Part shown: piece after piece, positions 1 to 39,350 of the stretch | How positions within the stretch are numbered: the first letter of the stretch is position 1 | How the letters are laid out: each line of letters starts with the position of its first letter | DNA from: Candidatus Omnitrophota bacterium | Lineage (GTDB): Bacteria; Omnitrophota; Gorgyraeia; Aquiviventales; Aquiviventaceae | Assembly: GCA_016206565.1 (NCBI GenBank) | Contig: JACQRG010000061.1 | Location: 1-39,350 of the forward strand | Direction: 5' to 3' | Length of the DNA stretch: 39,350 nt | Made by a program: the position numbers and the translations under genes | The notes under the pieces: generated by a model | Database searches by the model: none | Told to the model about the DNA's origin: nothing | Seen by the model: the letters and a program-made list of their open reading frames with translations, nothing else

Positions 1-195
1 TCCGAGCGGCTCGTGCCCAAGGTGCCGAAGGGCAAGGTCATCGTGGCCGAGAGCGGCGTGCAGACCGCCGAGGACGTCAAGCGATTGCAGGGGCTGGGCG
101 TCCATGCCGTGCTCATCGGCGAAGCGCTCATGACCGCGCCGGACCCGGCCGCGAAGGTCAAGGAACTGTTTGACGGCCTGTGGGTGGGCCGGTAA
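1..195 (+). CDS. trpC: Indole-3-glycerol-phosphate synthase, C-terminal fragment (5' end lies outside the window)
   Basis: Frame 1 is open from the window edge. The sequence ...KVIVAESGVQTAEDVKRLQGLGVHAVLIGEALMTAPDP... matches the conserved ESG / GxxAxLxGE C-terminal strands of TrpC. Stop TAA at 193-195. Confidence 0.8.
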   Translation, partial: SERLVPKVPKGKVIVAESGVQTAEDVKRLQGLGVHAVLIGEALMTAPDPAAKVKELFDGLWVGR

Positions 196-196
196 G

Positions 197-967
197 ATGC
201 CCTCAACCATGGCTGCGACGCTGACGGTCAAGGACTTGCCGCTCTCGGAGCGGCCGCGCGAGCGCTGCCACCGCCTCGGAGCCGAGGCGCTCTCGGAGCA
301 GGAGCTGCTCGCGTGCGTGCTCGGGCGCGGGGTGGCCGGGGACTCCGTCCTGCACAGCGCCCAGCGGCTGCTCTCGCGCTTCGGGTCGCTGCGCGGCATG
401 GCCGGCGCCTCGGTGGAGGAGCTCTCCTCGGTCCACGGCATCGGCACCGCGAAGGCGGTGCAGCTGAAAGCCTCCATCGAAGTCGCCCGGCGCTTGGCAC
501 CGGCCCCGCCCGGCCCGCGGCCCCGCCTGGAGGATGTCGAGGCCGCCGCGGCCGTGGCCCGCCCGCTGCTGGCGGATAAGCCCAAGGAGCACGTCATCAG
601 CCTGCTGCTGGACGCGCGCCATCAGCTCATCCGCGTCGCCCCCATCGCGGTCGGCAGCCTCTCCGCCAGCGTCGTCCATCCCCGCGAAGTCTTCAGGGAG
701 GCCATCGCCGCGGGTGCTGCCGCGCTCATCCTCGCGCACAACCATCCGTCCGGCGATCCGGCGCCGTCCGCCCATGATGTGGAGCTGACGCGCCGGCTCT
801 CGGCCGCCGGCCAGCTGCTGGGCATCGAGGTGCTGGACCATCTCATCATCGCAGGCGCAGCGGTGGCGAGTCTGCGCGCGCTCGGCGCCTTCGGCGGGCG
901 TGCGCCGTCCCGACCCCGGCCCGCCCGGGGCGGGCGCCCGCAACGCCACAGGAGGGATCGTTCATGA
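197..967 (+). CDS. radC: RadC-family JAMM/MPN+ protein (UPF0758) with an Arg-rich C-terminal tail
   Basis: ATG at 197 lies 1 nt after the trpC stop. There is an N-terminal HhH-like segment (ELLACVLGRG ... LSSVHGIGTAKAVQL) and a JAMM motif HNHPSGDPAPS followed by D..LT.RL. The tail is RPRPARGGRPQRHRRDRS. Confidence 0.9.
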   Translation: MPSTMAATLTVKDLPLSERPRERCHRLGAEALSEQELLACVLGRGVAGDSVLHSAQRLLSRFGSLRGMAGASVEELSSVHGIGTAKAVQLKASIEVARRLAPAPPGPRPRLEDVEAAAAVARPLLADKPKEHVISLLLDARHQLIRVAPIAVGSLSASVVHPREVFREAIAAGAAALILAHNHPSGDPAPSAHDVELTRRLSAAGQLLGIEVLDHLIIAGAAVASLRALGAFGGRAPSRPRPARGGRPQRHRRDRS

Positions 968-1389
968 GGCACGGCCTGTTCGTCGGCCTGCTCGCCGGGC
1001 TGGTGGTCTTGGGGGCCGGCGCGATGCCGGCGGGGGCCTATGACGACGAGGGCCGCCCGGCGCGCGGGCGGGACCGCGTGGACGAGGTCCTGGGCCGCTA
1101 CAACCTCCAACCGGCCTTCGAGAAGCTGGGGCGGGGGATCTCCAATACCTTCGGGGGGCCGCTGGAAATTCCGCTGGGCGTGGAGCAGCGCTACTCGAAG
1201 AGCGATGTGGGCGGCAGCATGCTCACCGGCATCGTCGTCGGGACGTTCAAAGCTTTCGTGCGCACCGGCGTCGGGCTCTATGAAACGCTGACCTTCTTCT
1301 TGCCCTATCCGGAGAACTACGCGCCGATTTTGCCCACCCTCGCGTACTTCAAGCGGGACACCGAGCGCCGGCCCCTGCCGCTGGAATAG
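964..1389 (+). CDS. Secreted protein resembling the exosortase-system-associated TIGR04073 family
   Basis: ATGA overlap with the radC stop. Signal peptide MRHGLFVGLLAGLVVLGAGAMPAGA. The core KLGRGISNTFGGPLEIP ... VVGTFKAFVRTGVGLYETLTFFLPYPENYAPI matches my memory of the TIGR04073 signature. No exosortase or PEP-CTERM gene is present in the window. Confidence 0.6.
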   Translation: MRHGLFVGLLAGLVVLGAGAMPAGAYDDEGRPARGRDRVDEVLGRYNLQPAFEKLGRGISNTFGGPLEIPLGVEQRYSKSDVGGSMLTGIVVGTFKAFVRTGVGLYETLTFFLPYPENYAPILPTLAYFKRDTERRPLPLE

Positions 1390-1394
1390 CCGGG

Positions 1395-2147
1395 GTGAAG
1401 CACGTCCTCGTGATCGGTCGTCCTGGCATCGGCAAGACCACCCTCATCCGCCGCGTGGCCGCGGCCCTGCGTTCGTATGCGATTGACGGCTTCGTGACCG
1501 ACGAGCTGCGCGAGCACGGCCAGCGGCAGGGCTTTTGGCTCAGCAGCCTCGACGGCCGCCAGGTGTTGCTGGCGCACCGCCGCATCGAGAGCGCCTTCCG
1601 GGTCGGCCCCTACAAGGTCAACGTCCAGGTGCTCGAGCAGGTCGCGGTGCCGATCATCCACCGGGCCATCGAGCGCGCCGTGGTGCTGCTGCTCGACGAG
1701 CTGGGGCGCATGGAGCTCTACTCGGAGCAGTTCGCCCGGGCGGTGGAGGAGGCCTTCGAGCGCGGCCCCTCCATCGTGGCCACGGCGGGGGTCGCGCCGC
1801 TGCCATGGCTGGAGGCGCTCAAGCGCCGGCGGGACGTGGAGCTCATTCCGCTGACCAGTGCGAACCGGGGCGTCATCGAGGAGGAGCTGGTCGCGCGGCT
1901 GCGAGCACTCTGCGCCGAGGATGACGCGGTGCGGGCGCTGCAGCGCCAGGCGAACCGCATCTGCGAGATGATCGTCATAGGGGACGTGCCGCTGGTGGAC
2001 ATCGAGATCCAGCAGGAGGCGCTGCGCCAGGCGGTGGCGCGGGCGTTTCCCGGCAAGGAGGCGCTCTACCAGCTGTTGTACGAGAGCCGGTTTCGGCGGT
2101 TGTGGCAGCAGTTTCGTCAGGAGTCGGGAAGGGAGGAGGGGGGATGA
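1395..2147 (+). CDS. THEP1 / NTPase_1-type P-loop nucleoside triphosphatase with a ~70-aa C-terminal extension
   Basis: GTG start. Walker A is GRPGIGKTT, followed by GF.T.E.R..G.R.GF, and Walker B-like LLLDELGRMEL. This layout is typical of PF03266-type NTPases. The C-terminal ~70 residues have no recognisable domain. Confidence 0.7.
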   Translation: MKHVLVIGRPGIGKTTLIRRVAAALRSYAIDGFVTDELREHGQRQGFWLSSLDGRQVLLAHRRIESAFRVGPYKVNVQVLEQVAVPIIHRAIERAVVLLLDELGRMELYSEQFARAVEEAFERGPSIVATAGVAPLPWLEALKRRRDVELIPLTSANRGVIEEELVARLRALCAEDDAVRALQRQANRICEMIVIGDVPLVDIEIQQEALRQAVARAFPGKEALYQLLYESRFRRLWQQFRQESGREEGG

Positions 2148-2563
2148 ACGCGTTTTGGTGGGCGCTGCTGACGGCGGGCATCTGGGGGGTCGTGCCCCTC
2201 ATGGAGAAGGTCGGGCTCGCCTCGGTGGCGCCGAATGTAGGGCTCATCGCCCGCAGCCTGGGCGTGATGGCCGGAGTGGTGGTCTTCGGCGCGCTCTGGG
2301 CGCCATGGCCGGCGCTTCGCCAAGCCCCCCTGGGCGCGCTGGCCCTGCTCGCCGGCGGGGGCTTGCTGGCGAGCTTCATCGGCCAACTGGTGTTCTACCG
2401 GGCGCTGAAAGTCGGCGCCATCTCGCAGGTCACGCCGGTCGCCGGCGCCTATCCGCTGGTGGCCGCGCTGCTGGGGTGGACCCTGCTGGGCGAATCCATC
2501 ACGCCGCTGCGCGTCCTGGGCGTGATCTGCGTCGTCCTGGGCGTGGTCCTGTTGCGGCGCTGA
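2144..2563 (+). CDS. Single-EamA-domain (half-size DMT superfamily) membrane transporter
   Basis: The ATG at 2144 overlaps the upstream stop (ATGA). The 139-aa product is very hydrophobic with ~4-5 TM segments and an EamA-like ending (LLGESITPLRVLGVICVVLGVVLL). Confidence 0.7.
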   Translation: MNAFWWALLTAGIWGVVPLMEKVGLASVAPNVGLIARSLGVMAGVVVFGALWAPWPALRQAPLGALALLAGGGLLASFIGQLVFYRALKVGAISQVTPVAGAYPLVAALLGWTLLGESITPLRVLGVICVVLGVVLLRR

Positions 2564-3555
2564 TGCGGCGCCTCTCCACGCTCGTGCTGACGCAGCGCGA
2601 GGTGGCCCGGGTCCTCGACCTGCGCCTGGCCATCCGCGTCGTGCGCGAGGCGCTGCGGCAGCAAGCGCTGGGCCGCACCACGATGCCGCCGAAGCTCTAC
2701 CTGCCGCTGCCGCGGCAGGGCGATTTCCGCGCGATGCCGGCGGCGCTGCAGCATCCCGCGGCCTGCGGGGTGAAGTGGGTCAACGTCCATCCGGGCAACC
2801 CGGCCCGCGGCCTGCCGACCGTCATGGCCGTGATCATCCTTAATGATCCGGCCACCGGGGCACCGGTGGCCATCCTCGATGGAGGGCTCATCACCAAGAT
2901 CCGCACGGCCGCCTCCGCCGCGGTGGCCGCACAGATCCTGGCCCGCCGCGGGGCGGGACGGGTCGCGCTGGTCGGCTGCGGCGCGCAGGCGGACGCGCAG
3001 CTGCTGGCACTCGCCTGCGTGCGGCGGCTGCGCGAGGTGCGGGTGTGGGGCTATTGGCCGGGCGAAGCCGAGCGCTTCTGCCGCCGGATGCGGCCGCAGC
3101 TGCGCGGGGCGCGGCTGGCCGCGGCCGGCACGGTGCGGGAGTGCGTCCGGCAGGCGGAGCTCATCGTGACGATGACGATTGCGCGCCGGCCGCTGGTCCA
3201 GCGCGGGTGGGTGGCCGAGGGCGCCCACCTCAACGCCATCGGCGCCGATGCGCCCGGCAAGCAGGAGCTGGACCCGCGCCTGCTGCACGAGGCGCTGGTC
3301 GTCGTGGATGACCGCGCGCAGGCCCTCCATGCCGGCGAGCTCAACGTGCCGGTCAGCCGGGGGCAGTTTCGCGCGCGCGACATCCACGCCACGCTCGGCG
3401 AGGTGCTGCTCGGGTGCCGGCGCGGCCGGCGCAGCGCGCGCGAGCTGACGGTCTTCGACTCCACCGGCCTGGCCATCCATGACGTCGCACTCGCGCATGC
3501 CGTGGTCGCGCGGGCCGCGCGCGCCGGTCTGGGCAAGCGCCTGTCCCTCGTTTGA
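2563..3555 (+). CDS. Ornithine cyclodeaminase / mu-crystallin family NAD(P)-dependent enzyme
   Basis: TGATG overlap with the upstream gene. Motifs [24 protein letters not shown] and the Rossmann segment [10 protein letters not shown], plus [15 protein letters not shown], are typical of the OCD/mu-crystallin family. The upstream part of the 466-aa track ORF lies out of frame over the transporter gene and is not coding. Confidence 0.85.
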
Positions 3556-3580
3556 CACGCTCTGGCCCTTCGGCTATCAT
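3552..3580 (+). promoter_or_regulatory. Sigma70-type promoter for trpBA: TTGACA - 17 nt - TATCAT
   Basis: A consensus -35 (3552-3557, overlapping the upstream stop codon) and -10 TATCAT (3575-3580) sit in a local AT-rich patch 32 nt before the trpB ATG. Confidence 0.55.
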
Positions 3581-3611
3581 AAAAGTTTCACATGACCATT
3601 GCCGTTACGCC

Positions 3612-4847
3612 ATGACACACCACAGGTTACTGCCGGATCGCACCGGCCATTTCGGGCCGTTCGGGGGCACCTTTGTGCCTGAGACGGTCATGGCCGCGCT
3701 GGCCGATTTGGAGCACGCCTGGGCGCGCGCGCGGCGGGACCCGGCCTTCCGCCACCGGCTGCGCTCGCTCCTGGAGGAGTACGCCGGCCGGCCCACGCCC
3801 CTGTACTTCGCCCGGCGCTTGAGTGCGGCCCTCGGCGGGCGGGCGCGGATTTACCTCAAGCGCGAGGACCTGCTCCATACCGGCGCGCACAAGATCAACA
3901 ACGCCCTGGGCCAGGCGCTGCTGGCGGTGCGCATGGGCAAGTCCCGCCTCATCGCCGAGACGGGTGCTGGCCAGCACGGGGTGGCGACCGCGACCGCCGC
4001 CGCGCTCTTCGGCCTGGCCTGCGAAGTCTTCATGGGCGAGGAGGACATGCGCCGGCAGGAGCTCAACGTGGTGCGGATGCGCCTGCTCGGGGCGCGCGTC
4101 ACGCCGGTGCGCAGCGGCACGAAGACCCTGAAGGACGCCTGCAACGAGGCGATCCGCAACTGGGTCACGACCGTGCGCACCACCCACTACTGCATCGGCT
4201 CGGTCGTCGGGCCGCATCCGTACCCGCAGCTGGTCCGGGATTTTCAGTCGGTCATCGGGCAGGAGGCCCGCCGGCAAATCCGGCAAGCCGCGGGCCGGCT
4301 GCCGGACCTGCTCATCGCCTGCGTCGGCGGCGGCTCCAACGCCATCGGGCTCTTCCACGCGTTTGCGCGCGACCGGCGGGTGCGCATGATCGGCGTGGAA
4401 GCCGGCGGCACCGGCCTGCGGCCTGGCCACCATGCGGCGACGCTGGTCAAGGGCCGGCCCGGCGTGCTGCACGGGGCCAAGAGCCTGCTGCTGCAGGACC
4501 GGTTCGGCCAGGTGCTCTCGACGAAGTCCATCGCGGCCGGATTGGATTACCCCGGTGTGGGGCCGGAGCATGCCTACTACCAGCTTCGCGGCCGGGCCGA
4601 GTATGTCGCCGTCGGGGACCGGCAGGCGCTGGCTGCCTGCGAGCTGCTGGCGCGCACCGAAGGCATCCTGCCGGCGCTGGAGCCGGCGCATGCGCTGGCC
4701 TACCTGGCGCGGATCGCCCCGCGCCTGAAACGGGGCAGCGTGGTGATCCTCGGTCTCTCGGGACGGGGGGATAAGGACGTGCACACGATGGCCCAGCATC
4801 TGACGCGGGCCCAGGGACGCGATGGAACCGCTGCGCGCCGCGTTTGA
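3612..4847 (+). CDS. trpB: Tryptophan synthase beta chain
   Basis: [13 protein letters not shown], the PLP-lysine motif [24 protein letters not shown] and GGGSNAIG. Start chosen at ATG 3612 so that the N-terminus has normal TrpB length. Confidence 0.95.
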
Positions 4848-5658
4848 GCGGCTGCGCCGGCAGCGGCGCAAGGCGCTGGTGCCGTTTATCATGGGCGGCG
4901 ACCCGGACCTGCGCGCGACCCCTGCGCTCCTGCTCGCCCTGCAGGCGGCCGGCGCGGATGTGATCGAGATCGGCGTGCCGTTTTCGGATCCGCTGGCCGA
5001 CGGGCCGGTGATCCAGGCCGCGTCCGCGCGCGCGCTGGCGCGCGGGGCGACACCGGCCAACGTGCTGCGCGCCATCGCCTCGGCGGCCCCGCGCCTGCGC
5101 GTCCCGGTGGTCTGCCTGACGTATTGGAACCCGGTCATCCAGTTTGGATTCAACCCCGGCTCGCGCGCAAGGCGGGCCGGGGGGTCGCCGGCGCGGTTTC
5201 TGACCGCGGCCAAGGCCAGCGGTGTGAGCGGCCTGATCGTGCCGGATTTGCCGGTGGAAGAGGGCGACGCGCTGCGCCGCGCCGCGGCGCGCGCCGGCCT
5301 GGCGGCGGTCTTCCTCGCGGCCCCCACCAGTCCGCCGCAGCGGCTGCGGCGCATCGCCAGGGCCTCGGAGGGGTTCATCTACTACGTGTCGGTGACCGGC
5401 ACGACCGGCATGCGCGCGCAGGTGCCGCCGTCGCTGGTGCAGGGCATCCGGCAGCTGCGGGTGGTGACCACCAAGCCGGTGTGCGTGGGCTTCGGGATCT
5501 CGACACCGGCCCAGGCCGCGGCCGTGGCCCGCGTCACCGACGGGGTGATCATCGGCAGCGCCTTGATCCACGCGATGCAGCAGGGCGGGGGGCGCGCCGG
5601 GGCTATCCGCGCGGCCGCCAGGTTTGTGGCGCGCATGCGCAAGGCGCTTGACGCATGA
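4822..5658 (+). CDS. trpA: Tryptophan synthase alpha chain
   Basis: [33 protein letters not shown], and [10 protein letters not shown] near the C-terminus. It overlaps the trpB end by 26 nt. It contains an atypical Arg/Gly-rich insert ([19 protein letters not shown]). Confidence 0.9.
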
Positions 5659-6719
5659 CGCGGCCGCGCGTCACGTTTGCCATCATGGCCGGCGGCCGCG
5701 GCGAGCGGCTCTGGCCGCTGGTGCGGGCCTCGCGCCCCAAGGTGTGTTTGACGACGGACGGGCGGCAGTCGCTGCTGCAGACGACCGTGGACCGGATGCG
5801 GCCGGCCTGGCGAGGCGCCGACTGGCTGATTGTCACGACCCAGGAGCAAGCCCGGGCGGTGCGCCGCGCCCTGCCGCCGTCGCTGCACGGCCGGGTGCTG
5901 GCGGAGCCGCAGGGCCGCAACACCGCGGCCTGCATCACCCTGGCGGCGCTGACCGTGGCGGCCCAGGACCCGAAGCGGGTGCTGGTCTTCGCGCCGGCCG
6001 ACCATTGGATGGGCGATCCGGCGGCGTTTCGCCGCGCGCTGCGCACGGCCATCCGGGCCGCCGCGGCCCACGACACGCTGGTGACGATCGGCATCCGGCC
6101 CACGCATCCTCACACCGGCCTGGGCTATCTGCGAGCCGGTGAACGAGCGCACGTGCCGGGGCCGGTGCCAGCGTACCGACTGGCGCAGTTTATCGAGAAG
6201 CCATCCGCTGAGCTGGCCCAGCGTCTCGTGAGCGGCCGCAGGACGTTTTGGAACAGCGGGCTGTTCATCGGCAGGGCGGAGGTGTTCCTCGGGTGCGTCA
6301 TGACGTGGCTGCCGCAGCATCTGCGCCGCTTGCTGCCGCTGGCCAACGGGGCGAGCGCGCCGCAGGCCGCGGCGGCCTACCAAGCGCTGCCCGCCGTCTC
6401 CTTTGACCAGGGGGTCATGGCGCATCTGCGCGGCGGCCTGATCATCGAGGGGCGGTTTGCCTGGGCGGACCTGGGCAGCTGGGACGTCTGGGCCCAGCGC
6501 AGCACGACGAGCGCGCCGCAGATGCTGGTTGGCACCCGCAACGTCAGTGTCATCAGCGAAGGCAAGGATGGGCATCTCGTGGCCGCCGTCGGCGTGCGCG
6601 ACCTGGTCATCGTCCAGACGCCGGACGCCACGCTGGTCTGCCCGGCCGGCCGGGCTCAGGACGTGCGCGAGGTGGTGCGCCGCCTGCAGCGGCAGCGCAG
6701 CCTGGCGCGCTTCCGCTGA
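5655..6719 (+). CDS. Mannose-1-phosphate guanylyltransferase-type sugar nucleotidyltransferase (no PMI domain)
   Basis: ATGA overlap with trpA. The N-terminal AIMAGGRGERLWPL motif, EP.GRNTA and GYL... are typical of the NTP_transferase/ManC family. Confidence 0.8.
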   Translation: MTRPRVTFAIMAGGRGERLWPLVRASRPKVCLTTDGRQSLLQTTVDRMRPAWRGADWLIVTTQEQARAVRRALPPSLHGRVLAEPQGRNTAACITLAALTVAAQDPKRVLVFAPADHWMGDPAAFRRALRTAIRAAAAHDTLVTIGIRPTHPHTGLGYLRAGERAHVPGPVPAYRLAQFIEKPSAELAQRLVSGRRTFWNSGLFIGRAEVFLGCVMTWLPQHLRRLLPLANGASAPQAAAAYQALPAVSFDQGVMAHLRGGLIIEGRFAWADLGSWDVWAQRSTTSAPQMLVGTRNVSVISEGKDGHLVAAVGVRDLVIVQTPDATLVCPAGRAQDVREVVRRLQRQRSLARFR

Positions 6720-6725
6720 CGCAGC

Positions 6726-7148
6726 ATGCGCGCGCTGGGCGTGGATCTAGGCACCAAGCGCATCGGTATTGCGCTGAGCGACGCGCTGGGGTTAACCGCC
6801 CAGCCGCTGGCGGTGCTGCCCTGCCGGGGCCAGGAGGCGGACGCGACTGCGGTGCAGGCGCTGGTAGCGGCGCATCAGGTCTCCGTGGTGGTGATCGGCC
6901 TGCCCTTAGCCCTCGATGGCCGGCGCGGCCCGCCGGCGCAGCGCGCCGAGGCATTTGCGCGGCGCGTGCAAGCACAGGTTGCGGTGCCGGTGAAACTGGT
7001 GGACGAGCGGTTCACGACGGCGCAGGGGCAGCGCGCGCTGCTCGAAACCGGGGTTCGGCGCGCAAAGCGCAAACAGGTGATTGACCAGGTGGCCGCCCAA
7101 CTCATCTTGCAACAGTATCTCGATGCCGCGCGCGACCCGTCCCGCTAA
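6726..7148 (+). CDS. ruvX: Putative pre-16S rRNA nuclease / Holliday junction resolvase-like YqgF
   Basis: GVDLGTKRIGIALSD, VVIGLPLALDG and VDERFTT ... IDQVAAQLILQQYLD are hallmarks of RuvX/YqgF. Confidence 0.9.
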   Translation: MRALGVDLGTKRIGIALSDALGLTAQPLAVLPCRGQEADATAVQALVAAHQVSVVVIGLPLALDGRRGPPAQRAEAFARRVQAQVAVPVKLVDERFTTAQGQRALLETGVRRAKRKQVIDQVAAQLILQQYLDAARDPSR

Positions 7149-8420
7149 CCCCTACCACATCGACACCCTGGCCAACGGGGCCGGGCTGATCCTGCGGCCG
7201 ATGCCGCAGGCCCGGTCGGTGGCCGTCGGCGTCTGGGTGCAGGCTGGCGGGCGCTATGAGGCGCCGGCCCAGGCCGGCATCTCGCATTTCGTGGAGCACT
7301 TGCTCTTCAAGGGCACGCGCCGGCGCTCCTGCGAGCAGCTCAAGCAACAGGTGGAAGGGGTCGGCGGGAGCCTCAACGGCTTCACCGCCGAGGAGTTCAC
7401 CTGCTACATGGCCAAGGTGCCCCGCCGCTTCGCGGCGCGGGCCCTGGGCGTGCTGGCCGACATGGTGCGCCGGCCGACGATGCAGCCGCGCGACGTCGAG
7501 AAGGAGCGCGAGGTCATCCTGGAAGAGATCCGCATGTACGAGGACAACCCGGGCCAGTACGTGCACGACCTCTTCAACCAGCTGCTGTGGCCCAACCATC
7601 CGCTCGGCATGATCCTCTCCGGGACCATCGAGACCGTGCGGCGCATGAGCCGCGCGGACCTGGTGCGGTACTGGCGCTCGCGCTACCAGCCGCGGGGCTT
7701 GCTGGTGTCGTGCGCCGGCGCGTTCGAGGCCCAGGCGATGGCGCGGCAGGTGCGGCAGGCGTTCGGCTCGATGCGCAGCGCCCGCCGCCGGCCGTTCGCG
7801 CGCGCCCCCCGGCCGCGCCGCGGCCCGCAGGTGAAGGTCTGGCGCAAAGACACCGAGCAGGCGCACGTGTGCGTGGGCACCTATGCCATCCCCCGCACCC
7901 ATCCGGACCGCTTCGCGCTGGAGCTGCTGCACGTGCTGCTGGGCGGCAACATGTCCTCGCGGCTGTTCCGTGAGGTGCGGGAGAAGCGCGGCCTGGTGTA
8001 TGAGATCGGCAGCCAGATCCGGCGCTTCGAGGACACGGGCGCCTTCGTCATCTCCGCCGGCTGCGATGCGGGCAAGCTCCAGGCGACGCTGCAGGTCATC
8101 TTCACCGAGCTGGCCCGCCTGCGGCGCCGTCCGGTGTCGCGCTCAGAGCTGCGGCGCGCCAAGGATTACTATGCAGGCCAGCTGACGATGGGATTGGAGG
8201 ATACGATGGACCACATGCTCTGGATGGGGGAGCAGGCGGTGACCGTGGGGCGGGTGGCTATCCCGGAACTGTTGCTGCGGCATCTGGAGCGCGTCGGCGT
8301 CAGGGACGTGCGGCGGGTCGCGCGCCGGCTCTTTGAAACGGCGAAGATGCACGTGGCGGTGGTCGGGCCGGTCTCGGAGTCGGACACGCCCCGCTTGGCC
8401 GGCGTGTGCCGGGTGGGCTG

Positions 8421-8421
<1 letters not shown>
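7123..8421 (+). CDS. M16-family (pitrilysin-like) zinc peptidase
   Basis: Inverted zinc motif HFVEH (HxxEH) followed by LLFKGT and EEF.CY. It has two M16 halves. Start ATG 7123 (26-nt overlap with ruvX) was chosen because no better start lies downstream, so the start is uncertain. Confidence 0.85.
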
Positions 8422-9077
<656 letters not shown>

Positions 9078-9084
9078 GGCAGGG

Positions 9085-10521
9085 ATGGCGATTCGGTTCG
9101 GCACGGAAGGCTGGCGGGCGATCATGGCGGAGGAATTCACCGTGGAGAACGTGCGCCGGGTCACGCAGGCGATCGCCGAGCACGTGCGGCGCCCCCGGCC
9201 CGCCAGCCGGGGCGGGCGCGCGCGGGTGACGGTAGCCGTCGGGCATGACACGCGGTTCTTGTCGGACCGGTTCGCCCAGGCGGTCTGCGAGGTGCTGGCC
9301 GGCAACGGCATCCGCGCCCTGCTCACGGACCGGGCGGTGCCGACGTGCGCGGTCAGCCGCTACGTGGTGGCGAACCGCCTGCCGGCCGGGGTGGTCGTCA
9401 CCGCCAGCCACAACCCGGGCATCTACAACGGCCTGAAGATCAAGGAGGCGTTCGGCGGGTCGGCCACCACCGAGACCGTGGCGTCGGTGGAGCGGCGCAT
9501 CAGCCGCGCCAAGCCGGTGTCGCTGCCCATGGAGGAGGCGCTGGCGCGGGGCCTGATCCAGCGCGTCGCGATGCTGCCGACCTTCCTGCAGGGCATCCGC
9601 CGCTTCGTGGACGTGGCGGCCATCCGGCGCTCGCCGTTTCGCGTGGTCGTGGATTCGATGCACGGCACCGGGGCTCGCCTCATCGAGGGGCTGCTGCGCG
9701 GCGGCCGATGCCGGGTGAGCACGCTGCACGCGGACCCGGACCCGCTCTTCGGCGGCCATGCCCCGGAGCCGATCCACGCCAACCTGAAGGAGTTAAGCCT
9801 CGCCGTCAAGCGCAGCCGCGCACACGTAGGGATCGCCAACGACGGCGACGCGGACCGCATCGGCTTGGTGGGGCCCGGCGGGGCCTGGGTCAACCCGGGG
9901 CAGGTGATGTGCGTGGTCCTCTGGCACCTCGTGCGCACGCGCAAAGTGCTCGGCGCGGTCGTCAAGACCGTCTCCAACACCATGATGATTGACCGGATGG
10001 CCCAGGCGCTGGACCTGCGGCTTGTCGAGGTGCCGGTGGGCTTCAAGCACGTCGCCAAGCTCATGCTCAAGGGCGACGTGCTCATCGGCGGGGAGGAGTC
10101 CGGCGGCATCGGGGTCAAAGGCTACCTGCCGGAGCGCGACGGCATCCTCAACGGCCTGCTCGTCCTGGAGGCCATGGCGATGCGCGGCCAGCCGCTGGGG
10201 GCGATCTTAGCCGAGCTGGAGCGCGAGTTCGGCCGCTGGGCCTACGCCCGGCGGGACCTGCATCTGGACACGCCGCGCGTGGAGCGGCTCTTCCGGCGCC
10301 TGGCCGGCGCAGCACCCGACCGGATGGCCGGCCAGCCGGTGGCGCGGGTCAACCGGCTCGACGGGGTCAAGCTCATCGCCCGGGACGAGAGCTGGCTGCT
10401 CTTCCGCCGCTCCGGCACCGAGCCGATCGTGCGCATCTACGCGGAGAGCCCCCGGGCGCGCCGCGTGGGACGGCTGCTGGATTTCGGCGTGCAGCTGGCC
10501 AGGGACGGCCGCGGCGCCTGA
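9085..10521 (+). CDS. Phosphoglucomutase/phosphomannomutase family (alpha-D-phosphohexomutase)
   Basis: FGTEGWRA, the active-site serine loop TASHNPGIYNGLK, the metal loop ANDGDADR and GGEESGG. Confidence 0.9.
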   Translation: MAIRFGTEGWRAIMAEEFTVENVRRVTQAIAEHVRRPRPASRGGRARVTVAVGHDTRFLSDRFAQAVCEVLAGNGIRALLTDRAVPTCAVSRYVVANRLPAGVVVTASHNPGIYNGLKIKEAFGGSATTETVASVERRISRAKPVSLPMEEALARGLIQRVAMLPTFLQGIRRFVDVAAIRRSPFRVVVDSMHGTGARLIEGLLRGGRCRVSTLHADPDPLFGGHAPEPIHANLKELSLAVKRSRAHVGIANDGDADRIGLVGPGGAWVNPGQVMCVVLWHLVRTRKVLGAVVKTVSNTMMIDRMAQALDLRLVEVPVGFKHVAKLMLKGDVLIGGEESGGIGVKGYLPERDGILNGLLVLEAMAMRGQPLGAILAELEREFGRWAYARRDLHLDTPRVERLFRRLAGAAPDRMAGQPVARVNRLDGVKLIARDESWLLFRRSGTEPIVRIYAESPRARRVGRLLDFGVQLARDGRGA

Positions 10522-10533
10522 GCCGTCCCGCGC

Positions 10534-12327
10534 ATGGAACGCGAGCAGCTGCGCAACTTCTGCATCGTGGCGCACATTGACCACGGCAAATCCACCCTCG
10601 CCGACCGCCTCCTGCAGCTGACCGGGGCGGTGGACGCGCGCAAGTTCCGCGACCAGGTCCTCGACGACATGGAGCTGGAGCGCGAGCGCGGCATCACCAT
10701 CAAGGCCACGGCGGTGCGGCTGCCGTACACCGCCGCCGACGGCCGCGCCTACGTCCTGAACCTCATTGACACGCCGGGCCACGTGGATTTCTCCTTCGAG
10801 GTGACGAAGAGCCTGCAGGCCTGCGAGGGCACCCTGCTCGTCGTGGACGCGACGCAGGGGGTCGAGGCGCAGACCGTCGCCAACTACCAGCTGGCCAAGG
10901 ACCGCGGCCTGGCCGTCCTGCCGGTCATCAACAAGGTGGACCTGCCCAACGCCCAGCCGCAGCGCGTGGCCCAGGAGATCGCGCGGCTGCTGGGGCAGGA
11001 GGGCCCGTGCATCAGCGAGGTCAGCGCCAAGGAGGGGCGCGGCGTGCCCGCGCTGCTGGAGCGCATCGTGCGCGAGATCCCGCCTCCGCGCGGGGACGCC
11101 GCCGGGCCGCTGGCCGGGCTCATCTTCGACTCGGTCTACGATCCCTACAAGGGCGTGATGGTCTTCATCCGGATCGTCGAGGGCACCGTCCGGCCCGGCC
11201 TGCCGGTGGTGCTGATGTCCTGCGGCGCGCGCTTCGTGGTGCAGGAGCTGGGCGTCTTCACCCCGCGGCCCGAGGTGGTGGCACAGCTGCAGGCCGGCGA
11301 GGTCGGGTATTTCACCGCGAACATCCGCGACCCGCATGACGTCACGGCCGGCGACACGGTGACCGAGGCCGCCCGCCCGGCGCCCAAGCCCTTGCCGGGC
11401 TTCACCCGCCTGAAGCCCATGGTCTTCGCCGCCATCTTCCCGGCGCGGACCCAGGATTTGACCGCGCTGCGCGCCGCGATGGAAAAATTCGCCCTCACCG
11501 ATGCCGCGTTCCAGTTCGAGCCGGAGCAGTCCGACGCGCTGGGGCAGGGCTTCCGGTGCGGCTTTTTGGGGCTGCTGCACATGGAAATCGTGCAGGAGCG
11601 GCTCGAGCGGGAATACGACGTCTCGCTGGTCCTGACGACGCCCAGCGTCGTCTTCCAGGTGACCACGCACGCCGGCAAGACGCTCGAGGTGCACCGGCCG
11701 CACGACCTGCCCGAGCTCTCCACCATCCGCAGCGTGGCCGAGCCCTTCGTCCGGGCGGTGATCCTCTGCCCGGCCGAGAGCGTGGGGGCGCTCATGGACC
11801 TGGCGGTGCAGAAGCGCGGCGTGTACCGCTCCACGGAGTACCTGAGCGAAACCCGCGTCAAGCTCGTCTTCGAGCTGCCGTTGGGCGAGATCCTGGTGGA
11901 CTTCTACGACCGGCTCAAGTCGCTGACGCGCGGCTACGGCTCCTTCGATTACGAGTTCCTCGGCTACCGCGAGGCGCAGCTCGTGCGCCTGGACATCCTG
12001 CTCAACGGGCGCATCTGCGAGCCGCTCTCCTCGATCGTCTCGAAGGCGCACGCCTACGAGAAGGGCAAGATGCTGGTCGAGCACCTCAAGACGCTCATCC
12101 CCCGCCAGCTCTTCGAGGTGGTCATCCAGGCGGCGGTCGGCCGGCACGTCATCGCGCGCGAGAGCGTCCGGCCCTTGGCCAAGAACGTCACCGGCAAGTG
12201 CTATGGCGGCGACATCACCCGCAAGCGCAAGCTCTGGGAGCGCCAGCGGGAAGGGAAGAAGCGCATGAAGCAGTTCGGCAACGTCGAGATCCCCCAGGAG
12301 GCGTTCCTGGCGGTGCTCAAGATCTGA
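10534..12327 (+). CDS. lepA: Elongation factor 4
   Basis: IRNFCIVAHIDHGKSTLADRLL, DTPGHVDF, NKVDL and the LepA-specific C-terminal domain (...YGGDITRKRKLWERQREGKKRMK..G.V.IPQEAF). Confidence 0.97.
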   Translation: MEREQLRNFCIVAHIDHGKSTLADRLLQLTGAVDARKFRDQVLDDMELERERGITIKATAVRLPYTAADGRAYVLNLIDTPGHVDFSFEVTKSLQACEGTLLVVDATQGVEAQTVANYQLAKDRGLAVLPVINKVDLPNAQPQRVAQEIARLLGQEGPCISEVSAKEGRGVPALLERIVREIPPPRGDAAGPLAGLIFDSVYDPYKGVMVFIRIVEGTVRPGLPVVLMSCGARFVVQELGVFTPRPEVVAQLQAGEVGYFTANIRDPHDVTAGDTVTEAARPAPKPLPGFTRLKPMVFAAIFPARTQDLTALRAAMEKFALTDAAFQFEPEQSDALGQGFRCGFLGLLHMEIVQERLEREYDVSLVLTTPSVVFQVTTHAGKTLEVHRPHDLPELSTIRSVAEPFVRAVILCPAESVGALMDLAVQKRGVYRSTEYLSETRVKLVFELPLGEILVDFYDRLKSLTRGYGSFDYEFLGYREAQLVRLDILLNGRICEPLSSIVSKAHAYEKGKMLVEHLKTLIPRQLFEVVIQAAVGRHVIARESVRPLAKNVTGKCYGGDITRKRKLWERQREGKKRMKQFGNVEIPQEAFLAVLKI

Positions 12328-12887
12328 TGCCCGCCGCCCCGCCGCCCGCTCGTCCCGCGCGCCCGGCCTGGCGGGAGCACCTGGAGTCGTTCCTCTGGGC
12401 CGGCATCCTGGCGCTGGCGATTCGGACCTTCATCATGGCGCCGTTCAAGATCCCGTCCGGCTCCATGCGGCCCACCCTCCTCGAGGGCGATCGGATTTTG
12501 GTGAACAAGTTCCTCTACCGCTTCCGCCCGCCCGCGCGGGGGGACATCATCGTCTTCCGCTACCCGCTGGACCCCAAGCGGCCGTTCATCAAGCGCCTGG
12601 CCGCCGCCGGGGGGCAGCGGGTGCGCATCCATGACGGCAAGATCCTGGTGGACGGCCAGCCGGCCGACGAGGCCGCGGTCTTCCGCGAGAACCACTACTT
12701 CAACCAGGGACCGTACGGCCAGGATGGGGAGCCGCTGCAGGTGCCCCCGGAGAGCCTCTACGTGCTGGGGGATAACTCCGCCTCCTCCCATGACAGCCGG
12801 TTCTGGGGCTTCGTGCCCCGGCGCCAGCTCATCGGCAAGGCCATGTGCATCTTCTGGCCCCCCCACCGCATCCGGGTCCTGAAGTAG
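12327..12887 (+). CDS. lepB: Signal peptidase I
   Basis: TGATG overlap with lepA. Catalytic Ser box IPSGSMRPTL, Lys box IKRLAA and box E GDNSASSHDSRFWGFV. Confidence 0.9.
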   Translation: MPAAPPPARPARPAWREHLESFLWAGILALAIRTFIMAPFKIPSGSMRPTLLEGDRILVNKFLYRFRPPARGDIIVFRYPLDPKRPFIKRLAAAGGQRVRIHDGKILVDGQPADEAAVFRENHYFNQGPYGQDGEPLQVPPESLYVLGDNSASSHDSRFWGFVPRRQLIGKAMCIFWPPHRIRVLK

Positions 12888-12892
12888 GGGAA

Positions 12893-12921
12893 TTGCGCCG
12901 GCCCGGGCTTCGTGCTAGACT
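12893..12921 (+). promoter_or_regulatory. Sigma70-type promoter: TTGCGC - 17 nt - (TGc)TAGACT
   Basis: It lies in the only sizeable intergenic gap after lepB and has an extended -10 (TGcTAGACT). A strong SD (GGAGGGGG) precedes ATG 12989. Confidence 0.5.
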
Positions 12922-12988
12922 AGACATGCACGTCCCTCAGTGAAACCGCAGTCGTCAACAGCATGCAGACAGCAGGAGGGGGTTACAG

Positions 12989-13366
12989 ATGAAGCAGATG
13001 AGTGTCATGTTGGTCATCGCCGGCCTGGCCATGGCCGGCTGCGAGGCCGTCGGCACGGCGGCGCAGAAGAAGTCCGTGCAGGGCGGGTTGCTCGGCTCAG
13101 CGCTGGGCGCCGGGGCCGGGGCGATCATCGGCAACCAGACCGGCCGCGCCGGCGAAGGGGCGGCCATTGGTGCTGGGCTCGGCGCGCTGGGCGGGGCGCT
13201 GGTCGGCAACGCCATGGAAGAGCAGGCGCAGGCGGCACAGTCGCAGGCCACCCCGGTGGCGACCGGCAAGACCAAGTTCTGCCCGGTCGGCGGGGAGCTC
13301 TACGGCGAGGACATGAAGTACTGCCCGAACCACGGCGTGGAGCTGCGCTATAAAGACCAGCCTTGA
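12989..13366 (+). CDS. Small lipoprotein with a glycine-zipper domain and a C-terminal degenerate zinc-ribbon-like motif
   Basis: Lipobox LAMAGC. Glycine zipper GGLLGSALGAGAGAIIGNQTGRAGEGAAIGAGLGALGGALVG. The C-terminus is FCPVGGELYGEDMKYCPNHG. It has its own promoter and SD. Confidence 0.7.
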   Translation: MKQMSVMLVIAGLAMAGCEAVGTAAQKKSVQGGLLGSALGAGAGAIIGNQTGRAGEGAAIGAGLGALGGALVGNAMEEQAQAAQSQATPVATGKTKFCPVGGELYGEDMKYCPNHGVELRYKDQP

Positions 13367-13369
13367 TCC

Positions 13370-13912
13370 TTGAGCCTCGCCAACCAGATCTCCATCTTCC
13401 GGCTGCTGCTTGCCCCGGCCATCGTCGCCTGCCTGCTCTACTACAGCCCGCAGCGCGATGACCTGCGCTTTCTCGCCCTGGGCCTCTTCGTCGTGGGGAT
13501 GGCCTCGGACGCGCTCGACGGGTTCTTCGCCCGCGTGAAGCGCCAGCAGACCGAGCTGGGCACGCTGCTGGACCCGATCGCGGATAAGGCGCTCATCCTG
13601 GGCACCTTGATTAGCTGCTCCACCATCCAGGGGCTGCCGGCCTGGATGCGCGTGCCGGCGTGGTTCAACCTCCTCGTGATCAGCCGGGACGTGCTCCTGG
13701 TGGCCGGCAGCGTCGTCCTCTTCGCCATGCAGGGCCGCTGGCACGTGCGCCCCAGCCCGCTGGGCAAAGGCACGACCGTCGCCCAGATGCTCGTCATCCC
13801 GACGGTCCTGCTGGGGCTGCCGGTGAAGGAGCCGCTCATCCTGCTCGCAGCGGCGCTGACCGCGCTCTCCGCCGCGTCTTACATCCGGATGGGTGTCAAG
13901 GCCCTCGGCTGA
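13370..13912 (+). CDS. pgsA: CDP-alcohol phosphatidyltransferase (likely phosphatidylglycerophosphate synthase)
   Basis: TTG start. The CDP-alcohol motif is DALDGFFARVKRQQTELGTLLDPIADK, and the protein is multi-TM. Confidence 0.85.
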   Translation: MSLANQISIFRLLLAPAIVACLLYYSPQRDDLRFLALGLFVVGMASDALDGFFARVKRQQTELGTLLDPIADKALILGTLISCSTIQGLPAWMRVPAWFNLLVISRDVLLVAGSVVLFAMQGRWHVRPSPLGKGTTVAQMLVIPTVLLGLPVKEPLILLAAALTALSAASYIRMGVKALG

Positions 13913-13930
13913 TCGCCGCGCGGCATCGCC

Positions 13931-15241
13931 ATGGCGCTGCCCCTCCTTGCCATCGTCGGCCGGCCCAACGTCGGCAAATCCACCCTGTTTAACCGCCTGC
14001 TCGGCCGCCGGATCGCCGTGGTGGCACCCCAGCGGGGGACCACGCGGGACCGCGTCTACGGGCGGCTGCAGTGGCGGGGCAAGGACTTCCGGATGGTGGA
14101 CATGGGCGGCATGGAGTTCGGCCGCCAGGAGGGCCTGGCCGCGGCGATCCAGCGCCACGTGGGGCGCGCCTTGGCGGAGGCCGATGAGGTCCTGTTTCTG
14201 TGCGACGCGCAGGAGGGGGTCGTGCCGGTGGACGAGATGATCGCCGAGCGCCTGCGCACGACCGGCAAGCCGGTCCTGCTGGTCGTCAACAAGGCGGACC
14301 GGGGGCCGGCCGTGCCGCCGGAGTTTTACCGCCTCGGTTTCACGCCCATCATGGCGGTGTCCGCCCTGCACGGGCTGGGGACCGGCGACCTGCTGGACCG
14401 CGTGGTGCAGCGGCTGCCGGCGCGCCCCGGGGCGGCGGACGCTGAGGCGGCCTACGTCGTCGCCATCCTGGGCCGGCCCAACGTCGGCAAATCCTCGCTG
14501 CTCAATGCGCTGCTCAAGGAGGAGCGCATGATCGTCAGCGAGGCGCCGGGCACCACCCGGGACGCCGTGGAGACGCGGCTGCAGGTCAACGCAGAAGCGG
14601 TCGCCCTCGTGGACACGGCGGGGCTGAAGCACAAGCGCAAGGTCAAGAGCCCGGTGGAAGTCTTCTCCATGGCGCGCAGCGTGGAAGCCCTGCGCCGCTG
14701 CGACGTCGCGCTGGTGGTGCTGGACGCCGCGCAATCCATCGCGCGCGACGACCGCCGCCTCATCGCGAAGGTGTGCGAGACCGGTAAGCCGCTGATGCTG
14801 CTGGCCAACAAATGGGACCTGGTGCGCAGCGGCAGCGAAGTGCGCCTGAAGGCCGCGACCGCGCGGCAGGTGCCGATGGCCGCGTTCGCGCCGGTCCTCG
14901 CCGTCTCGGCTAAGACCGGGTTCCAGGTGGGCCGCATCCTGCCGGCGGCGCGCCGCATGGCGCAAGCCATGCGGCGGGGGCTCTCGCCGCAGGAGTGCCT
15001 TGCCCTCGTGCAGCCGGCCTGGCAGACCGCGCATCCGGTGCCCCGTCTTCGGGGCCGGGCCATGCGCCTGACCGGGGCGCGCTGGCTGGCCGGCCCGCCG
15101 CCGCGCATCGAGCTGGCCATCGCGCCGCGCGGTCCGCTGCCGCGCACGCTGCTGCAGTACCTCACCGGCCGCTGCCACGCCAGCATCAAGCTGGCCGGCA
15201 TTCCGGTGCGCGTCATCACCGCCGGAGCCCCGCAGGGCTGA
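13931..15241 (+). CDS. der: Ribosome-associated GTPase Der/EngA (tandem G domains + KH-like domain)
   Basis: There are two P-loops, GRPNVGKSTLFN and GRPNVGKSSLLN, each followed by TTRD, DTAG/DMGG and NK.D motifs. Confidence 0.95.
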   Translation: MALPLLAIVGRPNVGKSTLFNRLLGRRIAVVAPQRGTTRDRVYGRLQWRGKDFRMVDMGGMEFGRQEGLAAAIQRHVGRALAEADEVLFLCDAQEGVVPVDEMIAERLRTTGKPVLLVVNKADRGPAVPPEFYRLGFTPIMAVSALHGLGTGDLLDRVVQRLPARPGAADAEAAYVVAILGRPNVGKSSLLNALLKEERMIVSEAPGTTRDAVETRLQVNAEAVALVDTAGLKHKRKVKSPVEVFSMARSVEALRRCDVALVVLDAAQSIARDDRRLIAKVCETGKPLMLLANKWDLVRSGSEVRLKAATARQVPMAAFAPVLAVSAKTGFQVGRILPAARRMAQAMRRGLSPQECLALVQPAWQTAHPVPRLRGRAMRLTGARWLAGPPPRIELAIAPRGPLPRTLLQYLTGRCHASIKLAGIPVRVITAGAPQG

Positions 15242-15870
15242 TGAGCGAGCTGGCCTTGGCCCTGCTGGCGGCCTACCTGATCGGCTCGGTCCCCACCGGG
15301 TTCCTGCTGGTGCGCTGGCGATCCGGCGTTGACGTGCGCACGGTGGGCAGCGGCAATATCGGCGCAACAAACGTCGCGCGCGCCGCCGGCAAAGGCATCG
15401 GGCTGCTCGTCCTGCTCTTGGACCTCGGCAAGGGGCTGCTGGCGGTGCGGCTGGTCGCGCCCTGGCTTGTCCCGCAGCTCGCCCTCACCGGCCAGCTGGC
15501 CTGCGGGCTCTGGGCCGTGCTGGGGCATAGCGTTCCGGTGTGGCTGAGGTTCCGAGGCGGGAAGGGCGTGGCTACCACGATCGGCGTGCTGCTCGGTGCC
15601 ATGCCGCTGGTCGCGGCCCTCTGTCTTGGCGTGTGGCTGGCCTGCTTCGTCATCTGGCGCTATGTCTCCGTCGCGTCCCTGGCCGCCGCCCTCACGCTAC
15701 CGCTGGCCCAGCTGGCACTCAGCCAGCAGCCCATCCAGGTCCTGCTGGGGTCCTGCCTGACCCTGCTGATCTGGGCGCGTCACCGCGCCAATCTCGAGCG
15801 GCTCCTCCAGGGCACCGAGCACCGCATGCGTTTCGGCGCGCCGTCGAGCAGCCGCCACAGCCCGTCTTGA
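15241..15870 (+). CDS. plsY: Glycerol-3-phosphate acyltransferase PlsY
   Basis: TGATG overlap with der. AYLIGSVPTG, GSGNIGATNV and GGKGVAT motifs, and the protein is multi-TM. Confidence 0.92.
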   Translation: MSELALALLAAYLIGSVPTGFLLVRWRSGVDVRTVGSGNIGATNVARAAGKGIGLLVLLLDLGKGLLAVRLVAPWLVPQLALTGQLACGLWAVLGHSVPVWLRFRGGKGVATTIGVLLGAMPLVAALCLGVWLACFVIWRYVSVASLAAALTLPLAQLALSQQPIQVLLGSCLTLLIWARHRANLERLLQGTEHRMRFGAPSSSRHSPS

Positions 15871-15895
15871 CCTCGGCGCCTTCTTCGCGTACAAT
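15867..15895 (+). promoter_or_regulatory. Sigma70-type promoter: TTGACC - 17 nt - TACAAT, ending 10 nt before the ATG
   Basis: The -35 overlaps the plsY stop codon. The -10 is at 15890-15895 and the ATG at 15906, which implies a 3-4 nt leader. Confidence 0.55.
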
Positions 15896-15905
15896 ACCTG
15901 CGCTC

Positions 15906-16493
15906 ATGCATCCGCAGGCATCAGCGGGCCAGCTGGAGTTTTTTGATTTGGCGAACGCTCCGACGCGGCGGCCCCCTCGCTACCACAGCATCGGGTCGCT
16001 GGCGCTGCGGTTGCGCCATGACCAGCTCATCGTGGCGGCCATCGGCGGGCTCATCAGCCTCACCGTCGTGTTTGCGGCCGGGGTCGAGCGCGGCAAGGCC
16101 CTCGTGCGCTCCGAGCAGCACGCGCTGGTCGTGAAAGAGCGGCAGGCTCTCCCACCGCCTGCGCCGGCTGCTGCGCCCGGCAAGACGCAAGCGCCGTCGC
16201 AGCCGCCCAGCCAGCCGGCCTCGGCACCCGCGTTGCAGAAGGCGAAGGCTGCGCCGGCCAAGCTGGCGGCGACGTCGTCAAGCTTTGCGGTCCAGGTGCT
16301 GACGGCCAAGCAGCTGCCGCGGGCCAAGGCGGAGTTGAGCCGCCTGCAGTCGCGCGGCGAGAAAGCCTTCCTCGTGATGCGCGAGGGCCAGACCCGCGTG
16401 TTCGTCGGGCCGTTCCCGTCCAAGGCGAACGCGCTGGAAAAGGTGACGCAGTTGAAACCGCGATATGAGGATTGCTTTGTGAGGACCCTGTAG
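15906..16493 (+). CDS. SPOR-domain (septal peptidoglycan-binding) membrane protein
   Basis: One TM segment (LIVAAIGGLISLTVVFAAGV), a Pro/Ala/Gln-rich linker, and a C-terminal SPOR-like fold (FAVQVLTAKQLPRAKAELSRLQSRGEKAFLV..G...VFVGPFPSKANA). Confidence 0.75.
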   Translation: MHPQASAGQLEFFDLANAPTRRPPRYHSIGSLALRLRHDQLIVAAIGGLISLTVVFAAGVERGKALVRSEQHALVVKERQALPPPAPAAAPGKTQAPSQPPSQPASAPALQKAKAAPAKLAATSSSFAVQVLTAKQLPRAKAELSRLQSRGEKAFLVMREGQTRVFVGPFPSKANALEKVTQLKPRYEDCFVRTL

Positions 16494-16496
16494 CCC

Positions 16497-16811
16497 ATGT
16501 CCGTCCATACGTCCTTGCGTTCCAGCGGAGCCACCGATACCGCGCGCAGCGTGCTCAAGCGCCATGAGCGGGTGCGCCGCCTCATGGAGCAGGGCAAGTG
16601 GCAAGCGGGCGATTCGGTCCTGGGCCTGCCAAAGCTCAAGCAGATCAAGGTGAGGATCCGCAAGGCGGCGGCGGCCAAGGAAAAGACCGAGGGCACGGCT
16701 GAAGCGGCGGCGACCGAGGGTGCTGCGCCGGCCGCCGGGGCGGGGACTGCGAGCGCCAAGCCGTCCGCCGCCAAGCCAGCCGCCACGAAGTCGGCGGGCA
16801 AGCCCGCCTAG
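16497..16811 (+). CDS. Small basic protein (PVC-type small-basic-protein-like core) with an Ala/Lys/Pro-rich tail
   Basis: The core HTSLRSSG...RSVLKRHERVRRLMEQGKWQAGDSVLGLPKLK resembles, from memory, the TIGR04137-type small basic protein. The last ~50 aa are low-complexity (AAAAKEKTEG...AKPSAAKPAATKSAGKPA). Confidence 0.6.
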   Translation: MSVHTSLRSSGATDTARSVLKRHERVRRLMEQGKWQAGDSVLGLPKLKQIKVRIRKAAAAKEKTEGTAEAAATEGAAPAAGAGTASAKPSAAKPAATKSAGKPA

Positions 16812-16819
16812 TTCCCACG

Positions 16820-17539
16820 TTGATTCCTTCCCAGCCTTCCTCGACTCGCGTCGCTCGGGCGGTGTCCGTGGCGCGGATGCAGCGCATTGACGCCCGCGTG
16901 ATCCAGACATACGGGATTCCGCGCCTGCTCTTGATGGAGCACGCCGGCCTCGCGCTGGCGCGGCATGCGCAGCAGCTCTACCAGACGCGCCTGGGCGCGC
17001 CCCGCCGCCACCACCCCATCGTCATCTGCTGCGGGGCCGGCTACAACGGCGGGGACGGGATGGCGGCCGCGCGGCACCTGCTCGCGCGGGGGTTTGCCGT
17101 GCGCGTGCTGCTGGCGGCTCGCGCGGCTCGGCTTCGGGAAGAGCCGGCGGTGTATGCGGCGATCCTCTCGCGCCTCGGCGCACGTCCCCAGGAAGCACCC
17201 GCCGCCGGCGCGTCGGCGTGGGCGCTGAAGCGCCTGCGCCCGGCAGGGGTCGTCATTGATGCGCTCTTGGGCATCGGGATGCGGGGGACCGTGCGCGAGC
17301 CGGTAGTCAGCCTGATTGCCGCGATGAATCGCAGCGGCCGGCCCATCGTGGCGGCGGATGTGCCGTCCGGGCTGGACGGCGACACCGGTCTGCCGCAGGG
17401 TCACGCCGTGCGCGCCGCCCTGACCGTGACGTTCGGCGCGGCGAAGCGCGGGTGCCTGGCGGCCCGGGCGCGCCCCTACGTGGGGCGGCTGGTCGTCGAG
17501 CCGATTACGATTCCCGCGCAGGCGATGGAGCGAGCGTGA
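16820..17539 (+). CDS. nnrE: NAD(P)H-hydrate epimerase (YjeF N-terminal domain only)
   Basis: MQRIDARVIQTYGIP...LMEHAG and CGAGYNGGDG..AARHL. The TTG start at 16820 is uncertain (an internal ATG at 16877 is possible). Confidence 0.8.
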   Translation: MIPSQPSSTRVARAVSVARMQRIDARVIQTYGIPRLLLMEHAGLALARHAQQLYQTRLGAPRRHHPIVICCGAGYNGGDGMAAARHLLARGFAVRVLLAARAARLREEPAVYAAILSRLGARPQEAPAAGASAWALKRLRPAGVVIDALLGIGMRGTVREPVVSLIAAMNRSGRPIVAADVPSGLDGDTGLPQGHAVRAALTVTFGAAKRGCLAARARPYVGRLVVEPITIPAQAMERA

Positions 17540-18624
17540 TGAAGACGATCCGGGTGGCCTTGGGCGAGCGGTCCTATCCTATCGCCGTCCGGTCGTCGTA
17601 CCGCCAGCTGCCCCAGCTCCTCGACTCGCTGCGGCTGCCCCGGCATGGGTGCGTGGTGTCGCATGAGCGCCTCCTGCGCCGCCATGGCCGCGGGCTGCTG
17701 GCCGTGCTGCGGCGCGCCGGATGGCGGCTGGACGTCGTGACGGTGCCGGAGACCGAGGCCAGCAAATCCTGGGCCATGGCCCGGCAGCTCATCAGCCGCC
17801 TGGCCGCCACGGGCGCGATGCGCCCGCCGGTGCTCTTCGCCTTCGGCGGCGGGGTGGTGGGGGACCTGACCGGGTTCGTGGCGGCCATCTACCGGCGCGG
17901 CGTGCCATACGTGCAGCTGCCGACGACGCTGCTAGCCCAAGTGGATTCCGCCATCGGCGGCAAGGCCGCCATTGACCTGCCGCAAGCCAAGAATTTCGTC
18001 GGCGCCTTCCACCAGCCGCGCCTGGTCTACAGCAACATCGGCCTCCTGCGCACGCTGCCGCTGCGCCAGCGCCGCTCGGGCCTGGGCGAGGTCATCAAGT
18101 ACGGGGCGATGGCGGACCCGGCCCTCTTCGCGTTCCTCGAGCAGCACCTGGCGGCCTGCCTGGCGATGGAGCCGCGCGCCGCGCGGGTCATGGTCGAGCG
18201 CTCCTCGGCGATCAAGGCCCGCATCGTCTCGCAGGACGAGCGCGATGCGCGCGGCATCCGCGCGCAGCTGAATTTCGGCCACACGCTGGGCCATGCGCTG
18301 GAGGCCGCGGGCCGGTACCGCCGCTGGACGCACGGCGAGGCCATCGCGATCGGGATGTGCGCGGCCGCGCAGCTCTCGGTGGAGCTGGGCCGCTGCCCGC
18401 GGGGGCAGATGCAGCGGCTGGTCGCGCTGCTGCAGGCGGCCGGCTTGCCGACGCGCGCGCGCGGCGTCTCCCGCGCGGCGGTGCGGCGCGCGCTGGCCTA
18501 TGACAAGAAAAACCTCCGGGGACGGCCGCGGTGGGTGCTGCTGCGGCGCCTTGGCCGCGTCGTGGTGAGTGAAGCGATTCCGCCGACGACGCTGCAGCGC
18601 GTCGTCAGCGCCTATCTCAGTTAG
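17539..18624 (+). CDS. aroB: 3-dehydroquinate synthase
   Basis: TGATG overlap. GGGVVGDLTGFVAA.Y.RG, QLPTTLLAQVDSAIGGK, FGHTLGHALE and HGEAIAIGM. Confidence 0.92.
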   Translation: MKTIRVALGERSYPIAVRSSYRQLPQLLDSLRLPRHGCVVSHERLLRRHGRGLLAVLRRAGWRLDVVTVPETEASKSWAMARQLISRLAATGAMRPPVLFAFGGGVVGDLTGFVAAIYRRGVPYVQLPTTLLAQVDSAIGGKAAIDLPQAKNFVGAFHQPRLVYSNIGLLRTLPLRQRRSGLGEVIKYGAMADPALFAFLEQHLAACLAMEPRAARVMVERSSAIKARIVSQDERDARGIRAQLNFGHTLGHALEAAGRYRRWTHGEAIAIGMCAAAQLSVELGRCPRGQMQRLVALLQAAGLPTRARGVSRAAVRRALAYDKKNLRGRPRWVLLRRLGRVVVSEAIPPTTLQRVVSAYLS

Positions 18625-19190
18625 CGGGGAATATCCAGGACGGTGTCGGTGCCGTCCGCCTGCCGCAACCGCACGGTCGTCCGGCCGACCTCTGCGACCG
18701 TCGCCTGCCCGATGCGATCGCCTGCGCGCACAATCTCGTTGTTGATCACGGCGTACGCCTCGCTGCTGCCGCCGTCAATGATGCCGCTTAGCGCGAAGCT
18801 GGGGGCGGCGGCAAGCACCGCAGCGGCCGGTGCCTGGATGACCGGGGACGGCTGCGGCCGTGGGGCCGGCTCCGGCGCTGGCGCAGCGGCACGCGCGACC
18901 TGCGGGGCTGCCGGCACCACCGCCTGACGGGGTGCGGGCGGGCGCTGGGACCATTTGATCCCCCCAAAGAACAAGATGGCGGTCAAGCCCAGCACCGCGA
19001 CCGCCAGCATGCCCAGCGGCATCGGCGCCGAGGCCTCTCCGGGGCGGACAGCGCCAGGGGCGGCGGTCGGCCAGGAGTGCGCGATGGCGGGCGGCGGCTC
19101 CGGCGCCTTGGGCGGGGCGTGCACGGTCGGCGGGGGCGGGGCGACACTGGGGTCCTGGACTCGACGCAACGCCTCTTCGATGATGCTCAT
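18621..19190 (-). CDS. GspB/ExeB-like bitopic membrane protein (Pro-rich, C-terminal T2SSB-like beta domain)
   Basis: One TM segment (LGMLAVAVLGLTAILFFGGI), Pro/Ala-rich linkers and the C-terminus LSGIIDGGSSEAYAVINNEIVRAGDRIGQATVAEVGRTTVRL. It lies immediately downstream of an ExeA-like ATPase. Confidence 0.6.
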   Translation of the reverse strand: MSIIEEALRRVQDPSVAPPPPTVHAPPKAPEPPPAIAHSWPTAAPGAVRPGEASAPMPLGMLAVAVLGLTAILFFGGIKWSQRPPAPRQAVVPAAPQVARAAAPAPEPAPRPQPSPVIQAPAAAVLAAAPSFALSGIIDGGSSEAYAVINNEIVRAGDRIGQATVAEVGRTTVRLRQADGTDTVLDIPR

Positions 19191-19208
19191 CGCGATGCCT
19201 CCCTCGTC

Positions 19209-20027
19209 CTACGCGCCAACGACTTGTCCCTGCAGTTCCTGAAAGCTGCGGCGGACCAGCTCCCGGTCCACCCGCGTGGTCCGGTAGACGTAGCACGCCA
19301 GCAGCGAGCGGTCGCAAATCTGGTTGATGAGCCGCGGCGTGCCCTTGGAGCACCGGTAGACCTCCTGCGCCGCCTCGGCCGTCCACTGCACCGTGCCATC
19401 CGAGCCGGCTATGCGCAAGCGGTGATGGATGTAGGTGGTGACTTCCTCCGCATCGAGCGGCCCGATGTGATACCGCACCCCGATGCGCTGGCGCAGCTGC
19501 TCCAGCGCCGGGCGGGCCAGTTTCTCCCGCAGCTGCGGCTGGCCGACCAGGATGATCTGGATGAGCTTCTCCTTGTCGGTTTCCAGGTTCGAGAGCATGC
19601 GGATCTGCTCCAGCACGCGCAGGCTCAGGTTCTGCGCTTCGTCAATGATCAGGACGATGTTGTGGCCGATGGCCGCCTCATCGAGCAGGAACTGGTTGAG
19701 CTGCTCAAAGAGGTTCAGCCGGTTGGCGGTCATGGGGTTGAGGCCGAAATCCTTCACGACCGCGTAGAGCAGCTGCAGCTCCGAGAGGCCGGATTGCAGC
19801 ACGAGGGCGGTCTTCGTCGAGCCGTCGAGCTGGCGCAGCAGCGCCTTGCAGATAGTGGTCTTGCCGGTGCCGATGTCCCCGGTGATTTCGATGAACCCCT
19901 TGCGCTCGCGGATGCCGTAGACCATGTGCGCGAGCGCCTCGCGGTGCTTCTTGGAGAGGTAGAGAAAGGCAGGGTCGGACGTAATCGCGAAGGGTTTTTC
20001 ACGCAGGCCAAGATACTCGAGATACAT
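19209..20027 (-). CDS. ExeA/GspA/MshM-type AAA (AAA_22) ATPase
   Basis: The N-terminus is YLEYLGLREKPFAITSDPAFLYLSKKHREAL. Walker A is TGDIGTGKTT and Walker B is VLIIDEAQNL. At 272 aa it is the short form, with no peptidoglycan-binding domain. Confidence 0.85.
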   Translation of the reverse strand: MYLEYLGLREKPFAITSDPAFLYLSKKHREALAHMVYGIRERKGFIEITGDIGTGKTTICKALLRQLDGSTKTALVLQSGLSELQLLYAVVKDFGLNPMTANRLNLFEQLNQFLLDEAAIGHNIVLIIDEAQNLSLRVLEQIRMLSNLETDKEKLIQIILVGQPQLREKLARPALEQLRQRIGVRYHIGPLDAEEVTTYIHHRLRIAGSDGTVQWTAEAAQEVYRCSKGTPRLINQICDRSLLACYVYRTTRVDRELVRRSFQELQGQVVGA

Positions 20028-20039
20028 GGCGCTGCAGAT

Positions 20040-20068
20040 ATTCTACGCCCGGTGCAGACCCGGCGCAA
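20040..20068 (-). promoter_or_regulatory. Sigma70-type promoter for the ExeA-like operon: TTGCGC - 17 nt - TAGAAT (minus strand)
   Basis: Read on the minus strand: TTGCGC cgggtctgcaccgggcg TAGAAT, then 12 nt to the ATG at 20027. Confidence 0.5.
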
Positions 20069-20079
20069 GCGAGAAACCA

Positions 20080-20108
20080 TTGACAGGCCGCGGCGACGGT
20101 GCTAGCCT
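20080..20108 (+). promoter_or_regulatory. Sigma70-type promoter: TTGACA - 17 nt - (TGc)TAGCCT, ending 6 nt before the ATG (leaderless)
   Basis: Consensus -35 with an extended -10. The ATG at 20115 sits where transcription would start, and no SD is present. Confidence 0.55.
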
Positions 20109-20114
20109 GTTGCC

Positions 20115-20459
20115 ATGACCCCGGAGCGGCGCCTCCATCCTCGCGCTCGCGCTTACCGCCCGGTGCGGCTGCATCCCCGCGGCAGCCCGGCGGTGATTGA
20201 AACGCTGACCAAGGACCTCAGCGTCTGCGGCCTGCGCTGCCTGTGCCCCAAGCCGGTGCCGGTCGGCTTGCCGGTCAACGTCGAGCTGGTGCTTGGCCAG
20301 GGGCAGGAGCCGTTGTTCCTCGAGGGCAAGGCGGTGTGGTTCAGGACCCTGCCGGATAGCGAGCAATACGACCTCGGCGTCTCATTTCTTGACCTGAGCG
20401 AGCAAAAACGACGACGTCTGTCTGTGTATTTTGACTCTGTCGCAGCTGTTCCTGCCTAG
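20115..20459 (+). CDS. Single-domain PilZ protein (putative c-di-GMP receptor)
   Basis: RRLHPR (RxxxR) near the N-terminus and DLSVCG (D/NxSxxG) about 20 residues later. The size (114 aa) and beta-barrel pattern are typical of a stand-alone PilZ. Confidence 0.8.
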   Translation: MTPERRLHPRARAYRPVRLHPRGSPAVIETLTKDLSVCGLRCLCPKPVPVGLPVNVELVLGQGQEPLFLEGKAVWFRTLPDSEQYDLGVSFLDLSEQKRRRLSVYFDSVAAVPA

Positions 20460-20512
20460 TTTTCTGCAGAAGTAATATTATAACTCCTTGTAGTACAATA
20501 AGTTATATGATA

Positions 20513-20542
20513 TTGACTTTCCATGCTCCAATATGGTAGACT
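20513..20542 (+). promoter_or_regulatory. Sigma70-type promoter: TTGACT - 18 nt - (TGg)TAGACT in a ~30% GC island
   Basis: Near-consensus -35 and an extended -10. It lies ~80 nt upstream of a strong SD and ATG. Confidence 0.6.
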
Positions 20543-20549
20543 AGTGTCT
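20538..20549. promoter_or_regulatory. Inverted repeat AGAC-N4-GTCT overlapping the -10/transcription start (candidate operator 1)
   Basis: AGACtagtGTCT overlaps the TAGACT -10 hexamer. The same arms recur 55 bp downstream. Confidence 0.35.
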
Positions 20550-20589
20550 GATGGATGGCGGATAGGAGCGAAGGCCAACCCATCCACTC

Positions 20590-20607
20590 TCTAGACATAT
20601 GTCTAGA
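20590..20607. promoter_or_regulatory. 18-bp perfect palindrome TCTAGACATATGTCTAGA (contains AGAC-N4-GTCT), directly abutting the RBS (candidate operator 2 or UTR hairpin)
   Basis: Perfect dyad symmetry verified by eye. The SD GGAGG begins 4 nt after it. The palindrome itself is certain; its function is inferred. Confidence 0.4.
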
Positions 20608-20624
20608 AGAGGAGGTGAGAACGC

Positions 20625-20786
20625 ATGAAACTCGACCAGCATGTCATCACGGGTGTCTTTTTCGGGCTCGTGTTCGGAATGCATTACCACGGGCTGGACG
20701 CGTATAAGGACGTTCTCACGATCGTCGCCGTCGTCCTCGCGCTCGGTGTCGTGGGCGGGCTCAAGCTGGGCAAGCTGATCAAGTAA
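20625..20786 (+). CDS. Small (53 aa) two-TM membrane protein, below the length cutoff of the supplied ORF track
   Basis: SD GGAGG lies 9 nt before the ATG. Translation: MKLDQHVITGVFFGLVFGMHYHGLDAYKDVLTIVAVVLALGVVGGLKLGKLIK. Third-position GC is high like the bona fide genes although the flanks are AT-rich. The ORF is bracketed by a promoter and an intrinsic terminator. Confidence 0.6.
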   Translation: MKLDQHVITGVFFGLVFGMHYHGLDAYKDVLTIVAVVLALGVVGGLKLGKLIK

Positions 20787-20813
20787 GCCAGCAAGCCCAG
20801 GCACGGTTACGAC

Positions 20814-20854
20814 TCGGGGGCTGCTCTCCACTGGAGGGCAGCCCCCGATTTTTT
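20814..20854 (+). terminator. Rho-independent terminator
   Basis: GC-rich stem TCGGGGGCTGCTCTCC / GGAGGGCAGCCCCCGA followed by TTTTTT. It starts 28 nt after the small-ORF stop. Confidence 0.75.
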
Positions 20855-20856
20855 GC

Positions 20857-20885
20857 TTGCGTCCGTCGGTGAACGCCGCTATACT
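20857..20885 (+). promoter_or_regulatory. Sigma70-type promoter: TTGCGT - 17 nt - TATACT
   Basis: It lies immediately after the terminator T-tract and would direct transcription toward the 3' end of the convergent mazG gene. Confidence 0.4.
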
Positions 20886-20933
20886 GGTCCCGTCGTCGGC
20901 GCTGTTCGTTCACACCCCGAAAGGTGCGTTCCC

Positions 20934-21044
20934 GTGGTCCCGTTGTTCGACTTCGATCCTCGCCTCACCAACCTGGTGCTCGGCCTGGTAATCGGGCTCT
21001 GCCTGTCCCTGGTCTGGCACTGGGCGGCGTGGGCCCTGCACTAG
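20934..21044 (+). CDS. Possible 36-aa single-TM peptide (weak call)
   Basis: GTG at 20934 preceded by AAAGG. Translation: VVPLFDFDPRLTNLVLGLVIGLCLSLVWHWAAWALH. It lies downstream of the promoter above. The stop shares the CTAG tetranucleotide with the mazG stop. This could equally be a non-coding antisense transcript. Confidence 0.25.
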   Translation: MVPLFDFDPRLTNLVLGLVIGLCLSLVWHWAAWALH

Positions 21045-21571
21045 CCCCGCGCCAGCGCCCTGACCGCCCGCCGCAATCCGTCCGCAGCGCCGGGCCGGCG
21101 ATGCAGCAAGTCCCAGCACTCCACCAGCAGCGGCCGCAGCCGCTTGGACGCGGAGCGCGACCGAGTTTCCCGCCGTTTCACCGCCTGCCAGCGCCGGTAC
21201 GCCTCATCGGCTGACCTGGCCCGGACCCGGCCGAAGACATGGGGGTGGCGGCGGATCATCTTCCGGCGGGTGGCGCGCAGCAGCGAGCGCAGCGATCCCT
21301 GCCGGCGACGATCGGCCAGCAAGGCCAGGAAGACGACCGTGTAGAGCAGGTCGCCCAGCTCCTCTTCGAGCAGGGCGCGCTTGCCCCGGCCGCGGATGGT
21401 TTCGAACACTTCCCAGGTTTCCTCGATGAGGTAGGGCAGGAGCGACTCGACCGTCTGGGTCCGGTCCCAGGGGCAGCCGTCCGGCTCCAGCAGGCGCTGG
21501 GCCAGGGCCACCAGGTCCCAGAACGGGTCCCCTTGGGCCGGCGGGGGTATCGTGCGTGCGGTTTGACCCAT
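21041..21571 (-). CDS. mazG: MazG-family nucleoside triphosphate pyrophosphohydrolase
   Basis: GCPWDRTQT..SL..YLIEETWEVFE, EELGDLLY and RRHPHVFG. The start is set at the internal ATG 21571, giving a normal N-terminal length; an upstream ATG at 21637 is also possible. Confidence 0.85.
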   Translation of the reverse strand: MGQTARTIPPPAQGDPFWDLVALAQRLLEPDGCPWDRTQTVESLLPYLIEETWEVFETIRGRGKRALLEEELGDLLYTVVFLALLADRRRQGSLRSLLRATRRKMIRRHPHVFGRVRARSADEAYRRWQAVKRRETRSRSASKRLRPLLVECWDLLHRRPGAADGLRRAVRALARG

Positions 21572-21592
21572 GAGACAGGCGTATGGTATCAT
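21563..21592 (+). promoter_or_regulatory. Sigma70-type promoter: TTGACC - 18 nt - (TGg)TATCAT, embedded over the mazG start codon
   Basis: A good -35 and an extended -10 on the + strand. The complementary strand of the -10 region reads TATGAT, a possible -10 for mazG. Together these form a face-to-face divergent promoter pair. Confidence 0.55.
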
Positions 21593-21600
21593 ACTTTCTC

Positions 21601-21616
21601 TTAACGTGTTAACGTG
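21601..21616. repeat. Tandem direct repeat TTAACGTG x2 just downstream of the predicted transcription start
   Basis: Two exact, adjacent copies read directly from the sequence, located between the predicted TSS (~21599) and the SD of the small ORF. A regulatory role is inferred. Confidence 0.9.
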
Positions 21617-21625
21617 AGGGGGGAC

Positions 21626-21829
21626 ATGGGAATCCACAACCGTCCGGTAACCTGCGCCGCCACCAGCAAGCGGCTGCGGATGAAGACCTGGTTTTACCGC
21701 AACGGCAAGTACTACTACAACCGCCGCGCCTGGCAGGACGAGCAGGCCAAGGCGGCCAGCGAGGCCGCCAAGCCAAAGCCCGAAGCCGCGCCGGCTGAAG
21801 GCGAAGCCGGCGAAGCCAAGACCAAGTAA
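21626..21829 (+). CDS. Small basic hypothetical protein (67 aa) with an Ala/Glu/Lys/Pro low-complexity tail
   Basis: SD GAGGGGGG precedes ATG 21626. Translation: MGIHNRPVTCAATSKRLRMKTWFYRNGKYYYNRRAWQDEQ + AKAASEAAKPKPEAAPAEGEAGEAKTK. No family was recognised. It is the first ORF after the promoter. Confidence 0.45.
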   Translation: MGIHNRPVTCAATSKRLRMKTWFYRNGKYYYNRRAWQDEQAKAASEAAKPKPEAAPAEGEAGEAKTK

Positions 21830-21849
21830 TTCGCTCCTTAGCCAGTGTC

Positions 21850-22200
21850 ATGACCCCAAGTGAATGCCTCTTCTGCCGCATTGCCCAGCGGCAGCTTCCC
21901 GCCCGGATCGCGGGCGAGGAGGACGGCCTGCTGGCCTTCGAAGACGTCAACCCCCAGGCGCCGGTGCACCTGCTCATCATCCCGACTGAGCACCTTCCGA
22001 CGCTGGCCGACGCCACCCCGGCGCACACGCCGCTGCTGGGCCGGACCGTGCAGTTCGCCAACCGGCTTGCGCGCGAGCGCGGGCTCGGAACGGACGGCTA
22101 CCGGCTGGTGGTCAACTGCGGCGCAAAGGCCGGACAGAGCGTGTTCCACCTGCATTGGCATCTCCTGGGCGGGCGGTCCTTCCAATGGCCCCCGGGATGA
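21850..22200 (+). CDS. HIT-family (histidine triad, HinT-like) nucleotide hydrolase
   Basis: CLFCRI, NPQAPVHLLIIP and the histidine triad HLHWHLLGG. Confidence 0.92.
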   Translation: MTPSECLFCRIAQRQLPARIAGEEDGLLAFEDVNPQAPVHLLIIPTEHLPTLADATPAHTPLLGRTVQFANRLARERGLGTDGYRLVVNCGAKAGQSVFHLHWHLLGGRSFQWPPG

Positions 22201-22568
22201 TGGCCGATCGGCGCGAACGGCGTGCCAGCTCTAGGGCGTCGGAGCGCCTCTCGCTGGCCTTAGCCGGCGACGGCCGGGAGTGGACCGCTCAAACCAAGAA
22301 CATCAGCGCGTCCGGGGTGTATTGCGCCCTGGCGCAGTTCATCCCGCCGATGACGAAGCTGGCCCTGCGCTTCGCCCTGCCGCAGAACGGCCGGGACGTG
22401 CCGGTGCGCTGCACCGGGGTCGTCGTGCGCGTGGAGCCGGTCATCGCCGGCCCCCAGCAGGGTGCCTACCACATCGCGATCTTCTTCACCGACATCTCCG
22501 AGCGCGACCGCTCGGTGATCGGCCGGTTCGTCGCCCAGCGCCTCGCCGCAACCCCCTCGACCGATTGA
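22197..22568 (+). CDS. Single-domain PilZ protein (putative c-di-GMP receptor), second copy in the window
   Basis: ATGA overlap with the HIT gene. RRERRASSR (RxxxR region) and NISASG (D/NxSxxG). 123 aa. Confidence 0.75.
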   Translation: MMADRRERRASSRASERLSLALAGDGREWTAQTKNISASGVYCALAQFIPPMTKLALRFALPQNGRDVPVRCTGVVVRVEPVIAGPQQGAYHIAIFFTDISERDRSVIGRFVAQRLAATPSTD

Positions 22569-22574
22569 CGTCCC

Positions 22575-23426
22575 GTGTGGTGGCTGGCCGCGCTTCTGGG
22601 AACTGCCTGTGTGGGCTGGGGCGTGTTGGCTACGCGGCGCATCCTCTACCCCAAGCACCGGCCGGTCCTCGCGCCACAGCCGTTACCCTCCTATACGACC
22701 CATCTGTTGCGCGCCGCGGATGGCGCAGCCTTCGACGTCTGGCGCCTGCGTCCCGCCGAGGCGCGCGCCCACCTGGTGATGTGCCATGGCTACTACGCGA
22801 ACCGCTACCAGGTGCTGGGTGCGGCGCAGGGACTGCGTGAGCGCGGCTACGATGCGCTGCTGCTGGAGCTGCGGGGGCACGGCTCGCGCCCGGGTCCCTG
22901 CACCCTGGGGCTGCGCGAGGCGCAGGACGTGAGAACGATTCTGACATGGCTGCGCCAGGAGGAGGCCTCACGCCTGCCCGTCGCCCTGCTGGGCTTCTCG
23001 ATGGGGGCGGCGGTGGCCTGCCAGGCCGCGGCGCGCTATCCGCAGGTCAAAGCGGTCGTCACGGACTCGGTCTACGCCTCGTTCTTCGACGTGGTGCGCA
23101 TCAACATCCGCCGGCTCTACCGGCTGCCCGCGGTGCCGTTTGCTTGGCTGACCTGGGCCGCGCTGCAGGCGCGCTTCGCCGGCCGGCTGGGGGCGGCCGA
23201 CCCGGCGGCCTTGGCCCCGGCGCAGCATGCGTCGCTGCTGGCCATCCAGGGCGGGGCGGACCGGCATGTCACGCTGCCGGCGAGCGAACGGTTCTTTGCG
23301 CGATGGGCCGGCCCGAAGGAGCGATGGGTGGAGCCCCGCGTGGCGCACGTCGGCATGTATAAGCGGGACCCGCGCGAGTACTGCGACCGCGTGGCGGCGT
23401 TCCTGGACCGGGCGGTGGGGGGATGA
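22575..23426 (+). CDS. Membrane-anchored alpha/beta-fold hydrolase
   Basis: GTG start 6 nt after the PilZ stop. N-terminal TM segment, HG oxyanion region (VMCHGY), nucleophile elbow GFSMG, and later GGADRH / H near the C-terminus. It is a paralog of the ORF at 38362. Confidence 0.8.
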   Translation: MWWLAALLGTACVGWGVLATRRILYPKHRPVLAPQPLPSYTTHLLRAADGAAFDVWRLRPAEARAHLVMCHGYYANRYQVLGAAQGLRERGYDALLLELRGHGSRPGPCTLGLREAQDVRTILTWLRQEEASRLPVALLGFSMGAAVACQAAARYPQVKAVVTDSVYASFFDVVRINIRRLYRLPAVPFAWLTWAALQARFAGRLGAADPAALAPAQHASLLAIQGGADRHVTLPASERFFARWAGPKERWVEPRVAHVGMYKRDPREYCDRVAAFLDRAVGG

Positions 23427-25636
23427 CCATCTTCGACGTGCCGCATCCGAGAAACAAACCGGTGCTGCTCAAGCGCCTGCCCGTGTTCAGCGAGTGCAAT
23501 GAGAAGCAGCTGCTGTTCATCGCCGAGCGCACGCGCATCGTCGAGTACAAGAAGGGCGAGGCCGTGTACCGCGAGGGAGAGGCGGCCGCTTCGCTCTACA
23601 TCGTCGTCTCCGGACGGCTGCGCGTCTTCACGCAGGTCGGCGGGCGGGAAGCCACCGTCGCCATCCTCCACAACGGGGACTCCTTCGGCGAGGTTTCCCT
23701 GCTGACCGGCGAGAGCCACTCCGCGACCGTGCAGGCGCTCAACGACGCGCTCGTCCTGCAGCTGCTCAAGAGCGACTTCGAGGACGTCATCAACCGCATC
23801 CCCTCCCTCGTCCTCTCCCTGAGCCGCTCGCTCTCCAAACGGCTGCGCACGACGATGCACACGGGGGGTGCGACCGAAGCGACGATCGTGTCCATCTACA
23901 GCGCGGTCAAGGGGGTGGGCCGCACCCTCTTCGCCGCGGCCCTGGCCGCGATGCTCAAGCGCCATGCCGGCCTGGGCGTGCTGGTGGTGGACATGAACCC
24001 CGAAGGCGAAGAGCAGGCGCTGCTCCAGGGCACGCTTGCGCCGCCCTCGGTCATGCTCTCGGCGGCCTCCGGCGTGATGACCGAGGAGCAGCTGACGCAG
24101 GCGCTCTCCGAGCACCCGCTGGGGTTCAGCGTGCTGTCCATCGGCTCGGCCTTGGTCCAGCAGCAAGGCGACCAGGGAGTGGCGCCGCTCTTAAGCGAGC
24201 TCACCAAGCGCTTCGGCTATATCATCATGGACCTGCCGGTGGAGACCGCGCCGCACGTGCTCAAGGCCTTGACGCAGTCCGACGTGATCTACCTCATGAC
24301 CGACCAGCACCGCGACACGCTGGTCCGCACGAAGGCGCTCGTGCAGCGCGTGCAGGAGGCGATCGGCTTTATGGAGCAGCGCATCAAGGTTGTGGTCAAC
24401 CGGATGACCCGGCTCGGGATCGCCGTGAGCCTGGAGGAGATCAAGGAGGAGCTGGGCGCCTCCGTGGCGGTCTCGCTGCCGCAGCTCGAGGCCGAGCAGG
24501 CACGCGTCACGCTCAACGACCTGGCACAGCACCTCGGCAGCGAGACCTCGCTCTATGGGCGGGCGGTGCGCCGGGCGGCGCGCGACCTCTCGGGCACCGT
24601 GCTGGGACTAGCCTTAGGATCCGGCGCGGCGCTGGGGCTGGCGCACATCGGGGTCCTGAAGGTGCTGGAGCGGGAGCAGATTCCCATTGACATGATCGCG
24701 GGGACCAGCATCGGCGCGATGATCGGCGGGCTCTGGGCGTCGGGGCGCTCGGCCGCCCAGCTCGAGGAGATGGCGCTGCGGTTCAAGGACCCCTGGGATA
24801 TCCGGCGGCTCTTCATCTTGGACTTGGGGATTCCCATGGTCGCCCTGATCATCGGCACCCTCGCCGGCCTGGCGATCGGCGCCCTGGCCGGGTTCTGGAC
24901 CGGCCTGCTGTTCGGATTCATGGTCTGCGTCTCCACCGGCGTGGTGCTGGGGCCCCTGGCCGGCGGGCCGATCCAGGGGGCCGTGCTGGCGCGACGGCTG
25001 GAGGAGGATTTCAAGGGCAAGACGTTCGAGGATACCTGGCTGCCGCTCAAGATCGTCGCGGCCAACCCGATGGCGCGGGAAGAGGTGGTGTTCGACTCCG
25101 GCCGGATCGCGGAGGCGGTGCGGGCGTCGGTGTCCATCCCGGGGATCTTTAAGCCGGTGCGGCGCATGGGCAAGATCTGCCTCGATGGCGGGGTGGTGGA
25201 CCCGGTGCCGGTCGGGGTGCTCAAGCGCGCCGGCGCGAACCGGGTCATCGCGGTCAACGTGTTTCCGACCATGGCCGAGTTCCAGGCCTACCAGCAGGAG
25301 AGTGCGAGGCGCCGCCAGGAGCGGGAAGCGCGCATCACCTCGCGCAGCCTGCCGGTGCGCCTGCTCATCCGCCTGCGCCAGGAGCTGGTCAGCTCGGTGA
25401 CCCCGCTGATCTTCGACGTGATCATGCGCTCGATGCAGTTCATGGAGTACCAGATCGCCGAGGTCGCCTGCCATGACGCAGACCTGACGCTGCGCCCATC
25501 GCTGGCCGGCGCGCACTGGCTGGAGTTCTTCCATCCCGAACCGTTCATCCAGCGCGGGGAAGAGGTCGCGCTGCAGCACCTGCCGCAGCTCAAGCGCCTC
25601 GCCGGCATGACGGCGCCCGACGTTGACAAGGGATGA
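23423..25636 (+). CDS. Three-module protein: cyclic-nucleotide-binding domain + ParA/MinD/CpaE-like domain with degenerate Walker A + patatin-like phospholipase with an inserted hydrophobic hairpin
   Basis: The cNMP module is GEAVYREGE...LYIVVSGRLRV...FGEVSLLTGESHSATV. The ParA-like module is IVSIYSAVKGVGRTLFAAALAAML...VLVVDMNPEGEE...YIIMDLP...VIYLMTDQ...VVVNRM. The patatin module has LALGSGAALGLAHIGVLKVLE, the nucleophile GTSIG and the catalytic Asp DGGVVDPVPV. A ~50-aa Gly/Ala/Leu-rich two-TM insert (IPMVALIIGTLAGLAIGALAGFWTGLLFGFMVCVSTGVVLGPLAGG) follows the nucleophile elbow. Confidence 0.85.
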   Translation: MTIFDVPHPRNKPVLLKRLPVFSECNEKQLLFIAERTRIVEYKKGEAVYREGEAAASLYIVVSGRLRVFTQVGGREATVAILHNGDSFGEVSLLTGESHSATVQALNDALVLQLLKSDFEDVINRIPSLVLSLSRSLSKRLRTTMHTGGATEATIVSIYSAVKGVGRTLFAAALAAMLKRHAGLGVLVVDMNPEGEEQALLQGTLAPPSVMLSAASGVMTEEQLTQALSEHPLGFSVLSIGSALVQQQGDQGVAPLLSELTKRFGYIIMDLPVETAPHVLKALTQSDVIYLMTDQHRDTLVRTKALVQRVQEAIGFMEQRIKVVVNRMTRLGIAVSLEEIKEELGASVAVSLPQLEAEQARVTLNDLAQHLGSETSLYGRAVRRAARDLSGTVLGLALGSGAALGLAHIGVLKVLEREQIPIDMIAGTSIGAMIGGLWASGRSAAQLEEMALRFKDPWDIRRLFILDLGIPMVALIIGTLAGLAIGALAGFWTGLLFGFMVCVSTGVVLGPLAGGPIQGAVLARRLEEDFKGKTFEDTWLPLKIVAANPMAREEVVFDSGRIAEAVRASVSIPGIFKPVRRMGKICLDGGVVDPVPVGVLKRAGANRVIAVNVFPTMAEFQAYQQESARRRQEREARITSRSLPVRLLIRLRQELVSSVTPLIFDVIMRSMQFMEYQIAEVACHDADLTLRPSLAGAHWLEFFHPEPFIQRGEEVALQHLPQLKRLAGMTAPDVDKG

Positions 25637-25652
25637 GGCCGGCGGGTACGAT
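25623..25652 (+). promoter_or_regulatory. Sigma70-type promoter: TTGACA - 18 nt - TACGAT at the 3' end of the patatin gene, ahead of the beta-oxidation operon
   Basis: Consensus -35. SD GGGAG lies 5 nt before ATG 25676. Confidence 0.5.
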
Positions 25653-25675
25653 GAGGGAATTCACCGGGAGACCAG

Positions 25676-26869
25676 ATGCCCACTGAGATCGTGATCGTGG
25701 ACGGCGTGCGGACCCCGCAGGGAGTCTTCGGCGGGGCGCTCAAGCAGCTCACCGCCCAGCAGCTCGGCGAGGTGGCGGTGCGGGAGCTGCTCAAGCGCAC
25801 CAACCTCAAGCCCGCCCAGGTGGAGGAGACCATCTTAGGCTGCGTGGGCCAGCAGTCCGATGCGCCGAACATCGCCCGCGTCGTCGCACTGCGCGCCGGC
25901 ATCCCCAAAGAGGTGCCGGCGTTCACCGTCCAGCGCAACTGCGCCTCGGGACTGCAGGCCATCGTCAGCGCCTGCCAGAACCTGCTCTGCGGCGACCGCG
26001 ACATCCAGGTGGCGGGTGGCACGGAGAGCATGAGCACCGCGCCCTACGTCAGCCGGGATTTGCGCTGGGGCAAGCGGCTGCGGCATTCCGAGATGGTGGA
26101 TTCGGTCTGGGAGGGGCTCACCGACCCGGTCTGCGGCCAGATCATGGGCCAGACCGCGGAGAACCTGATCAAAGAGTTCGGCATCAGCCGCGCGGACCAG
26201 GACAAATTCGCGCTGCTCTCCCACCAGCGGGCGTTCAGGGCCACGCGCGAGAACCGGTTCAAGGACGAGCTCGTCCCCGTCATGGTGCCCAAGCGCGCGA
26301 TGGGCAAAGACCTGCCGCCGGAGCCCTTCACGCAGGATGAGGGCATCAACCCGGGCCTCAACGAGCAGCTGCTGGGCCAGTACCCGGCGGTGTTCACCGA
26401 GAACGGATCGGTGACGCCGGGCAACGCTTGCTTCAATGCGGACGGCGCGTCGGCGCTGCTGCTCATGTCCGCCGAGAAGGCCAAGGCGCTGGGCTACAAG
26501 CCGCTGGCCAGGGTCCGCGCGTGGGCCTTCGCCGGGCTGGAGCCGGAGCGCATGGGGCTGGGGCCGACCCTCTCGGTGCCGATGGCGCTGAAGAAAGCCG
26601 GCGCGGCGCTCAAGGATATCCAGCTCATCGAGCTTAACGAGGCGTTCGCCGCCACCTACCTGGCCTGCGAGAAGGTTCTGGGCTACAGCCGCGATATCTG
26701 CAACGTCAACGGCGGCGCCATCGCGCTGGGGCATCCGGTCGGGGCGACGGGGGCTCGCCTCACGGTCACCCTCCTGCACGAGATGAAGCGGCGCAGCCTC
26801 TCGCTGGGCCTGGCGACCGCGTGCGTCGGGGGCGGGCAGGGGGCCACCATCGTCTTCGAGCGCGCGTGA
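25676..26869 (+). CDS. Acetyl-CoA C-acyltransferase (thiolase)
   Basis: VDGVRTP, the active-site Cys region VQRNCASGLQAI, NEAFA, GGAIALGHPVGATGAR and CVGGGQG. Confidence 0.95.
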   Translation: MPTEIVIVDGVRTPQGVFGGALKQLTAQQLGEVAVRELLKRTNLKPAQVEETILGCVGQQSDAPNIARVVALRAGIPKEVPAFTVQRNCASGLQAIVSACQNLLCGDRDIQVAGGTESMSTAPYVSRDLRWGKRLRHSEMVDSVWEGLTDPVCGQIMGQTAENLIKEFGISRADQDKFALLSHQRAFRATRENRFKDELVPVMVPKRAMGKDLPPEPFTQDEGINPGLNEQLLGQYPAVFTENGSVTPGNACFNADGASALLLMSAEKAKALGYKPLARVRAWAFAGLEPERMGLGPTLSVPMALKKAGAALKDIQLIELNEAFAATYLACEKVLGYSRDICNVNGGAIALGHPVGATGARLTVTLLHEMKRRSLSLGLATACVGGGQGATIVFERA

Positions 26870-28092
26870 TGTACATCTACAAGACGGCGGTGGTGGGTGC
26901 CGGCGCGATGGGAGCGGACATCGCCCAGGTGATCACCTTCAGCGGCGTGCCGGTGCTGCTCAAGGACGTGGACCAGCATGCGGTGGACCACGGTCTTGAG
27001 GCGATCCGCACGGTCTATCGGCGCCGGGTGGACCGGGGCAAGATGACCCAGGACGAGCTGGAGAAGAAGATGGCCCTGGTCACCGGCGTGACGTCGTATG
27101 ACCAGTTCAAGGACGTGGACCTGGTCATCGAGGCGGTGCCGGAGCGCCTGGACTTAAAGCAGCGCATCTTCCGGGAGCTCGACGGGCTGCTGCCCGAGTC
27201 TTCCATCATCGCATCGAACACCTCCTCGCTCTCCATCTCGGCGCTGGGCGGGGCCACGAAGCGGCCGTCAAAAGTCATCGGGATGCATTTCTTCTATCCC
27301 GCGCACGTCATGAAATTGGTGGAAGTCATCCCCGGCCTGGACACCTCGGAGGAAACCGCCGGCGACATCACCGCCTTCGCCGAGAGCCTGCGCAAGCTGC
27401 CGGTGCGCGTCAACGAGTGCGCCGGCTTCCTGGTCAACCGCATCCTGATGCCGTACCTTAACGAGGCGGCCTGGTGCGTCCAGGAGGGGGCCGCGTCGGC
27501 GCGCCAGATCGACGAGGCCATGGTGGCCTTTGGATTCCCGATGGGCCCGTTCACCCTGGTGGACAACCTGGGCTTCGACGTCTGCCGCGAGGTGGTCAAG
27601 GTGCTGCTGGACGCCTACGGCTCGCGCATGGAGCCGGCGACGCTCTGGGAGCGGCTCTACGAGCTGAAGCGCTACGGGGTGAAGTCCGGCGCCGGGTTCT
27701 ACCTCTACGGCGACCGGGCCGGGCAGCCGGACGCCGACCTGGACCGGGTCCTCGCGCAGCTGAAGGCCCAGCATAAGGGCCCGGCCGAATTCAGCGTGAA
27801 CCGGCTGGTGCTGCCCATGATTAATGAAACCATTCGCTGCCTGGAGGAGCATGTCTGCACCGCGGCCGACGCCGACCTCTCGGTGGTGGCCGGCCTGGGG
27901 TTTCCGCAGGCCAAGGGCGGGCTGCTGCACTATGCGGACGAGGTGGGCTTGGACGTGGTGCTGGCCGAGCTGGAGCGGCTCACCAAGGCGTACGGCGAGC
28001 GGTTCTGGCCCTCGCCGCTGTTGAAGCGCAAGGTCGCCGCCGGGCATCTGGGCAAGAAGGCCCGCCGCGGCTTCTTTGAGTACACCGAGTGA
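26869..28092 (+). CDS. 3-hydroxyacyl-CoA dehydrogenase (NAD-binding + duplicated C-terminal domain)
   Basis: TGATG overlap. Rossmann motif AVVGAGAMGADIA, EAVPE.L.LK, SNTSSL, HFF.PA..M.LVE and GF.VNR. Confidence 0.92.
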   Translation: MYIYKTAVVGAGAMGADIAQVITFSGVPVLLKDVDQHAVDHGLEAIRTVYRRRVDRGKMTQDELEKKMALVTGVTSYDQFKDVDLVIEAVPERLDLKQRIFRELDGLLPESSIIASNTSSLSISALGGATKRPSKVIGMHFFYPAHVMKLVEVIPGLDTSEETAGDITAFAESLRKLPVRVNECAGFLVNRILMPYLNEAAWCVQEGAASARQIDEAMVAFGFPMGPFTLVDNLGFDVCREVVKVLLDAYGSRMEPATLWERLYELKRYGVKSGAGFYLYGDRAGQPDADLDRVLAQLKAQHKGPAEFSVNRLVLPMINETIRCLEEHVCTAADADLSVVAGLGFPQAKGGLLHYADEVGLDVVLAELERLTKAYGERFWPSPLLKRKVAAGHLGKKARRGFFEYTE

Positions 28093-28099
28093 GGGCCTG

Positions 28100-28891
28100 A
28101 TGCCGCTGCCATCCGGGGAGAACGTCAAGGCCAGCCTGGAGGAGCGCGTGGCGCTCATCACGATTGACCACCGGCCGGTCAACGCGCTCAACCGCCAGAC
28201 GCTGGAAGAGCTGGGCAAGGTCGCGGATGCGCTGGCCGCGGAGCCGGCAGCGAAGGCCGTGGTCTTAACCGGCGCCGGGTCGCTGGCGTTCGTCGCCGGC
28301 GCGGACATCAAGGAGGTTGCGCAGTTGGCCTCGCCGGAGCAGGCCAAGGCCATGGCCGCGCTCGGCCAGGCCGTGTTCCTGAAGCTCCAGCGGCTCAAGC
28401 TGCCGGTGATCGCCGCCATCAACGGGGTGTGCCTGGGCGGCGGGCTGGAGCTGGCGATGGCCTGCCACCTGCGCGTCTCCGGCGACCGGGCCAGGTTCGG
28501 CCAGCCCGAGGTCAACCTCGGCATCATCCCGGGCTGGGGCGGCACGCAGCGGCTGCCGCGCCTGATCGGCAAGGCCAAAGCCTTCGAGTGGATCCTCACC
28601 GGCGACGTGTACACGGCCCAGGAGGCGTTGCGCCTGGGGCTGGTCAACCTGGTCGTGCCCCAGGACCAGGTCCTCAAGGCGGCGAAGGATTTGGCGAAGA
28701 AGATCGCCGGCAAGGGCGCGGTGGCCGTCCAGCAGGCGCTGCGGGCCATCGAAGACGGGGCATCGCTGCCCTTAGAGCAGGGGCTGGCCAAGGAGGCCGA
28801 GGCGTTCGGCGACGTGGCGAAGAGCGAAGACAGCAAGGAGGGCGTGCGCGCCTTCCTGGAGAAGCGCCAGCCGCAGTTCAAGGACCGATGA
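28100..28891 (+). CDS. Enoyl-CoA hydratase (crotonase family)
   Basis: NALN, VVLTGAG..FVAGADI, INGVCLGGGLELAMACH and GQPEVNLGIIPGWGGTQRL. Confidence 0.92.
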   Translation: MPLPSGENVKASLEERVALITIDHRPVNALNRQTLEELGKVADALAAEPAAKAVVLTGAGSLAFVAGADIKEVAQLASPEQAKAMAALGQAVFLKLQRLKLPVIAAINGVCLGGGLELAMACHLRVSGDRARFGQPEVNLGIIPGWGGTQRLPRLIGKAKAFEWILTGDVYTAQEALRLGLVNLVVPQDQVLKAAKDLAKKIAGKGAVAVQQALRAIEDGASLPLEQGLAKEAEAFGDVAKSEDSKEGVRAFLEKRQPQFKDR

Positions 28892-30735
28892 GCGCCGTGC
28901 TAGGCAAGGGCTCGCCCGAGGCGCTTGAGGTCACCGAGGCCGCGCGCCAAGCGGAGTGGCAGTATCCAAGTTTCGTCGCCGGACTGTTCATGGGGCGGGT
29001 CCGCCAGGACCTGGTGTTCCCGTGCCCGGAGCAGCCTGAAGACGACCGGCGCGCCGGCGACGCGTTCCTCGCCGAGCTCGACGCCTTCCTGAAAGCCCAG
29101 GTGGACCCGGACGAGATTGACCGCACCGGCGAGCTGCCCGCCTCGGTCATCCAGGGCCTGGTCCGGCTGGGCTGCTTCGGCATGAAGATCCCCAAGGAGT
29201 ACGGCGGCCTGGGCCTCTCGCAGGCGAACTACGCCCGGGTCCTGACGCTGCTGGGAAGCCACTGCGCGTCCACCGCGGTGTGGCTCAGCGCCCACCAGAG
29301 CATCGGCGCCCCGCAGCCGCTGATGCTCTTCGGCACCGAGGAGCAGAAGCGCGCCTACCTGCCGCGCCTGGCACAGGGCACCATCTCCGCCTTCGCGCTG
29401 ACCGAGCCCGGCGTGGGCTCGGACCCGGCCAATATGCTCACGACCGCCACCCCCATCGAGGGCGGGGAACTCTACCTGCTCAACGGCGAGAAGCTCTGGT
29501 GCACGAACGGCCCGGTCGCCGACGTCGTGGTGGTCATGGCCCGCACGCCGTCGGTCATGGCAGGCGGCAAGGAGCGCAAGCAGATCACCGCCTTCATCGT
29601 CGAGAAGGCGATGCCGGGCGTCGAGGCGGTCCATCGGTGCGAGTTCATGGGCTTGAAAGGCATCCAGAACGGCGTGCTGCGCTTCACCAACGTGCGGGTG
29701 CCGAAGGGCAACATCATCTGGGGCCCGGGCCTGGGGCTGAAGCTCGCACTCGTGACGCTCAATGCAGGCCGCATCGCGATCCCCGCGGCGAGCGTTGGGG
29801 GTGCCAAGCGCTGCCTGCAGATCGTGCGGGGCTGGGCCAAGGAGCGCAAGCAGTGGGGCGGGCCGATCGGCAAGCACGAGGCGGTGGCGGCGAAGATCGG
29901 CGAGATGGCCGCCGCGACCTTCGCGATGGACGCCATGGTGACTATCACCTCGGCCCTGGTGGACCGCAAGAGCATTGACATCCGCCTGGAGGCGGCCATT
30001 GCCAAGCTGTACTGCTCGGAGGCTGCCTGGCGCATCGTGGACGACACGCTGCAGATCCGCGGCGGGCGCGGCTACGAGACCGCCGCGTCGCTGCGCGGGC
30101 GGGGGGAGCCGGGCATCGGCGTCGAGCGCATGCTGCGCGATTCCCGCATCAACCTCATCATCGAGGGCACGAGCCAGATCATGCGCCTCTTCATCGCCCG
30201 GGAGGCGCTGGATGCGCACATGCGCCTGGTCGGGGAGCTGCTGAGCCCGCACGGGGCGCCGGCCAAAAAGCTCGCCGCCGCGCTGCGCGCCATCATCCAC
30301 TACGCCGTGTGGTATCCCCGCCAGTGGCTGTTCTGGAGCGGCTGGCCGCGGTATGCGCATCTGCATCCGCGCCTGGCCGGCCACATGCGGTTCGTGGAGC
30401 GGACCAGCCACCGGCTGGCGCGCGCCCTCTTCCACGGGGCGGTCCGACATCAAACGCGCCTGGCCTATCGCCAGCAGCTGCTCGGGCGGCTGGTGGACGT
30501 CGGCGCGGAGCTCTTCGCCATGGTCGCGGCCTGCAGCAGGGCCCAAGCGCTCATCCGGCTGCAGCCGTCGGAGCAGAGCCCCGTCGAGCTGGCGGATGTG
30601 TTCTGCCGGCAGGCGCGCCGCCGCGTGGACAGCGCGCTGCGCTTAGCCGGCGACAATGAGGATCGGGCCGTCTATCAGATCGCGCAAGACGTCCTCGGCG
30701 GCCGCTATGAGTGGTTGGAGGAAGGCATTGTCTGA
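28888..30735 (+). CDS. Very-long-chain-type (VLCAD/ACAD9-like) acyl-CoA dehydrogenase with C-terminal extension
   Basis: ATGA overlap. SFVAGLFMGRVRQDLVFPCPE, GLGLSQANYARV, FALTEPGVGSDPA, LNGEKLWCTNG, IAKLYCSEAAWRIVDDTLQIRGGRGY and IIEGTSQIMRLFIA align by eye along the whole VLCAD architecture. The product is ~615 aa. Confidence 0.9.
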   Translation: MSAVLGKGSPEALEVTEAARQAEWQYPSFVAGLFMGRVRQDLVFPCPEQPEDDRRAGDAFLAELDAFLKAQVDPDEIDRTGELPASVIQGLVRLGCFGMKIPKEYGGLGLSQANYARVLTLLGSHCASTAVWLSAHQSIGAPQPLMLFGTEEQKRAYLPRLAQGTISAFALTEPGVGSDPANMLTTATPIEGGELYLLNGEKLWCTNGPVADVVVVMARTPSVMAGGKERKQITAFIVEKAMPGVEAVHRCEFMGLKGIQNGVLRFTNVRVPKGNIIWGPGLGLKLALVTLNAGRIAIPAASVGGAKRCLQIVRGWAKERKQWGGPIGKHEAVAAKIGEMAAATFAMDAMVTITSALVDRKSIDIRLEAAIAKLYCSEAAWRIVDDTLQIRGGRGYETAASLRGRGEPGIGVERMLRDSRINLIIEGTSQIMRLFIAREALDAHMRLVGELLSPHGAPAKKLAAALRAIIHYAVWYPRQWLFWSGWPRYAHLHPRLAGHMRFVERTSHRLARALFHGAVRHQTRLAYRQQLLGRLVDVGAELFAMVAACSRAQALIRLQPSEQSPVELADVFCRQARRRVDSALRLAGDNEDRAVYQIAQDVLGGRYEWLEEGIV

Positions 30736-32524
30736 CCGTCCGCCGGCCGACACGCTGCCGGCGCTCTTCGTCCAGCGCGCCGCCGCGTCAGGCCCCAAAC
30801 CCCTGTTTCTGGTCAAACGCGACGGCGCCTACCGGCCGATGTCCTGGCGGCAGGCTGCCGATGACGTCTGCGCGTTGGCGGCGTTCCTGCTGGAGCAGGG
30901 GGTCGCGGCCGGCGACCGGGCCGCGATTCTCTCGGAGAATCGTCCGGAATGGGGCATCGGCGACCTGGCCATCCAGTCCGTCGGCGCTTGGACGGTCCCG
31001 CTGTATCCCAGCCTGACGGCGCAGGACATCCACGGCATCTGCCGCGACTGCGAGCCGGTGGCGTGCGTCGCATCCACGGCAGAGCAGGCGCGCAAGATCG
31101 CCGAGATCCGCGCCGGCGTGCCGTCGCTGCGCGTCGTCATCGCTATGGACGGGGGGGCGGGCACGGTCTCCTGGGCCGACGCGCTGGCCAGGGGGCGGGC
31201 TGCGCTGCCGGCGCGCCGGGAGGAGCTGGACGCGCGCCGAAACGCCCTGCGCCCCGGCGACACGGCGACGCTGATCTACACCTCCGGCACCACGGGCGAG
31301 CCTAAAGGCGTCATGCTCTCCCACCGGAATTTCCTCTCCAATGTCCGGGCGAGCCTTGACGCCATCCCCATCTGCGGCGACGACCTGCACCTCTCGTTCC
31401 TGCCGCTGTGCCACGTGTTCGAGCGGATGGCCGGCTGGTACTTGATGCTCGACGTCGCAGCGACGGTGGCCTACGCCGAGTCCATGGACACCATCCCGGA
31501 CAACATGCGGGAGGTGCGCCCGACCGTGATGCTGGGCGTGCCCCGGTTCTTCGAGAAGCTCTACGCGCGCATCCAGGAGGCGCTGCGGCAGATGCCGCCT
31601 GCCAAGCAGCGGCTGGCGCGGTGGGCGATCCGGGTCGGGCAGCGGGCGGCGCAGGCGCGGGAGCAGCGCCGGCCCGTTCCGCCCGGGCTGGCCCTGCAGG
31701 TGTGGTTGGCCGACCGCCTCGTCCTGGAGAAGTTCCGCCGGCGCCTCGGCGGGCGGCTGCGCTTCTTCGTCTCCGGCTCAGCGCCCCTCTCGGCGGACAT
31801 CGGCCGGTTCTTCAGCGGCCTTGGTATCACCATCATCGAGGGCTACGGGCTGACCGAGACCTCGCCGGTGATCGCGGTGAACCGGCTCTCCCGTCCGAAG
31901 TTCGGCACGGTCGGTCCGCTCATTTCCGGGGTGGAGGTGCGCATCGCCGACGACGGAGAGATCCTGACGCGCGGCCCCCACGTGATGCAGGGCTACTACC
32001 GCAAGCCGGAGGAGACCGCGGCGGTGATCACGGACGGCTGGCTGCACACCGGCGACGTCGGGCATCTGGACGGCGACGGCCACCTGGTCATCACCGACCG
32101 CAAGAAGGACCTCATCAAGACCGCCGGCGGCAAATTCGTTGCGCCCCAGAAGCTCGAGAACCTGTTCGTCACCGACCCGTACGTCAGCCAGGCGTTCGTG
32201 TACGGCGACCGGCAGCGGTACTGCGTGGCACTCGTGGTGCCGAACATGGCCCGCCTCCGGGAATACGCCGCCTCGCAGGGCATCGCCGCCGCCGGCCCGG
32301 CCCAGCTGGTGCAGGATGCGCGCATCCGCGAGTTCTACTGGCAACGGGTCCAAGAGCGGCAAGGCGGCCTGGCGTCGTTCGAGCAGGTCAAGGCCATCGC
32401 TCTGCTGGACCAGGAGTTCACCCAGGCCGCCGGAGAATTGACCCCCACGCTGAAGGCCAAGCGCGGCGTGATCGCGCAGCGCTACGCCGAGGCGCTGCGC
32501 CGGCTCTACGAGCAGCCGGCGTGA
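30707..32524 (+). CDS. Long-chain-fatty-acid--CoA ligase (AMP-dependent synthetase)
   Basis: AMP-binding motif IYTSGTTGEPKGVMLSHRN, then EGYGLTETS, GWLHTGDVG and DRKKDLIKTAGGKFVAPQ. The start is either ATG 30707 (29-nt overlap) or TTG 30728, which is preceded by GGAGGAAGG. Confidence 0.9.
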   Translation: MSGWRKALSDRPPADTLPALFVQRAAASGPKPLFLVKRDGAYRPMSWRQAADDVCALAAFLLEQGVAAGDRAAILSENRPEWGIGDLAIQSVGAWTVPLYPSLTAQDIHGICRDCEPVACVASTAEQARKIAEIRAGVPSLRVVIAMDGGAGTVSWADALARGRAALPARREELDARRNALRPGDTATLIYTSGTTGEPKGVMLSHRNFLSNVRASLDAIPICGDDLHLSFLPLCHVFERMAGWYLMLDVAATVAYAESMDTIPDNMREVRPTVMLGVPRFFEKLYARIQEALRQMPPAKQRLARWAIRVGQRAAQAREQRRPVPPGLALQVWLADRLVLEKFRRRLGGRLRFFVSGSAPLSADIGRFFSGLGITIIEGYGLTETSPVIAVNRLSRPKFGTVGPLISGVEVRIADDGEILTRGPHVMQGYYRKPEETAAVITDGWLHTGDVGHLDGDGHLVITDRKKDLIKTAGGKFVAPQKLENLFVTDPYVSQAFVYGDRQRYCVALVVPNMARLREYAASQGIAAAGPAQLVQDARIREFYWQRVQERQGGLASFEQVKAIALLDQEFTQAAGELTPTLKAKRGVIAQRYAEALRRLYEQPA

Positions 32525-34581
32525 TGGAGGCCTTCTCCGAAGCCGAAGGCTCCTGGGGCCTGCCCGCCTCCGGCCAACGGCTCTTCGCGCGCCTCCTCAT
32601 CCCTGAGCCGTCGCAAGCCCTTCTTATCTTGGTGCATGGGTTCGGCGACCATGGCGGCCGCCACCTGGGCATGGCGCGGTGGCTCGCGCAGCAGGGCCTC
32701 GCCGTCGCCGTCCCGGATTTGCCTGGGCATGGCCGATCCGAAGGCCCCCGCGGACATCTGCCCTCCCTGGCGGCCTGCGTTGAGGGCTTGTCGCTGGCGG
32801 CGCGCCAGCGCTGGATGGCGGATGCCGGCCAGCCGCGGTTCAGCATCTTCGGCCATAGCTTCGGCGGGCTGGTGGCGGCCTCCTGGGTCCTGCGCCGGCC
32901 GGAGAGCCTTCATCGGGCGGTGCTGCAGGCGCCGCTGTTTGAAGCGGGCTTTCCCATCCCGGGCTGGAAGCGGGCCGCTGCCGCGGCACTCGGGCGCTGG
33001 TGGCCCTCGGCGCGCCTCTCGGTCGGTCTGGATCCTCAGTACCTGAGCCATGATCCGGCCGTGGTCGAGGCCTACCGGCGGGATCCCTTGGTGCAGCATG
33101 CGATGAGCGCCGGCACCTACCGTGATATGCTCCAAACCCGCGACGAGGCGCTGGCCCAGGCCCCTCAGGTGCGTGTTCCCGTCCTGCTGCTGTGCGCCGG
33201 AGATGACCGGGTTGTCTCCACGCCCGCGGCCCAGCGCTGGTTCGCCGGCCTGCGAGGCGAGAAGCGCGTCCAGCTGTTTCCCGGCGCCTACCACGAGCTC
33301 CACCACGAGCCGGTGCGTGAGCAGGCCTGGAAGCTGGTGAAAGAGTGGATCGTGGCCCTGGGGCTGCTGGTCGCCTGCGCCGGGACCGGCTGGGCGCAGC
33401 CGCAGGAGGGCGCGTCCGGCGCCACCGACTGGCCCGCGATGATCACCAAGCTGCGGGGCGAGGTGCACGACCACCCGGGGTTCGGCCGCCTGCGCGAGCA
33501 GCTGGCCACCGCGCATAACAACTACGGGGTCCAGCTGGCCTCAGCAGGGCAGTGGCGGCTGGCCCAGGAGCAGCTGCAGCAGGCCATCGAGCTCGACGGC
33601 GGCAACGAGCAATTCCGCCAGAACCTGGCCAGCGTTTACCTGCGCGAGGCGCAGCAGCTCTACGAGCAGCGCCAGGGCCGCGACGCCAGGACGCGGGCCG
33701 AGGAGGCGGTGAAGGTGAACCCGCAGCTCGCACAGGGCTATGCGCTCATCGGGCAGATCGAATATGAGGACCAACGCCTGAAGGAGGCCAGGGCGGCCTG
33801 GCAGCAGGCGCTGCAGCTGGATCCGGCGTTGACCGAACTGGCCGACCGGCTCTCCCGCCTCGATGAGGAGCTGCCGGTGGAGTCCGGCTTCCAGCGCATC
33901 TCGCAGGCGTTTTTCGATCTGCGCTACGAGGAACAGTTGGAGCGTCCGGTGGGATTTGACATCCGCGATGCGCTGCTGGAAGCGCGGCGCACCGTCGGCG
34001 GCGATTTCGCCTATTGGCCCAAGCACAAGATCGTGGTGCTGTTGTACAGCGCGGAGATCTTCCGCCAGCTGCGCCAGGAAACGCCGGAGTGGGTCGCGGG
34101 GCAGTACGACGGGAAGATCCGCATCCCGCTGCCGAATACGCACCTCGACGAGGGGATGGTCAAGCAGATCCTCTTCCACGAGTACACCCACGCCGTGGTG
34201 CACGACCTGGCACGGGATAAGTGCCCGGTGTGGTTCAACGAGGGGCTGGCGGAGCACGAGGGCGCCCGGCACGGCCCGCGCCGGCTGGAGCGGCTCATCG
34301 AGGCGTCGGCGACCAACGCTTTCATTCCGTGGGAGGAGCTGGACGGCGCCTTCTCGATGGCCCTGCCGGTCGAGCACGTGTCGCTGGCCTATCAGCAATC
34401 CCGCAGCATCGTGGCCTATCTGGTGGAGCGCTACGGGTTCTGGCGCATCCGCCGCCTCCTGGAGGCCCTTGCCGGCGGCGACGCGCTGCTGGAGGCCATG
34501 AGCCGCGAGTTCCGGACCAAGCCGGCCCGGCTCGAAGCCCAGTGGCGCGCCTGGCTGCCCGGCTTCCTGAAGTCCTCATGA
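32524..34581 (+). CDS. Apparent fusion: lysophospholipase/monoacylglycerol-lipase-type alpha/beta hydrolase + lipoprotein-like TM segment + TPR repeats + HExxH (peptidase MA-like) domain
   Basis: TGATG overlap with the ligase gene. The hydrolase part has LVHGFGDHGGRH, GHGRSEG, GHSFGG and YHELHHEP. The junction reads KEWIVALGLLVACAGTGW. TPR-like helices follow, then the metalloprotease motif HEYTHAVVHD ... FNEGLAEHE. There is no stop codon between the parts (685 codons). Confidence 0.75.
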   Translation: MEAFSEAEGSWGLPASGQRLFARLLIPEPSQALLILVHGFGDHGGRHLGMARWLAQQGLAVAVPDLPGHGRSEGPRGHLPSLAACVEGLSLAARQRWMADAGQPRFSIFGHSFGGLVAASWVLRRPESLHRAVLQAPLFEAGFPIPGWKRAAAAALGRWWPSARLSVGLDPQYLSHDPAVVEAYRRDPLVQHAMSAGTYRDMLQTRDEALAQAPQVRVPVLLLCAGDDRVVSTPAAQRWFAGLRGEKRVQLFPGAYHELHHEPVREQAWKLVKEWIVALGLLVACAGTGWAQPQEGASGATDWPAMITKLRGEVHDHPGFGRLREQLATAHNNYGVQLASAGQWRLAQEQLQQAIELDGGNEQFRQNLASVYLREAQQLYEQRQGRDARTRAEEAVKVNPQLAQGYALIGQIEYEDQRLKEARAAWQQALQLDPALTELADRLSRLDEELPVESGFQRISQAFFDLRYEEQLERPVGFDIRDALLEARRTVGGDFAYWPKHKIVVLLYSAEIFRQLRQETPEWVAGQYDGKIRIPLPNTHLDEGMVKQILFHEYTHAVVHDLARDKCPVWFNEGLAEHEGARHGPRRLERLIEASATNAFIPWEELDGAFSMALPVEHVSLAYQQSRSIVAYLVERYGFWRIRRLLEALAGGDALLEAMSREFRTKPARLEAQWRAWLPGFLKSS

Positions 34582-36314
34582 AACAGCATGAAATCGCGGC
34601 GATCTTCTCGCGGATGGCCGACCTGCTGGAGTTCAAGGGCGACAACCCGTTCCGGATTCGCGCCTACCGGCGCGCGGCCCAGAACCTCGAGAGCTTCAGC
34701 GGCGACCTGGAGACGCTGGGGGCGGCCGGGCGGCTGCGGGAGATCTCCGGCATCGGCGCGGACCTGGCCGAGAAGATTCAGGAGTACTGCGCGACCGGCG
34801 CGATCCAGGCCTTCGAGCGGCTCCAAGCCTCGGTGCCGCCCGGAGTGCTGCAGCTGCTCGAGGTGCCCGGGCTCGGCCCCAAGACCGCCAAGGTGCTCTC
34901 GCAGCAGCTGAAGGTGACGACCCTCGGACAGCTGGAGGACGCGGCGAAGCGCCACCGGCTGCAGACGCTGCCGGGCTTCAAGGCGCGCAAGGAGGAGAAC
35001 TTGCTCAAGGGCATCGCCATCGTGCGGCGCGGCCGGGAGCGCATGCACTTAGGGATCGCGCTGCCGCTGGCCAACGAGCTGCTGGCCTTCCTGCGCCGCG
35101 CGCCAGGTGTAGCCCGCGCGTCCGCCGCCGGCAGCCTGCGCCGGATGAAGGAGACCATCGGCGACCTCGACCTGCTGGTTGCCTCGGCCAAGCCGGCCGG
35201 GGTCATGCGCGCGTTCACGACCGCGCCGTTCTGCGCTCGGGTCCTGGCGGCGGGGACGACCAAGGCTTCCATCTTGACCCAGGACGGGCTCCAGGTGGAC
35301 CTGCGGGTGGTGGAGCCGGAGTGCTTCGGCGCGGCGCTGCAGTATTTCACCGGGTCCAAGGAGCACAACGTCCAGATCCGCGAGCTGGCGGCGCGGCGCG
35401 GCTTGAAGGTCAACGAGTACGGCGTCTTCAGGGCGGCCGGCAACCGGCGCCTGGCGGGCAGGGAAGAGGCGGACGTCTACAAGGCGCTGGGCCTGCCCTG
35501 GATCCCGCCGGAGCTGCGCGAGGCGCAAGGAGAGGTGGCGGCGGCCCAGGCCAAGCGCCTGCCCTCGCTCATCGAAACCGGAGACCTGCAGGGCGATTTC
35601 CACCTGCACACGACCTGGTCCGATGGCAGCAACCGGCTGGAGGAGATGGCCCAGGCCGCGCAGCGGCGCGGCTACCGCTATGCGGCGATCTGCGACCATT
35701 CGCCGTCGCTGAAAGTGGCGCACGGCATGAGCGCAGCGCGGCTGCGCCAGCAGATGCGCGAGATCCAAGCGCTCAACAAGCGCCTCAAGCGCCTGCGGCT
35801 GCTGATGGGCGCTGAGGTAGACATCCTCGGCGACGGCTCCATGGACTACCCGGATGAGGTCCTCGCCCAGCTGGATTTCGTCGTCGGCTCCATCCACAGC
35901 GGGTTTGGCCAGGGCAAGACCAGGCTGACCCAGCGCCTGCTCGCGGCCATGCGCAACCCGCATGTCACCGTCATCGGCCATCCGACCGGCCGGCTGATGG
36001 GCCAGCGCGAGGCGTATGAGGTTGACCTCGAGGCGGTCGCGCGGGCCGCGCGGGACACCGGCACGGCCCTGGAGATCAACGCCTACCCCAGGCGCCTGGA
36101 TTTGTGCGACGCCGCGGCGCGCCGGGCCAAGGACCTGGGCGCCATGCTGGCCATTTGCACGGACAGCCACAGCGTCGAGCAGCTGGAGCAAATCACGTTC
36201 GGGCTGGGCGTGGCGCGCCGGGCCTGGTGCGAGCCGGCGCATGTGCTCAATACCCGCAGCCTGGCCGCGCTGCAAGCCTGGGTGGCGCGCAAGCGGCGCC
36301 GGGTGGCCCGGTGA
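34578..36314 (+). CDS. polX: Family X DNA polymerase with C-terminal PHP phosphoesterase domain
   Basis: ATGA overlap. FKGDNPFRIRAYRRAA, HhH motifs (ISGIGADLAEKI; VPGLGPKTA), GSLRRMKETIGDLDLLV and PHP histidines (DFHLHTTWSDG, CDHS). Confidence 0.9.
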   Translation: MKQHEIAAIFSRMADLLEFKGDNPFRIRAYRRAAQNLESFSGDLETLGAAGRLREISGIGADLAEKIQEYCATGAIQAFERLQASVPPGVLQLLEVPGLGPKTAKVLSQQLKVTTLGQLEDAAKRHRLQTLPGFKARKEENLLKGIAIVRRGRERMHLGIALPLANELLAFLRRAPGVARASAAGSLRRMKETIGDLDLLVASAKPAGVMRAFTTAPFCARVLAAGTTKASILTQDGLQVDLRVVEPECFGAALQYFTGSKEHNVQIRELAARRGLKVNEYGVFRAAGNRRLAGREEADVYKALGLPWIPPELREAQGEVAAAQAKRLPSLIETGDLQGDFHLHTTWSDGSNRLEEMAQAAQRRGYRYAAICDHSPSLKVAHGMSAARLRQQMREIQALNKRLKRLRLLMGAEVDILGDGSMDYPDEVLAQLDFVVGSIHSGFGQGKTRLTQRLLAAMRNPHVTVIGHPTGRLMGQREAYEVDLEAVARAARDTGTALEINAYPRRLDLCDAAARRAKDLGAMLAICTDSHSVEQLEQITFGLGVARRAWCEPAHVLNTRSLAALQAWVARKRRRVAR

Positions 36315-36316
36315 CC

Positions 36317-37201
36317 ATGCCGGCCCTGCGGTCGGGGTTCGTCGGCCTGGTCGGCCGGCCGAACGTGGGCAAGTCCACGATGCTCAACTGGTTCGTGGGC
36401 GAGAAGGTTGCCATCGTCTCGCCCCATCCGCAGACCACGCGCCACCGCATCGCCGGGGTCCTGCACCGGCCGGGTGCGCAGGTCATCTTCCTCGACACCC
36501 CGGGGCTGCACAAACCCCAGCACGCCCTGGGGCGCTCCATGGTGGAAGCCGCAAAGGCCGTCCTGGAGGATGCCGACGTCCTGGTCGCCGTGATTGACGC
36601 GCGCGGCTTGACACCGGAGGACGAGCGGGTCTTCGAGCGGGTGCAGCGCTCGCGCCGTCCGGCGCTGCTGGCCATCAACAAGATTGACCTGGTGAAAAAG
36701 CCGCGGCTGCTGCCGCTGCTGGATGCCTGCGCGAAGCTCGGCGCGTTTGGCGAGTGCGTGCCGGTGTGCGCCAGAAGCGGCGAGCAGATGGAGCGGCTCC
36801 TCGAGCGCCTCATCCCGCTGCTGCCGGAAGGGCCGAGCTGGTACGAGCCGCATCAGCATACCGATCAGCGCGTGCAGCAGCGCATCGCCGAGCTCATCCG
36901 AGAGCCGATCCTCCTGGCGACCCGCCAGGAGGTGCCGCACGCCGTCGCGGTGCGGCTCGACGAGCTGGAGGAGGGCGACCGGCTCACGAGGATCAATGCG
37001 ACGATCCTGGTGGAGCGCGAGGGCCAGAAGGCCATCCTGATCGGCCGCGGCGGCCTGATGCTCAAGCGCATCGGCCAGGAGGCGCGCCGGCACATCGAGC
37101 AGCTGCTGGGGCACCAGGTCTACCTGCAGCTGTGGGTCAAGGTGGCCGAGGACTGGCGCGGCGACGAGCGGATGCTGCGCGAGCTGGGGTACCGGGGCTG
37201 A
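36317..37201 (+). CDS. era: GTPase Era
   Basis: GRPNVGKSTMLN, TTRHRI, DTPG, NKIDL and a C-terminal KH domain (VEREGQKAILIGRGGLMLKRIG). Confidence 0.95.
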   Translation: MPALRSGFVGLVGRPNVGKSTMLNWFVGEKVAIVSPHPQTTRHRIAGVLHRPGAQVIFLDTPGLHKPQHALGRSMVEAAKAVLEDADVLVAVIDARGLTPEDERVFERVQRSRRPALLAINKIDLVKKPRLLPLLDACAKLGAFGECVPVCARSGEQMERLLERLIPLLPEGPSWYEPHQHTDQRVQQRIAELIREPILLATRQEVPHAVAVRLDELEEGDRLTRINATILVEREGQKAILIGRGGLMLKRIGQEARRHIEQLLGHQVYLQLWVKVAEDWRGDERMLRELGYRG

Positions 37202-37223
37202 GCATGGCGCGGCAGCCCGCGGC

Positions 37224-37252
37224 TTGTTGAGCGGCGGCTTTTCCGCTACACT
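37224..37252 (+). promoter_or_regulatory. Sigma70-type promoter: TTGTTG - 17 nt - TACACT, ending 6 nt before the ATG (leaderless)
   Basis: The -10 is at 37247-37252 and the ATG at 37259. No SD is present in the 6-nt gap. Confidence 0.55.
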
Positions 37253-37258
37253 AGCCCT

Positions 37259-37708
37259 ATGACGCTCACCGAACGGATCGAAGCGGATTACAAGACAGCT
37301 TATAAGGCCGGTCAGCGCGTGCGCATTGATACGCTGCGGATGGTGAAGGCGGGCATCGAGCGCGCGGCAAGCGACCAGCGCAAGGAGCGGCTGGAGGACG
37401 CGGACGTGGTCCGCGTCCTGGCCCAGCAAGCCAAGCAGCGCAAGGAGACGCTGGAGGCGGCCAAAGCCTCCGGCCGGCAGGACGTGCTCGCACAGGCCAC
37501 CGAGGAGCTGCAGATCATCAACGGCTACCTGCCGCAGGCCCTGGGGCCGGAGGCGGTCAAGCCGCTGATCGAAGAAGCCCTCAAAGCGGTCGGGCCCAAC
37601 CAGGGCCAGATCATGAAGTACGTCATGAGCAAGGCGAAGGGTGCTGTGGACGGCAAGCTGGTCAGCCAGCTGGTGGGCGAGCGGCTCGCGCAGGCCAAGG
37701 CCGCGTGA
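37259..37708 (+). CDS. GatB/YqeY-domain protein
   Basis: YKTAYKAG...R..TLRMVKAGI and ELQIINGYLP...G.IMKYVM....G.VDGK.V are typical of YqeY. Confidence 0.85.
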   Translation: MTLTERIEADYKTAYKAGQRVRIDTLRMVKAGIERAASDQRKERLEDADVVRVLAQQAKQRKETLEAAKASGRQDVLAQATEELQIINGYLPQALGPEAVKPLIEEALKAVGPNQGQIMKYVMSKAKGAVDGKLVSQLVGERLAQAKAA

Positions 37709-37711
37709 GGC

Positions 37712-37972
37712 ATGGCCGCGCCCGCGCCGCGCAAGGGCCGCCCCAAGGCGGTCATCAACCCGGATAGCTGCACCGGCTGCGAGGTGTGCATCGCGGTCTG
37801 CCCGGTGGACTGCATTGACAAGCAGGCCGGGCCCATGGCGGAGTCCCCGATGTTCCAGTCCGTCTGCGTGATTGACCAGCCCAAGTGCATCGGCTGCTGG
37901 CTGTGCGAGAAGGTCTGTCCCTGGGACGCCATCAGCATGGTCCCGCCCCAAGAAGTCCCGGTGCCGGCATGA
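37712..37972 (+). CDS. 2x[4Fe-4S] ferredoxin
   Basis: Two CxxCxxCxxxCP motifs: CTGCEVCIAVCP and CIGCWLCEKVCP. Confidence 0.9.
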   Translation: MAAPAPRKGRPKAVINPDSCTGCEVCIAVCPVDCIDKQAGPMAESPMFQSVCVIDQPKCIGCWLCEKVCPWDAISMVPPQEVPVPA

Positions 37973-38352
37973 GCGAGAGCGAGGCAGGGAAGACCCCTAC
38001 CCCGGCGCCTGCCCCGACGCAGCCCGTGCAGGCCTCCATCGAAGACTTCCAGAAATTAGCCCTGCGCACCGGCGTCATTACGGCAGCACAGGACCACCCG
38101 AACGCCGACCGGCTGCTGGTGCTGACCGTGGATGTCGGGGACGCCGCGCCGCGCCAGGTCGTGGCCGGCATCAAAGGGTCCTACCAGGCCGCCGACCTCA
38201 TCGGCAAGCAGGTGGTCGTCGTGGCGAACATGAAACCGGCGACGCTGCGCGGCGTGGAAAGCCAGGGCATGGTCTTGGCCGCCTCGGGCGAGTCCGGCCT
38301 GGTCCTGGTCAGTCCGGAGAAGCCGACCCGGGCCGGCAGCGTGGTGAAATAA
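37969..38352 (+). CDS. tRNA-binding (OB-fold, CsaA/Trbp111/EMAP-like) domain protein
   Basis: ATGA overlap with the ferredoxin gene. F.KL.LRTGVI..A..HPNADRLLVLTVDVGD..PRQVVAGI and GK.VVVVANMKPATLRGVESQGMVLAA. Confidence 0.85.
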   Translation: MSESEAGKTPTPAPAPTQPVQASIEDFQKLALRTGVITAAQDHPNADRLLVLTVDVGDAAPRQVVAGIKGSYQAADLIGKQVVVVANMKPATLRGVESQGMVLAASGESGLVLVSPEKPTRAGSVVK

Positions 38353-38361
38353 CCGCCTTCC

Positions 38362-39249
38362 GTGCTGCTCACAGTTCTTGAAGTCGCCTTCCTCGCCGTC
38401 TTCTGGTCCTGGGCGCTCGCCGCCCTGGTCTTCCTGCGCAACACGCTCCTGCCCAAGCTCCCCCTGCAGCGCTCGCCCTCCGAGGTGGGCCTGGAGAGCG
38501 ACACCGTGCGATTTCCCGCAGCTGATGGGTTAGCGCTTGAGGGCTGGCGCGTGCCGGCGGCCGACCCTGAGGCGCCGTGGCTGATCCTCTGCCACGGGCT
38601 GGGTGCTAACCGGGCGGACCTGCTGGAGGTCGCCGCGGACCTGCATACACAAGGCTTCAACCTGCTCCTCTTCGACTTCCGCGGGCATGGCGGCAGCGCA
38701 GGCCGGGCGACCTCGTTCGGCTGGACCGAACAGATGGACCTGCAGGGTGCGCTGGCCTACCTGGGCGCCCAGCCGGAGATCCCGGCGCGGCTCTATGGCG
38801 TGTACGGCAGCTCCATGGGAGGGGTCGTAGGGCTGCTGGTGGCCGGGGAAGACGAGCGCATCGGGGCCATCGCCACCGACAGCACCTACGCCGATCTGGA
38901 CGAGTCCCTGAGGCGCCACCTGCGGCTGCTGTATCCGATCCTGCCGGCCGTGCCGTTCGCCTGGTACATCCTCTGGACCTACCGGCTGCGGTTCGGCCTC
39001 TGGCCGAGGCAGGTCTCGCCCAGGCAGGCGGCCGCCAAGCTCGGGGGACGGCCCTTGCTGGCCATCCAGGGGGAGTTGGACGTCCGGCTGCCGGCCGATG
39101 CAGCGCAGATACTGGCCAAGGCCGCAGGTGCTCGAGGCGAGGCATGGGTCGTGGAAGGTGCTGTGCACCTGGAAGGATCGGCGCTTCATCCAGGCGCCTA
39201 TGGGGATCGGTTGAGCACGTTCTTTAGGGGGGCGTTACAGGCCTACTGA
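38362..39249 (+). CDS. Membrane-anchored alpha/beta-fold hydrolase (paralog of 22575-23426)
   Basis: GTG start, N-terminal TM segment, LILCHGLGANR, DFRGHGGS, nucleophile elbow GSSMGG, and a shared segment DS.YA....RR.L.LLY..LPAVPFAW also seen in the ORF at 22575. Confidence 0.8.
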   Translation: MLLTVLEVAFLAVFWSWALAALVFLRNTLLPKLPLQRSPSEVGLESDTVRFPAADGLALEGWRVPAADPEAPWLILCHGLGANRADLLEVAADLHTQGFNLLLFDFRGHGGSAGRATSFGWTEQMDLQGALAYLGAQPEIPARLYGVYGSSMGGVVGLLVAGEDERIGAIATDSTYADLDESLRRHLRLLYPILPAVPFAWYILWTYRLRFGLWPRQVSPRQAAAKLGGRPLLAIQGELDVRLPADAAQILAKAAGARGEAWVVEGAVHLEGSALHPGAYGDRLSTFFRGALQAY

Positions 39250-39350
39250 CTGGCAACCGTGCGAGGCTTTATTTAACAGAAGATATCTTATAAGACATTA
39301 TTGAGCACAGCAAAATGGCTCTGGGCTGAGGGCTCCGGGCAATATCGAAA

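What the first reader, a model, noticed from the sequence alone, without database searches (positions are those of the whole stretch)
20460..20860. AT-rich (~30% GC) island: strong promoter, twin AGAC-N4-GTCT dyads, 18-bp perfect palindrome at the RBS, unlisted 53-aa two-TM ORF, clean terminator
In a ~68% GC background this 400-bp unit is a self-contained transcription unit. It has TTGACT-18-TGgTAGACT and a ~75-nt leader with a 7-bp stem (TGGATGG/CCATCCA). The dyad AGACtagtGTCT lies over the -10/TSS, and the same arms occur 55 bp (about 5 helical turns) downstream inside TCTAGACATATGTCTAGA, which ends 4 nt before the SD. The ORF is small and hydrophobic with a Lys-rich C-terminus (…GGLKLGKLIK). 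The layout resembles a tightly repressed membrane-active peptide (type I toxin-like, phage-shock or stress peptide, or holin-like). No cognate repressor gene is visible nearby. The ORF was missed by the supplied track because it is under 60 aa.
Basis: partly seen in the sequence, partly recalled or inferred. Interest (0 to 1): 0.6.

Follow-up and report, generated by a model that had tools for sequence, protein, structure and literature searches.

The report
Abundant small membrane protein gene, conserved palindrome
This is a real, self-contained and very strongly transcribed gene for an undescribed 53-residue two-helix membrane protein of groundwater Omnitrophota, and an invariant palindrome beside its ribosome-binding site is most likely a regulator's docking site, so it does not look like a silenced toxin.

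Summary
Only the roughly 90-bp promoter is about 30% GC; the 400 bp as a whole is 52%.

The 53-aa ORF is a real gene. It belongs to a small, unannotated family of 45-55 aa glycine-zipper helical hairpins. It is under strong purifying selection. In about 45 Omnitrophota loci it lies in a fixed triad: PilZ, then this gene, then a 36-aa one-helix peptide gene.

The main palindrome, TAGAC-N4-GTCTA, lies next to the SD. Its arms are invariant and show no covariation, and its centre varies. The neighbouring leader hairpin covaries and carries GGAGG in its loop.

Extra copies or half-sites lie in untranscribed DNA:
- over the -10 element in the window and its closest relative;
- in the promoter spacer of at least 7 other loci;
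- as a degenerate copy held by frozen rare codons inside the PilZ 3' end.

This pattern favours a DNA operator of an unidentified dimeric regulator (about 50%) over an RNA-level site (about 30%).

Metatranscriptome contigs cover only this mRNA. In one groundwater run the summed depth reaches about 970 and the flanks read zero. The gene is therefore highly expressed in situ, not tightly repressed, and a type I toxin reading is unlikely.

The regulator and the protein's function remain unknown.

The parts
20115..20459 (+). PilZ-domain gene (114 aa; the RxxxR and DxSxxG c-di-GMP motifs are present). It is always the gene immediately upstream of p53.
   Evidence: Pfam PF07238, E 2e-13. It is syntenic in nearly all loci with enough flank.
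20413..20423 (.). Degenerate third copy of the dyad (GAC-GTCT-GTCT; relatives have nGAC-GTTT-GTCT) embedded in the PilZ 3' coding end.
   Evidence: In 15 PilZ genes the codons here are frozen and unusual: R CGA/AGA, R CGT 13/14, L TTG 12/15, S TCT 15/15, Y TAT 14/14. Other conserved Arg, Ser and Tyr codons vary freely or take GC-rich forms.
20479..20507 (.). AT-rich near-palindrome upstream of the -35 (TATAACTCCTTGTA-g-TACAATAAGTTATA). The arms TAACW..WGTTA recur in relatives.
   Evidence: TAACT/AGTTA is present in 22 of 34 promoters. It is kept even in the distant 46-aa clade L191. Its function was not tested (UP-like element or regulator site).
20513..20542 (+). Sigma-70-type promoter: -35 TTGACT, 18-nt spacer, extended -10 TGgTAGACT.
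   Evidence: Relatives have TTGCYA-17/18-TRTGGTATAGT at the same place.
20538..20549 (.). Dyad 1, (T)AGAC-tagt-GTCT, over the -10 element and the predicted transcription start.
   Evidence: It is shared only with L001, where the centre differs (TATC) but the arms are kept. It is mostly untranscribed DNA.
20552..20586 (+). Leader hairpin HP1 (outer stem TGGATGG/CCATCCA, with AGGAG in the apical region).
   Evidence: Hairpins at the same place in 28 leaders have different sequences. Own-pair energy is -16.5 kcal/mol against -11.8 for chimeras, with mean z -2.4. The loop consensus is YNGGAGGA. In the window itself the fold is weak (z -0.3).
20590..20607 (.). Main palindrome HP2/O: TCTAGAC-atat-GTCTAGA (core TAGAC-N4-GTCTA).
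   Evidence: The arms are invariant in 28 aligned leaders: 7 pairs, 0 compensatory changes, variable centre. Of 14 occurrences in 674 kb of fetched loci, 12 lie in this leader. All 13 Omnitrophota matches to CTAGACAAAYGTCTAGA among 185,579 genomes precede a p53 gene. It is transcribed.
20608..20618 (+). Shine-Dalgarno region AGAGGAGGTGA.
   Evidence: Conserved as GGAGGTGA in essentially all relatives, 6-9 nt before the ATG.
20625..20786 (+). p53 gene: a 53-aa helical-hairpin membrane protein with a GxxxGxxxG zipper in helix 1 and a basic C-terminus.
   Evidence: ORF. Homologues lie in syntenic loci. The family has 34 clusters among 1.84 billion representatives. dN/dS is about 0.02. The AF2 model has helices 5-20 and 28-52, pLDDT 69. 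An RNA contig covers 20576-20789 and differs by two changes at third codon positions, which are synonymous.
20814..20854 (+). Intrinsic terminator (16-pair stem, then T6).
   Evidence: Relatives have a structurally equivalent G+C-rich hairpin plus T-run with a different sequence.
20857..20885 (+). Promoter of the partner gene p36 (TTGCGT-17-TATACT), with CCGTCGGTG in the spacer.
   Evidence: Read. Relatives have TTGAC-17-TATAAT-like promoters at the same place, with a CGTCG(G/A) motif in both the spacer and the leader.
20934..21044 (+). p36 gene: a 36-aa single-helix peptide (..NPRxPDxxLGLxIGLxLALxWHW..).
   Evidence: tblastn hits at 45-79% identity directly downstream of p53 in nearly all loci.

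Best explanation
The stretch is an autonomous, very strongly expressed gene for a previously undescribed small inner-membrane protein, here called p53. The protein is 45-55 aa and forms a two-helix hairpin, with a GxxxGxxxG zipper in helix 1 and a basic C-terminus. It is vertically inherited in a clade of Omnitrophota as the middle gene of a PilZ - p53 - p36 triad.

Shown:
- The gene is real and under purifying selection.
- It has a near-consensus extended -10 promoter and its own terminator.
- Its mRNA, including the leader, is abundant in environmental RNA while its neighbours are undetected.
- The leader holds two different elements. One is a covarying RNA hairpin with an SD-like GGAGG loop. 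The other is a sequence-invariant palindrome, TAGAC-N4-GTCTA, next to the SD.

Inferred:
- The palindrome is the primary operator of an unidentified dimeric DNA-binding regulator.
- Weaker auxiliary copies lie over the -10 element (this window), in the promoter spacer (other lineages) and inside the PilZ 3' end.
- Occupancy would block or loop the promoter and leader. In the sampled habitats the gene would then be in its derepressed state.
- The GGAGG hairpin probably acts on the RNA, as a ribosome standby or stabiliser site or a CsrA-type site, to support high output.

The protein's biochemical role is not known. The most likely role is an abundant oligomerising membrane micro-protein that works with p36.
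For: Gene reality:
- Syntenic homologues exist.
- dN/dS is about 0.02 with saturated dS.
- Both differences in the RNA contig are at third codon positions and are synonymous.
- AF2 predicts a helical hairpin.

Expression:
- A 218-nt contig at 20576-20789 is the only near-identical transcript in the 39 kb.
- In run X6, 44 contigs with summed depth up to about 970 lie only on the leader and p53 of L083. The flanks read 0.

DNA-operator reading of the palindrome:
- Seven stem pairs are invariant in 28 leaders, with no compensatory change and a variable centre. The adjacent HP1 keeps its structure at 56% sequence identity. That is the pattern of conserved half-sites plus a free spacer.
- Copies exist in untranscribed DNA. 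A dyad lies over the -10 in the window and L001. TAGAC(AAA) lies 21 nt before the -10 end in L088, L096, L098/L153, L105, L113 and L155, lies next to TGTGG in L193, and lies upstream of the -35 in L102.
- Frozen rare codons form nGAC-GTTT-GTCT in the PilZ 3' end.
- L016 has two tandem full sites.
- The site is dedicated to this gene: all 13 Omnitrophota exact matches precede p53.
Against: - No regulator was identified. None is encoded in the conserved neighbourhood.
- The palindrome keeps a fixed 2-5 nt distance to the SD, while its distance to the -10 falls in classes of about 17, 50 and 69 nt. It is transcribed.
- L014 shows one C-G to A-U double change and L013 a U-G wobble in the outer stem. 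These fit an RNA-level role.
- Very high in-situ expression is not what a constitutively repressed gene shows.
- Auxiliary sites are patchy. TAGAC or GTCTA occurs in the promoter region of 11 of 34 loci, against about 5-6 expected, and the loci are phylogenetically non-independent. Their spacings show no clear helical phasing.
- Contig depth is a poor measure of expression, and the RNA contigs carry no strand information.
Confidence: 0.5

Rival explanations
1. The palindrome works on the mRNA. It would be a 7-bp hairpin immediately 5' of the SD, recognised by an RNA-binding protein or a nuclease, or acting as a 5' stabiliser or translation element. Together with the GGAGG-loop hairpin it would give the message its high stability and translation. 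The DNA copies elsewhere would be incidental.
For: - It is transcribed.
- It keeps a fixed distance to the SD whatever the leader length.
- It folds as a stable hairpin in every leader.
- L014 has a compensatory change and L013 a wobble in the outer stem.
- The message is very abundant.
- The element is dedicated to this one gene.
Against: - The stem sequence is invariant and the loop free. This is the reverse of what is usual for RNA-protein recognition, and unlike HP1 next to it, which covaries.
- Copies and half-sites in untranscribed promoter DNA, and the frozen codons in PilZ, have no role in this model.
- SD accessibility in predicted ensembles is inconsistent, 0.01-0.86, so no conserved switch is evident.
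Confidence: 0.3
2. This is a type I toxin-like, or otherwise tightly silenced, membrane-active peptide. The peptide would be harmful and kept off by the dyads and/or an antisense RNA.
For: - It is a small hydrophobic two-helix peptide with a basic tail.
- It has operator-like dyads.
- It belongs to no annotated family.
Against: - It is abundantly transcribed in three environmental RNA data sets.
- It is found once per locus and strictly syntenic across a deep clade.
- dN/dS is about 0.02.
- No promoter-like site lies on the opposite strand.
- No conserved antisense element lies in the variable 3' region.
Confidence: 0.05
3. The leader is a CsrA/RsmA-type translational control region. One GGA sits in the apical loop of HP1 and a second in the SD, and the two are bridged by a CsrA dimer. 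This could coexist with either reading of the palindrome.
For: - GGA or GGAGG lies in the apical region of HP1 in most of the 28 HP1-bearing leaders; L011 (GGAAGAA) and L152 (TGAAGAAG) depart from it. Several loops read GGAUG, as in the recalled CsrA SELEX consensus.
- The loop-to-SD distance of about 45-50 nt is within the range recalled for dual-site binding.
Against:
- GGAGG is equally an anti-16S (SD-like) sequence.
- HP1 is absent from several lineages that keep the palindrome (L003, L007, L083, L016).
Confidence: 0.15

Closest known systems
Multi-operator repression with auxiliary sites around a promoter (E. coli gal OE/OI, lac O1/O2/O3), recalled from general knowledge
   Same: There is one strong palindromic site with conserved half-sites and a free centre. 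It lies downstream of the start, with weaker copies at or upstream of the core promoter.
   Different: - No regulator is known.
- The main site abuts the SD at about +50.
- The auxiliary sites are lineage-specific.
- No helical phasing is evident.
- The gene is highly expressed in situ.
LexA-controlled type I toxins such as tisB/istR-1 and dinQ, and hok/sok-type loci
   Same: A very small hydrophobic membrane peptide behind an operator-bearing promoter with a structured leader.
   Different: - No antisense RNA or promoter was found.
- The gene is found once per locus and syntenic, and is vertically inherited.
- The mRNA is abundant.
- Purifying selection is strong.
- AGAC-N4-GTCT is not a LexA box of any type I can recall.
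Small stress or housekeeping membrane proteins with glycine zippers (Pmp3/YqaE PF01679, GlsB/YeaQ/YmgE PF04226, YMGG-like Gly-zipper PF13441)
   Same: The size (about 50 aa), two hydrophobic helices and GxxxG-type packing motifs.
   Different: There is no significant profile match. The best is a single member at E 0.022 to PF13441. The family is distinct and restricted to about 34 clusters.
5' leader stabilisers or standby sites with SD-like sequences (B. thuringiensis cryIIIA STAB-SD) and CsrA-bound leaders (B. subtilis hag), recalled from general knowledge
   Same: An SD-like GGAGG or GGA is exposed in a 5' hairpin upstream of the true SD of a highly expressed message.
   Different: It has not been tested. 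Here the hairpin is followed by a second, sequence-invariant palindrome, which those systems lack.

Membership tests
Type I toxin-antitoxin locus | Small hydrophobic membrane peptide ORF | tested here: met
   53 aa, with two predicted helices at 5-20 and 28-52.
Type I toxin-antitoxin locus | Antisense or overlapping regulatory RNA with its own promoter | tested here: not met
   No promoter-like site lies on the minus strand in 19800-21400. The 3' region shows no conserved sequence apart from the terminator structure. The RNA contigs are unstranded, so an antisense RNA is not formally excluded.
Type I toxin-antitoxin locus | Toxin kept translationally or transcriptionally silent; patchy, often multicopy distribution | tested here: not met
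   The mRNA is abundant. The gene is found once per locus, in fixed PilZ-p53-p36 synteny, in about 45 loci.
Type I toxin-antitoxin locus | Toxicity on expression | not testable with these tools
   Needs induction in a laboratory strain.
Phage holin | Match to holin families, or neighbouring endolysin/spanin genes | tested here: not met
   The only PHROG matches are to unannotated families, at E of 0.011 or weaker. The neighbours are PilZ, p36 and MazG.
Phage-shock (psp) regulon member | Sigma-54 promoter with a PspF-type activator | tested here: not met
   The promoter is sigma-70-type with an extended -10.
Known cis-regulatory RNA (Rfam) | Covariance-model match at or near the gathering score | tested here: not met
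   Only sub-threshold chance hits on the terminator. Nothing was found in the leaders of 12 relatives.
Known small-membrane-protein families (Pfam, NCBIfam) | Profile match above the curated cut-off | tested here: not met
   The best match is one member to PF13441 at E 0.022.
Repressor-operator system | Dyad with conserved half-sites and a variable centre, conserved across orthologous promoters | tested here: met
   The arms are invariant in 28 leaders. The centre is ATAT, ATTT, AAAC, AAAT, AAAA, ATCT or GGAT.
Repressor-operator system | Site or sites overlapping the core promoter or otherwise in untranscribed DNA | tested here: inconclusive
   This holds in the window and L001 (over the -10), in at least 7 loci (spacer half-site) and in the PilZ 3' end (frozen codons). 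It does not hold in all lineages.
Repressor-operator system | Cognate DNA-binding protein | not testable with these tools
CsrA-regulated leader | GGA in a hairpin loop plus GGA overlapping the SD | tested here: met
CsrA-regulated leader | csrA present in the genome | not tested

The most novel reading that the evidence does not exclude
The PilZ protein encoded immediately upstream in virtually every locus is, or directly partners with, the factor that reads the TAGAC-N4-GTCTA sites. One of those sites is frozen into the PilZ gene's own 3' codons. c-di-GMP would then set the level of one of the most abundant messages of these ultra-small bacteria. That message encodes a new membrane micro-protein pair (p53 and p36) that could be a major envelope component.
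Probability: 0.1. Interest if true: 0.75.

Novelty: new variant of a known kind. Interest (0 to 1): 0.42.

Why it matters
Omnitrophota are uncultured, often ultra-small bacteria, and their regulation is essentially unknown.

This locus offers four things:
- An undescribed small-membrane-protein family, with a conserved partner peptide. Its message dominates the organism's signal in environmental RNA.
- A compact native strong promoter and leader, usable as an expression signal for this phylum.
- A clean natural contrast between two neighbouring elements. One hairpin evolves like an RNA structure. One palindrome evolves like a protein-binding DNA site. This makes the DNA-versus-RNA question directly testable.
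- An example of a regulatory motif held in place by frozen rare codons inside the neighbouring gene.

The finding is moderately interesting. The kind of system, an operator-controlled small gene, is ordinary, and the function is still unknown.

Tried and rejected
- Riboswitch or known RNA family: Rfam found nothing in the window or in 12 relatives.
- SD-sequestering switch: the predicted unpaired probability of the SD ranges from 0.01 to 0.86 across leaders, with no consistent alternative pairing.
- Leader peptide in HP1 (GGAGGTGATG in some loops): rejected. The SD-to-ATG spacing is only 2 nt and no reading frame is conserved.
- RNA-RNA pairing between the PilZ 3' element and the palindrome: it fits the AAAC-centre majority. 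The centres do not covary in the window, L003 or L010, so I did not adopt it.
- Global regulon: the exact 17-mer CTAGACAAAYGTCTAGA in 185,579 genomes gave 76 loci. Every Omnitrophota hit precedes p53. The other hits are a conserved Nitrosopumilus coding sequence, a repeat at contig ends of one Armatimonadia MAG, and scattered intergenic palindromes, at or below chance expectation.
- Synthetic-construct suspicion (PstI, SpeI, XbaI-NdeI-XbaI sites): rejected. The same elements occur in dozens of independent environmental assemblies.
- Helical phasing of the sites: the centre-to-centre or site-start spacings are 55, 69-72 and 19 bp, and show no consistent phase.
- Literature search for a TAGAC/GTCTA operator: nothing relevant.
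- The search for related loci with the single peptide in genome contigs found nothing. The window's own genome is not in that collection.
- The 13-member alignment was too variable for the metagenome scan, so a 5-member subset was used instead.
Full report
**1. What is in the sequence**

- A sigma-70-type promoter, TTGACT(20513)-18-TGgTAGACT(20542), is the only such site in 19800-21400.
- AGAC-N4-GTCT occurs only twice in the 39 kb, at 20538-20549 and 20593-20604. Shuffles give 0.28 expected.
- The second dyad sits inside the perfect 18-bp palindrome TCTAGACATATGTCTAGA, 20590-20607.
- GGAGG follows 3 nt after the palindrome, and the ATG is at 20625.
- A 53-aa ORF ends at 20786.
- A 16-pair hairpin plus T6 forms a clean terminator at 20814-20854.

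The low-GC claim needs trimming. The window is 70% GC. The stretch 20460-20550 is 32% GC, but the whole 400 bp is 52% and the ORF has GC3 of 0.83.

Two things were missed. One is a 29-bp AT-rich near-palindrome upstream of the -35, at 20479-20507. The other is a degenerate dyad copy in the end of the preceding gene (section 4).

**2. Whose gene it is**

The neighbours are an ExeA-like ATPase (divergent strand), a PilZ-domain gene directly upstream, and MazG and HIT genes downstream. Relatives of the ATPase place the window in high-GC groundwater Candidatus Omnitrophota.

The peptide has only one close database relative, at 84% identity. That relative's 1.2-kb contig, L001, has the same gene order.

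tblastn over the fetched Omnitrophota loci, a metagenome scan and a profile search add the following:
- The family comprises 45-55 aa proteins in 34 clusters at 50% identity among 1.84 billion representatives.
- The consensus is MK..(D)hLTGhhhGxhhGhxYP....YK.hLVh..VhhGLKhV..K, with three invariant glycines spaced i, i+4, i+8.
- Wherever there is enough flank, the order is PilZ, then p53, then a 36-aa single-helix peptide (p36, 20934-21044 here). p36 has its own TTGAC-17-TATAAT-like promoter straight after the p53 terminator.

No Pfam or NCBIfam model matches, and the only PHROG hits are weak (E of 0.011 or weaker) to unannotated families. AlphaFold2 gives two helices, 5-20 and 28-52, at moderate confidence (pLDDT 69).

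Between the window and L001 there are 29 synonymous and 9 non-synonymous differences. dS is about 3.3 (saturated), dN is 0.08, and dN/dS is about 0.02. This is a real protein-coding gene under strong constraint.

**3. Expression**

A freshwater metatranscriptome (X5) holds a 218-nt contig that is 99% identical to 20576-20789. That span covers the leader from inside the first hairpin, the palindrome, the SD and the whole ORF. Its two differences are at third codon positions and are synonymous.

Laying the same run on the whole window gives no other long near-identical piece. The rest are 40-75-nt fragments at 90-95% identity from other organisms.

In a groundwater metatranscriptome (X6), 44 contigs at 85-99% identity, from several strains, lie only on the leader and p53 of relative L083 (positions 361-600). 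Their summed depth reaches about 970. The PilZ and downstream flanks read zero.

Loose ends of such contigs carry the 3' strands of other lineages' first hairpin joined to the palindrome. The whole leader is therefore transcribed.

Contig depth is a crude measure and the contigs are unstranded. Even so, the picture is of one of the most abundant messages of these organisms, not a silenced gene.

**4. Anatomy of the control region across about 45 loci**

(a) Promoter. TTGCYA-17/18-TRTGGTATAGT is nearly invariant.

(b) AT-rich inverted repeat. TAACW...WGTTA is centred 50-60 bp before the -10 end. It is present in most loci, even in the distant 46-aa clade.

(c) First hairpin, HP1.
- It is about 35-42 nt and starts about 5 nt into the transcript.
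- Its sequence differs between lineages (56% mean identity), but pairing is kept. Own 5'/3' halves fold to -16.5 kcal/mol on average, against -11.8 for chimeras. Mean z against shuffles is -2.4.
- Its apical region reads YNGGAGGA in most of the 28 leaders.
In the window itself the inner part is weak (z -0.3).
- HP1 is missing in L003, L007, L083, L016 and L096.

(d) The palindrome.
- In 28 aligned leaders all seven stem pairs are essentially invariant, with no compensatory change. The four central bases vary: ATAT, ATTT, AAAC, AAAT, AAAA, ATCT or GGAT.
- Only L013 and L014 change an outer pair (C-G to A-U, plus one U-G), and L091 has two single changes.
- It is lost in L012 and the L191 clade and is degenerate in L005.

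(e) The SD GGAGGTGA follows the palindrome by 2-5 nt. L010 is the exception, with an insert of about 20 nt.

**5. DNA site or RNA hairpin?**

The contrast between (c) and (d) is the key observation. Two adjacent stems in the same transcript evolve in opposite ways. HP1 behaves like an RNA structure: pairing is kept and sequence is free. The palindrome behaves like a protein-binding dyad: half-sites are fixed and the centre is free.

Copies of the dyad also occur where no RNA is made from this promoter.
- In the window and L001 a full AGAC-N4-GTCT lies over the -10 element and the start. The arms are kept and the centre differs (TAGT against TATC).
- In L088, L096, L098/L153, L105, L113 and L155 a half-site TAGAC(AAA) lies in the promoter spacer, exactly 21 nt before the -10 end. 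In L193 it abuts the TGTGG. In L102 it lies upstream of the -35.
- L016 has two full sites 19 bp apart, both within the transcribed leader.

A codon alignment of 15 PilZ genes gives a third line of evidence.
- Conserved residues normally use mixed, GC-rich synonymous codons.
- The C-terminal R-R-L-S..Y stretch is frozen as CGA/AGA-CGT-TTG-TCT..TAT. Ser is TCT in 15 of 15, and Tyr here is TAT in 14 of 14, whereas Tyr14 is TAC in 14 of 14.
- These codons spell nGAC-GTTT-GTCT, a degenerate copy of the dyad about 125 bp upstream of the start (20413-20423 in the window).

These points favour a DNA operator with auxiliary sites. Against it:
- The palindrome keeps a fixed distance to the SD, not to the promoter. 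Its start lies about 17, 50 or 69 nt after the -10 end.
- It is transcribed.
- The gene is highly expressed.
- The auxiliary sites are patchy. TAGAC or GTCTA occurs in the promoter region of 11 of 34 loci, against about 5-6 expected, and the loci are related.
- No helical phasing is evident.
- No regulator is known.

I put the operator reading at about 50%, a purely RNA-level role at about 30%, and the rest on both or neither.

A scan of 185,579 species genomes for CTAGACAAAYGTCTAGA found 13 Omnitrophota matches, every one in front of a p53 gene. At perfect-match level the element is dedicated to this gene and does not mark a regulon.

**6. What the GGAGG hairpin may do**

An SD-like sequence displayed in a 5' hairpin ahead of the true SD resembles ribosome standby or STAB-SD-type stabilisers. 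It also resembles two-site CsrA leaders (recalled knowledge, not tested). Predicted SD accessibility varies from 0.01 to 0.86 across leaders, with no conserved alternative pairing, so a riboswitch-like SD trap is not supported. Rfam has no match.

**7. Comparison and verdict**

- The type I toxin, holin and phage-shock ideas each fail defining features that could be tested. There is no antisense promoter. The gene is found once per locus, syntenic and abundantly expressed. It has no holin or lysis context, and its promoter is sigma-70-type.
- The closest functional analogy for the cis-elements is multi-operator repression, as at gal or lac. For the protein it is the small glycine-zipper membrane proteins. 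In neither case is membership shown.
- The locus is best described as a new small-membrane-protein family with an unusually elaborate, well-conserved control region. It is a new variant of a known kind and of moderate interest.
- The most novel reading that remains open is that the invariably adjacent PilZ protein links c-di-GMP to this operator (about 10%).

Noticed in passing
window 20863-20871 and 20889-20901: The p36 promoter carries CCGTCGGTG in its -35/-10 spacer, and a related CCCGTCGTCGGCG in its leader. Relatives show the same two-place CGTCG(G/A)/GTCGAC motif (for example L003, L007, L008 and L001). This suggests a second, different operator pair for the partner gene.
   Followed up: partly
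L017:8026-8039: A further TAGACTTTTGTCTA lies in a more distant Omnitrophota MAG that has no p53 at the syntenic place. On the minus strand it sits immediately upstream of a TTGACA-17-TACAAT promoter, in front of a 192-aa ORF, next to plsY. One such hit is expected by chance in 674 kb.
   Followed up: partly
L118:7815-7860: A Patescibacteria MAG has the same arrangement: an extended -10 (ATGTGGTATACT) followed 14 nt later by CTAGACAAATGTCTAGA. It lies upstream of a GT2-like glycosyltransferase gene. This could be chance or a shared regulator type.
   Followed up: no
L121, L130, L136, L158, L166 (Armatimonadia MAG 5_bin.152): The same palindrome, CTAGACAAATGTCTAGAC, recurs about 50-120 nt from the fetched stretch or contig ends, within identical flanking sequence. 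It looks like the end of a repeated, probably mobile, element.
   Followed up: no
about 20 Nitrosopumilaceae loci, for example L122, L126, L143: CTAGACAAATGTCTAGA lies inside a conserved stretch that looks like protein-coding sequence. It accounts for roughly a quarter of the hits from the genome-wide pattern scan and is unrelated to the Omnitrophota element.
   Followed up: no
L193:1-1160: In one distant family member the PilZ gene upstream of p53 is replaced by transposase-associated fragments (DDE_Tnp_1_assoc). The promoter, spacer TAGAC, HP1, palindrome and p36 are all retained. The control region therefore does not need PilZ in cis.
   Followed up: partly
L096:700-800: This leader has lost HP1 and the left half of the palindrome. 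That leaves TAGAC in the promoter spacer and GTCTA just after the -10, with 19 nt between them (start-to-start 24 nt). It looks like a natural deletion variant and would be useful for testing what the half-sites do.
   Followed up: no
L155:2090-2150 and L005 leader: In these two leaders the GGAGG of HP1 is paired with, or accompanied by, a CCUCC/CACCUCC anti-SD-like sequence. Some lineages may therefore have an SD-masking variant of the leader.
   Followed up: no

Follow-up and report, generated by a model that had tools for sequence, protein, structure and literature searches.

A probable lipid-catabolic operon of Omnitrophota in which lipases with putative sensor domains precede a beta-oxidation gene set

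Introduction

In eukaryotes, NTE/Nte1 followed by Gde1 is an established route of phosphatidylcholine deacylation. The general NTE/PNPLA literature associates the NTE-like architecture, in which a cyclic-nucleotide-binding (CNB) domain is joined to a patatin domain, with phospholipid and lysophospholipid substrates. Such cNMP-patatin lipases are already known, and the system of a 737-aa protein described here is a variant of these. It lies in a stretch of 39,350 nucleotides from a Candidatus Omnitrophota bacterium, all of which is called the window below. The original prediction saw in it a five-gene phospholipase operon gated by nucleotide messengers and echoing both NTE and the CBASS effector CapV. 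The analysis shows that these genes are the front end of a longer cluster, which has unusual built-in sensor domains and in which lipases are followed by a complete set of genes for fatty-acid beta-oxidation.

Results and Discussion

The sigma-70-like promoter TTGACC-18-TGgTATCAT (21563..21592, + strand, as are all features below unless noted) matches the consensus at 10 of 12 positions and has a TG extension. It, the five predicted ORFs that follow it and all of their predicted domains are present, and the last four ORFs are linked by 4-nt overlaps and a 6-nt gap as described. The proposed end of the operon at 25636 does not hold. The five ORFs form the 5' third of a lipid-breakdown cluster of ~13 kb (about 21.56–34.58 kb), and packed co-directional genes run for another 9 kb with gaps of no more than 39 nt, in the order thiolase, 3-hydroxyacyl-CoA dehydrogenase, enoyl-CoA hydratase, VLCAD-like acyl-CoA dehydrogenase, acyl-CoA synthetase and monoacylglycerol-lipase (MGL) homologue. 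All of these genes lie on one strand, and every junction between the small ORF and the MGL-like gene is an overlap or a gap of ≤39 nt. No terminator-like sites were found at the gene junctions of the cluster. The + strand has a single site of this kind inside it, a weak stem of 5 pairs in the coding sequence of the alpha/beta-hydrolase. We infer that the cluster is co-transcribed. It is probably an operon for lipid catabolism that Omnitrophota have inherited vertically, and in which sensor-controlled lipases feed beta-oxidation.

Four promoter-like sites were counted in the 11-kb region, compared with 0.6 +/- 0.8 in shuffled sequences. Four relatives (L003, L020, L031, L079) also carry the motif TTGACC-17/18-TAT[CG]AT in front of their orthologue of the small ORF. 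The promoter in the window overlaps a divergent promoter-like site (21612-21583, minus strand) for the gene of a MazG nucleoside-triphosphate pyrophosphohydrolase (21041..21637, minus strand; Pfam MazG 1.7e-20, NCBIfam 1.4e-36). This ORF probably has its true start further inside, at 21592 or 21571, and the divergent MazG is found in only a subset of relatives. A second site, TTGACA-18-TACGAT (25623..25652), spans the patatin stop codon. It may be an internal promoter driving the beta-oxidation genes, which it could uncouple from the sensor/lipase genes. In one relative (L001) the patatin gene overlaps that of the thiolase, and therefore the two are not always separable.

The 737-aa protein (23423..25636), whose gene overlaps that of the alpha/beta-hydrolase by 4 nt, consists of a CNB, a degenerate MinD/ParA and a patatin domain according to Pfam, motifs and an AlphaFold model. 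The CAP-type CNB fold (aa 15-145, 23465..23857; Pfam cNMP_binding 4.5e-24) has the phosphate-binding cassette FGEVSLLTGESHSAT. The ligand-contacting residues of this domain, on which the original prediction relied, are partly lost. His99 (23717-23719, confirmed by translation) stands in place of the canonical Arg, at the position that Arg82 of CAP and the Arg of PKG occupy in alignments. Every Omnitrophota homologue has His here, and Elusimicrobia homologues keep the Arg. Because this Arg clamps the phosphate in cAMP/cGMP binders, the identity of the ligand is doubtful. In some clades the Gly-Glu of the pocket is lost as well. Ser92 and His99, both altered residues of the cassette, do not drift but are invariant, which argues for a selected pocket.

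The middle domain (aa 152-390, 23876..24592) was predicted as ParA-like. It reaches only 1.2e-5 with Pfam AAA_31/CbiA, below threshold, and a Foldseek search of the AlphaFold model supports the assignment (MinD 1hyq, TMt 0.80; ParA 3ea0, TMt 0.77), as does the NCBIfam CpaE/Ssd match (3.5e-12). Its Walker A is degenerate (KGVGRT instead of KGGxGK[ST]), and the domain is probably a pseudo-ATPase of the CpaE/TadZ lineage with no functional Walker A. Among 1.84 billion sequences, only 43 representatives matched it at E<=1e-10, most of them with the same architecture of 650-750 aa. The patatin domain (aa 394-726, 24602..25600; Pfam Patatin 8.1e-31) has an invariant oxyanion loop GSGAALG, nucleophile GTS429IG and catalytic D588GG, so that the Ser429/Asp588 dyad is intact. 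It is nearest to the phospholipases PlpD (5fqu, 3.8e-39; also by Foldseek) and RssA (3.4e-33). Between the catalytic residues lies a hydrophobic Gly-rich hairpin (aa 460-515, 24800..24967; Kyte-Doolittle >2) that contains an insertion of roughly 42 aa, forms two long helices in the predicted model and is probably a membrane anchor. The Ser-to-Asp spacing is 161, versus about 119 in all other clades.

The first of the five ORFs encodes a small basic protein (67 aa from ATG 21626, 21626..21829; alternative start 21614) with a degenerate FCS-like zinc-ribbon core (..TC..KRL..K.WFYRNGKYY..) and an Ala/Lys/Glu-rich tail. The Pfam scan of this protein gave no match; a Cys4 relative reached zf-FLZ at 2e-4, below threshold. 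After a gap of 20 nt follows a HinT/HINT1-type histidine-triad nucleoside phosphoramidase (116 aa, 21850..22200; Pfam HIT 1.6e-24, NCBIfam purine nucleoside phosphoramidase 2.7e-31), whose HLHWHLLGGRSFQWPPG C-terminus is conserved, with the C-terminal signature HxHxHLLGGR...WPPG. This HIT protein is an ordinary HinT. Members of the HinT/HINT1 family are not known to cleave cyclic nucleotides. The gene is also missing from 6 of 10 distant versions of the cluster, and the suggestion that HIT is the signal-degrading arm is not supported.

The likeness to CBASS implied that a cyclic nucleotide made elsewhere activates a membrane-destroying patatin, as in CapV-like or Pycsar-like effectors, with HIT clearing the signal. 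Such an effector would account for a CNB domain fused to a catalytically intact patatin next to a PilZ protein with intact motifs, and PADLOC does match the CNB domain to Pycsar effector models (7e-15) and HIT to ThsC (2.5e-9). However, the Pycsar matches stem from the generic CNB domain alone, and the CapV-type models cover only about 55 patatin residues (4.5e-4), a negligible similarity. As originally predicted, no signal generator (CD-NTase, PycC, class III cyclase or GGDEF) was detected when the plausible genes in the 39-kb window were scanned with Pfam; apart from the lipid cluster, these scans gave housekeeping genes only. Core genes (TrpBA, LepA, Der, PlsY, AroB, PolX, Era) surround the locus, its synteny extends over dozens of species, and it continues straight into beta-oxidation genes; a mobile defence island with a patchy distribution would show the opposite. 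Together with the HIT losses and the invariant His in the CNB pocket, this largely refutes the effector hypothesis, which we regard as very improbable. The analogy with NTE is apt.

Conservation was counted at informative loci of GTDB species representatives, close relatives having ≥45% identity and distant ones 34-39%. In all 17 close Omnitrophota species the small protein, HIT and PilZ genes lie upstream of the patatin gene, with an alpha/beta-hydrolase gene in 13 of the 17. Downstream, thiolase, HCDH, ECH and ACS are present in 13/13, ACAD in 11/13 and the MGL-like gene in 10/13. Among distant relatives, the small ORF and PilZ were each found in 8 of 10, ACS in 7 of 9 and the MGL-like gene in 8 of 9. 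Overall, the small-protein orthologue is directly 5' of HIT/PilZ in 25 of 27 loci. Metagenome contigs with independent gene calls and Pfam annotation have the same gene order. One locus (L035) is a variant without PilZ, in which the patatin and ACS genes flank a gene for an ETF-QO-like oxidoreductase. Patatin has different neighbours outside the phylum and also in those Omnitrophota that are most distant (30-33% identity). As predicted, nucleotide-type sensor domains are coupled to lipolytic enzymes in a conserved unit, with HIT and PilZ as neighbours of the patatin gene in close species.

The PilZ gene (22197..22568, 123 aa, single domain; Pfam PilZ 3.8e-12) starts within an ATGA overlap of 4 nt with HIT. 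Both c-di-GMP-binding motifs, RRxxxR and NxSxxG, are intact, and RRxxxR and [DN]xSxxG are kept in 36 orthologues. It is possible, though rather unlikely, that the functional unit for lipids comprises only the genes from patatin to MGL. The genes for the small protein, HIT and PilZ would then be unrelated housekeeping or signalling genes that common descent and the packing of operons in small genomes have kept upstream, and the CNB and MinD-like domains would bind no ligand and serve as structural or dimerisation modules. The close relatives do form a rather shallow clade, in which beta-oxidation enzymes share about 78% identity, and therefore part of the synteny may be mere recent common descent. 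Era, YqeY and TPR-peptidase genes also lie near patatin in distant relatives, which indicates deep background synteny. HinT is a ubiquitous housekeeping enzyme that is often lost here, and the changes in the CNB cassette and Walker A would suit inert modules. However, at 34-39% identity the small protein and PilZ genes stay immediately 5' of patatin despite reshuffled intervening and downstream genes, and an unrelated PilZ protein is the immediate neighbour of the Leptospiraceae homologue of the 737-aa protein. The start-stop overlaps of HIT/PilZ and hydrolase/patatin and the invariance of Ser92 and His99 also speak against this explanation.

The remaining enzymes point to lipid breakdown. Six nucleotides after PilZ begins the alpha/beta-hydrolase (283 aa, 22575..23426; Pfam Abhydrolase_1 6e-16, Hydrolase_4 7e-16), with an N-terminal hydrophobic anchor by hydropathy and a GFSMG nucleophile motif. 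It is esterase/lipase-like and matches the PDB esterase 5g59 (2.4e-9). Beyond patatin lie a FadA-like thiolase (397 aa, 25676..26869; Pfam Thiolase_N 1.1e-78, Thiolase_C 8.8e-45); a 3-hydroxyacyl-CoA dehydrogenase (26869..28092; 3HCDH_N 7.3e-61), whose ATG shares 1 nt with the stop codon of the thiolase gene; an enoyl-CoA hydratase (28100..28891; ECH_1 1.4e-69); and, joined to it by an ATGA overlap, an acyl-CoA dehydrogenase with an ACAD9/VLCAD-type C-terminal domain (28888..30735; Pfam ACADV_C). The acyl-CoA synthetase (30707..32524; AMP-binding 1.1e-79) starts at 30707 or 30728, both overlapping the dehydrogenase gene. The MGL/lysophospholipase homologue (32521..34581; Hydrolase_4 3.8e-60, aa 30-264) also carries TPR repeats and a Peptidase_MA domain, and matches PDB monoacylglycerol lipases (6qe2, 3.7e-36; Mtb 6eic, 3.4e-29; human MGLL, 1e-22).

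In the proposed operon, the NTE/RssA-like 737-aa acyl-hydrolase would remove acyl chains from presumed (lyso)phospholipid substrates, held in the window's subclade at the cytoplasmic membrane face by the hairpin, if its predicted topology is correct. The membrane alpha/beta-hydrolase and MGL homologue may complete deacylation, with likewise putative substrates. In most relatives a glycerophosphodiesterase (GDPD) encoded just 5' of patatin would split the leftover glycerophosphodiester; patatin followed by GDPD mirrors the NTE/Nte1–Gde1 route. The synthetase would activate the freed fatty acids, and the thiolase, hydroxyacyl-CoA dehydrogenase, enoyl-CoA hydratase and VLCAD-like dehydrogenase would then oxidise them. 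Timing may be set by the PilZ protein and the lipase's own N-terminal CNB and MinD-like pseudo-ATPase domains, all with putative ligands. The co-translated PilZ probably reports c-di-GMP and may act on the lipase by protein contact.

With the same operon logic, the substrate could be stored or scavenged neutral lipid (tri-, di- or monoacylglycerol or wax ester). Patatin, alpha/beta-hydrolase and a clear MGL homologue share one operon with ACS and the beta-oxidation genes that they would supply, and would parallel in bacteria the cascade of ATGL (patatin), HSL (alpha/beta-hydrolase) and MGL. Neutral-lipid lipolysis would fit this trio as well as phospholipid breakdown. The window also lacks GDPD and SAM_HAT, both present in most relatives. 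However, GDPD, which acts on glycerophosphodiesters, is directly 5' of patatin in 15 of the 17 close relatives, and the nearness of the patatin domain to PlpD and RssA, like the literature on NTE-like architecture, favours phospholipids. We therefore consider a neutral-lipid substrate quite unlikely.

A second single-domain PilZ protein (20115..20459; RRxxxR, DxSxxG; Pfam PilZ 2.3e-13) forms a divergent pair with an ExeA-like ATPase (19209-20027, minus strand; TIGR03015 XrtA/PEP-CTERM-associated ATPase, 1.9e-91), and this pair is kept in most relatives.

Gene order and conservation of the predicted operon

The contig is 39,350 bp long and has a G+C content of roughly 70%. The 737-aa protein, hereafter the lipase, exactly matches a protein entered at NCBI for a metagenome-assembled genome of Candidatus Omnitrophica. 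As originally predicted, a sigma-70-like promoter site with a TG extension (TTGACC-18-TATCAT, 21563–21592) precedes five co-directional ORFs, whose junctions are those claimed. The surrounding 11 kb holds 4 promoter-like sites versus 0.6 expected from shuffles. The first ORF after the promoter-like site encodes a small protein (21626–21829) and is followed after a 20-nt gap by the HIT gene (21850–22200). The PilZ gene (22197–22568) shares an ATGA overlap with HIT, the alpha/beta-hydrolase gene (22575–23426) begins after a 6-nt gap, and the lipase gene (23423–25636) overlaps it by 4 nt. Pfam upheld the domain calls for HIT (1.6e-24), PilZ (PF07238, 3.8e-12), the alpha/beta-hydrolase fold (6e-16) and, in the lipase, the cNMP_binding (PF00027, 4.5e-24) and patatin (PF01734, 8.1e-31, above the cut-off) domains.

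Six further genes lie on the same strand 3' of the lipase gene. They encode a thiolase (25676–26869, after a 39-nt gap), 3-hydroxyacyl-CoA dehydrogenase (HCDH; 26869–28092, 1-nt overlap), enoyl-CoA hydratase (ECH; 28100–28891, 7-nt gap), an acyl-CoA dehydrogenase with an ACAD9/VLCAD-type C-terminal domain (ACAD; 28888–30735, ATGA overlap), acyl-CoA synthetase (ACS; about 30707–32524) and a Hydrolase_4 enzyme (32521–34581), the last two overlapping the genes that precede them. The five enzymes at 25676–32524 all have strong Pfam matches and make up a complete beta-oxidation set (FadD/E/B/A functions). The best solved relatives of the Hydrolase_4 enzyme are monoacylglycerol lipases (6qe2, 3.7e-36; M. 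tuberculosis 6eic, 3.4e-29; human MGLL, 1e-22), and we refer to it as MGL-like. Since these six genes are tightly packed on the same strand, the genes flagged originally are the front of a roughly 13-kb string that encodes three lipolytic hydrolases as well as all the enzymes of beta-oxidation. Thus, the right-hand border of the earlier finding is arbitrary.

A single 686-codon ORF (32521–34581) encodes the MGL-like domain, TPR repeats and a Peptidase_MA domain. In L035, one of the homologous loci from the GTDB species representatives, the TPR/Peptidase_MA part has a gene of its own, which lies upstream of Era and the patatin gene. The ORF in the window is either a real fusion or an artefact of assembly or frameshift. 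Two genes of phospholipid biosynthesis, at 13370–13912 and 14995–15870, encode PgsA (CDP-alcohol phosphatidyltransferase) and PlsY (glycerol-3-phosphate acyltransferase). They flank the GTPase Der, 6–8 kb upstream of the lipid-catabolic operon. We regard this proximity as core-genome synteny that is probably coincidental.

More than 120 full-length homologues of the lipase share 56–69% identity with it, and essentially all of them come from Omnitrophota. The Pfam-annotated metagenome contigs of three homologues have the same gene order as the window: small ORF, HIT and PilZ; optionally alpha/beta-hydrolase, SAM_HAT and glycerophosphodiesterase (GDPD); then patatin, thiolase, HCDH, ECH, ACAD and ACS. 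With HMMs built iteratively for each window gene, we scored 79 loci of GTDB species representatives. HIT and PilZ are indeed conserved neighbours of the lipase gene. Together with the small ORF, both are found in 17/17 close relatives (lipase identity of at least 45%), which also carry GDPD (15/17), the alpha/beta-hydrolase (13/17) and SAM_HAT (12/17). Thiolase, HCDH, ECH and ACS are each present in 13/13 close relatives, where the beta-oxidation gene order is kept throughout; ACAD is found in 11/13 and the MGL-like gene in 10/13. Among distant relatives (34–39% identity), the small ORF and PilZ each remain in 8 of 10 loci and HIT in 4 of 10, and the PilZ gene abuts the patatin gene directly. 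The MGL-like gene (8/9) and ACS (7/9) are present in most of these distant loci, while thiolase and HCDH (3/9 each) and ECH (2/9) are less frequent. The close group is shallow, its beta-oxidation enzymes being about 78% identical; therefore, the 34–39% group carries the main weight for functional linkage. The locus is syntenic and vertically inherited. We considered whether the lipase is unusually strongly conserved and rejected this idea, because its median identity of 59% is below the approximately 78% of the neighbouring beta-oxidation enzymes.

In L035, a variant that has no PilZ gene, an ETF-QO-like oxidoreductase gene lies between the patatin and ACS genes. The cluster neighbours are absent from the Omnitrophota loci at 30–33% identity and from the Elusimicrobia, Leptospiraceae and Wallbacteria loci. 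One Leptospiraceae homologue (L061, 8551–11707) has an adjoining, divergent DUF1577-PilZ gene, which does not recur among the other loci examined. In an Elusimicrobia MAG, a three-domain lipase with the canonical cassette arginine (L059, 9315–12043) has a NUDIX hydrolase gene upstream. As a nucleotide-hydrolase neighbour beyond the phylum this case was set aside, with no recurrence in the other loci examined. In the Elusimicrobia loci L059, L060 and L070, the opposite strand carries another patatin gene, which in L060 and L070 lies immediately next to the lipase gene.

The SAM_HAT gene, whose product converts SAM to adenosine and methionine, is absent from the window. In the 12 close relatives that have it, it lies between the PilZ and GDPD/patatin genes, for example at 4506–5300 in L001, 4470–5258 in L003 and 4476–5285 in L004. 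It has no obvious role in lipid catabolism and is intriguing beside a cyclic-nucleotide-binding (CNB) domain that does not have the phosphate-binding arginine.

Proteins encoded upstream of the lipase

The PilZ protein carries the motifs RRERR and NISASG in the window. RRxxxR and NxSxxG are intact in all PilZ orthologues, which makes c-di-GMP binding likely.

The HIT protein had been proposed as a signal-degrading arm. It has the HxHxHxx triad and a C-terminus of the HinT/HINT1 type (HLHWHLLGGRSFQWPPG), and its best NCBIfam match is a purine nucleoside phosphoramidase (2.7e-31, below the strict equivalog cut-off). Nucleoside phosphoramidates and acyl-adenylates are the substrates of the HinT/HINT1 family. 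To our knowledge, this family does not hydrolyse cyclic nucleotides. The proposed role hardly suits an ordinary HinT/HINT1 orthologue that distant versions of the cluster can do without.

The small ORF encodes a genuinely conserved basic protein. Its core, P-T-x-C..KR[LI]xRKxWYYR[ND]GxYF, is followed by an Ala/Lys/Glu-rich tail. The number of cysteines varies: some species have an FCS-like Cys4 ribbon (CxxC...CxxxC), the distant clade has two cysteines, and the window protein has one. We compared the proteins encoded at 21626–21829 in the window, 6564–6767 in L019 and 8956–9225 in L029. The basic WYYRNGxYF core is fixed across the four-, two- and one-cysteine forms, and zinc binding therefore appears dispensable for the role of the protein.

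Domains of the lipase

The N-terminal CNB domain matches PKG, PKA-R and CRP entries in the PDB down to 1e-33. In an AlphaFold model built from a 20-sequence alignment, this domain has a pLDDT of about 30, against a mean of 61 for the whole protein. Because the model is poor here, the fold assignment rests on sequence. For the same reason we discarded the structural model of the pocket and compared the phosphate-binding cassette in alignments with CAP and PKG. A canonical cassette has a Gly-Glu pair and an arginine that clamps the cyclic phosphate (Arg82 in CAP, Arg209 in PKA RI-alpha). The cassette of the lipase, FGEVSLLTGESH99SAT, retains Gly89-Glu90 and Ser100-Ala101, and His99 aligns to CAP Arg82 and to the PKG arginines. 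Judging from these alignments, the canonical cNMP contact is missing from this CAP-like domain, and the original prediction had named a loss of ligand-contacting residues as counting against it. His99 is conserved without exception, in 20/20 aligned sequences and in all the Omnitrophota homologues that we examined; the Gly-Glu pair is lost in some distant Omnitrophota. Among the Elusimicrobia homologues, the arginine is kept in three of four (L059, L060 and L064), and L070 has tryptophan. Since the histidine is fixed and not drifting, we think that the domain more probably has an altered ligand than none at all.

The regulatory subunits of trypanosomatid PKA resemble the lipase in having a CNB fold with the cassette arginine replaced and a second cassette position changed. 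In trypanosomes these changes retune the domain, which then prefers inosine, guanosine and adenosine to cAMP (PMC10959531). The substitutions differ: Ala to Glu and Arg to Thr/Asn in trypanosomatids, Ala to Ser and Arg to His here, and the histidine could still touch a phosphate. By this analogy one can imagine, as a long shot, that the CNB domain with its invariant Ser92 and His99 senses something other than cAMP or cGMP, such as a non-cyclic purine nucleoside or nucleotide, and that this input and c-di-GMP-bound PilZ acting on the MinD-like domain together would give two-signal control of lipid use. The CNB ligand might then perhaps be supplied or removed by HinT, MazG or SAM_HAT (through adenosine; 12/17 relatives). 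If true, such control would mean that membrane-lipid consumption is regulated in ultra-small, possibly host-dependent bacteria, and the lipase would offer a convenient bacterial model in which to study the CNB domains of NTE-family lipases.

The middle domain had been described as a ParA-like domain. Its Pfam AAA_31/CbiA matches are below the gathering score, but the AlphaFold model does have a MinD/ParA fold (pLDDT about 75–85; Foldseek TMt 0.80 to MinD 1hyq with rmsd 3.8, and 0.77 to ParA 3ea0). The domain does not follow the deviant Walker A pattern KGGxGK[ST], since the P-loop lysine is missing. The corresponding motif reads KGVGRT in the window, takes the form [KRTGE]GVG[RQC][TS] in close relatives and is more degenerate in distant ones. 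A search of 1.84 billion representative proteins gave just 43 matches to the domain at E<=1e-10. Most of the stronger ones are proteins of 650–750 aa in which its position is the same; the next are CpaE/TadZ-like proteins of about 400 aa that carry it at residues 140–340. The best family match is NCBIfam CpaE/Ssd (3.5e-12). CpaE/TadZ/Ssd proteins share the MinD/ParA fold and include the nearest free-standing relatives, of about 400 aa with a TadZ-like domain position. They act in pilus or division positioning, whereas the window domain has no GK[ST] lysine and is placed inside a lipase, fused between the CNB and patatin domains.

In the patatin domain, the oxyanion loop GSGAALG, G427-T-S429-I-G431 and D588-G-G are invariant; the loop has no usual Arg/Lys. 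With this fold and these motifs, the domain is a patatin-like phospholipase for which acyl-hydrolase activity on glycerolipids is predicted. It is closest to RssA (3.4e-33) and PlpD (5fqu, 3.8e-39), with a Foldseek TMt of 0.62–0.67. The catalytic serine and aspartate are separated by 161 residues in the window protein and by about 119 in every other clade. The additional residues, roughly 42 in number, fall within a strongly hydrophobic Gly-rich segment (aa 460–515, Kyte-Doolittle >2), which forms a helical hairpin in the AlphaFold model and is limited to the subclade at 55% identity or more. The protein has no signal peptide and has two cytoplasmic-type N-terminal domains; therefore, it is most likely located at the cytoplasmic face of the cell's own membrane.

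Comparison with known systems and proposed mechanism

The original prediction saw in this locus an echo of CBASS CapV effectors. A nucleotide-binding module that controls a membrane-active effector is common to CBASS CapV/Pycsar systems and the lipase, and in PADLOC the lipase matches Pycsar effector/PycTIR models (7e-15). These matches come from the generic CNB domain. The CapV-type phospholipase models cover residues 396–450 only (approximately 55 residues), at a marginal 4.5e-4 to 2.7e-3, and the only other match is that of HIT to ThsC. CD-NTase (SMODS) was found neither among the window ORFs by Pfam or PADLOC nor in the Pfam-annotated relatives. There is no PycC cyclase gene in the window, a weak PycC model match being the lipase's own CNB region. 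Nor were class III cyclase and GGDEF domains found among the window's ORFs, as had been stated originally, or EAL and HD-GYP domains. The other ORFs encode RadC, TrpB/A, Rpe, LepA, PgsA, Der, PlsY, AroB, PolX, Era, YqeY and the like. In contrast to CapV and Pycsar loci, this locus is part of the core genome, syntenic and metabolically embedded, and has no cognate cyclase. CapV likeness is negligible and the phosphate-binding arginine is absent. The CBASS echo is not supported, and we rejected a defence system on the PADLOC matches and the housekeeping flanks: the cluster is not a new immune or signalling system. A nucleotide sensor plus a patatin does not amount to defence unless the downstream genes and flanks have been checked.

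The analogy with NTE fared better. CNB-patatin architecture is common to both, JGI labels the homologues "NTE family protein", and CNB-patatin (NTE-like) enzymes are already known in eukaryotes and annotated in bacteria. In NTE/PNPLA6-PNPLA7 and yeast Nte1, too, CNB-type domains precede a patatin domain that is anchored to the membrane and has a Ser-Asp dyad. A GDPD gene adjoins the patatin gene in most Omnitrophota relatives, and in the eukaryotic pathway of phosphatidylcholine deacylation Nte1 is followed by the glycerophosphodiesterase Gde1. The differences are that the lipase has one CNB domain versus three in NTE, an extra MinD/ParA-fold domain between CNB and patatin, and a predicted hairpin anchor inserted in the patatin domain instead of an N-terminal helix. 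Its patatin domain is nearer to bacterial RssA/PlpD, and it is set in a beta-oxidation operon with PilZ. In one study's assays, the CNB domains of NTE were not essential (PMC9319352).

RssA (YchK) and PlpD share the GxSxG and DGG motifs with the lipase, whose catalytic domain matches them best in both sequence and structure. RssA has one domain only (301 aa), PlpD is a secreted type-Vd autotransporter passenger, and both are without sensor domains and without the 42-aa hydrophobic insert. M. tuberculosis Rv2565 and Rv3728, which we take to be cNMP-binding proteins, are bacterial fusions of CNB with an NTE/patatin-type esterase, compared here by description. We know of no description of a MinD-like middle domain or a PilZ, HIT, small-protein or beta-oxidation context for them. 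They also differ from the Omnitrophota protein in that the latter has His in place of the cassette Arg. Both are listed as hypothetical lipolytic enzymes (PMC10865251).

We consider it reasonably probable that the operon encodes a lipase cascade feeding beta-oxidation; the regulatory details are less certain. The sensor-controlled NTE-like acyl-hydrolase would deacylate (lyso)phospholipids at the membrane, and the alpha/beta-hydrolase and the MGL homologue would finish the deacylation. Where GDPD is encoded, it would split the glycerophosphodiester, like yeast Nte1 followed by Gde1. A neutral-lipid cascade similar to ATGL-HSL-MGL is a minor alternative to this phospholipid route. The lipid may belong to the cell itself, as in remodelling or starvation, or may come from a host or prey. 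In the phospholipid cascade, the fatty acids would be consumed by the acyl-CoA synthetase and the beta-oxidation enzymes. PilZ, and perhaps the small protein too, probably contact the lipase directly. The MinD-like pseudo-ATPase domain would be the obvious, if speculative, docking surface for PilZ, and the CNB domain would be a second input.

Our literature search turned up no specific account of such an architecture or operon in bacteria. Four features were described nowhere in the literature found: a MinD-like pseudo-ATPase domain inserted in the lipase, the replacement of the cassette Arg by His throughout the phylum, the putative membrane hairpin, and the constant association of the lipase with PilZ, a small basic protein and a beta-oxidation operon. 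Members of the Omnitrophota, uncultured and for the most part ultra-small, are suspected to be predators or parasites (PMC10066038). A word search of two phylum-wide genomic surveys found no patatin, phospholipases or PilZ, and short-chain fatty acids are mentioned in passing. A conserved operon of a regulated phospholipase and a complete set of beta-oxidation enzymes suggests that membrane lipid, their own or the host's, is a managed source of carbon and energy in one large clade. The cluster is a concrete, testable case of c-di-GMP (PilZ) coupled to lipid turnover. It also places a CNB domain with a phylum-wide clamp Arg-to-His replacement in the NTE/PNPLA6-7 enzyme family.

Region upstream of the operon

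We searched the leader and the AT-rich region at 20.4–21.9 kb for hidden RNA elements such as a c-di-GMP riboswitch. Rfam gave nothing at the gathering score and only chance-level matches at E<1, and neither tRNA nor tmRNA was found. The AT-rich island at 20460–20860, which has no Rfam family match, contains about 59% G+C in a 70% genome. It includes a promoter-like site TTGACT-18-TAGACT (20513–20542) and a strong GAGGAGG ribosome-binding site, and downstream of these lies the gene of a 53-aa hydrophobic peptide (20625–20786). The best intrinsic terminator of the region (20814–20848) has a 16-bp stem and a T-run. Similar genes of 47–52 aa follow the first PilZ gene in L001, L003 and L004. A divergent pair at 19209–20459, kept in most relatives, encodes a second single-domain PilZ protein and an ExeA-like AAA ATPase, whose match to TIGR03015 (XrtA/PEP-CTERM-system-associated ATPase, 1.9e-91) falls slightly short of the cut-off. 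The c-di-GMP motifs of this PilZ protein are intact, and distant relatives have two tandem PilZ genes at this place.

Follow-up and report, generated by a model that had tools for sequence, protein, structure and literature searches.

The gene at positions 23423-25636 of the window, the 39,350-nt stretch of Candidatus Omnitrophota DNA that we analysed, encodes a 737-aa protein that we read, with a probability of roughly 60%, as a ligand-gated, membrane-embedded patatin-type lipid acyl-hydrolase feeding β-oxidation. It contains a CNB domain (the CAP/PKA-type cyclic-nucleotide-binding fold; aa 11-145), a MinD/ParA/CpaE-fold domain (aa 151-390) and a patatin domain (aa 393-729) that is interrupted by a glycine-zipper hairpin at aa 466-517. 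The product is identical in sequence to NCBI protein P0001, a 'patatin-like phospholipase family protein [Candidatus Omnitrophica bacterium]', and its N-terminal Met is kept across the family alignment. The features of the gene, with their evidence in brackets, are:

23423-25636, plus strand: whole gene, 737 aa, CNB domain, MinD-like probable pseudo-ATPase and patatin domain with hairpin lid (ORF)
23453-23857, plus strand: CNB domain, aa 11-145, with its C-terminal helix at 127-144 (Pfam, PDB matches, Foldseek)
23684-23725, plus strand: phosphate-binding cassette FGEVSLLTGESHSA, aa 88-101, with His99 in place of the canonical Arg (PKG/PKA alignments)
23873-24592, plus strand: MinD/ParA/CpaE-fold domain, aa 151-390, probable pseudo-ATPase (family profile, Foldseek, NCBIfam)
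23900-23926, plus strand: SAVKGVGRT, a degenerate form of the deviant Walker A, aa 160-168 (ungapped alignment to SGKGGTGKT)
24218-24238, plus strand: Walker B-like YIIMDLP with D270, aa 266-272 (aligned to MinD 'LLDAPAG')
24599-24817, plus strand: N-terminal part of the patatin domain, aa 393-465 (Pfam PF01734, PlpD alignment)
24617-24637, plus strand: oxyanion loop GSGAALG, aa 399-405
24701-24715, plus strand: nucleophile elbow GTSIG with Ser429, aa 427-431
24818-24973, plus strand: glycine-zipper helical hairpin in the lid position, aa 466-517, helices 469-489 and 491-512 (hydropathy, AF2, homologs)
24974-25609, plus strand: C-terminal part of the patatin domain, aa 518-729 (PlpD and RssA alignments)
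25184-25192, plus strand: DGG with the catalytic Asp588, aa 588-590

A preceding sequence-only reading had proposed this combination of cNMP-binding, ParA-like and patatin domains with a hairpin, and Pfam, a MinD profile match and AF2/Foldseek bore it out; SAVKGVGRT, GSGAALG, GTSIG and DGG all lie where it had placed them. The AF2 model (pLDDT 79, pTM 0.71) was superposed by Foldseek on MinD (TM 0.80), ParA 3ea0 (0.76), FlhG (0.71) and PlpD (0.83). An assembly chimera of two genes, named in that reading as a possible undoing of its claim, is excluded because the same full-length layout occurs in at least 120 tripartite homologs (56-69% identity) from independent assemblies in NCBI, JGI, ENA and Logan. 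We also found no composition break within 23423-25636. Wider sampling of the tripartite family yielded at least 49 diverged relatives at 29-61% identity. Residue counts for the hairpin subfamily are given below among the 120 homologs listed, and those for the wider family among the 49 diverged tripartite relatives listed. The architecture is widespread, mainly in Omnitrophota, where it is common rather than a one-off. It had not been recognised as described, and we likewise found no account of a CNB, MinD-like and patatin architecture in the literature searched or in curated family libraries. The best reading of these sequences is that the tripartite family of predicted lipases is previously undescribed, yet a variant on a known CNB and patatin logic.

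The patatin domain was recognised by Pfam PF01734 over aa 396-600 (E 8e-31, 108.2 bits against a cutoff of 27.7). It carries both GxSxG and DG[AG], the two halves of the catalytic dyad, and Ser429, Asp588 and G401 were each present in 49/49 of the listed tripartite relatives. This invariant conservation points to predicted Ser429-Asp588 catalysis with a glycine-rich oxyanion loop. Arg or Lys in the oxyanion loop is typical of phospholipases, and the neutral-lipid lipase ATGL/PNPLA2 has GCGFLG there. The fifth position of the G-x-G-x-x-G loop, where Arg or Lys would be expected, is Leu in our protein, which counts against the phospholipase reading. The substitution had been remarked on in GSGAALG and is indeed there, but it is not singular: Leu is conserved within the hairpin subfamily, and the wider family has several residues there (L16/F13/R12 among the 49 listed).

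The insert of about 50 Gly-, Ala- and Leu-rich residues past the nucleophile elbow, also picked out beforehand, proved real and conserved. It comprises 52 aa with zero charged residues and a Kyte-Doolittle hydropathy above 1.6 throughout, and no other hydrophobic window was found in the 737-aa protein outside aa 393-517. AF2 folds it as two helices of about 21 residues (block-mean pLDDT 74-92 over residues 471-510). Its i+4 register (G478/482/486/490/494/498, C502, G506/510/514) recurs in homologs, with each Gly found in at least 104/120 of those listed. Charged substitutions were limited to E or D in 15/120 listed homologs, all at residue 490, the predicted turn. On the summed Hessa scale, helix 1 scored about -0.4 to -0.6 kcal/mol and helix 2 +0.3 to +2.2; the glycines of helix 2 leave it no more than marginally hydrophobic, and the hairpin may therefore be re-entrant, monotopic or a protein-protein interface. 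The hairpin probably inserts into the membrane. In the alignment it falls exactly where PlpD has a lid, itself unresolved, covering the lipid-binding groove, and CapV residues in the equivalent region line acyl pockets. Only one subfamily has the hairpin: the stretch at this position measures just 11-30 aa in other tripartite relatives, and in a second lineage a hydrophobic insertion of 46-55 aa, unlike the hairpin, occupies the same site.

The genomic neighbourhood consists of same-strand genes, all assigned through Pfam:

21850-22200, plus strand: HIT gene, member of an upstream pair
22155-22568, plus strand: PilZ gene, the other member of the pair
22575-23426, plus strand: upstream alpha/beta hydrolase (Hydrolase_4/Abhydrolase_1) with a hydrophobic N-terminus
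25676-26869, plus strand: thiolase
26869-28092, plus strand: 3-hydroxyacyl-CoA dehydrogenase
28076-28891, plus strand: enoyl-CoA hydratase
about 28888-30735, plus strand: acyl-CoA dehydrogenase
30656-32524, plus strand: acyl-CoA synthetase (FadD)
32599-34581, plus strand: second Hydrolase_4 alpha/beta hydrolase, then a TPR and Peptidase_MA_2 protein (one frame here), at the end of the cluster

The start of the tripartite gene at 23423 overlaps the stop of the upstream alpha/beta hydrolase in ATGA, and a counterpart of this hydrolase is also found in locus L003. The HIT and PilZ pair (21850-22568) is likewise upstream in L001, L003, L004 and L006. Downstream, the β-oxidation set (25676-32524) occurs in the same order in L001 and L003, where Hydrolase_4 and then TPR and Peptidase_MA_2 genes again follow FadD. 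The two Hydrolase_4 genes of the cluster are of the lysophospholipase/monoglyceride-lipase type. L001 and L003 also have a GDPD (glycerophosphodiester phosphodiesterase) gene directly upstream of the tripartite gene; the absence of GDPD from the 39,350-nt window counts against our reading. Same-strand adjacent β-oxidation genes were identified at 13/25 diverged tripartite loci, in differing gene orders, and at 0/29 patatin-only loci with a full 10-kb flank on both sides (out of 54 patatin-only loci). This housekeeping and β-oxidation neighbourhood persists across relatives at 30-60% identity, and we read the tripartite gene as part of a conserved β-oxidation operon. By synteny, and thus through guilt by association, the tripartite gene is probably functionally tied to β-oxidation.

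At the N-terminus, Pfam PF00027 (cNMP_binding) matched aa 40-125 (E 4.5e-24, 84.7 bits against a cutoff of 27.5). The CNB domain matched PKG, PKA-R and CRP sequences in the PDB, and Foldseek aligned it to CNB structures including PKA and CRP at TM 0.7-0.8. The earlier description of a clear cNMP-binding domain holds for the fold, but not necessarily for the ligand. G89 and E90 of the phosphate-binding cassette are present, but the Arg that should accompany them is missing: H99 aligns opposite the RSA/RTA Arg of PKG and PKA. Among the 49 listed tripartite relatives this position is His in 43 and Arg in one, which makes a canonical cAMP or cGMP ligand doubtful. The CNB ligand may thus be neither cAMP nor cGMP. 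The PKA regulatory subunit of T. brucei is cAMP-independent according to the PDB title of 6h4g, in which the crystallised mutant carries T318R.

The middle domain shares the MinD/ParA/CpaE fold. Its family profile matched MinD 1hyq almost end to end (E 2e-7, 227/247 positions), as well as Soj and ParA 3ea0. Among the reference models compared (PF13614, PF01656, TIGR01969 and TIGR03815), all matches were below cutoff: AAA_31 over 154-313 (25.8 bits against 27), CbiA over 164-354 (22.7 against 25.4), Ssd/CpaE_hom (E 3.5e-12, 46 against 154) and minD_arch (26.8 against 202). Profile search and structure comparison together recovered the fold over aa 151-390, covering the residues (about 150-370) on which the sequence-only reading had staked its claim. 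That reading also described a deviant Walker A with one glycine missing and Arg for the signature Lys. The motif is degenerate and the signature Lys is lost, but no glycine has been deleted, since SAVKGVGRT aligns to MinD SGKGGTGKT without a gap: Val replaces the signature Lys, Lys the first Gly, and Arg the P-loop Lys. The motif thus lacks both lysines of the deviant Walker A pattern xKGGxxGK[ST]. The P-loop of the hairpin subfamily is [KR]GVGR[TS], with R103/C10/Q7 and never Lys at the P-loop Lys position among the 120 homologs listed. Among the 49 listed tripartite relatives, the signature Lys is kept in two, the P-loop Lys position is K19/R13/other 17, and the Walker B-like Asp (D270) is found in 38. 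The closest patatin-less relatives have an intact KGG[VI]GKT, and the nearest REC+MinD-like and CNB+MinD-like proteins have KGGxGK[ST]. Because the P-loop varies so freely in relatives that all (49/49) keep the patatin Ser and Asp, the domain is best read as a pseudo-ATPase, and the 'pseudo-ParA' label gains comparative support. We infer a scaffold or dimerisation role for it. Within the hairpin subfamily, the well-conserved [KR]GVGR[TS], D190 and D270 are compatible with retained nucleotide binding.

We propose that the enzyme would act as a phospholipase A/B or lysophospholipase, passing fatty acids from membrane glycerolipids to the adjoining β-oxidation enzymes, with catalysis by the Ser429-Asp588 dyad and its glycine-rich oxyanion loop. 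A glycine-zipper helix-turn-helix would replace the flexible groove lid of PlpD-type enzymes and would dip into or span the cytoplasmic membrane, keeping the enzyme permanently at its substrate; with the hairpin in the membrane, the groove would open sideways into the bilayer. Gating would come from the N-terminus, where the state of the CNB-fold sensor may be relayed via the MinD/CpaE-derived domain, a putative dimerisation or allosteric hub rather than a hydrolysing ATPase. On this reading the protein would have arisen when a module pairing a sensor with a MinD-like switch was joined to a patatin of the RssA/PlpD type.

The same enzyme could instead use its MinD-like domain as a nucleotide-binding switch that holds ATP or ADP without hydrolysis, as is reported of TadZ-type atypical ATPases, with energy charge and the CNB ligand jointly gating lipolysis. 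We consider this a serious but less probable alternative. The hairpin subfamily speaks for it, as G166 is invariant, R167 occurs in 103/120 and T/S168 in 120/120 listed homologs, and D190 and D270 hardly vary. The P-loop, modelled as strand-loop-helix (pLDDT 82-92), has kept a basic residue as well as the Thr that binds Mg. P-loops without Lys also occur in some patatin-less relatives (KGGVGTT, KGGAGAT, KGGVGRT), and NCBIfam includes a curated family named 'KGGVGR-motif variant AAA ATPase', although our protein matched it at 17.5 bits against a cutoff of 90. The wider tripartite family, however, has unconserved, decayed P-loops such as NFYREDQAE, DYGIEFEKK and NTHREAEQA; with the signature Lys in 2/49 and G166 in 37/49 of the listed relatives, nucleotide binding is therefore not a family-wide requirement.

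An ATGL-like neutral-lipid lipase mobilising stored triacylglycerol or wax ester, with the hairpin anchored monotopically in the phospholipid monolayer around a lipid inclusion, seems improbable to us. The subfamily-conserved oxyanion Leu, the marginal insertion energy of helix 2 and the tight linkage to β-oxidation would all suit it, and the motif for class I targeting to lipid droplets is a hydrophobic hairpin (PMC6995513). Yet Pfam showed no storage-lipid synthesis gene within the window, 12/49 listed members keep Arg at the oxyanion position, and the GDPD gene directly upstream in close relatives fits the products of phospholipid deacylation. The acidic residue at 490 (15/120 listed) similarly fits water beyond a bilayer better than an oil core. 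Far less probable still is a role in suicide or defence as an effector like CBASS CapV or those of Pycsar, which a nucleotide would switch on to destroy the membrane, with the glycine zipper aiding pores or filaments. Glycine zippers occur in pore formers, cyclic-nucleotide-activated patatins are known (CapV, CapE filaments) and the CNB domain resembles that of a Pycsar effector (PADLOC PycTIR, E 7e-15). Against this, PADLOC and NCBIfam defence-phospholipase matches span only about 55 N-terminal patatin residues (E 5e-4 to 2e-2), no nucleotide cyclase adjoins the gene, and the conserved neighbourhood is unlike a defence island.

Our preferred reading, a gated lipid acyl-hydrolase feeding β-oxidation, can be extended to a broader proposal that we find rather doubtful. 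On that view the tripartite proteins may form a lipase class of their own, membrane-integral and ligand-gated, whose groove lid twice became an intramembrane hairpin, in the subfamily of our protein a glycine zipper that also pairs protomers. A decayed MinD/CpaE-type switch would link this lipase to a CNB sensor that has moved from cyclic nucleotides to a different metabolite (Arg to His), making it a device for burning membrane lipid. With the zipper hairpin in the membrane and pairing protomers, phospholipids would be pulled laterally from the bilayer into the active site. If true, ultra-small Omnitrophota would have a dedicated device to burn their own or host membrane lipid via co-encoded β-oxidation.

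Among known systems, CBASS CapV and CapE and the Pycsar effectors share the control of a membrane-active effector by a small-nucleotide sensor; CapE was a structural match (TM 0.62) and the Pycsar CNB is similar. CapV, however, is filament-forming and has its ligand site on the patatin domain, the CNB of Pycsar effectors is joined to TM or TIR domains instead of patatin, and our gene lacks a cyclase or defence context and has His for the cassette Arg. Membership in either system was rejected, as matches were confined to the CNB domain or 55 residues and no cyclase was linked. ATGL/PNPLA2 is alike in its Leu at the oxyanion Arg/Lys position and, on the reading proposed for our protein, in its hydrophobic lipid-surface element and its supply of fatty acids for β-oxidation, but it is eukaryotic, has no CNB or MinD-like domains and carries its hydrophobic stretch C-terminal to the patatin domain.

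With MinD/ParA/Soj and CpaE/TadZ/Ssd, the middle domain shares a fold over about 230 residues, including β1-P-loop-α1, the switch I Asp and the Walker B Asp, and the REC+MinD-like and CNB+MinD-like relatives have the same order of an N-terminal sensor of about 140 aa followed by a MinD-like domain. Unlike the MinD/ParA ATPases, it lacks the signature Lys, has Arg for the P-loop Lys and scores below Pfam and NCBIfam cutoffs; it is fused to an enzyme rather than being a positioning or assembly ATPase, and the family P-loop is free to decay. For the catalytic domain, P. aeruginosa PlpD (5fqu, E 2e-31, TM 0.83) and RssA/YchK (E 3e-33) were the best matches, with oxyanion, GxSxG and DGG motifs in the same order, and PlpD has a dynamic amphipathic lid where our protein has the hairpin. 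PlpD, however, is periplasmic, as the passenger of an Omp85 barrel, and RssA has a single domain; CNB and MinD-like modules are missing from both. In place of a 52-aa uncharged glycine-zipper hairpin they have amphipathic or short lids, and the oxyanion Arg of their GGAARG/GSGAARG is Leu here. Assignment to RssA itself (NF007623 equivalog, single-domain, about 300 aa) was rejected for this 737-aa three-domain protein at 115 bits against a cutoff of 272.

NTE/PNPLA6, Swiss-cheese and yeast Nte1 likewise have a CNB-fold region N-terminal to a patatin esterase and are anchored in the membrane, as our protein probably is. NTE strips the acyl chains from PC and lyso-PC, leaving glycerophosphocholine (PMC6995513; PMC12710771), a product taken by a glycerophosphodiesterase, and relatives of our gene have GDPD directly upstream. 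In the literature, direct cAMP binding has not been shown for NTE either. NTE carries a TM helix at its N-terminus and three CNB domains, where our protein has one CNB and no such helix. In NTE the sensor and the esterase are not separated by a MinD-like module, and the putative membrane element of our protein, the hairpin, lies within its patatin domain. Membership of the NTE/PNPLA6 family, with its NEST-type patatin domain, was rejected on the single CNB, the confinement of hydrophobic windows to aa 393-517 and a patatin domain closest to RssA/PlpD. The best reading of the sequence is therefore of a protein that is not an NTE family member but is NTE-like in its logic.

The open reading frame at 23423..25636 (+) encodes a protein of 737 aa, and its start ATG shares bases with the stop codon (TGA) of the alpha/beta-hydrolase gene upstream, as ATGA. 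The frame and the motifs named in the sequence-only reading lie where it had placed them: SAVKGVGRT at 160-168, GSGAALG at 399-405, GTSIG at 427-431, DGG at 588-590 and a hydrophobic stretch at 466-517. Profile searches of the protein returned the following:

aa 40-125, Pfam cNMP_binding, E-value 4.5e-24, above cutoff
aa 396-600, Pfam Patatin, E-value 8e-31, above cutoff
aa 154-313, Pfam AAA_31, 25.8 bits, slightly short of the cutoff of 27
Pfam CbiA, 22.7 bits, slightly short of the cutoff of 25.4
aa 137-361, Ssd/CpaE homolog model, best NCBIfam match for the middle part, E-value 3.5e-12, below cutoff

An NCBI entry from a Candidatus Omnitrophica MAG matches the protein residue for residue, and at least 120 full-length homologs (56-69% identity, 97-100% query coverage) occur in NCBI, JGI, ENA and Logan assemblies. 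An assembly chimera, which the sequence-only reading had allowed for, is ruled out by the same architecture in these homologs from four independent sources, together with the lack of a composition break within the window gene.

The database survey proposed in that reading showed how widespread the architecture is. When 1.8 billion representatives were searched exhaustively with a profile, 7539 matches resulted, and among the best 150, re-scanned with domain HMMs, at least 55 clusters (50% identity; 640-713 aa) had the tripartite layout of a CNB, a MinD-like and a patatin domain. Full-length matches come mostly from Omnitrophota; a few belong to MAGs carrying the label Planctomycetia or Verrucomicrobia, and Desulfobacterales have more distant ones. 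The matches listed from a GTDB genome scan all had at most 38% identity and did not include the close hairpin subfamily, making this taxonomic spread a lower bound. No curated Pfam or NCBIfam model covers the whole architecture, and database labels are generic. In the literature searched, we found no paper describing it and nothing relevant on Omnitrophota with patatin or β-oxidation; the lipocone paper names patatin and cNMP domains in other contexts only.

For the middle domain, a profile made with that domain from 21 members of the family matched Archaeoglobus MinD (1hyq) with an E-value of 2e-7 over 227/247 positions, and also Soj (2bek) and ParA (3ea0). TadZ (3fkq) is not supported as the nearest structure, with an E-value of 0.32 versus about 1e-7 for MinD and Soj. 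An AlphaFold2 model of the window protein from a 73-sequence alignment (pLDDT 79.2, pTM 0.71) gave these Foldseek matches in the PDB:

PlpD, TM 0.83
MinD 1hyq, TM 0.80
ParA 3ea0, TM 0.76
FlhG, TM 0.71
PKA/CRP CNB domains, TM 0.7-0.8

Profile and structure comparisons thus both recover the ParA/MinD/CpaE-like fold that had been read from the sequence.

The Walker A motif of this domain is degenerate, in a different way than was first proposed. The HMM aligns it with MinD without a gap (S-A-V-K-G-V-G-R-T over S-G-K-G-G-T-G-K-T), so the supposed loss of one glycine was dropped in favour of substitutions. The signature-Lys position holds Val and the first Gly is Lys; the Arg that the sequence-only reading assigned to the signature Lys is real and occupies the P-loop Lys position. 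Across 120 close homologs the motif reads S-A-[AVT]-[KR]-G-V-G-R-[TS], where the Arg position is R103, C10 or Q7 and never Lys. We counted key positions in an alignment of 49 of the tripartite clusters (A3). Lys is found at the signature position in 2/49, the P-loop Lys position varies (K19, R13, other 17), and G166 and the Walker B Asp are kept in 37/49 and 38/49, respectively. Some members have lost Walker A altogether (e.g., NFYREDQAE, DYGIEFEKK). The nearest patatin-less relatives, receiver + MinD/CpaE-type ATPases of ~400 aa and a few CNB + MinD-like proteins, retain KGG[VI]GK[ST] or a TadZ-like KGGxG[TASV]T. Because the P-loop drifts across the tripartite relatives and keeps these forms in the patatin-less kin, the middle domain, by its sequence, descends from a 'sensor + MinD-like switch' module and is decaying. 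Three proteins without patatin suggest a wider class of such signalling modules: P0218 (CNB + MinD-like, motif KGGSGRT), P0187 (REC + CNB + MinD-like) and P0257 (PAS-GGDEF-EAL followed by a MinD-like domain).

The N-terminal domain had been called a clear cNMP-binding domain. Its fold bears this out, but the cassette Arg is replaced: in the phosphate-binding cassette FGEVSLLTGESHSA, His99 aligns opposite the Arg of the RSA/RTA motif in PKG and PKA. Position 99 is His in 43/49 tripartite relatives and Arg in 1/49. By its title, PDB entry 6h4g is the regulatory subunit of a cAMP-independent PKA from T. brucei; it carries a T318R mutation. Direct cAMP binding has not been demonstrated for NTE.

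In the patatin domain the catalytic dyad is intact: Ser429 and Asp588, as well as G401, are present in all 49 tripartite relatives, so the window protein is expected to be a competent hydrolase. The Leu noted earlier at the Arg/Lys position of the oxyanion loop is present, but the position is variable in the family (L16, F13, R12, M3, H2, Y2, S1). Alignment to PlpD falls into two pieces, one pairing query aa 394-454 with chain residues 6-66, the other pairing query aa 506-614 with residues 107-214 of the chain. [quoted passage not shown] At this position the linker measures 52 aa in the hairpin subfamily versus 11-30 aa in the other tripartite relatives, where it has a motif like L-D-h-x-F-P-x-x-G-h.

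The hydrophobic insert described after the nucleophile elbow is a conserved 52-aa element. Residues 466-517 have no charged residue and a Kyte-Doolittle hydropathy above 1.6 throughout, and AlphaFold2 predicts helices at 469-489 and 491-512 (block-mean pLDDT 74-92 over 471-510). Gly recurs at each fourth residue (G478, 482, 486, 490, 494, 498, C502, G506, 510, 514), with each zipper Gly conserved in at least 104/120 homologs. Charged substitutions are confined to residue 490 at the predicted turn (E/D in 15/120). On the Hessa scale, simple summation yields about -0.5 kcal/mol for helix 1 and +0.3 to +2.2 kcal/mol for helix 2. Membrane insertion, as either a two-TM or a re-entrant segment, is plausible. 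The syntenic orthologs L004-L006 have no hairpin, and the lid in L004 measures 14 aa. In a second lineage the same lid site holds an insertion of a different kind, hydrophobic, Phe/Leu/Ile-rich and 46-55 aa long, in protein P0161 and in these genes:

L007:9992-12127, tripartite gene
L014:5271-7415, tripartite gene
L019:9968-12130, tripartite gene

All three loci have an acyl-CoA dehydrogenase gene immediately upstream; P0161 is known as a protein only. In this lineage the lid apparently became a membrane anchor independently, and the patatin lid is evidently a site where such anchors are readily gained.

We also analysed the genomic neighbourhood. The window gene is surrounded as follows:

upstream, same strand: HIT, PilZ and alpha/beta hydrolase
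downstream, same strand: thiolase, 3-hydroxyacyl-CoA dehydrogenase, enoyl-CoA hydratase, acyl-CoA dehydrogenase and acyl-CoA synthetase
after the β-oxidation set: Hydrolase_4 hydrolase, then TPR/Peptidase_MA_2 protein

The same gene order recurs around homologs P0113 and P0055, on contigs over 100 kb, with SAM_HAT and glycerophosphodiester phosphodiesterase (GDPD) genes directly upstream. Diverged loci, from species-representative genomes, were probed with tblastn; among the matches listed, 13/25 tripartite loci had adjacent same-strand β-oxidation genes, in varying arrangement, with ACAD upstream in some and thiolase downstream in others. Such genes were found at 0/29 patatin-only loci whose flanks extended the full 10 kb in each direction from the match (of 54 patatin-only loci). 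Elsewhere the window carries housekeeping genes (RadC, Trp synthase, LepA, Der, Era, PGM, DHQ synthase, PolX), and tRNA and Rfam scans of the window gave no match.

Several other features of the neighbourhood were recorded. In close relatives SAM_HAT (SAM hydroxide adenosyltransferase-like) and GDPD directly precede the gene (L001:8506-9998, L003:8470-10004); both are absent throughout the 39-kb window, where the alpha/beta hydrolase (22575-23426) alone precedes the gene. Further observations were:

20115-20459 (+), small PilZ-domain gene, recognised by the RxxxR...D-x-S-x-x-G motif only
22155-22568 (+), small PilZ-domain gene overlapping the 3' end of the HIT-family gene; relatives keep this HIT-PilZ pair upstream of their lipase gene
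20460-21040, GC 0.59 versus about 0.70, coinciding with short ORFs
20625-20786, 53-aa hydrophobic peptide ORF inside the GC dip; an ORF of similar size lies at the equivalent place in L003
32599-34581 (+), Hydrolase_4 and TPR/Peptidase_MA_2 in a single frame with no stop codon between; two overlapping genes in L001 and L003
13097-15370 (-), 757-aa ORF, no Pfam match, antisense to the Der/EngA-type GTPase gene 13931-15241
36083-37951 (-), 622-aa ORF, no Pfam match, antisense to the Era-type GTPase gene 36104-37201
19209-20027 (-), 272-aa ORF whose P-loop reads GTGKT, antisense to a 342-aa ORF (19077-20105, no Pfam match); a 273-aa AAA_16/AAA_22 gene occupies the syntenic position in L003

The PilZ genes make a c-di-GMP link to the cluster possible. 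The junction WIVALGLLVACAGTGWA in 32599-34581 resembles a signal peptide of the second protein, and the read-through may reflect a genuine fusion, loss of a stop codon or an error in sequencing. The 757-aa and 622-aa ORFs are most likely high-GC shadow ORFs, not genes.

We favour, with a probability of about 0.6, a membrane-embedded, ligand-gated lipid acyl-hydrolase that feeds fatty acids to the co-encoded β-oxidation pathway. The hairpin would insert into the membrane and let substrate enter the active site laterally, a signal would pass from the CNB sensor through the MinD-like hub to the lipase, and the protein would dimerise; lipids are its putative substrate class. A possible but distinctly less probable alternative is that the MinD-like domain still binds nucleotide, which would leave room for the same overall function. 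The non-catalytic reading first proposed is supported for the family as a whole, where, judged from its motifs, P-loop drift excludes ATPase function; residual binding is still compatible with the window's own hairpin subfamily. Against such binding, the protein scored 17.5 bits versus a cutoff of 90 for the NCBIfam 'KGGVGR-motif variant AAA ATPase' family and was rejected as a member. It is unlikely that the protein is a neutral-lipid lipase acting on lipid inclusions, and very improbable that it is a defence or suicide effector: PADLOC similarity to Pycsar effectors is confined to the CNB domain and the neighbours are housekeeping and β-oxidation genes. On such partial model matches and this gene context, a defence-island effector was rejected.

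Regulated patatin lipases such as NTE, ATGL, CapV and ExoU are central in lipid turnover, disease and immunity. To our knowledge, their gating by sensor domains is poorly understood, and the CNB ligand even of NTE is not known. The tripartite family would be a compact bacterial counterpart with three unusual features: a MinD/CpaE-derived pseudo-ATPase as coupling module, a family-wide Arg-to-His change in the CNB phosphate-binding cassette, and a lid that seems to have become a membrane hairpin on two independent occasions. Comparison of its members also allows P-loop decay within ParA-like domains to be charted. Omnitrophota are an uncultured, largely enigmatic phylum in which the gene seems to hold its syntenic slot beside β-oxidation genes almost universally, and this gives a concrete, testable hypothesis for how their cells get fatty acids. 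Nearest in logic is NTE/PNPLA6, which combines CNB and patatin domains, is membrane-bound and acts in a PC-to-GPC pathway. However, the window protein has two elements that NTE does not have, and because its patatin domain is RssA/PlpD-like, it departs from the architecture that defines NTE.

Follow-up and report, generated by a model that had tools for sequence, protein, structure and literature searches.

A monoacylglycerol-lipase-type hydrolase continued in frame into a TPR–gluzincin module in an Omnitrophota bacterium

Introduction

Monoacylglycerol lipases such as Rv0183 of M. tuberculosis, human MGLL and Palaeococcus MGL (PF12146) are known as stand-alone enzymes, either soluble or peripheral. 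Uncharacterised TPR-gluzincins of the Peptidase_MA_2 type (PF13485, clan MA) are secreted in Omnitrophota, Geobacteraceae, Chitinispirillaceae, Nitrospirota and other groups. A cleavable Sec signal peptide typically forms their N-terminus, and neither a structure nor a substrate has been determined for any of them. In E. coli, BepA (YfgC) combines a TPR domain with an M48 metalloprotease and works in the periplasm in the quality control of outer-membrane proteins. To our knowledge, natural bacterial polyproteins with an internal signal peptide and a soluble cytoplasmic enzyme are few. The FbcH cytochrome b–c1 precursor of Bradyrhizobium is a polyprotein with an internal signal peptide: the C-terminal end of its first part doubles as the signal peptide of the second, exported part, and after cutting by signal peptidase the first part stays anchored by it. 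The same arrangement is found in the hepatitis C virus polyprotein, with an internal signal peptide between core and E1 (PMC5402940).

Here, we analyse a gene in a stretch of 39,350 nucleotides (the window; contig JACQRG010000061.1 of assembly GCA_016206565.1) from an uncultured groundwater bacterium of the Omnitrophota. In this gene, a lysophospholipase-like frame runs without a stop into a TPR–peptidase. The initial annotation, made from the letters alone, had left three readings side by side (a bitopic fusion, two products made from one frame, or a lost stop) and had considered the first two unusual. We find that the fusion is real and mildly unusual, a modest curiosity and not a new kind of system.

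Results

The frame opens at ATG 32524 and closes at TGA 34579–34581, encoding 685 residues (P0001; Table 1). Its junction, ...YHELHHEPVREQAWKLVKEW-IVALGLLVACAGTGWA-QPQEG..., carries the same letters as those given in the initial annotation. Upstream, the acyl-CoA synthetase gene ends in a TGA that shares one base with the ATG of the fused gene (TGATG), and synteny with this synthetase gene is kept in 22 Omnitrophota loci; the surrounding operon contains lipases and β-oxidation genes. In the AlphaFold model of P0001, both domains are confident, whereas the linker between them (residues 281–298, pLDDT about 41) is of low confidence, and with a pTM of 0.47 the relative position of the two domains is not fixed in this model.

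Table 1 Features of the fused gene and its neighbours in the window
Feature	Position	Strand	Basis
Long-chain acyl-CoA synthetase gene (upstream)	30656..32524	+	Pfam; synteny
Single 685-codon ORF (P0001): hydrolase, hydrophobic segment, TPR repeats, gluzincin domain	32524..34581	+	ORF and Pfam
Monoacylglycerol-lipase/lysophospholipase-type α/β hydrolase domain, residues 1–275	32524..33348	+	Pfam, PDB profile, Foldseek
In-frame GTG codons 33313, 33337 and 33352 (candidate internal starts)	33313..33354	+	Sequence
Hydrophobic segment IVALGLLVACAGTGWA, residues 276–291	33349..33396	+	Alignment to orthologue signal peptides
LVAC lipobox-like tetrapeptide, residues 282–285	33367..33378	+	Fits [LVI][ASTVI][GAS]C, read by hand
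Strain variant C>T, Thr288Ile, inside hydrophobic segment	33386	+	One run; frame unchanged
TPR region, about residues 300–463, all-helical	33421..33912	+	Pfam, PDB profiles, AlphaFold
Peptidase_MA_2 gluzincin domain, about residues 464–685	33913..34578	+	Pfam, alignment, fold search
PolX-PHP polymerase gene (downstream)	34578..36314	+	Pfam; start overlaps fused-gene stop (ATGA)

The N-terminal 275 residues share with the monoacylglycerol lipase family their sequence, their fold, and the GHSFG motif with an Asp/His triad. Hydrolase_4 (PF12146) matches residues 29–263 (E 3.8e-60, 203.6 bits against a cut-off of 27), and monoacylglycerol lipases of known structure are matched in the PDB (6qe2, E 3e-35; 6eic, E 7e-29). 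The pLDDT of the model is mostly above 85 in residues 1–277; the hydrolase part matches Rv0183 with a TM-score of 0.87–0.88 and human MGLL with 0.80–0.85 (Foldseek, target-normalised) and has the α/β hydrolase fold with an MGL-type cap. The nucleophile elbow GHSFG contains Ser112 (codon 32857–32859), whose triad partners are Asp229 in G(D)DRVV and His257 in YHELHHE; the triad columns are kept in 14 of 14 aligned orthologues. The lipase and β-oxidation context of the operon agrees with this assignment. The NCBIfam model for lysophospholipase L2 gives 41 bits on the fused protein, far under its cut-off of 362, and an N-terminal signal peptide is absent from the hydrolase domain. Orthologues encoded by separate genes stop 2–12 residues past the conserved tryptophan equivalent to Trp275, so the hydrolase does end where such enzymes normally end, as had been proposed. 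Unlike in the known monoacylglycerol lipases, however, the C-terminus continues here into a hydrophobic segment and a 390-residue module that is predicted to be periplasmic.

These C-terminal 390 residues form a regular TPR-gluzincin, with TPR repeats followed by HEYTH-x16-E (NEGLAE), and are 50–75% identical to stand-alone Omnitrophota proteins and about 30–35% identical to those of other phyla. TPR_2, TPR_11 and TPR_16 match residues 330–440, the PDB profile matches of the region are TPR proteins only, and the AlphaFold model shows helices at residues 303–463. PF13485 matches residues 547–678 with 52.7 bits (gathering cut-off 32.4; E 6e-14). The HEYTH motif (34177–34191) provides H552, E553 and H556, and the third zinc ligand is E573 in NEGLAE (34237–34254; the NEG of NEGLAEHE begins at 34237). 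The H, E, H and E of the zinc site are invariant in 30 of 30 sequences from several phyla. Pfam and this conservation bear out the TPR repeats and the gluzincin-type HEYTH...NEGLAEHE noticed earlier. The nearest solved folds to the domain are all gluzincins (ColT, ColG and ColH of M9; IRAP, ERAP1 and PepN of M1; M61), with TM-scores of only 0.45–0.56 and E-values of 4e-4 or weaker.

The segment between the two domains aligns with the signal peptides of the stand-alone peptidases, for example that of P0018 (...IAVLVGVWCASGAGA↓QP). As judged by this alignment, the ancestral peptidase had a Sec signal peptide of its own, of which residues 276–291 retain the h- and c-regions in what is now an internal position. 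A hydrophobic core, IVALGLLVACAG, is followed by G-W-A↓QP, in which positions −3 and −1 have small residues. This candidate site for signal peptidase I, at 33396/33397, aligns with the sites of stand-alone orthologues (...GAGA↓QP, ...AAA↓QP and ...VAA↓QP). Stable anchoring is uncertain, since the core (12 residues, or 14 between the two Trp) is signal-peptide-like and shorter than a typical 20-residue anchor. Whereas typical family members start with their signal peptide, here it lies behind a folded cytoplasmic enzyme of 275 residues, and the positively charged N-region of the orthologues (for example MRRTLQR in P0089) is deleted; the only role left to the segment is therefore that of an internal signal or signal-anchor.

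The peptidase had also been called lipoprotein-like because of its lipobox LVAC. The tetrapeptide does fit the pattern in the window, and its Cys is residue 285 of the full-length protein (position 22 counted from GTG 33313, 14 from GTG 33337 and 9 from GTG 33352, where a lipoprotein is expected to have it 15–35 residues from its initial Met, behind a charged N-region). This Cys is not conserved, however: read by hand, the fit is found in three of 19 family members (the window protein, P0006 and P0073), and among the other 16, eight lack a Cys in the signal region and eight have one outside the lipobox pattern, which leaves the label weak. What the family has in common is a small-x-small motif ahead of Q/E-P, of the kind usually cut by signal peptidase I.

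Comparison of separate with fused orthologues gives mostly two genes (more than 80 unfused orthologues) against four fused lineages including the window. The hydrolase and TPR-gluzincin genes adjoin throughout Omnitrophota: they are adjacent and in the same order in 14 of the 18 hydrolase-bearing loci, and the parts of the fusion are thus separate neighbouring genes in related genomes, as expected of a Rosetta-stone pair. Ten further metagenome loci hold a stand-alone peptidase gene. Unfused peptidases have their own start and Sec signal peptide, and the junctions differ in layout: the peptidase ATG lies within the CAA-TGG of the hydrolase in L001 (16-nt overlap), the genes overlap by ATGA in L004, and a single TAA separates them, in the same frame, in L016. 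The three other fused proteins, P0003 (L005), P0004 (L003, in two MAGs) and P0005 (L006), are 51–53% identical to the window protein over their full length. In all four fused forms, W-x-L/V leads directly into a hydrophobic core with a small-x-small site behind it, without an N-region in between, and the catalytic residues and every family-invariant column are intact in both domains. Their peptidase parts are 55–66% identical, a divergence no greater than that of unfused ones.

By identity in each of two markers, the peptidase part and the acyl-CoA synthetase, the nearest neighbour of every fused genome is an unfused genome. The closest relative of the window peptidase is P0089 (75% identity), a stand-alone protein with its own MRRTLQR... 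signal peptide. Because the fused lineages are not mutual closest relatives and this closest peptidase relative is stand-alone, recurrent fusion in Omnitrophota appears likely, the independence of the four fusions being judged from raw identities in a nearly star-like radiation (61–73%). L003, L005 and the hydrolase-less L009 could derive from one shared event.

Discussion

The gene is probably a genuine fusion of adjacent coupled genes, yielding a bitopic inner-membrane protein with a cytoplasmic lipase, a periplasmic TPR-protease and an internal signal-anchor that may still be cut by signal peptidase I. Of the readings offered initially, this one is the best supported: frame, domains and orthologues agree, and the topology follows from sequence rules. 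Two translationally coupled neighbours at the end of a lipolysis/β-oxidation operon would have undergone a Rosetta-stone-type fusion through a short deletion. The hydrolase would have lost its final few codons together with its stop, and the TPR-gluzincin its start codon and the charged N-region at the head of its signal peptide, with the hydrophobic core and the small-x-small cleavage motif remaining in frame. The 275-residue hydrolase would be made first and remain cytoplasmic. Next, residues 276–291 would serve as an N-in/C-out signal-anchor within the chain, flanked by K269 and K273 in the cytoplasm and by the acidic stretch QPQEGASGATD on the opposite side of the membrane, and would carry the TPR and zinc-peptidase part through Sec over the inner membrane. 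The outcome would be a bitopic membrane protein or, with GWA↓QP cut, a lipase tail-anchored at the cytoplasmic face and a free periplasmic protease. More speculatively, and with considerable doubt on our part, the fused gene may be a recurrent bacterial 'mini-polyprotein', in which signal peptidase I cuts GWA↓QP and releases the protease while the signal peptide is kept as a C-terminal tail anchor holding the lipase near its lipid substrates, an arrangement that selection would have produced on at least two to four separate occasions within Omnitrophota.

We may wonder whether the long frame simply reflects a missing base or a lost stop at 33330–33360, as was initially feared, since the window comes from a metagenome-assembled genome and most orthologues have a stop here. 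Such an artefact is extremely improbable: Logan contigs from four groundwater-metagenome runs, from four samples, cover 33100–33600 without a gap and keep the frame, with the C>T of Table 1 as their sole difference, the unfused relatives differ by the whole N-region and the hydrolase tail and not by one base, and three further lineages with the same architecture were assembled by other groups. It is unlikely, too, that one frame gives two products, that is, that a separately exported peptidase, possibly a lipoprotein cut at LVA↓C, is made from GTG 33313, 33337 or 33352 besides or instead of the full-length protein. The three GTGs lie just 5′ of the hydrophobic core; a start at 33313 would give MREQAWKLVKEWIVALGLLVAC, with a charged N-region and its Cys placed as the lipobox rule asks (by hand), a start at 33337 would give MKEWIVALGLLVAC, and GTGs are likewise found in frame 5′ of the core in the fused L005 and L006. 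However, the fused L003 has no in-frame ATG, GTG or TTG from the catalytic His to the middle of the hydrophobic core, and internal initiation is therefore impossible in that orthologue. GTG is moreover a common Val codon at this GC content, and a start at 33352 would leave a signal peptide without an N-region. None of the GTGs has a convincing, properly spaced Shine–Dalgarno sequence: purine runs are weak or badly spaced, lying only 3 nt before 33313 and 33337 (GGAAG in the case of 33337), with AAGAG 6 nt before 33352. This by itself proves little because Shine–Dalgarno use is apparently weak across these genomes. A search of the window gene for an internal promoter-like site found none. The lipoprotein and internal-start reading is thus weakened both by the poor conservation of LVAC and by the L003 orthologue.

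The junction deletion could also be a tolerated or slightly harmful accident of no adaptive value, with a C-terminal part that is perhaps poorly exported and decaying, although we hold this to be quite unlikely. The fused state is rare, the unfused state of the closest relative of the window indicates a fairly recent event, and such deletions arise easily where gene ends overlap or abut. The locus is also mutable, given that the peptidase gene is split over two frames in L021 and L022 and that the hydrolase gene is lost in five loci. Against this, neither domain has lost a catalytic or invariant residue in any of the four fused forms, the frame is still kept in fused lineages at about 52–61% identity, L003-type copies occur in two MAGs, and every fused junction retains a hydrophobic core and a small-x-small site.

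The probable fusion can be set beside the systems described above. BepA and the fused protein both pair a zinc metalloprotease with TPR repeats and are periplasmic (predicted here), an analogy that suggests an envelope-protein quality-control or processing role for the TPR-protease; BepA, however, is an M48 and not an MA_2 enzyme, its domain order is reversed, and it has no fused cytoplasmic enzyme. The arrangement of core–E1 and FbcH would be that proposed here if GWA↓QP is cut, although their partner proteins are unrelated to the lipase and the TPR-protease, and cleavage here is putative. Should the internal signal peptide still be cleaved, the gene would offer an example, rare among natural bacterial proteins, of a signal peptide put to new use as a tail anchor.

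That the long ORF is biology and not a MAG assembly error means that annotation pipelines should not split or flag the fused gene. The fusion connects, as a natural Rosetta stone, a monoacylglycerol-lipase-like enzyme with a periplasmic TPR-gluzincin family that is still uncharacterised, and, together with the gene adjacency, points to a shared role in envelope/lipid turnover or in the digestion of scavenged lipid and protein.

In other lineages, the TPR-MA_2 module is also fused to different partners, namely M48/Ste24-like modules (P0161, P0178, P0193 and P0186), a GT2 with a hydrophobic block (P0202) and DUF3634 (P0098). In these proteins, as here, it lies C-terminal to a membrane-embedded or cytoplasmic module, but the N-terminal partners differ, none is the hydrolase, and the shared part is only 30–43% identical. 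P0202 would have the same topology as the window protein (cytoplasmic enzyme, membrane, periplasmic module). The cytoplasm–membrane–periplasm arrangement thus appears to recur, and to call it unusual was an overstatement.

As a separate observation, an α/β hydrolase gene of Chitinispirillaceae, whose product has no detectable BLASTP similarity to the present hydrolase, is likewise followed on its 3′ side by a TPR-MA_2 gene.

The junction of the fused gene

The fused gene reads through 685 codons in one frame without interruption; its start codon (ATG) shares bases with the stop codon (TGA) of the gene before it, in GTGATGG, and its stop codon with the ATG that opens the next gene, in ATGA. The initial annotation had described a lysophospholipase reading directly into a lipoprotein-like TPR and HExxH peptidase, and everything that it described is present: the frame, the domains, the junction (...YHELHHEPVREQAWKLVKEW / IVALGLLVACAGTGWA / QPQEGASGATDWP...) and the HEYTH and NEGLAEHE motifs. 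It had also raised the possibility of a sequencing or assembly error. Across 33100–33600, no indel occurs in the Logan contigs of four runs on groundwater metagenomes (four samples of a single study, one of which may be the source sample). The sole difference among the four runs is a C>T change at 33386 in run X2, which turns Thr288 into Ile in the hydrophobic segment, keeps the frame and shows a co-occurring strain variant. Logan contigs lose rare variants, and the result thus describes the consensus, with a minority allele possible; this junction consensus is solid and is not an artefact.

Features of the fused gene, the four fused junctions and the peptides predicted for the fused protein (a slash marks the putative signal peptidase I site)
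Feature	Position	Strand	Sequence
Fused gene	32524-34581	+	
HEYTH motif	34177-34191	+	HEYTH
NEGLAEHE motif	start 34237	+	NEGLAEHE
Fused junction, window			KEW-IVALGLLVACAGTGWA/QP
Fused junction, L003			RDW-ILNVVVALGLVILLTAPAISG/EP
Fused junction, L005			AAW-SLAAVMALALASSAVA/EPP
Fused junction, L006			RDW-VLQVGLLCLLWLSPPLAA/QAEE
Junction-spanning tryptic peptide, uncleaved protein (predicted)			EWIVALGLLVACAGTGWAQPQEGASGATDWPAMITK
Semi-tryptic peptide, cleaved protein (predicted)			QPQEGASGATDWPAMITK

The two halves of the protein

Pfam places a Hydrolase_4/alpha-beta hydrolase domain at residues 29–263 (E 3.8e-60). The phmmer matches of the N-terminal domain in the PDB are the Palaeococcus MGL (6qe2, E 3e-35), M. 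tuberculosis Rv0183 (6eic, E 7e-29) and human MGLL (E about 2e-22), with alignments extending to query residue 275–276, and the AlphaFold model of the domain superposes on Rv0183 with a TM score of 0.87–0.88. Ser112 (in the GHSFG elbow), Asp229 and His257 are kept in all 14 aligned orthologues. By homology, the N-terminal domain is a monoacylglycerol-lipase-type hydrolase; no N-terminal signal peptide is present in the fused protein. Two more genes of the Hydrolase_4 type lie in the window, at 22575–23426 (the head of the lipid operon) and 38362–39249 (near the window end), so that this genome holds at least three paralogues of the fold inside 17 kb.

The C-terminal part consists of TPR helices (repeats at about residues 330–440, Pfam) followed by a gluzincin domain, matched by Peptidase_MA_2 at residues 547–678 (52.7 bits for a cut-off of 32.4). 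His552, Glu553, His556 and Glu573 are unchanged across 30 sequences from several phyla. Modelled alone, the gluzincin domain has a pLDDT of 87.7, and its nearest structures are the catalytic domains of M9 collagenase, M1 and M61, with TM scores of just 0.45–0.56. Searching the PDB with a sequence profile of the TPR-peptidase alignment returned TPR proteins only and no peptidase homologue, and a literature search on the PF13485/Peptidase_MA_2 family found nothing relevant. In three relatives of 587–590 aa (P0090, P0092 and P0093), the N-terminal TPR block is duplicated, as two matched stretches, before MA_2, with a normal signal peptide in front.

Separate and fused orthologues

About 75 close relatives were found in a large protein database. 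About 70 are stand-alone TPR-peptidases of 400–460 aa, each with its own N-terminal signal peptide, while three (P0003, P0004 and P0005, of 681, 701 and 687 aa) are fused like the window protein, with 52–53% identity. The comparison with orthologues suggested by the initial annotation gave a divided answer: in 14 of the 18 hydrolase-bearing loci there are two genes, with a stop at the junction, yet three other lineages are fused (L005 for P0003, L003 for P0004 and L006 for P0005). Separate-gene hydrolases end in W-x-L plus 0–9 residues, 2–12 after the Trp, and then a stop. In five further loci (L007, L009, L012, L015 and L020; about 3900–4100 in each) the hydrolase gene is missing and the TPR-peptidase gene immediately follows that of the acyl-CoA synthetase; the signal peptide of the L009 peptidase (MAHALLIALFLVG...) has an N-region without positive charge. 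Ten more metagenome loci are all unfused, and a long ORF in L083, considered as a further fusion, was rejected on inspection as a frame open by chance. Among 1.84 billion cluster representatives, P0005 is the only full-length match; two MAGs each have a 701-aa copy of the P0004 type, and the JGI metagenome contigs scanned hold no relative above 60% identity.

The unfused junctions vary from locus to locus. In L001 the peptidase ATG lies within the hydrolase CAA-TGG, at the codon of the conserved Trp, giving a 16-nt overlap in a different frame; in L004 there is an ATGA overlap preceded by a G-rich Shine–Dalgarno sequence; and in L016 both genes are in one frame with a single TAA between them. 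The four fused junctions have a common design with differing sequences: all four are without the hydrolase tail, the peptidase initiator Met and the charged N-region, and all four retain the hydrophobic core and the small-x-small site. The window core matches stand-alone signal peptides residue for residue, for example that of P0018 from L001 (...IAVLVGVWCASGAGA/QP), and on this alignment the linker is the former signal peptide of the peptidase. Read from these sequences, the fusion arose through the loss of several dozen bases and not through a point mutation of a stop codon.

We judged relatedness by pairwise identities from repeated alignments, the resolution of which is low in such a star-like radiation. 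The nearest neighbour of each fused genome is an unfused one, whether the peptidase part or the acyl-CoA synthetase is compared: L005 is nearest to L009 (68% for the peptidase, 73% for the synthetase), which has no hydrolase gene; L003 to L004 by peptidase (66%) and L009 by synthetase (71%); L006 to L001 (64%) and L014 (68%); and the window, among the loci, to L001 (58%) and L007 (68%). The closest relative anywhere of the window peptidase part is P0089 (75% identity), which starts with its own signal peptide (MRRTLQRALGTLLAVALGPGLLFA/EP) and is separated by 234 nt from the gene upstream. That this closest relative is nevertheless stand-alone dates the window fusion, on protein identities, after the split from the P0089 lineage and makes it independent of the other three; L003 and L005 may share one event. 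The fusion of neighbouring genes via a retained signal peptide is real, and is probably recurrent.

Predicted export of the fused protein

In the most probable mechanism, the hydrolase would fold in the cytoplasm. The hydrophobic segment, preceded by Lys269 and Lys273 and followed by an acidic stretch, would insert N-in/C-out and pull the TPR-peptidase through the inner membrane. The AlphaFold model has two confident domains joined by a linker (281–298) with a pLDDT of about 41 (pTM 0.47); as modelled, this low-confidence linker resembles the usual look of signal peptides rather than of stable transmembrane helices.

The initial annotation read the segment as a possible lipoprotein signal, and LVAC does fit a lipobox. 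Judged by hand over 19 family members, however, a lipobox occurs in just three (the window protein, P0006 and P0073); in eight the signal region is without any Cys, and in the other eight the Cys has a disallowed residue at -1 or is too close to the N-terminus. Common to the family is a signal peptidase I site, A/G-x-A/G ahead of Q/E-P. Its members look basically Sec/SPase I-exported, and the window Cys may be incidental. An internal start yielding two products, full-length protein and lipoprotein, had also been proposed. In-frame GTGs lie at 33313, 33337 and 33352, the last with AAGAG 6 nt ahead, but the purine runs ahead of the other two are just 3 nt away and a start at 33352 would give a signal without an N-region. 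Many real starts in these genomes have a weak or absent Shine–Dalgarno sequence, and its absence at the window GTGs is therefore not decisive. L003, however, has no in-frame ATG, GTG or TTG in the stretch that begins at the catalytic His and reaches halfway through the hydrophobic core; because internal start codons are absent there, at least its fused protein must, as predicted, be exported as a fusion. A promoter/terminator scan found none inside the fused gene. With no start in L003 and poorly placed GTGs in the window, two products are weakly supported, as is the lipoprotein reading.

For the protein exported as a fusion, signal peptidase I cleavage is plausible, in view of the short, 12-residue core and of the small-x-small site, which all four fusions keep. 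Cleavage would yield a tail-anchored lipase and a free protease. We consider it rather unlikely that the product is such a processed mini-polyprotein, in which the signal peptidase cuts and the signal peptide becomes the tail anchor of the lipase. The Bradyrhizobium FbcH cytochrome b-c1 precursor likewise has a cleaved-internal-signal arrangement. The same arrangement, with a cleaved internal signal left as an anchor, is found at the core-E1 junction of hepatitis C virus (PMC5402940); our literature search on bacterial internal-signal polyproteins found viral cases alone. The fused gene is a variant of Rosetta-stone fusions, signal-anchor proteins and TPR-metalloproteases, not a new system.

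Genomic context and the TPR-MA_2 module

The fused gene lies near the end of a conserved block: alpha/beta hydrolase, cNMP-patatin, thiolase, 3-hydroxyacyl-CoA dehydrogenase, enoyl-CoA hydratase, acyl-CoA dehydrogenase, acyl-CoA synthetase, fused gene, PolX and Era. In the Omnitrophota loci L001–L023 the acyl-CoA synthetase gene is followed, in this order, by those of the hydrolase and the TPR-peptidase, one optional gene and PolX; the synthetase gene is present in all 22 loci with a recovered upstream flank. A literature search for Omnitrophota with lipase and beta-oxidation found nothing relevant. In the window, the synthetase ORF as listed (ATG 30656) shares 80 nt with the end of the acyl-CoA dehydrogenase ORF, whose stop is at 30735; since homology with orthologues begins around residue 29–32, synthetase translation probably starts further downstream. 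The peptidase gene is broken across two frames in L021 (4031–4838) and L022 (4073–5229), and PolX is split in L013 (4638–6418) and L022 and fragmented in L012 (5277–5612); each of these broken genes is a frameshift, a pseudogene or an error of MAG assembly.

In other lineages, TPR-MA_2 often lies behind a different module: it is found C-terminal to Ste24/HtpX-like M48 membrane proteases, with two metalloproteases per chain (P0161, P0178, P0193 and P0186), after a GT2 glycosyltransferase and a hydrophobic block (P0202) and joined to DUF3634 (P0098), and from these architectures it seems to behave as a promiscuous periplasmic add-on. In two Chitinispirillaceae loci (L025 2793–4996 and L038 2066–5107), a TPR-MA_2 homologue (31–34% identity) is the next gene after one for an alpha/beta hydrolase (Hydrolase_4), with a CDP-alcohol phosphatidyltransferase gene divergently upstream. 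This hydrolase was rejected as an orthologue of the window hydrolase, BLASTP giving no significant similarity; only the hydrolase–peptidase pairing is common to both. In Geotalea, Nitrospirota and others the gene has different neighbours. Given its recurring partners and neighbours, the module seems to act at the envelope beside lipid-handling enzymes. Finally, five proteins of 860–900 aa from distant organisms (P0078–P0082) carry AMP-binding (acyl-CoA synthetase) and Hydrolase_4 domains in one chain, a fusion at the other junction of the synthetase–hydrolase–peptidase trio.
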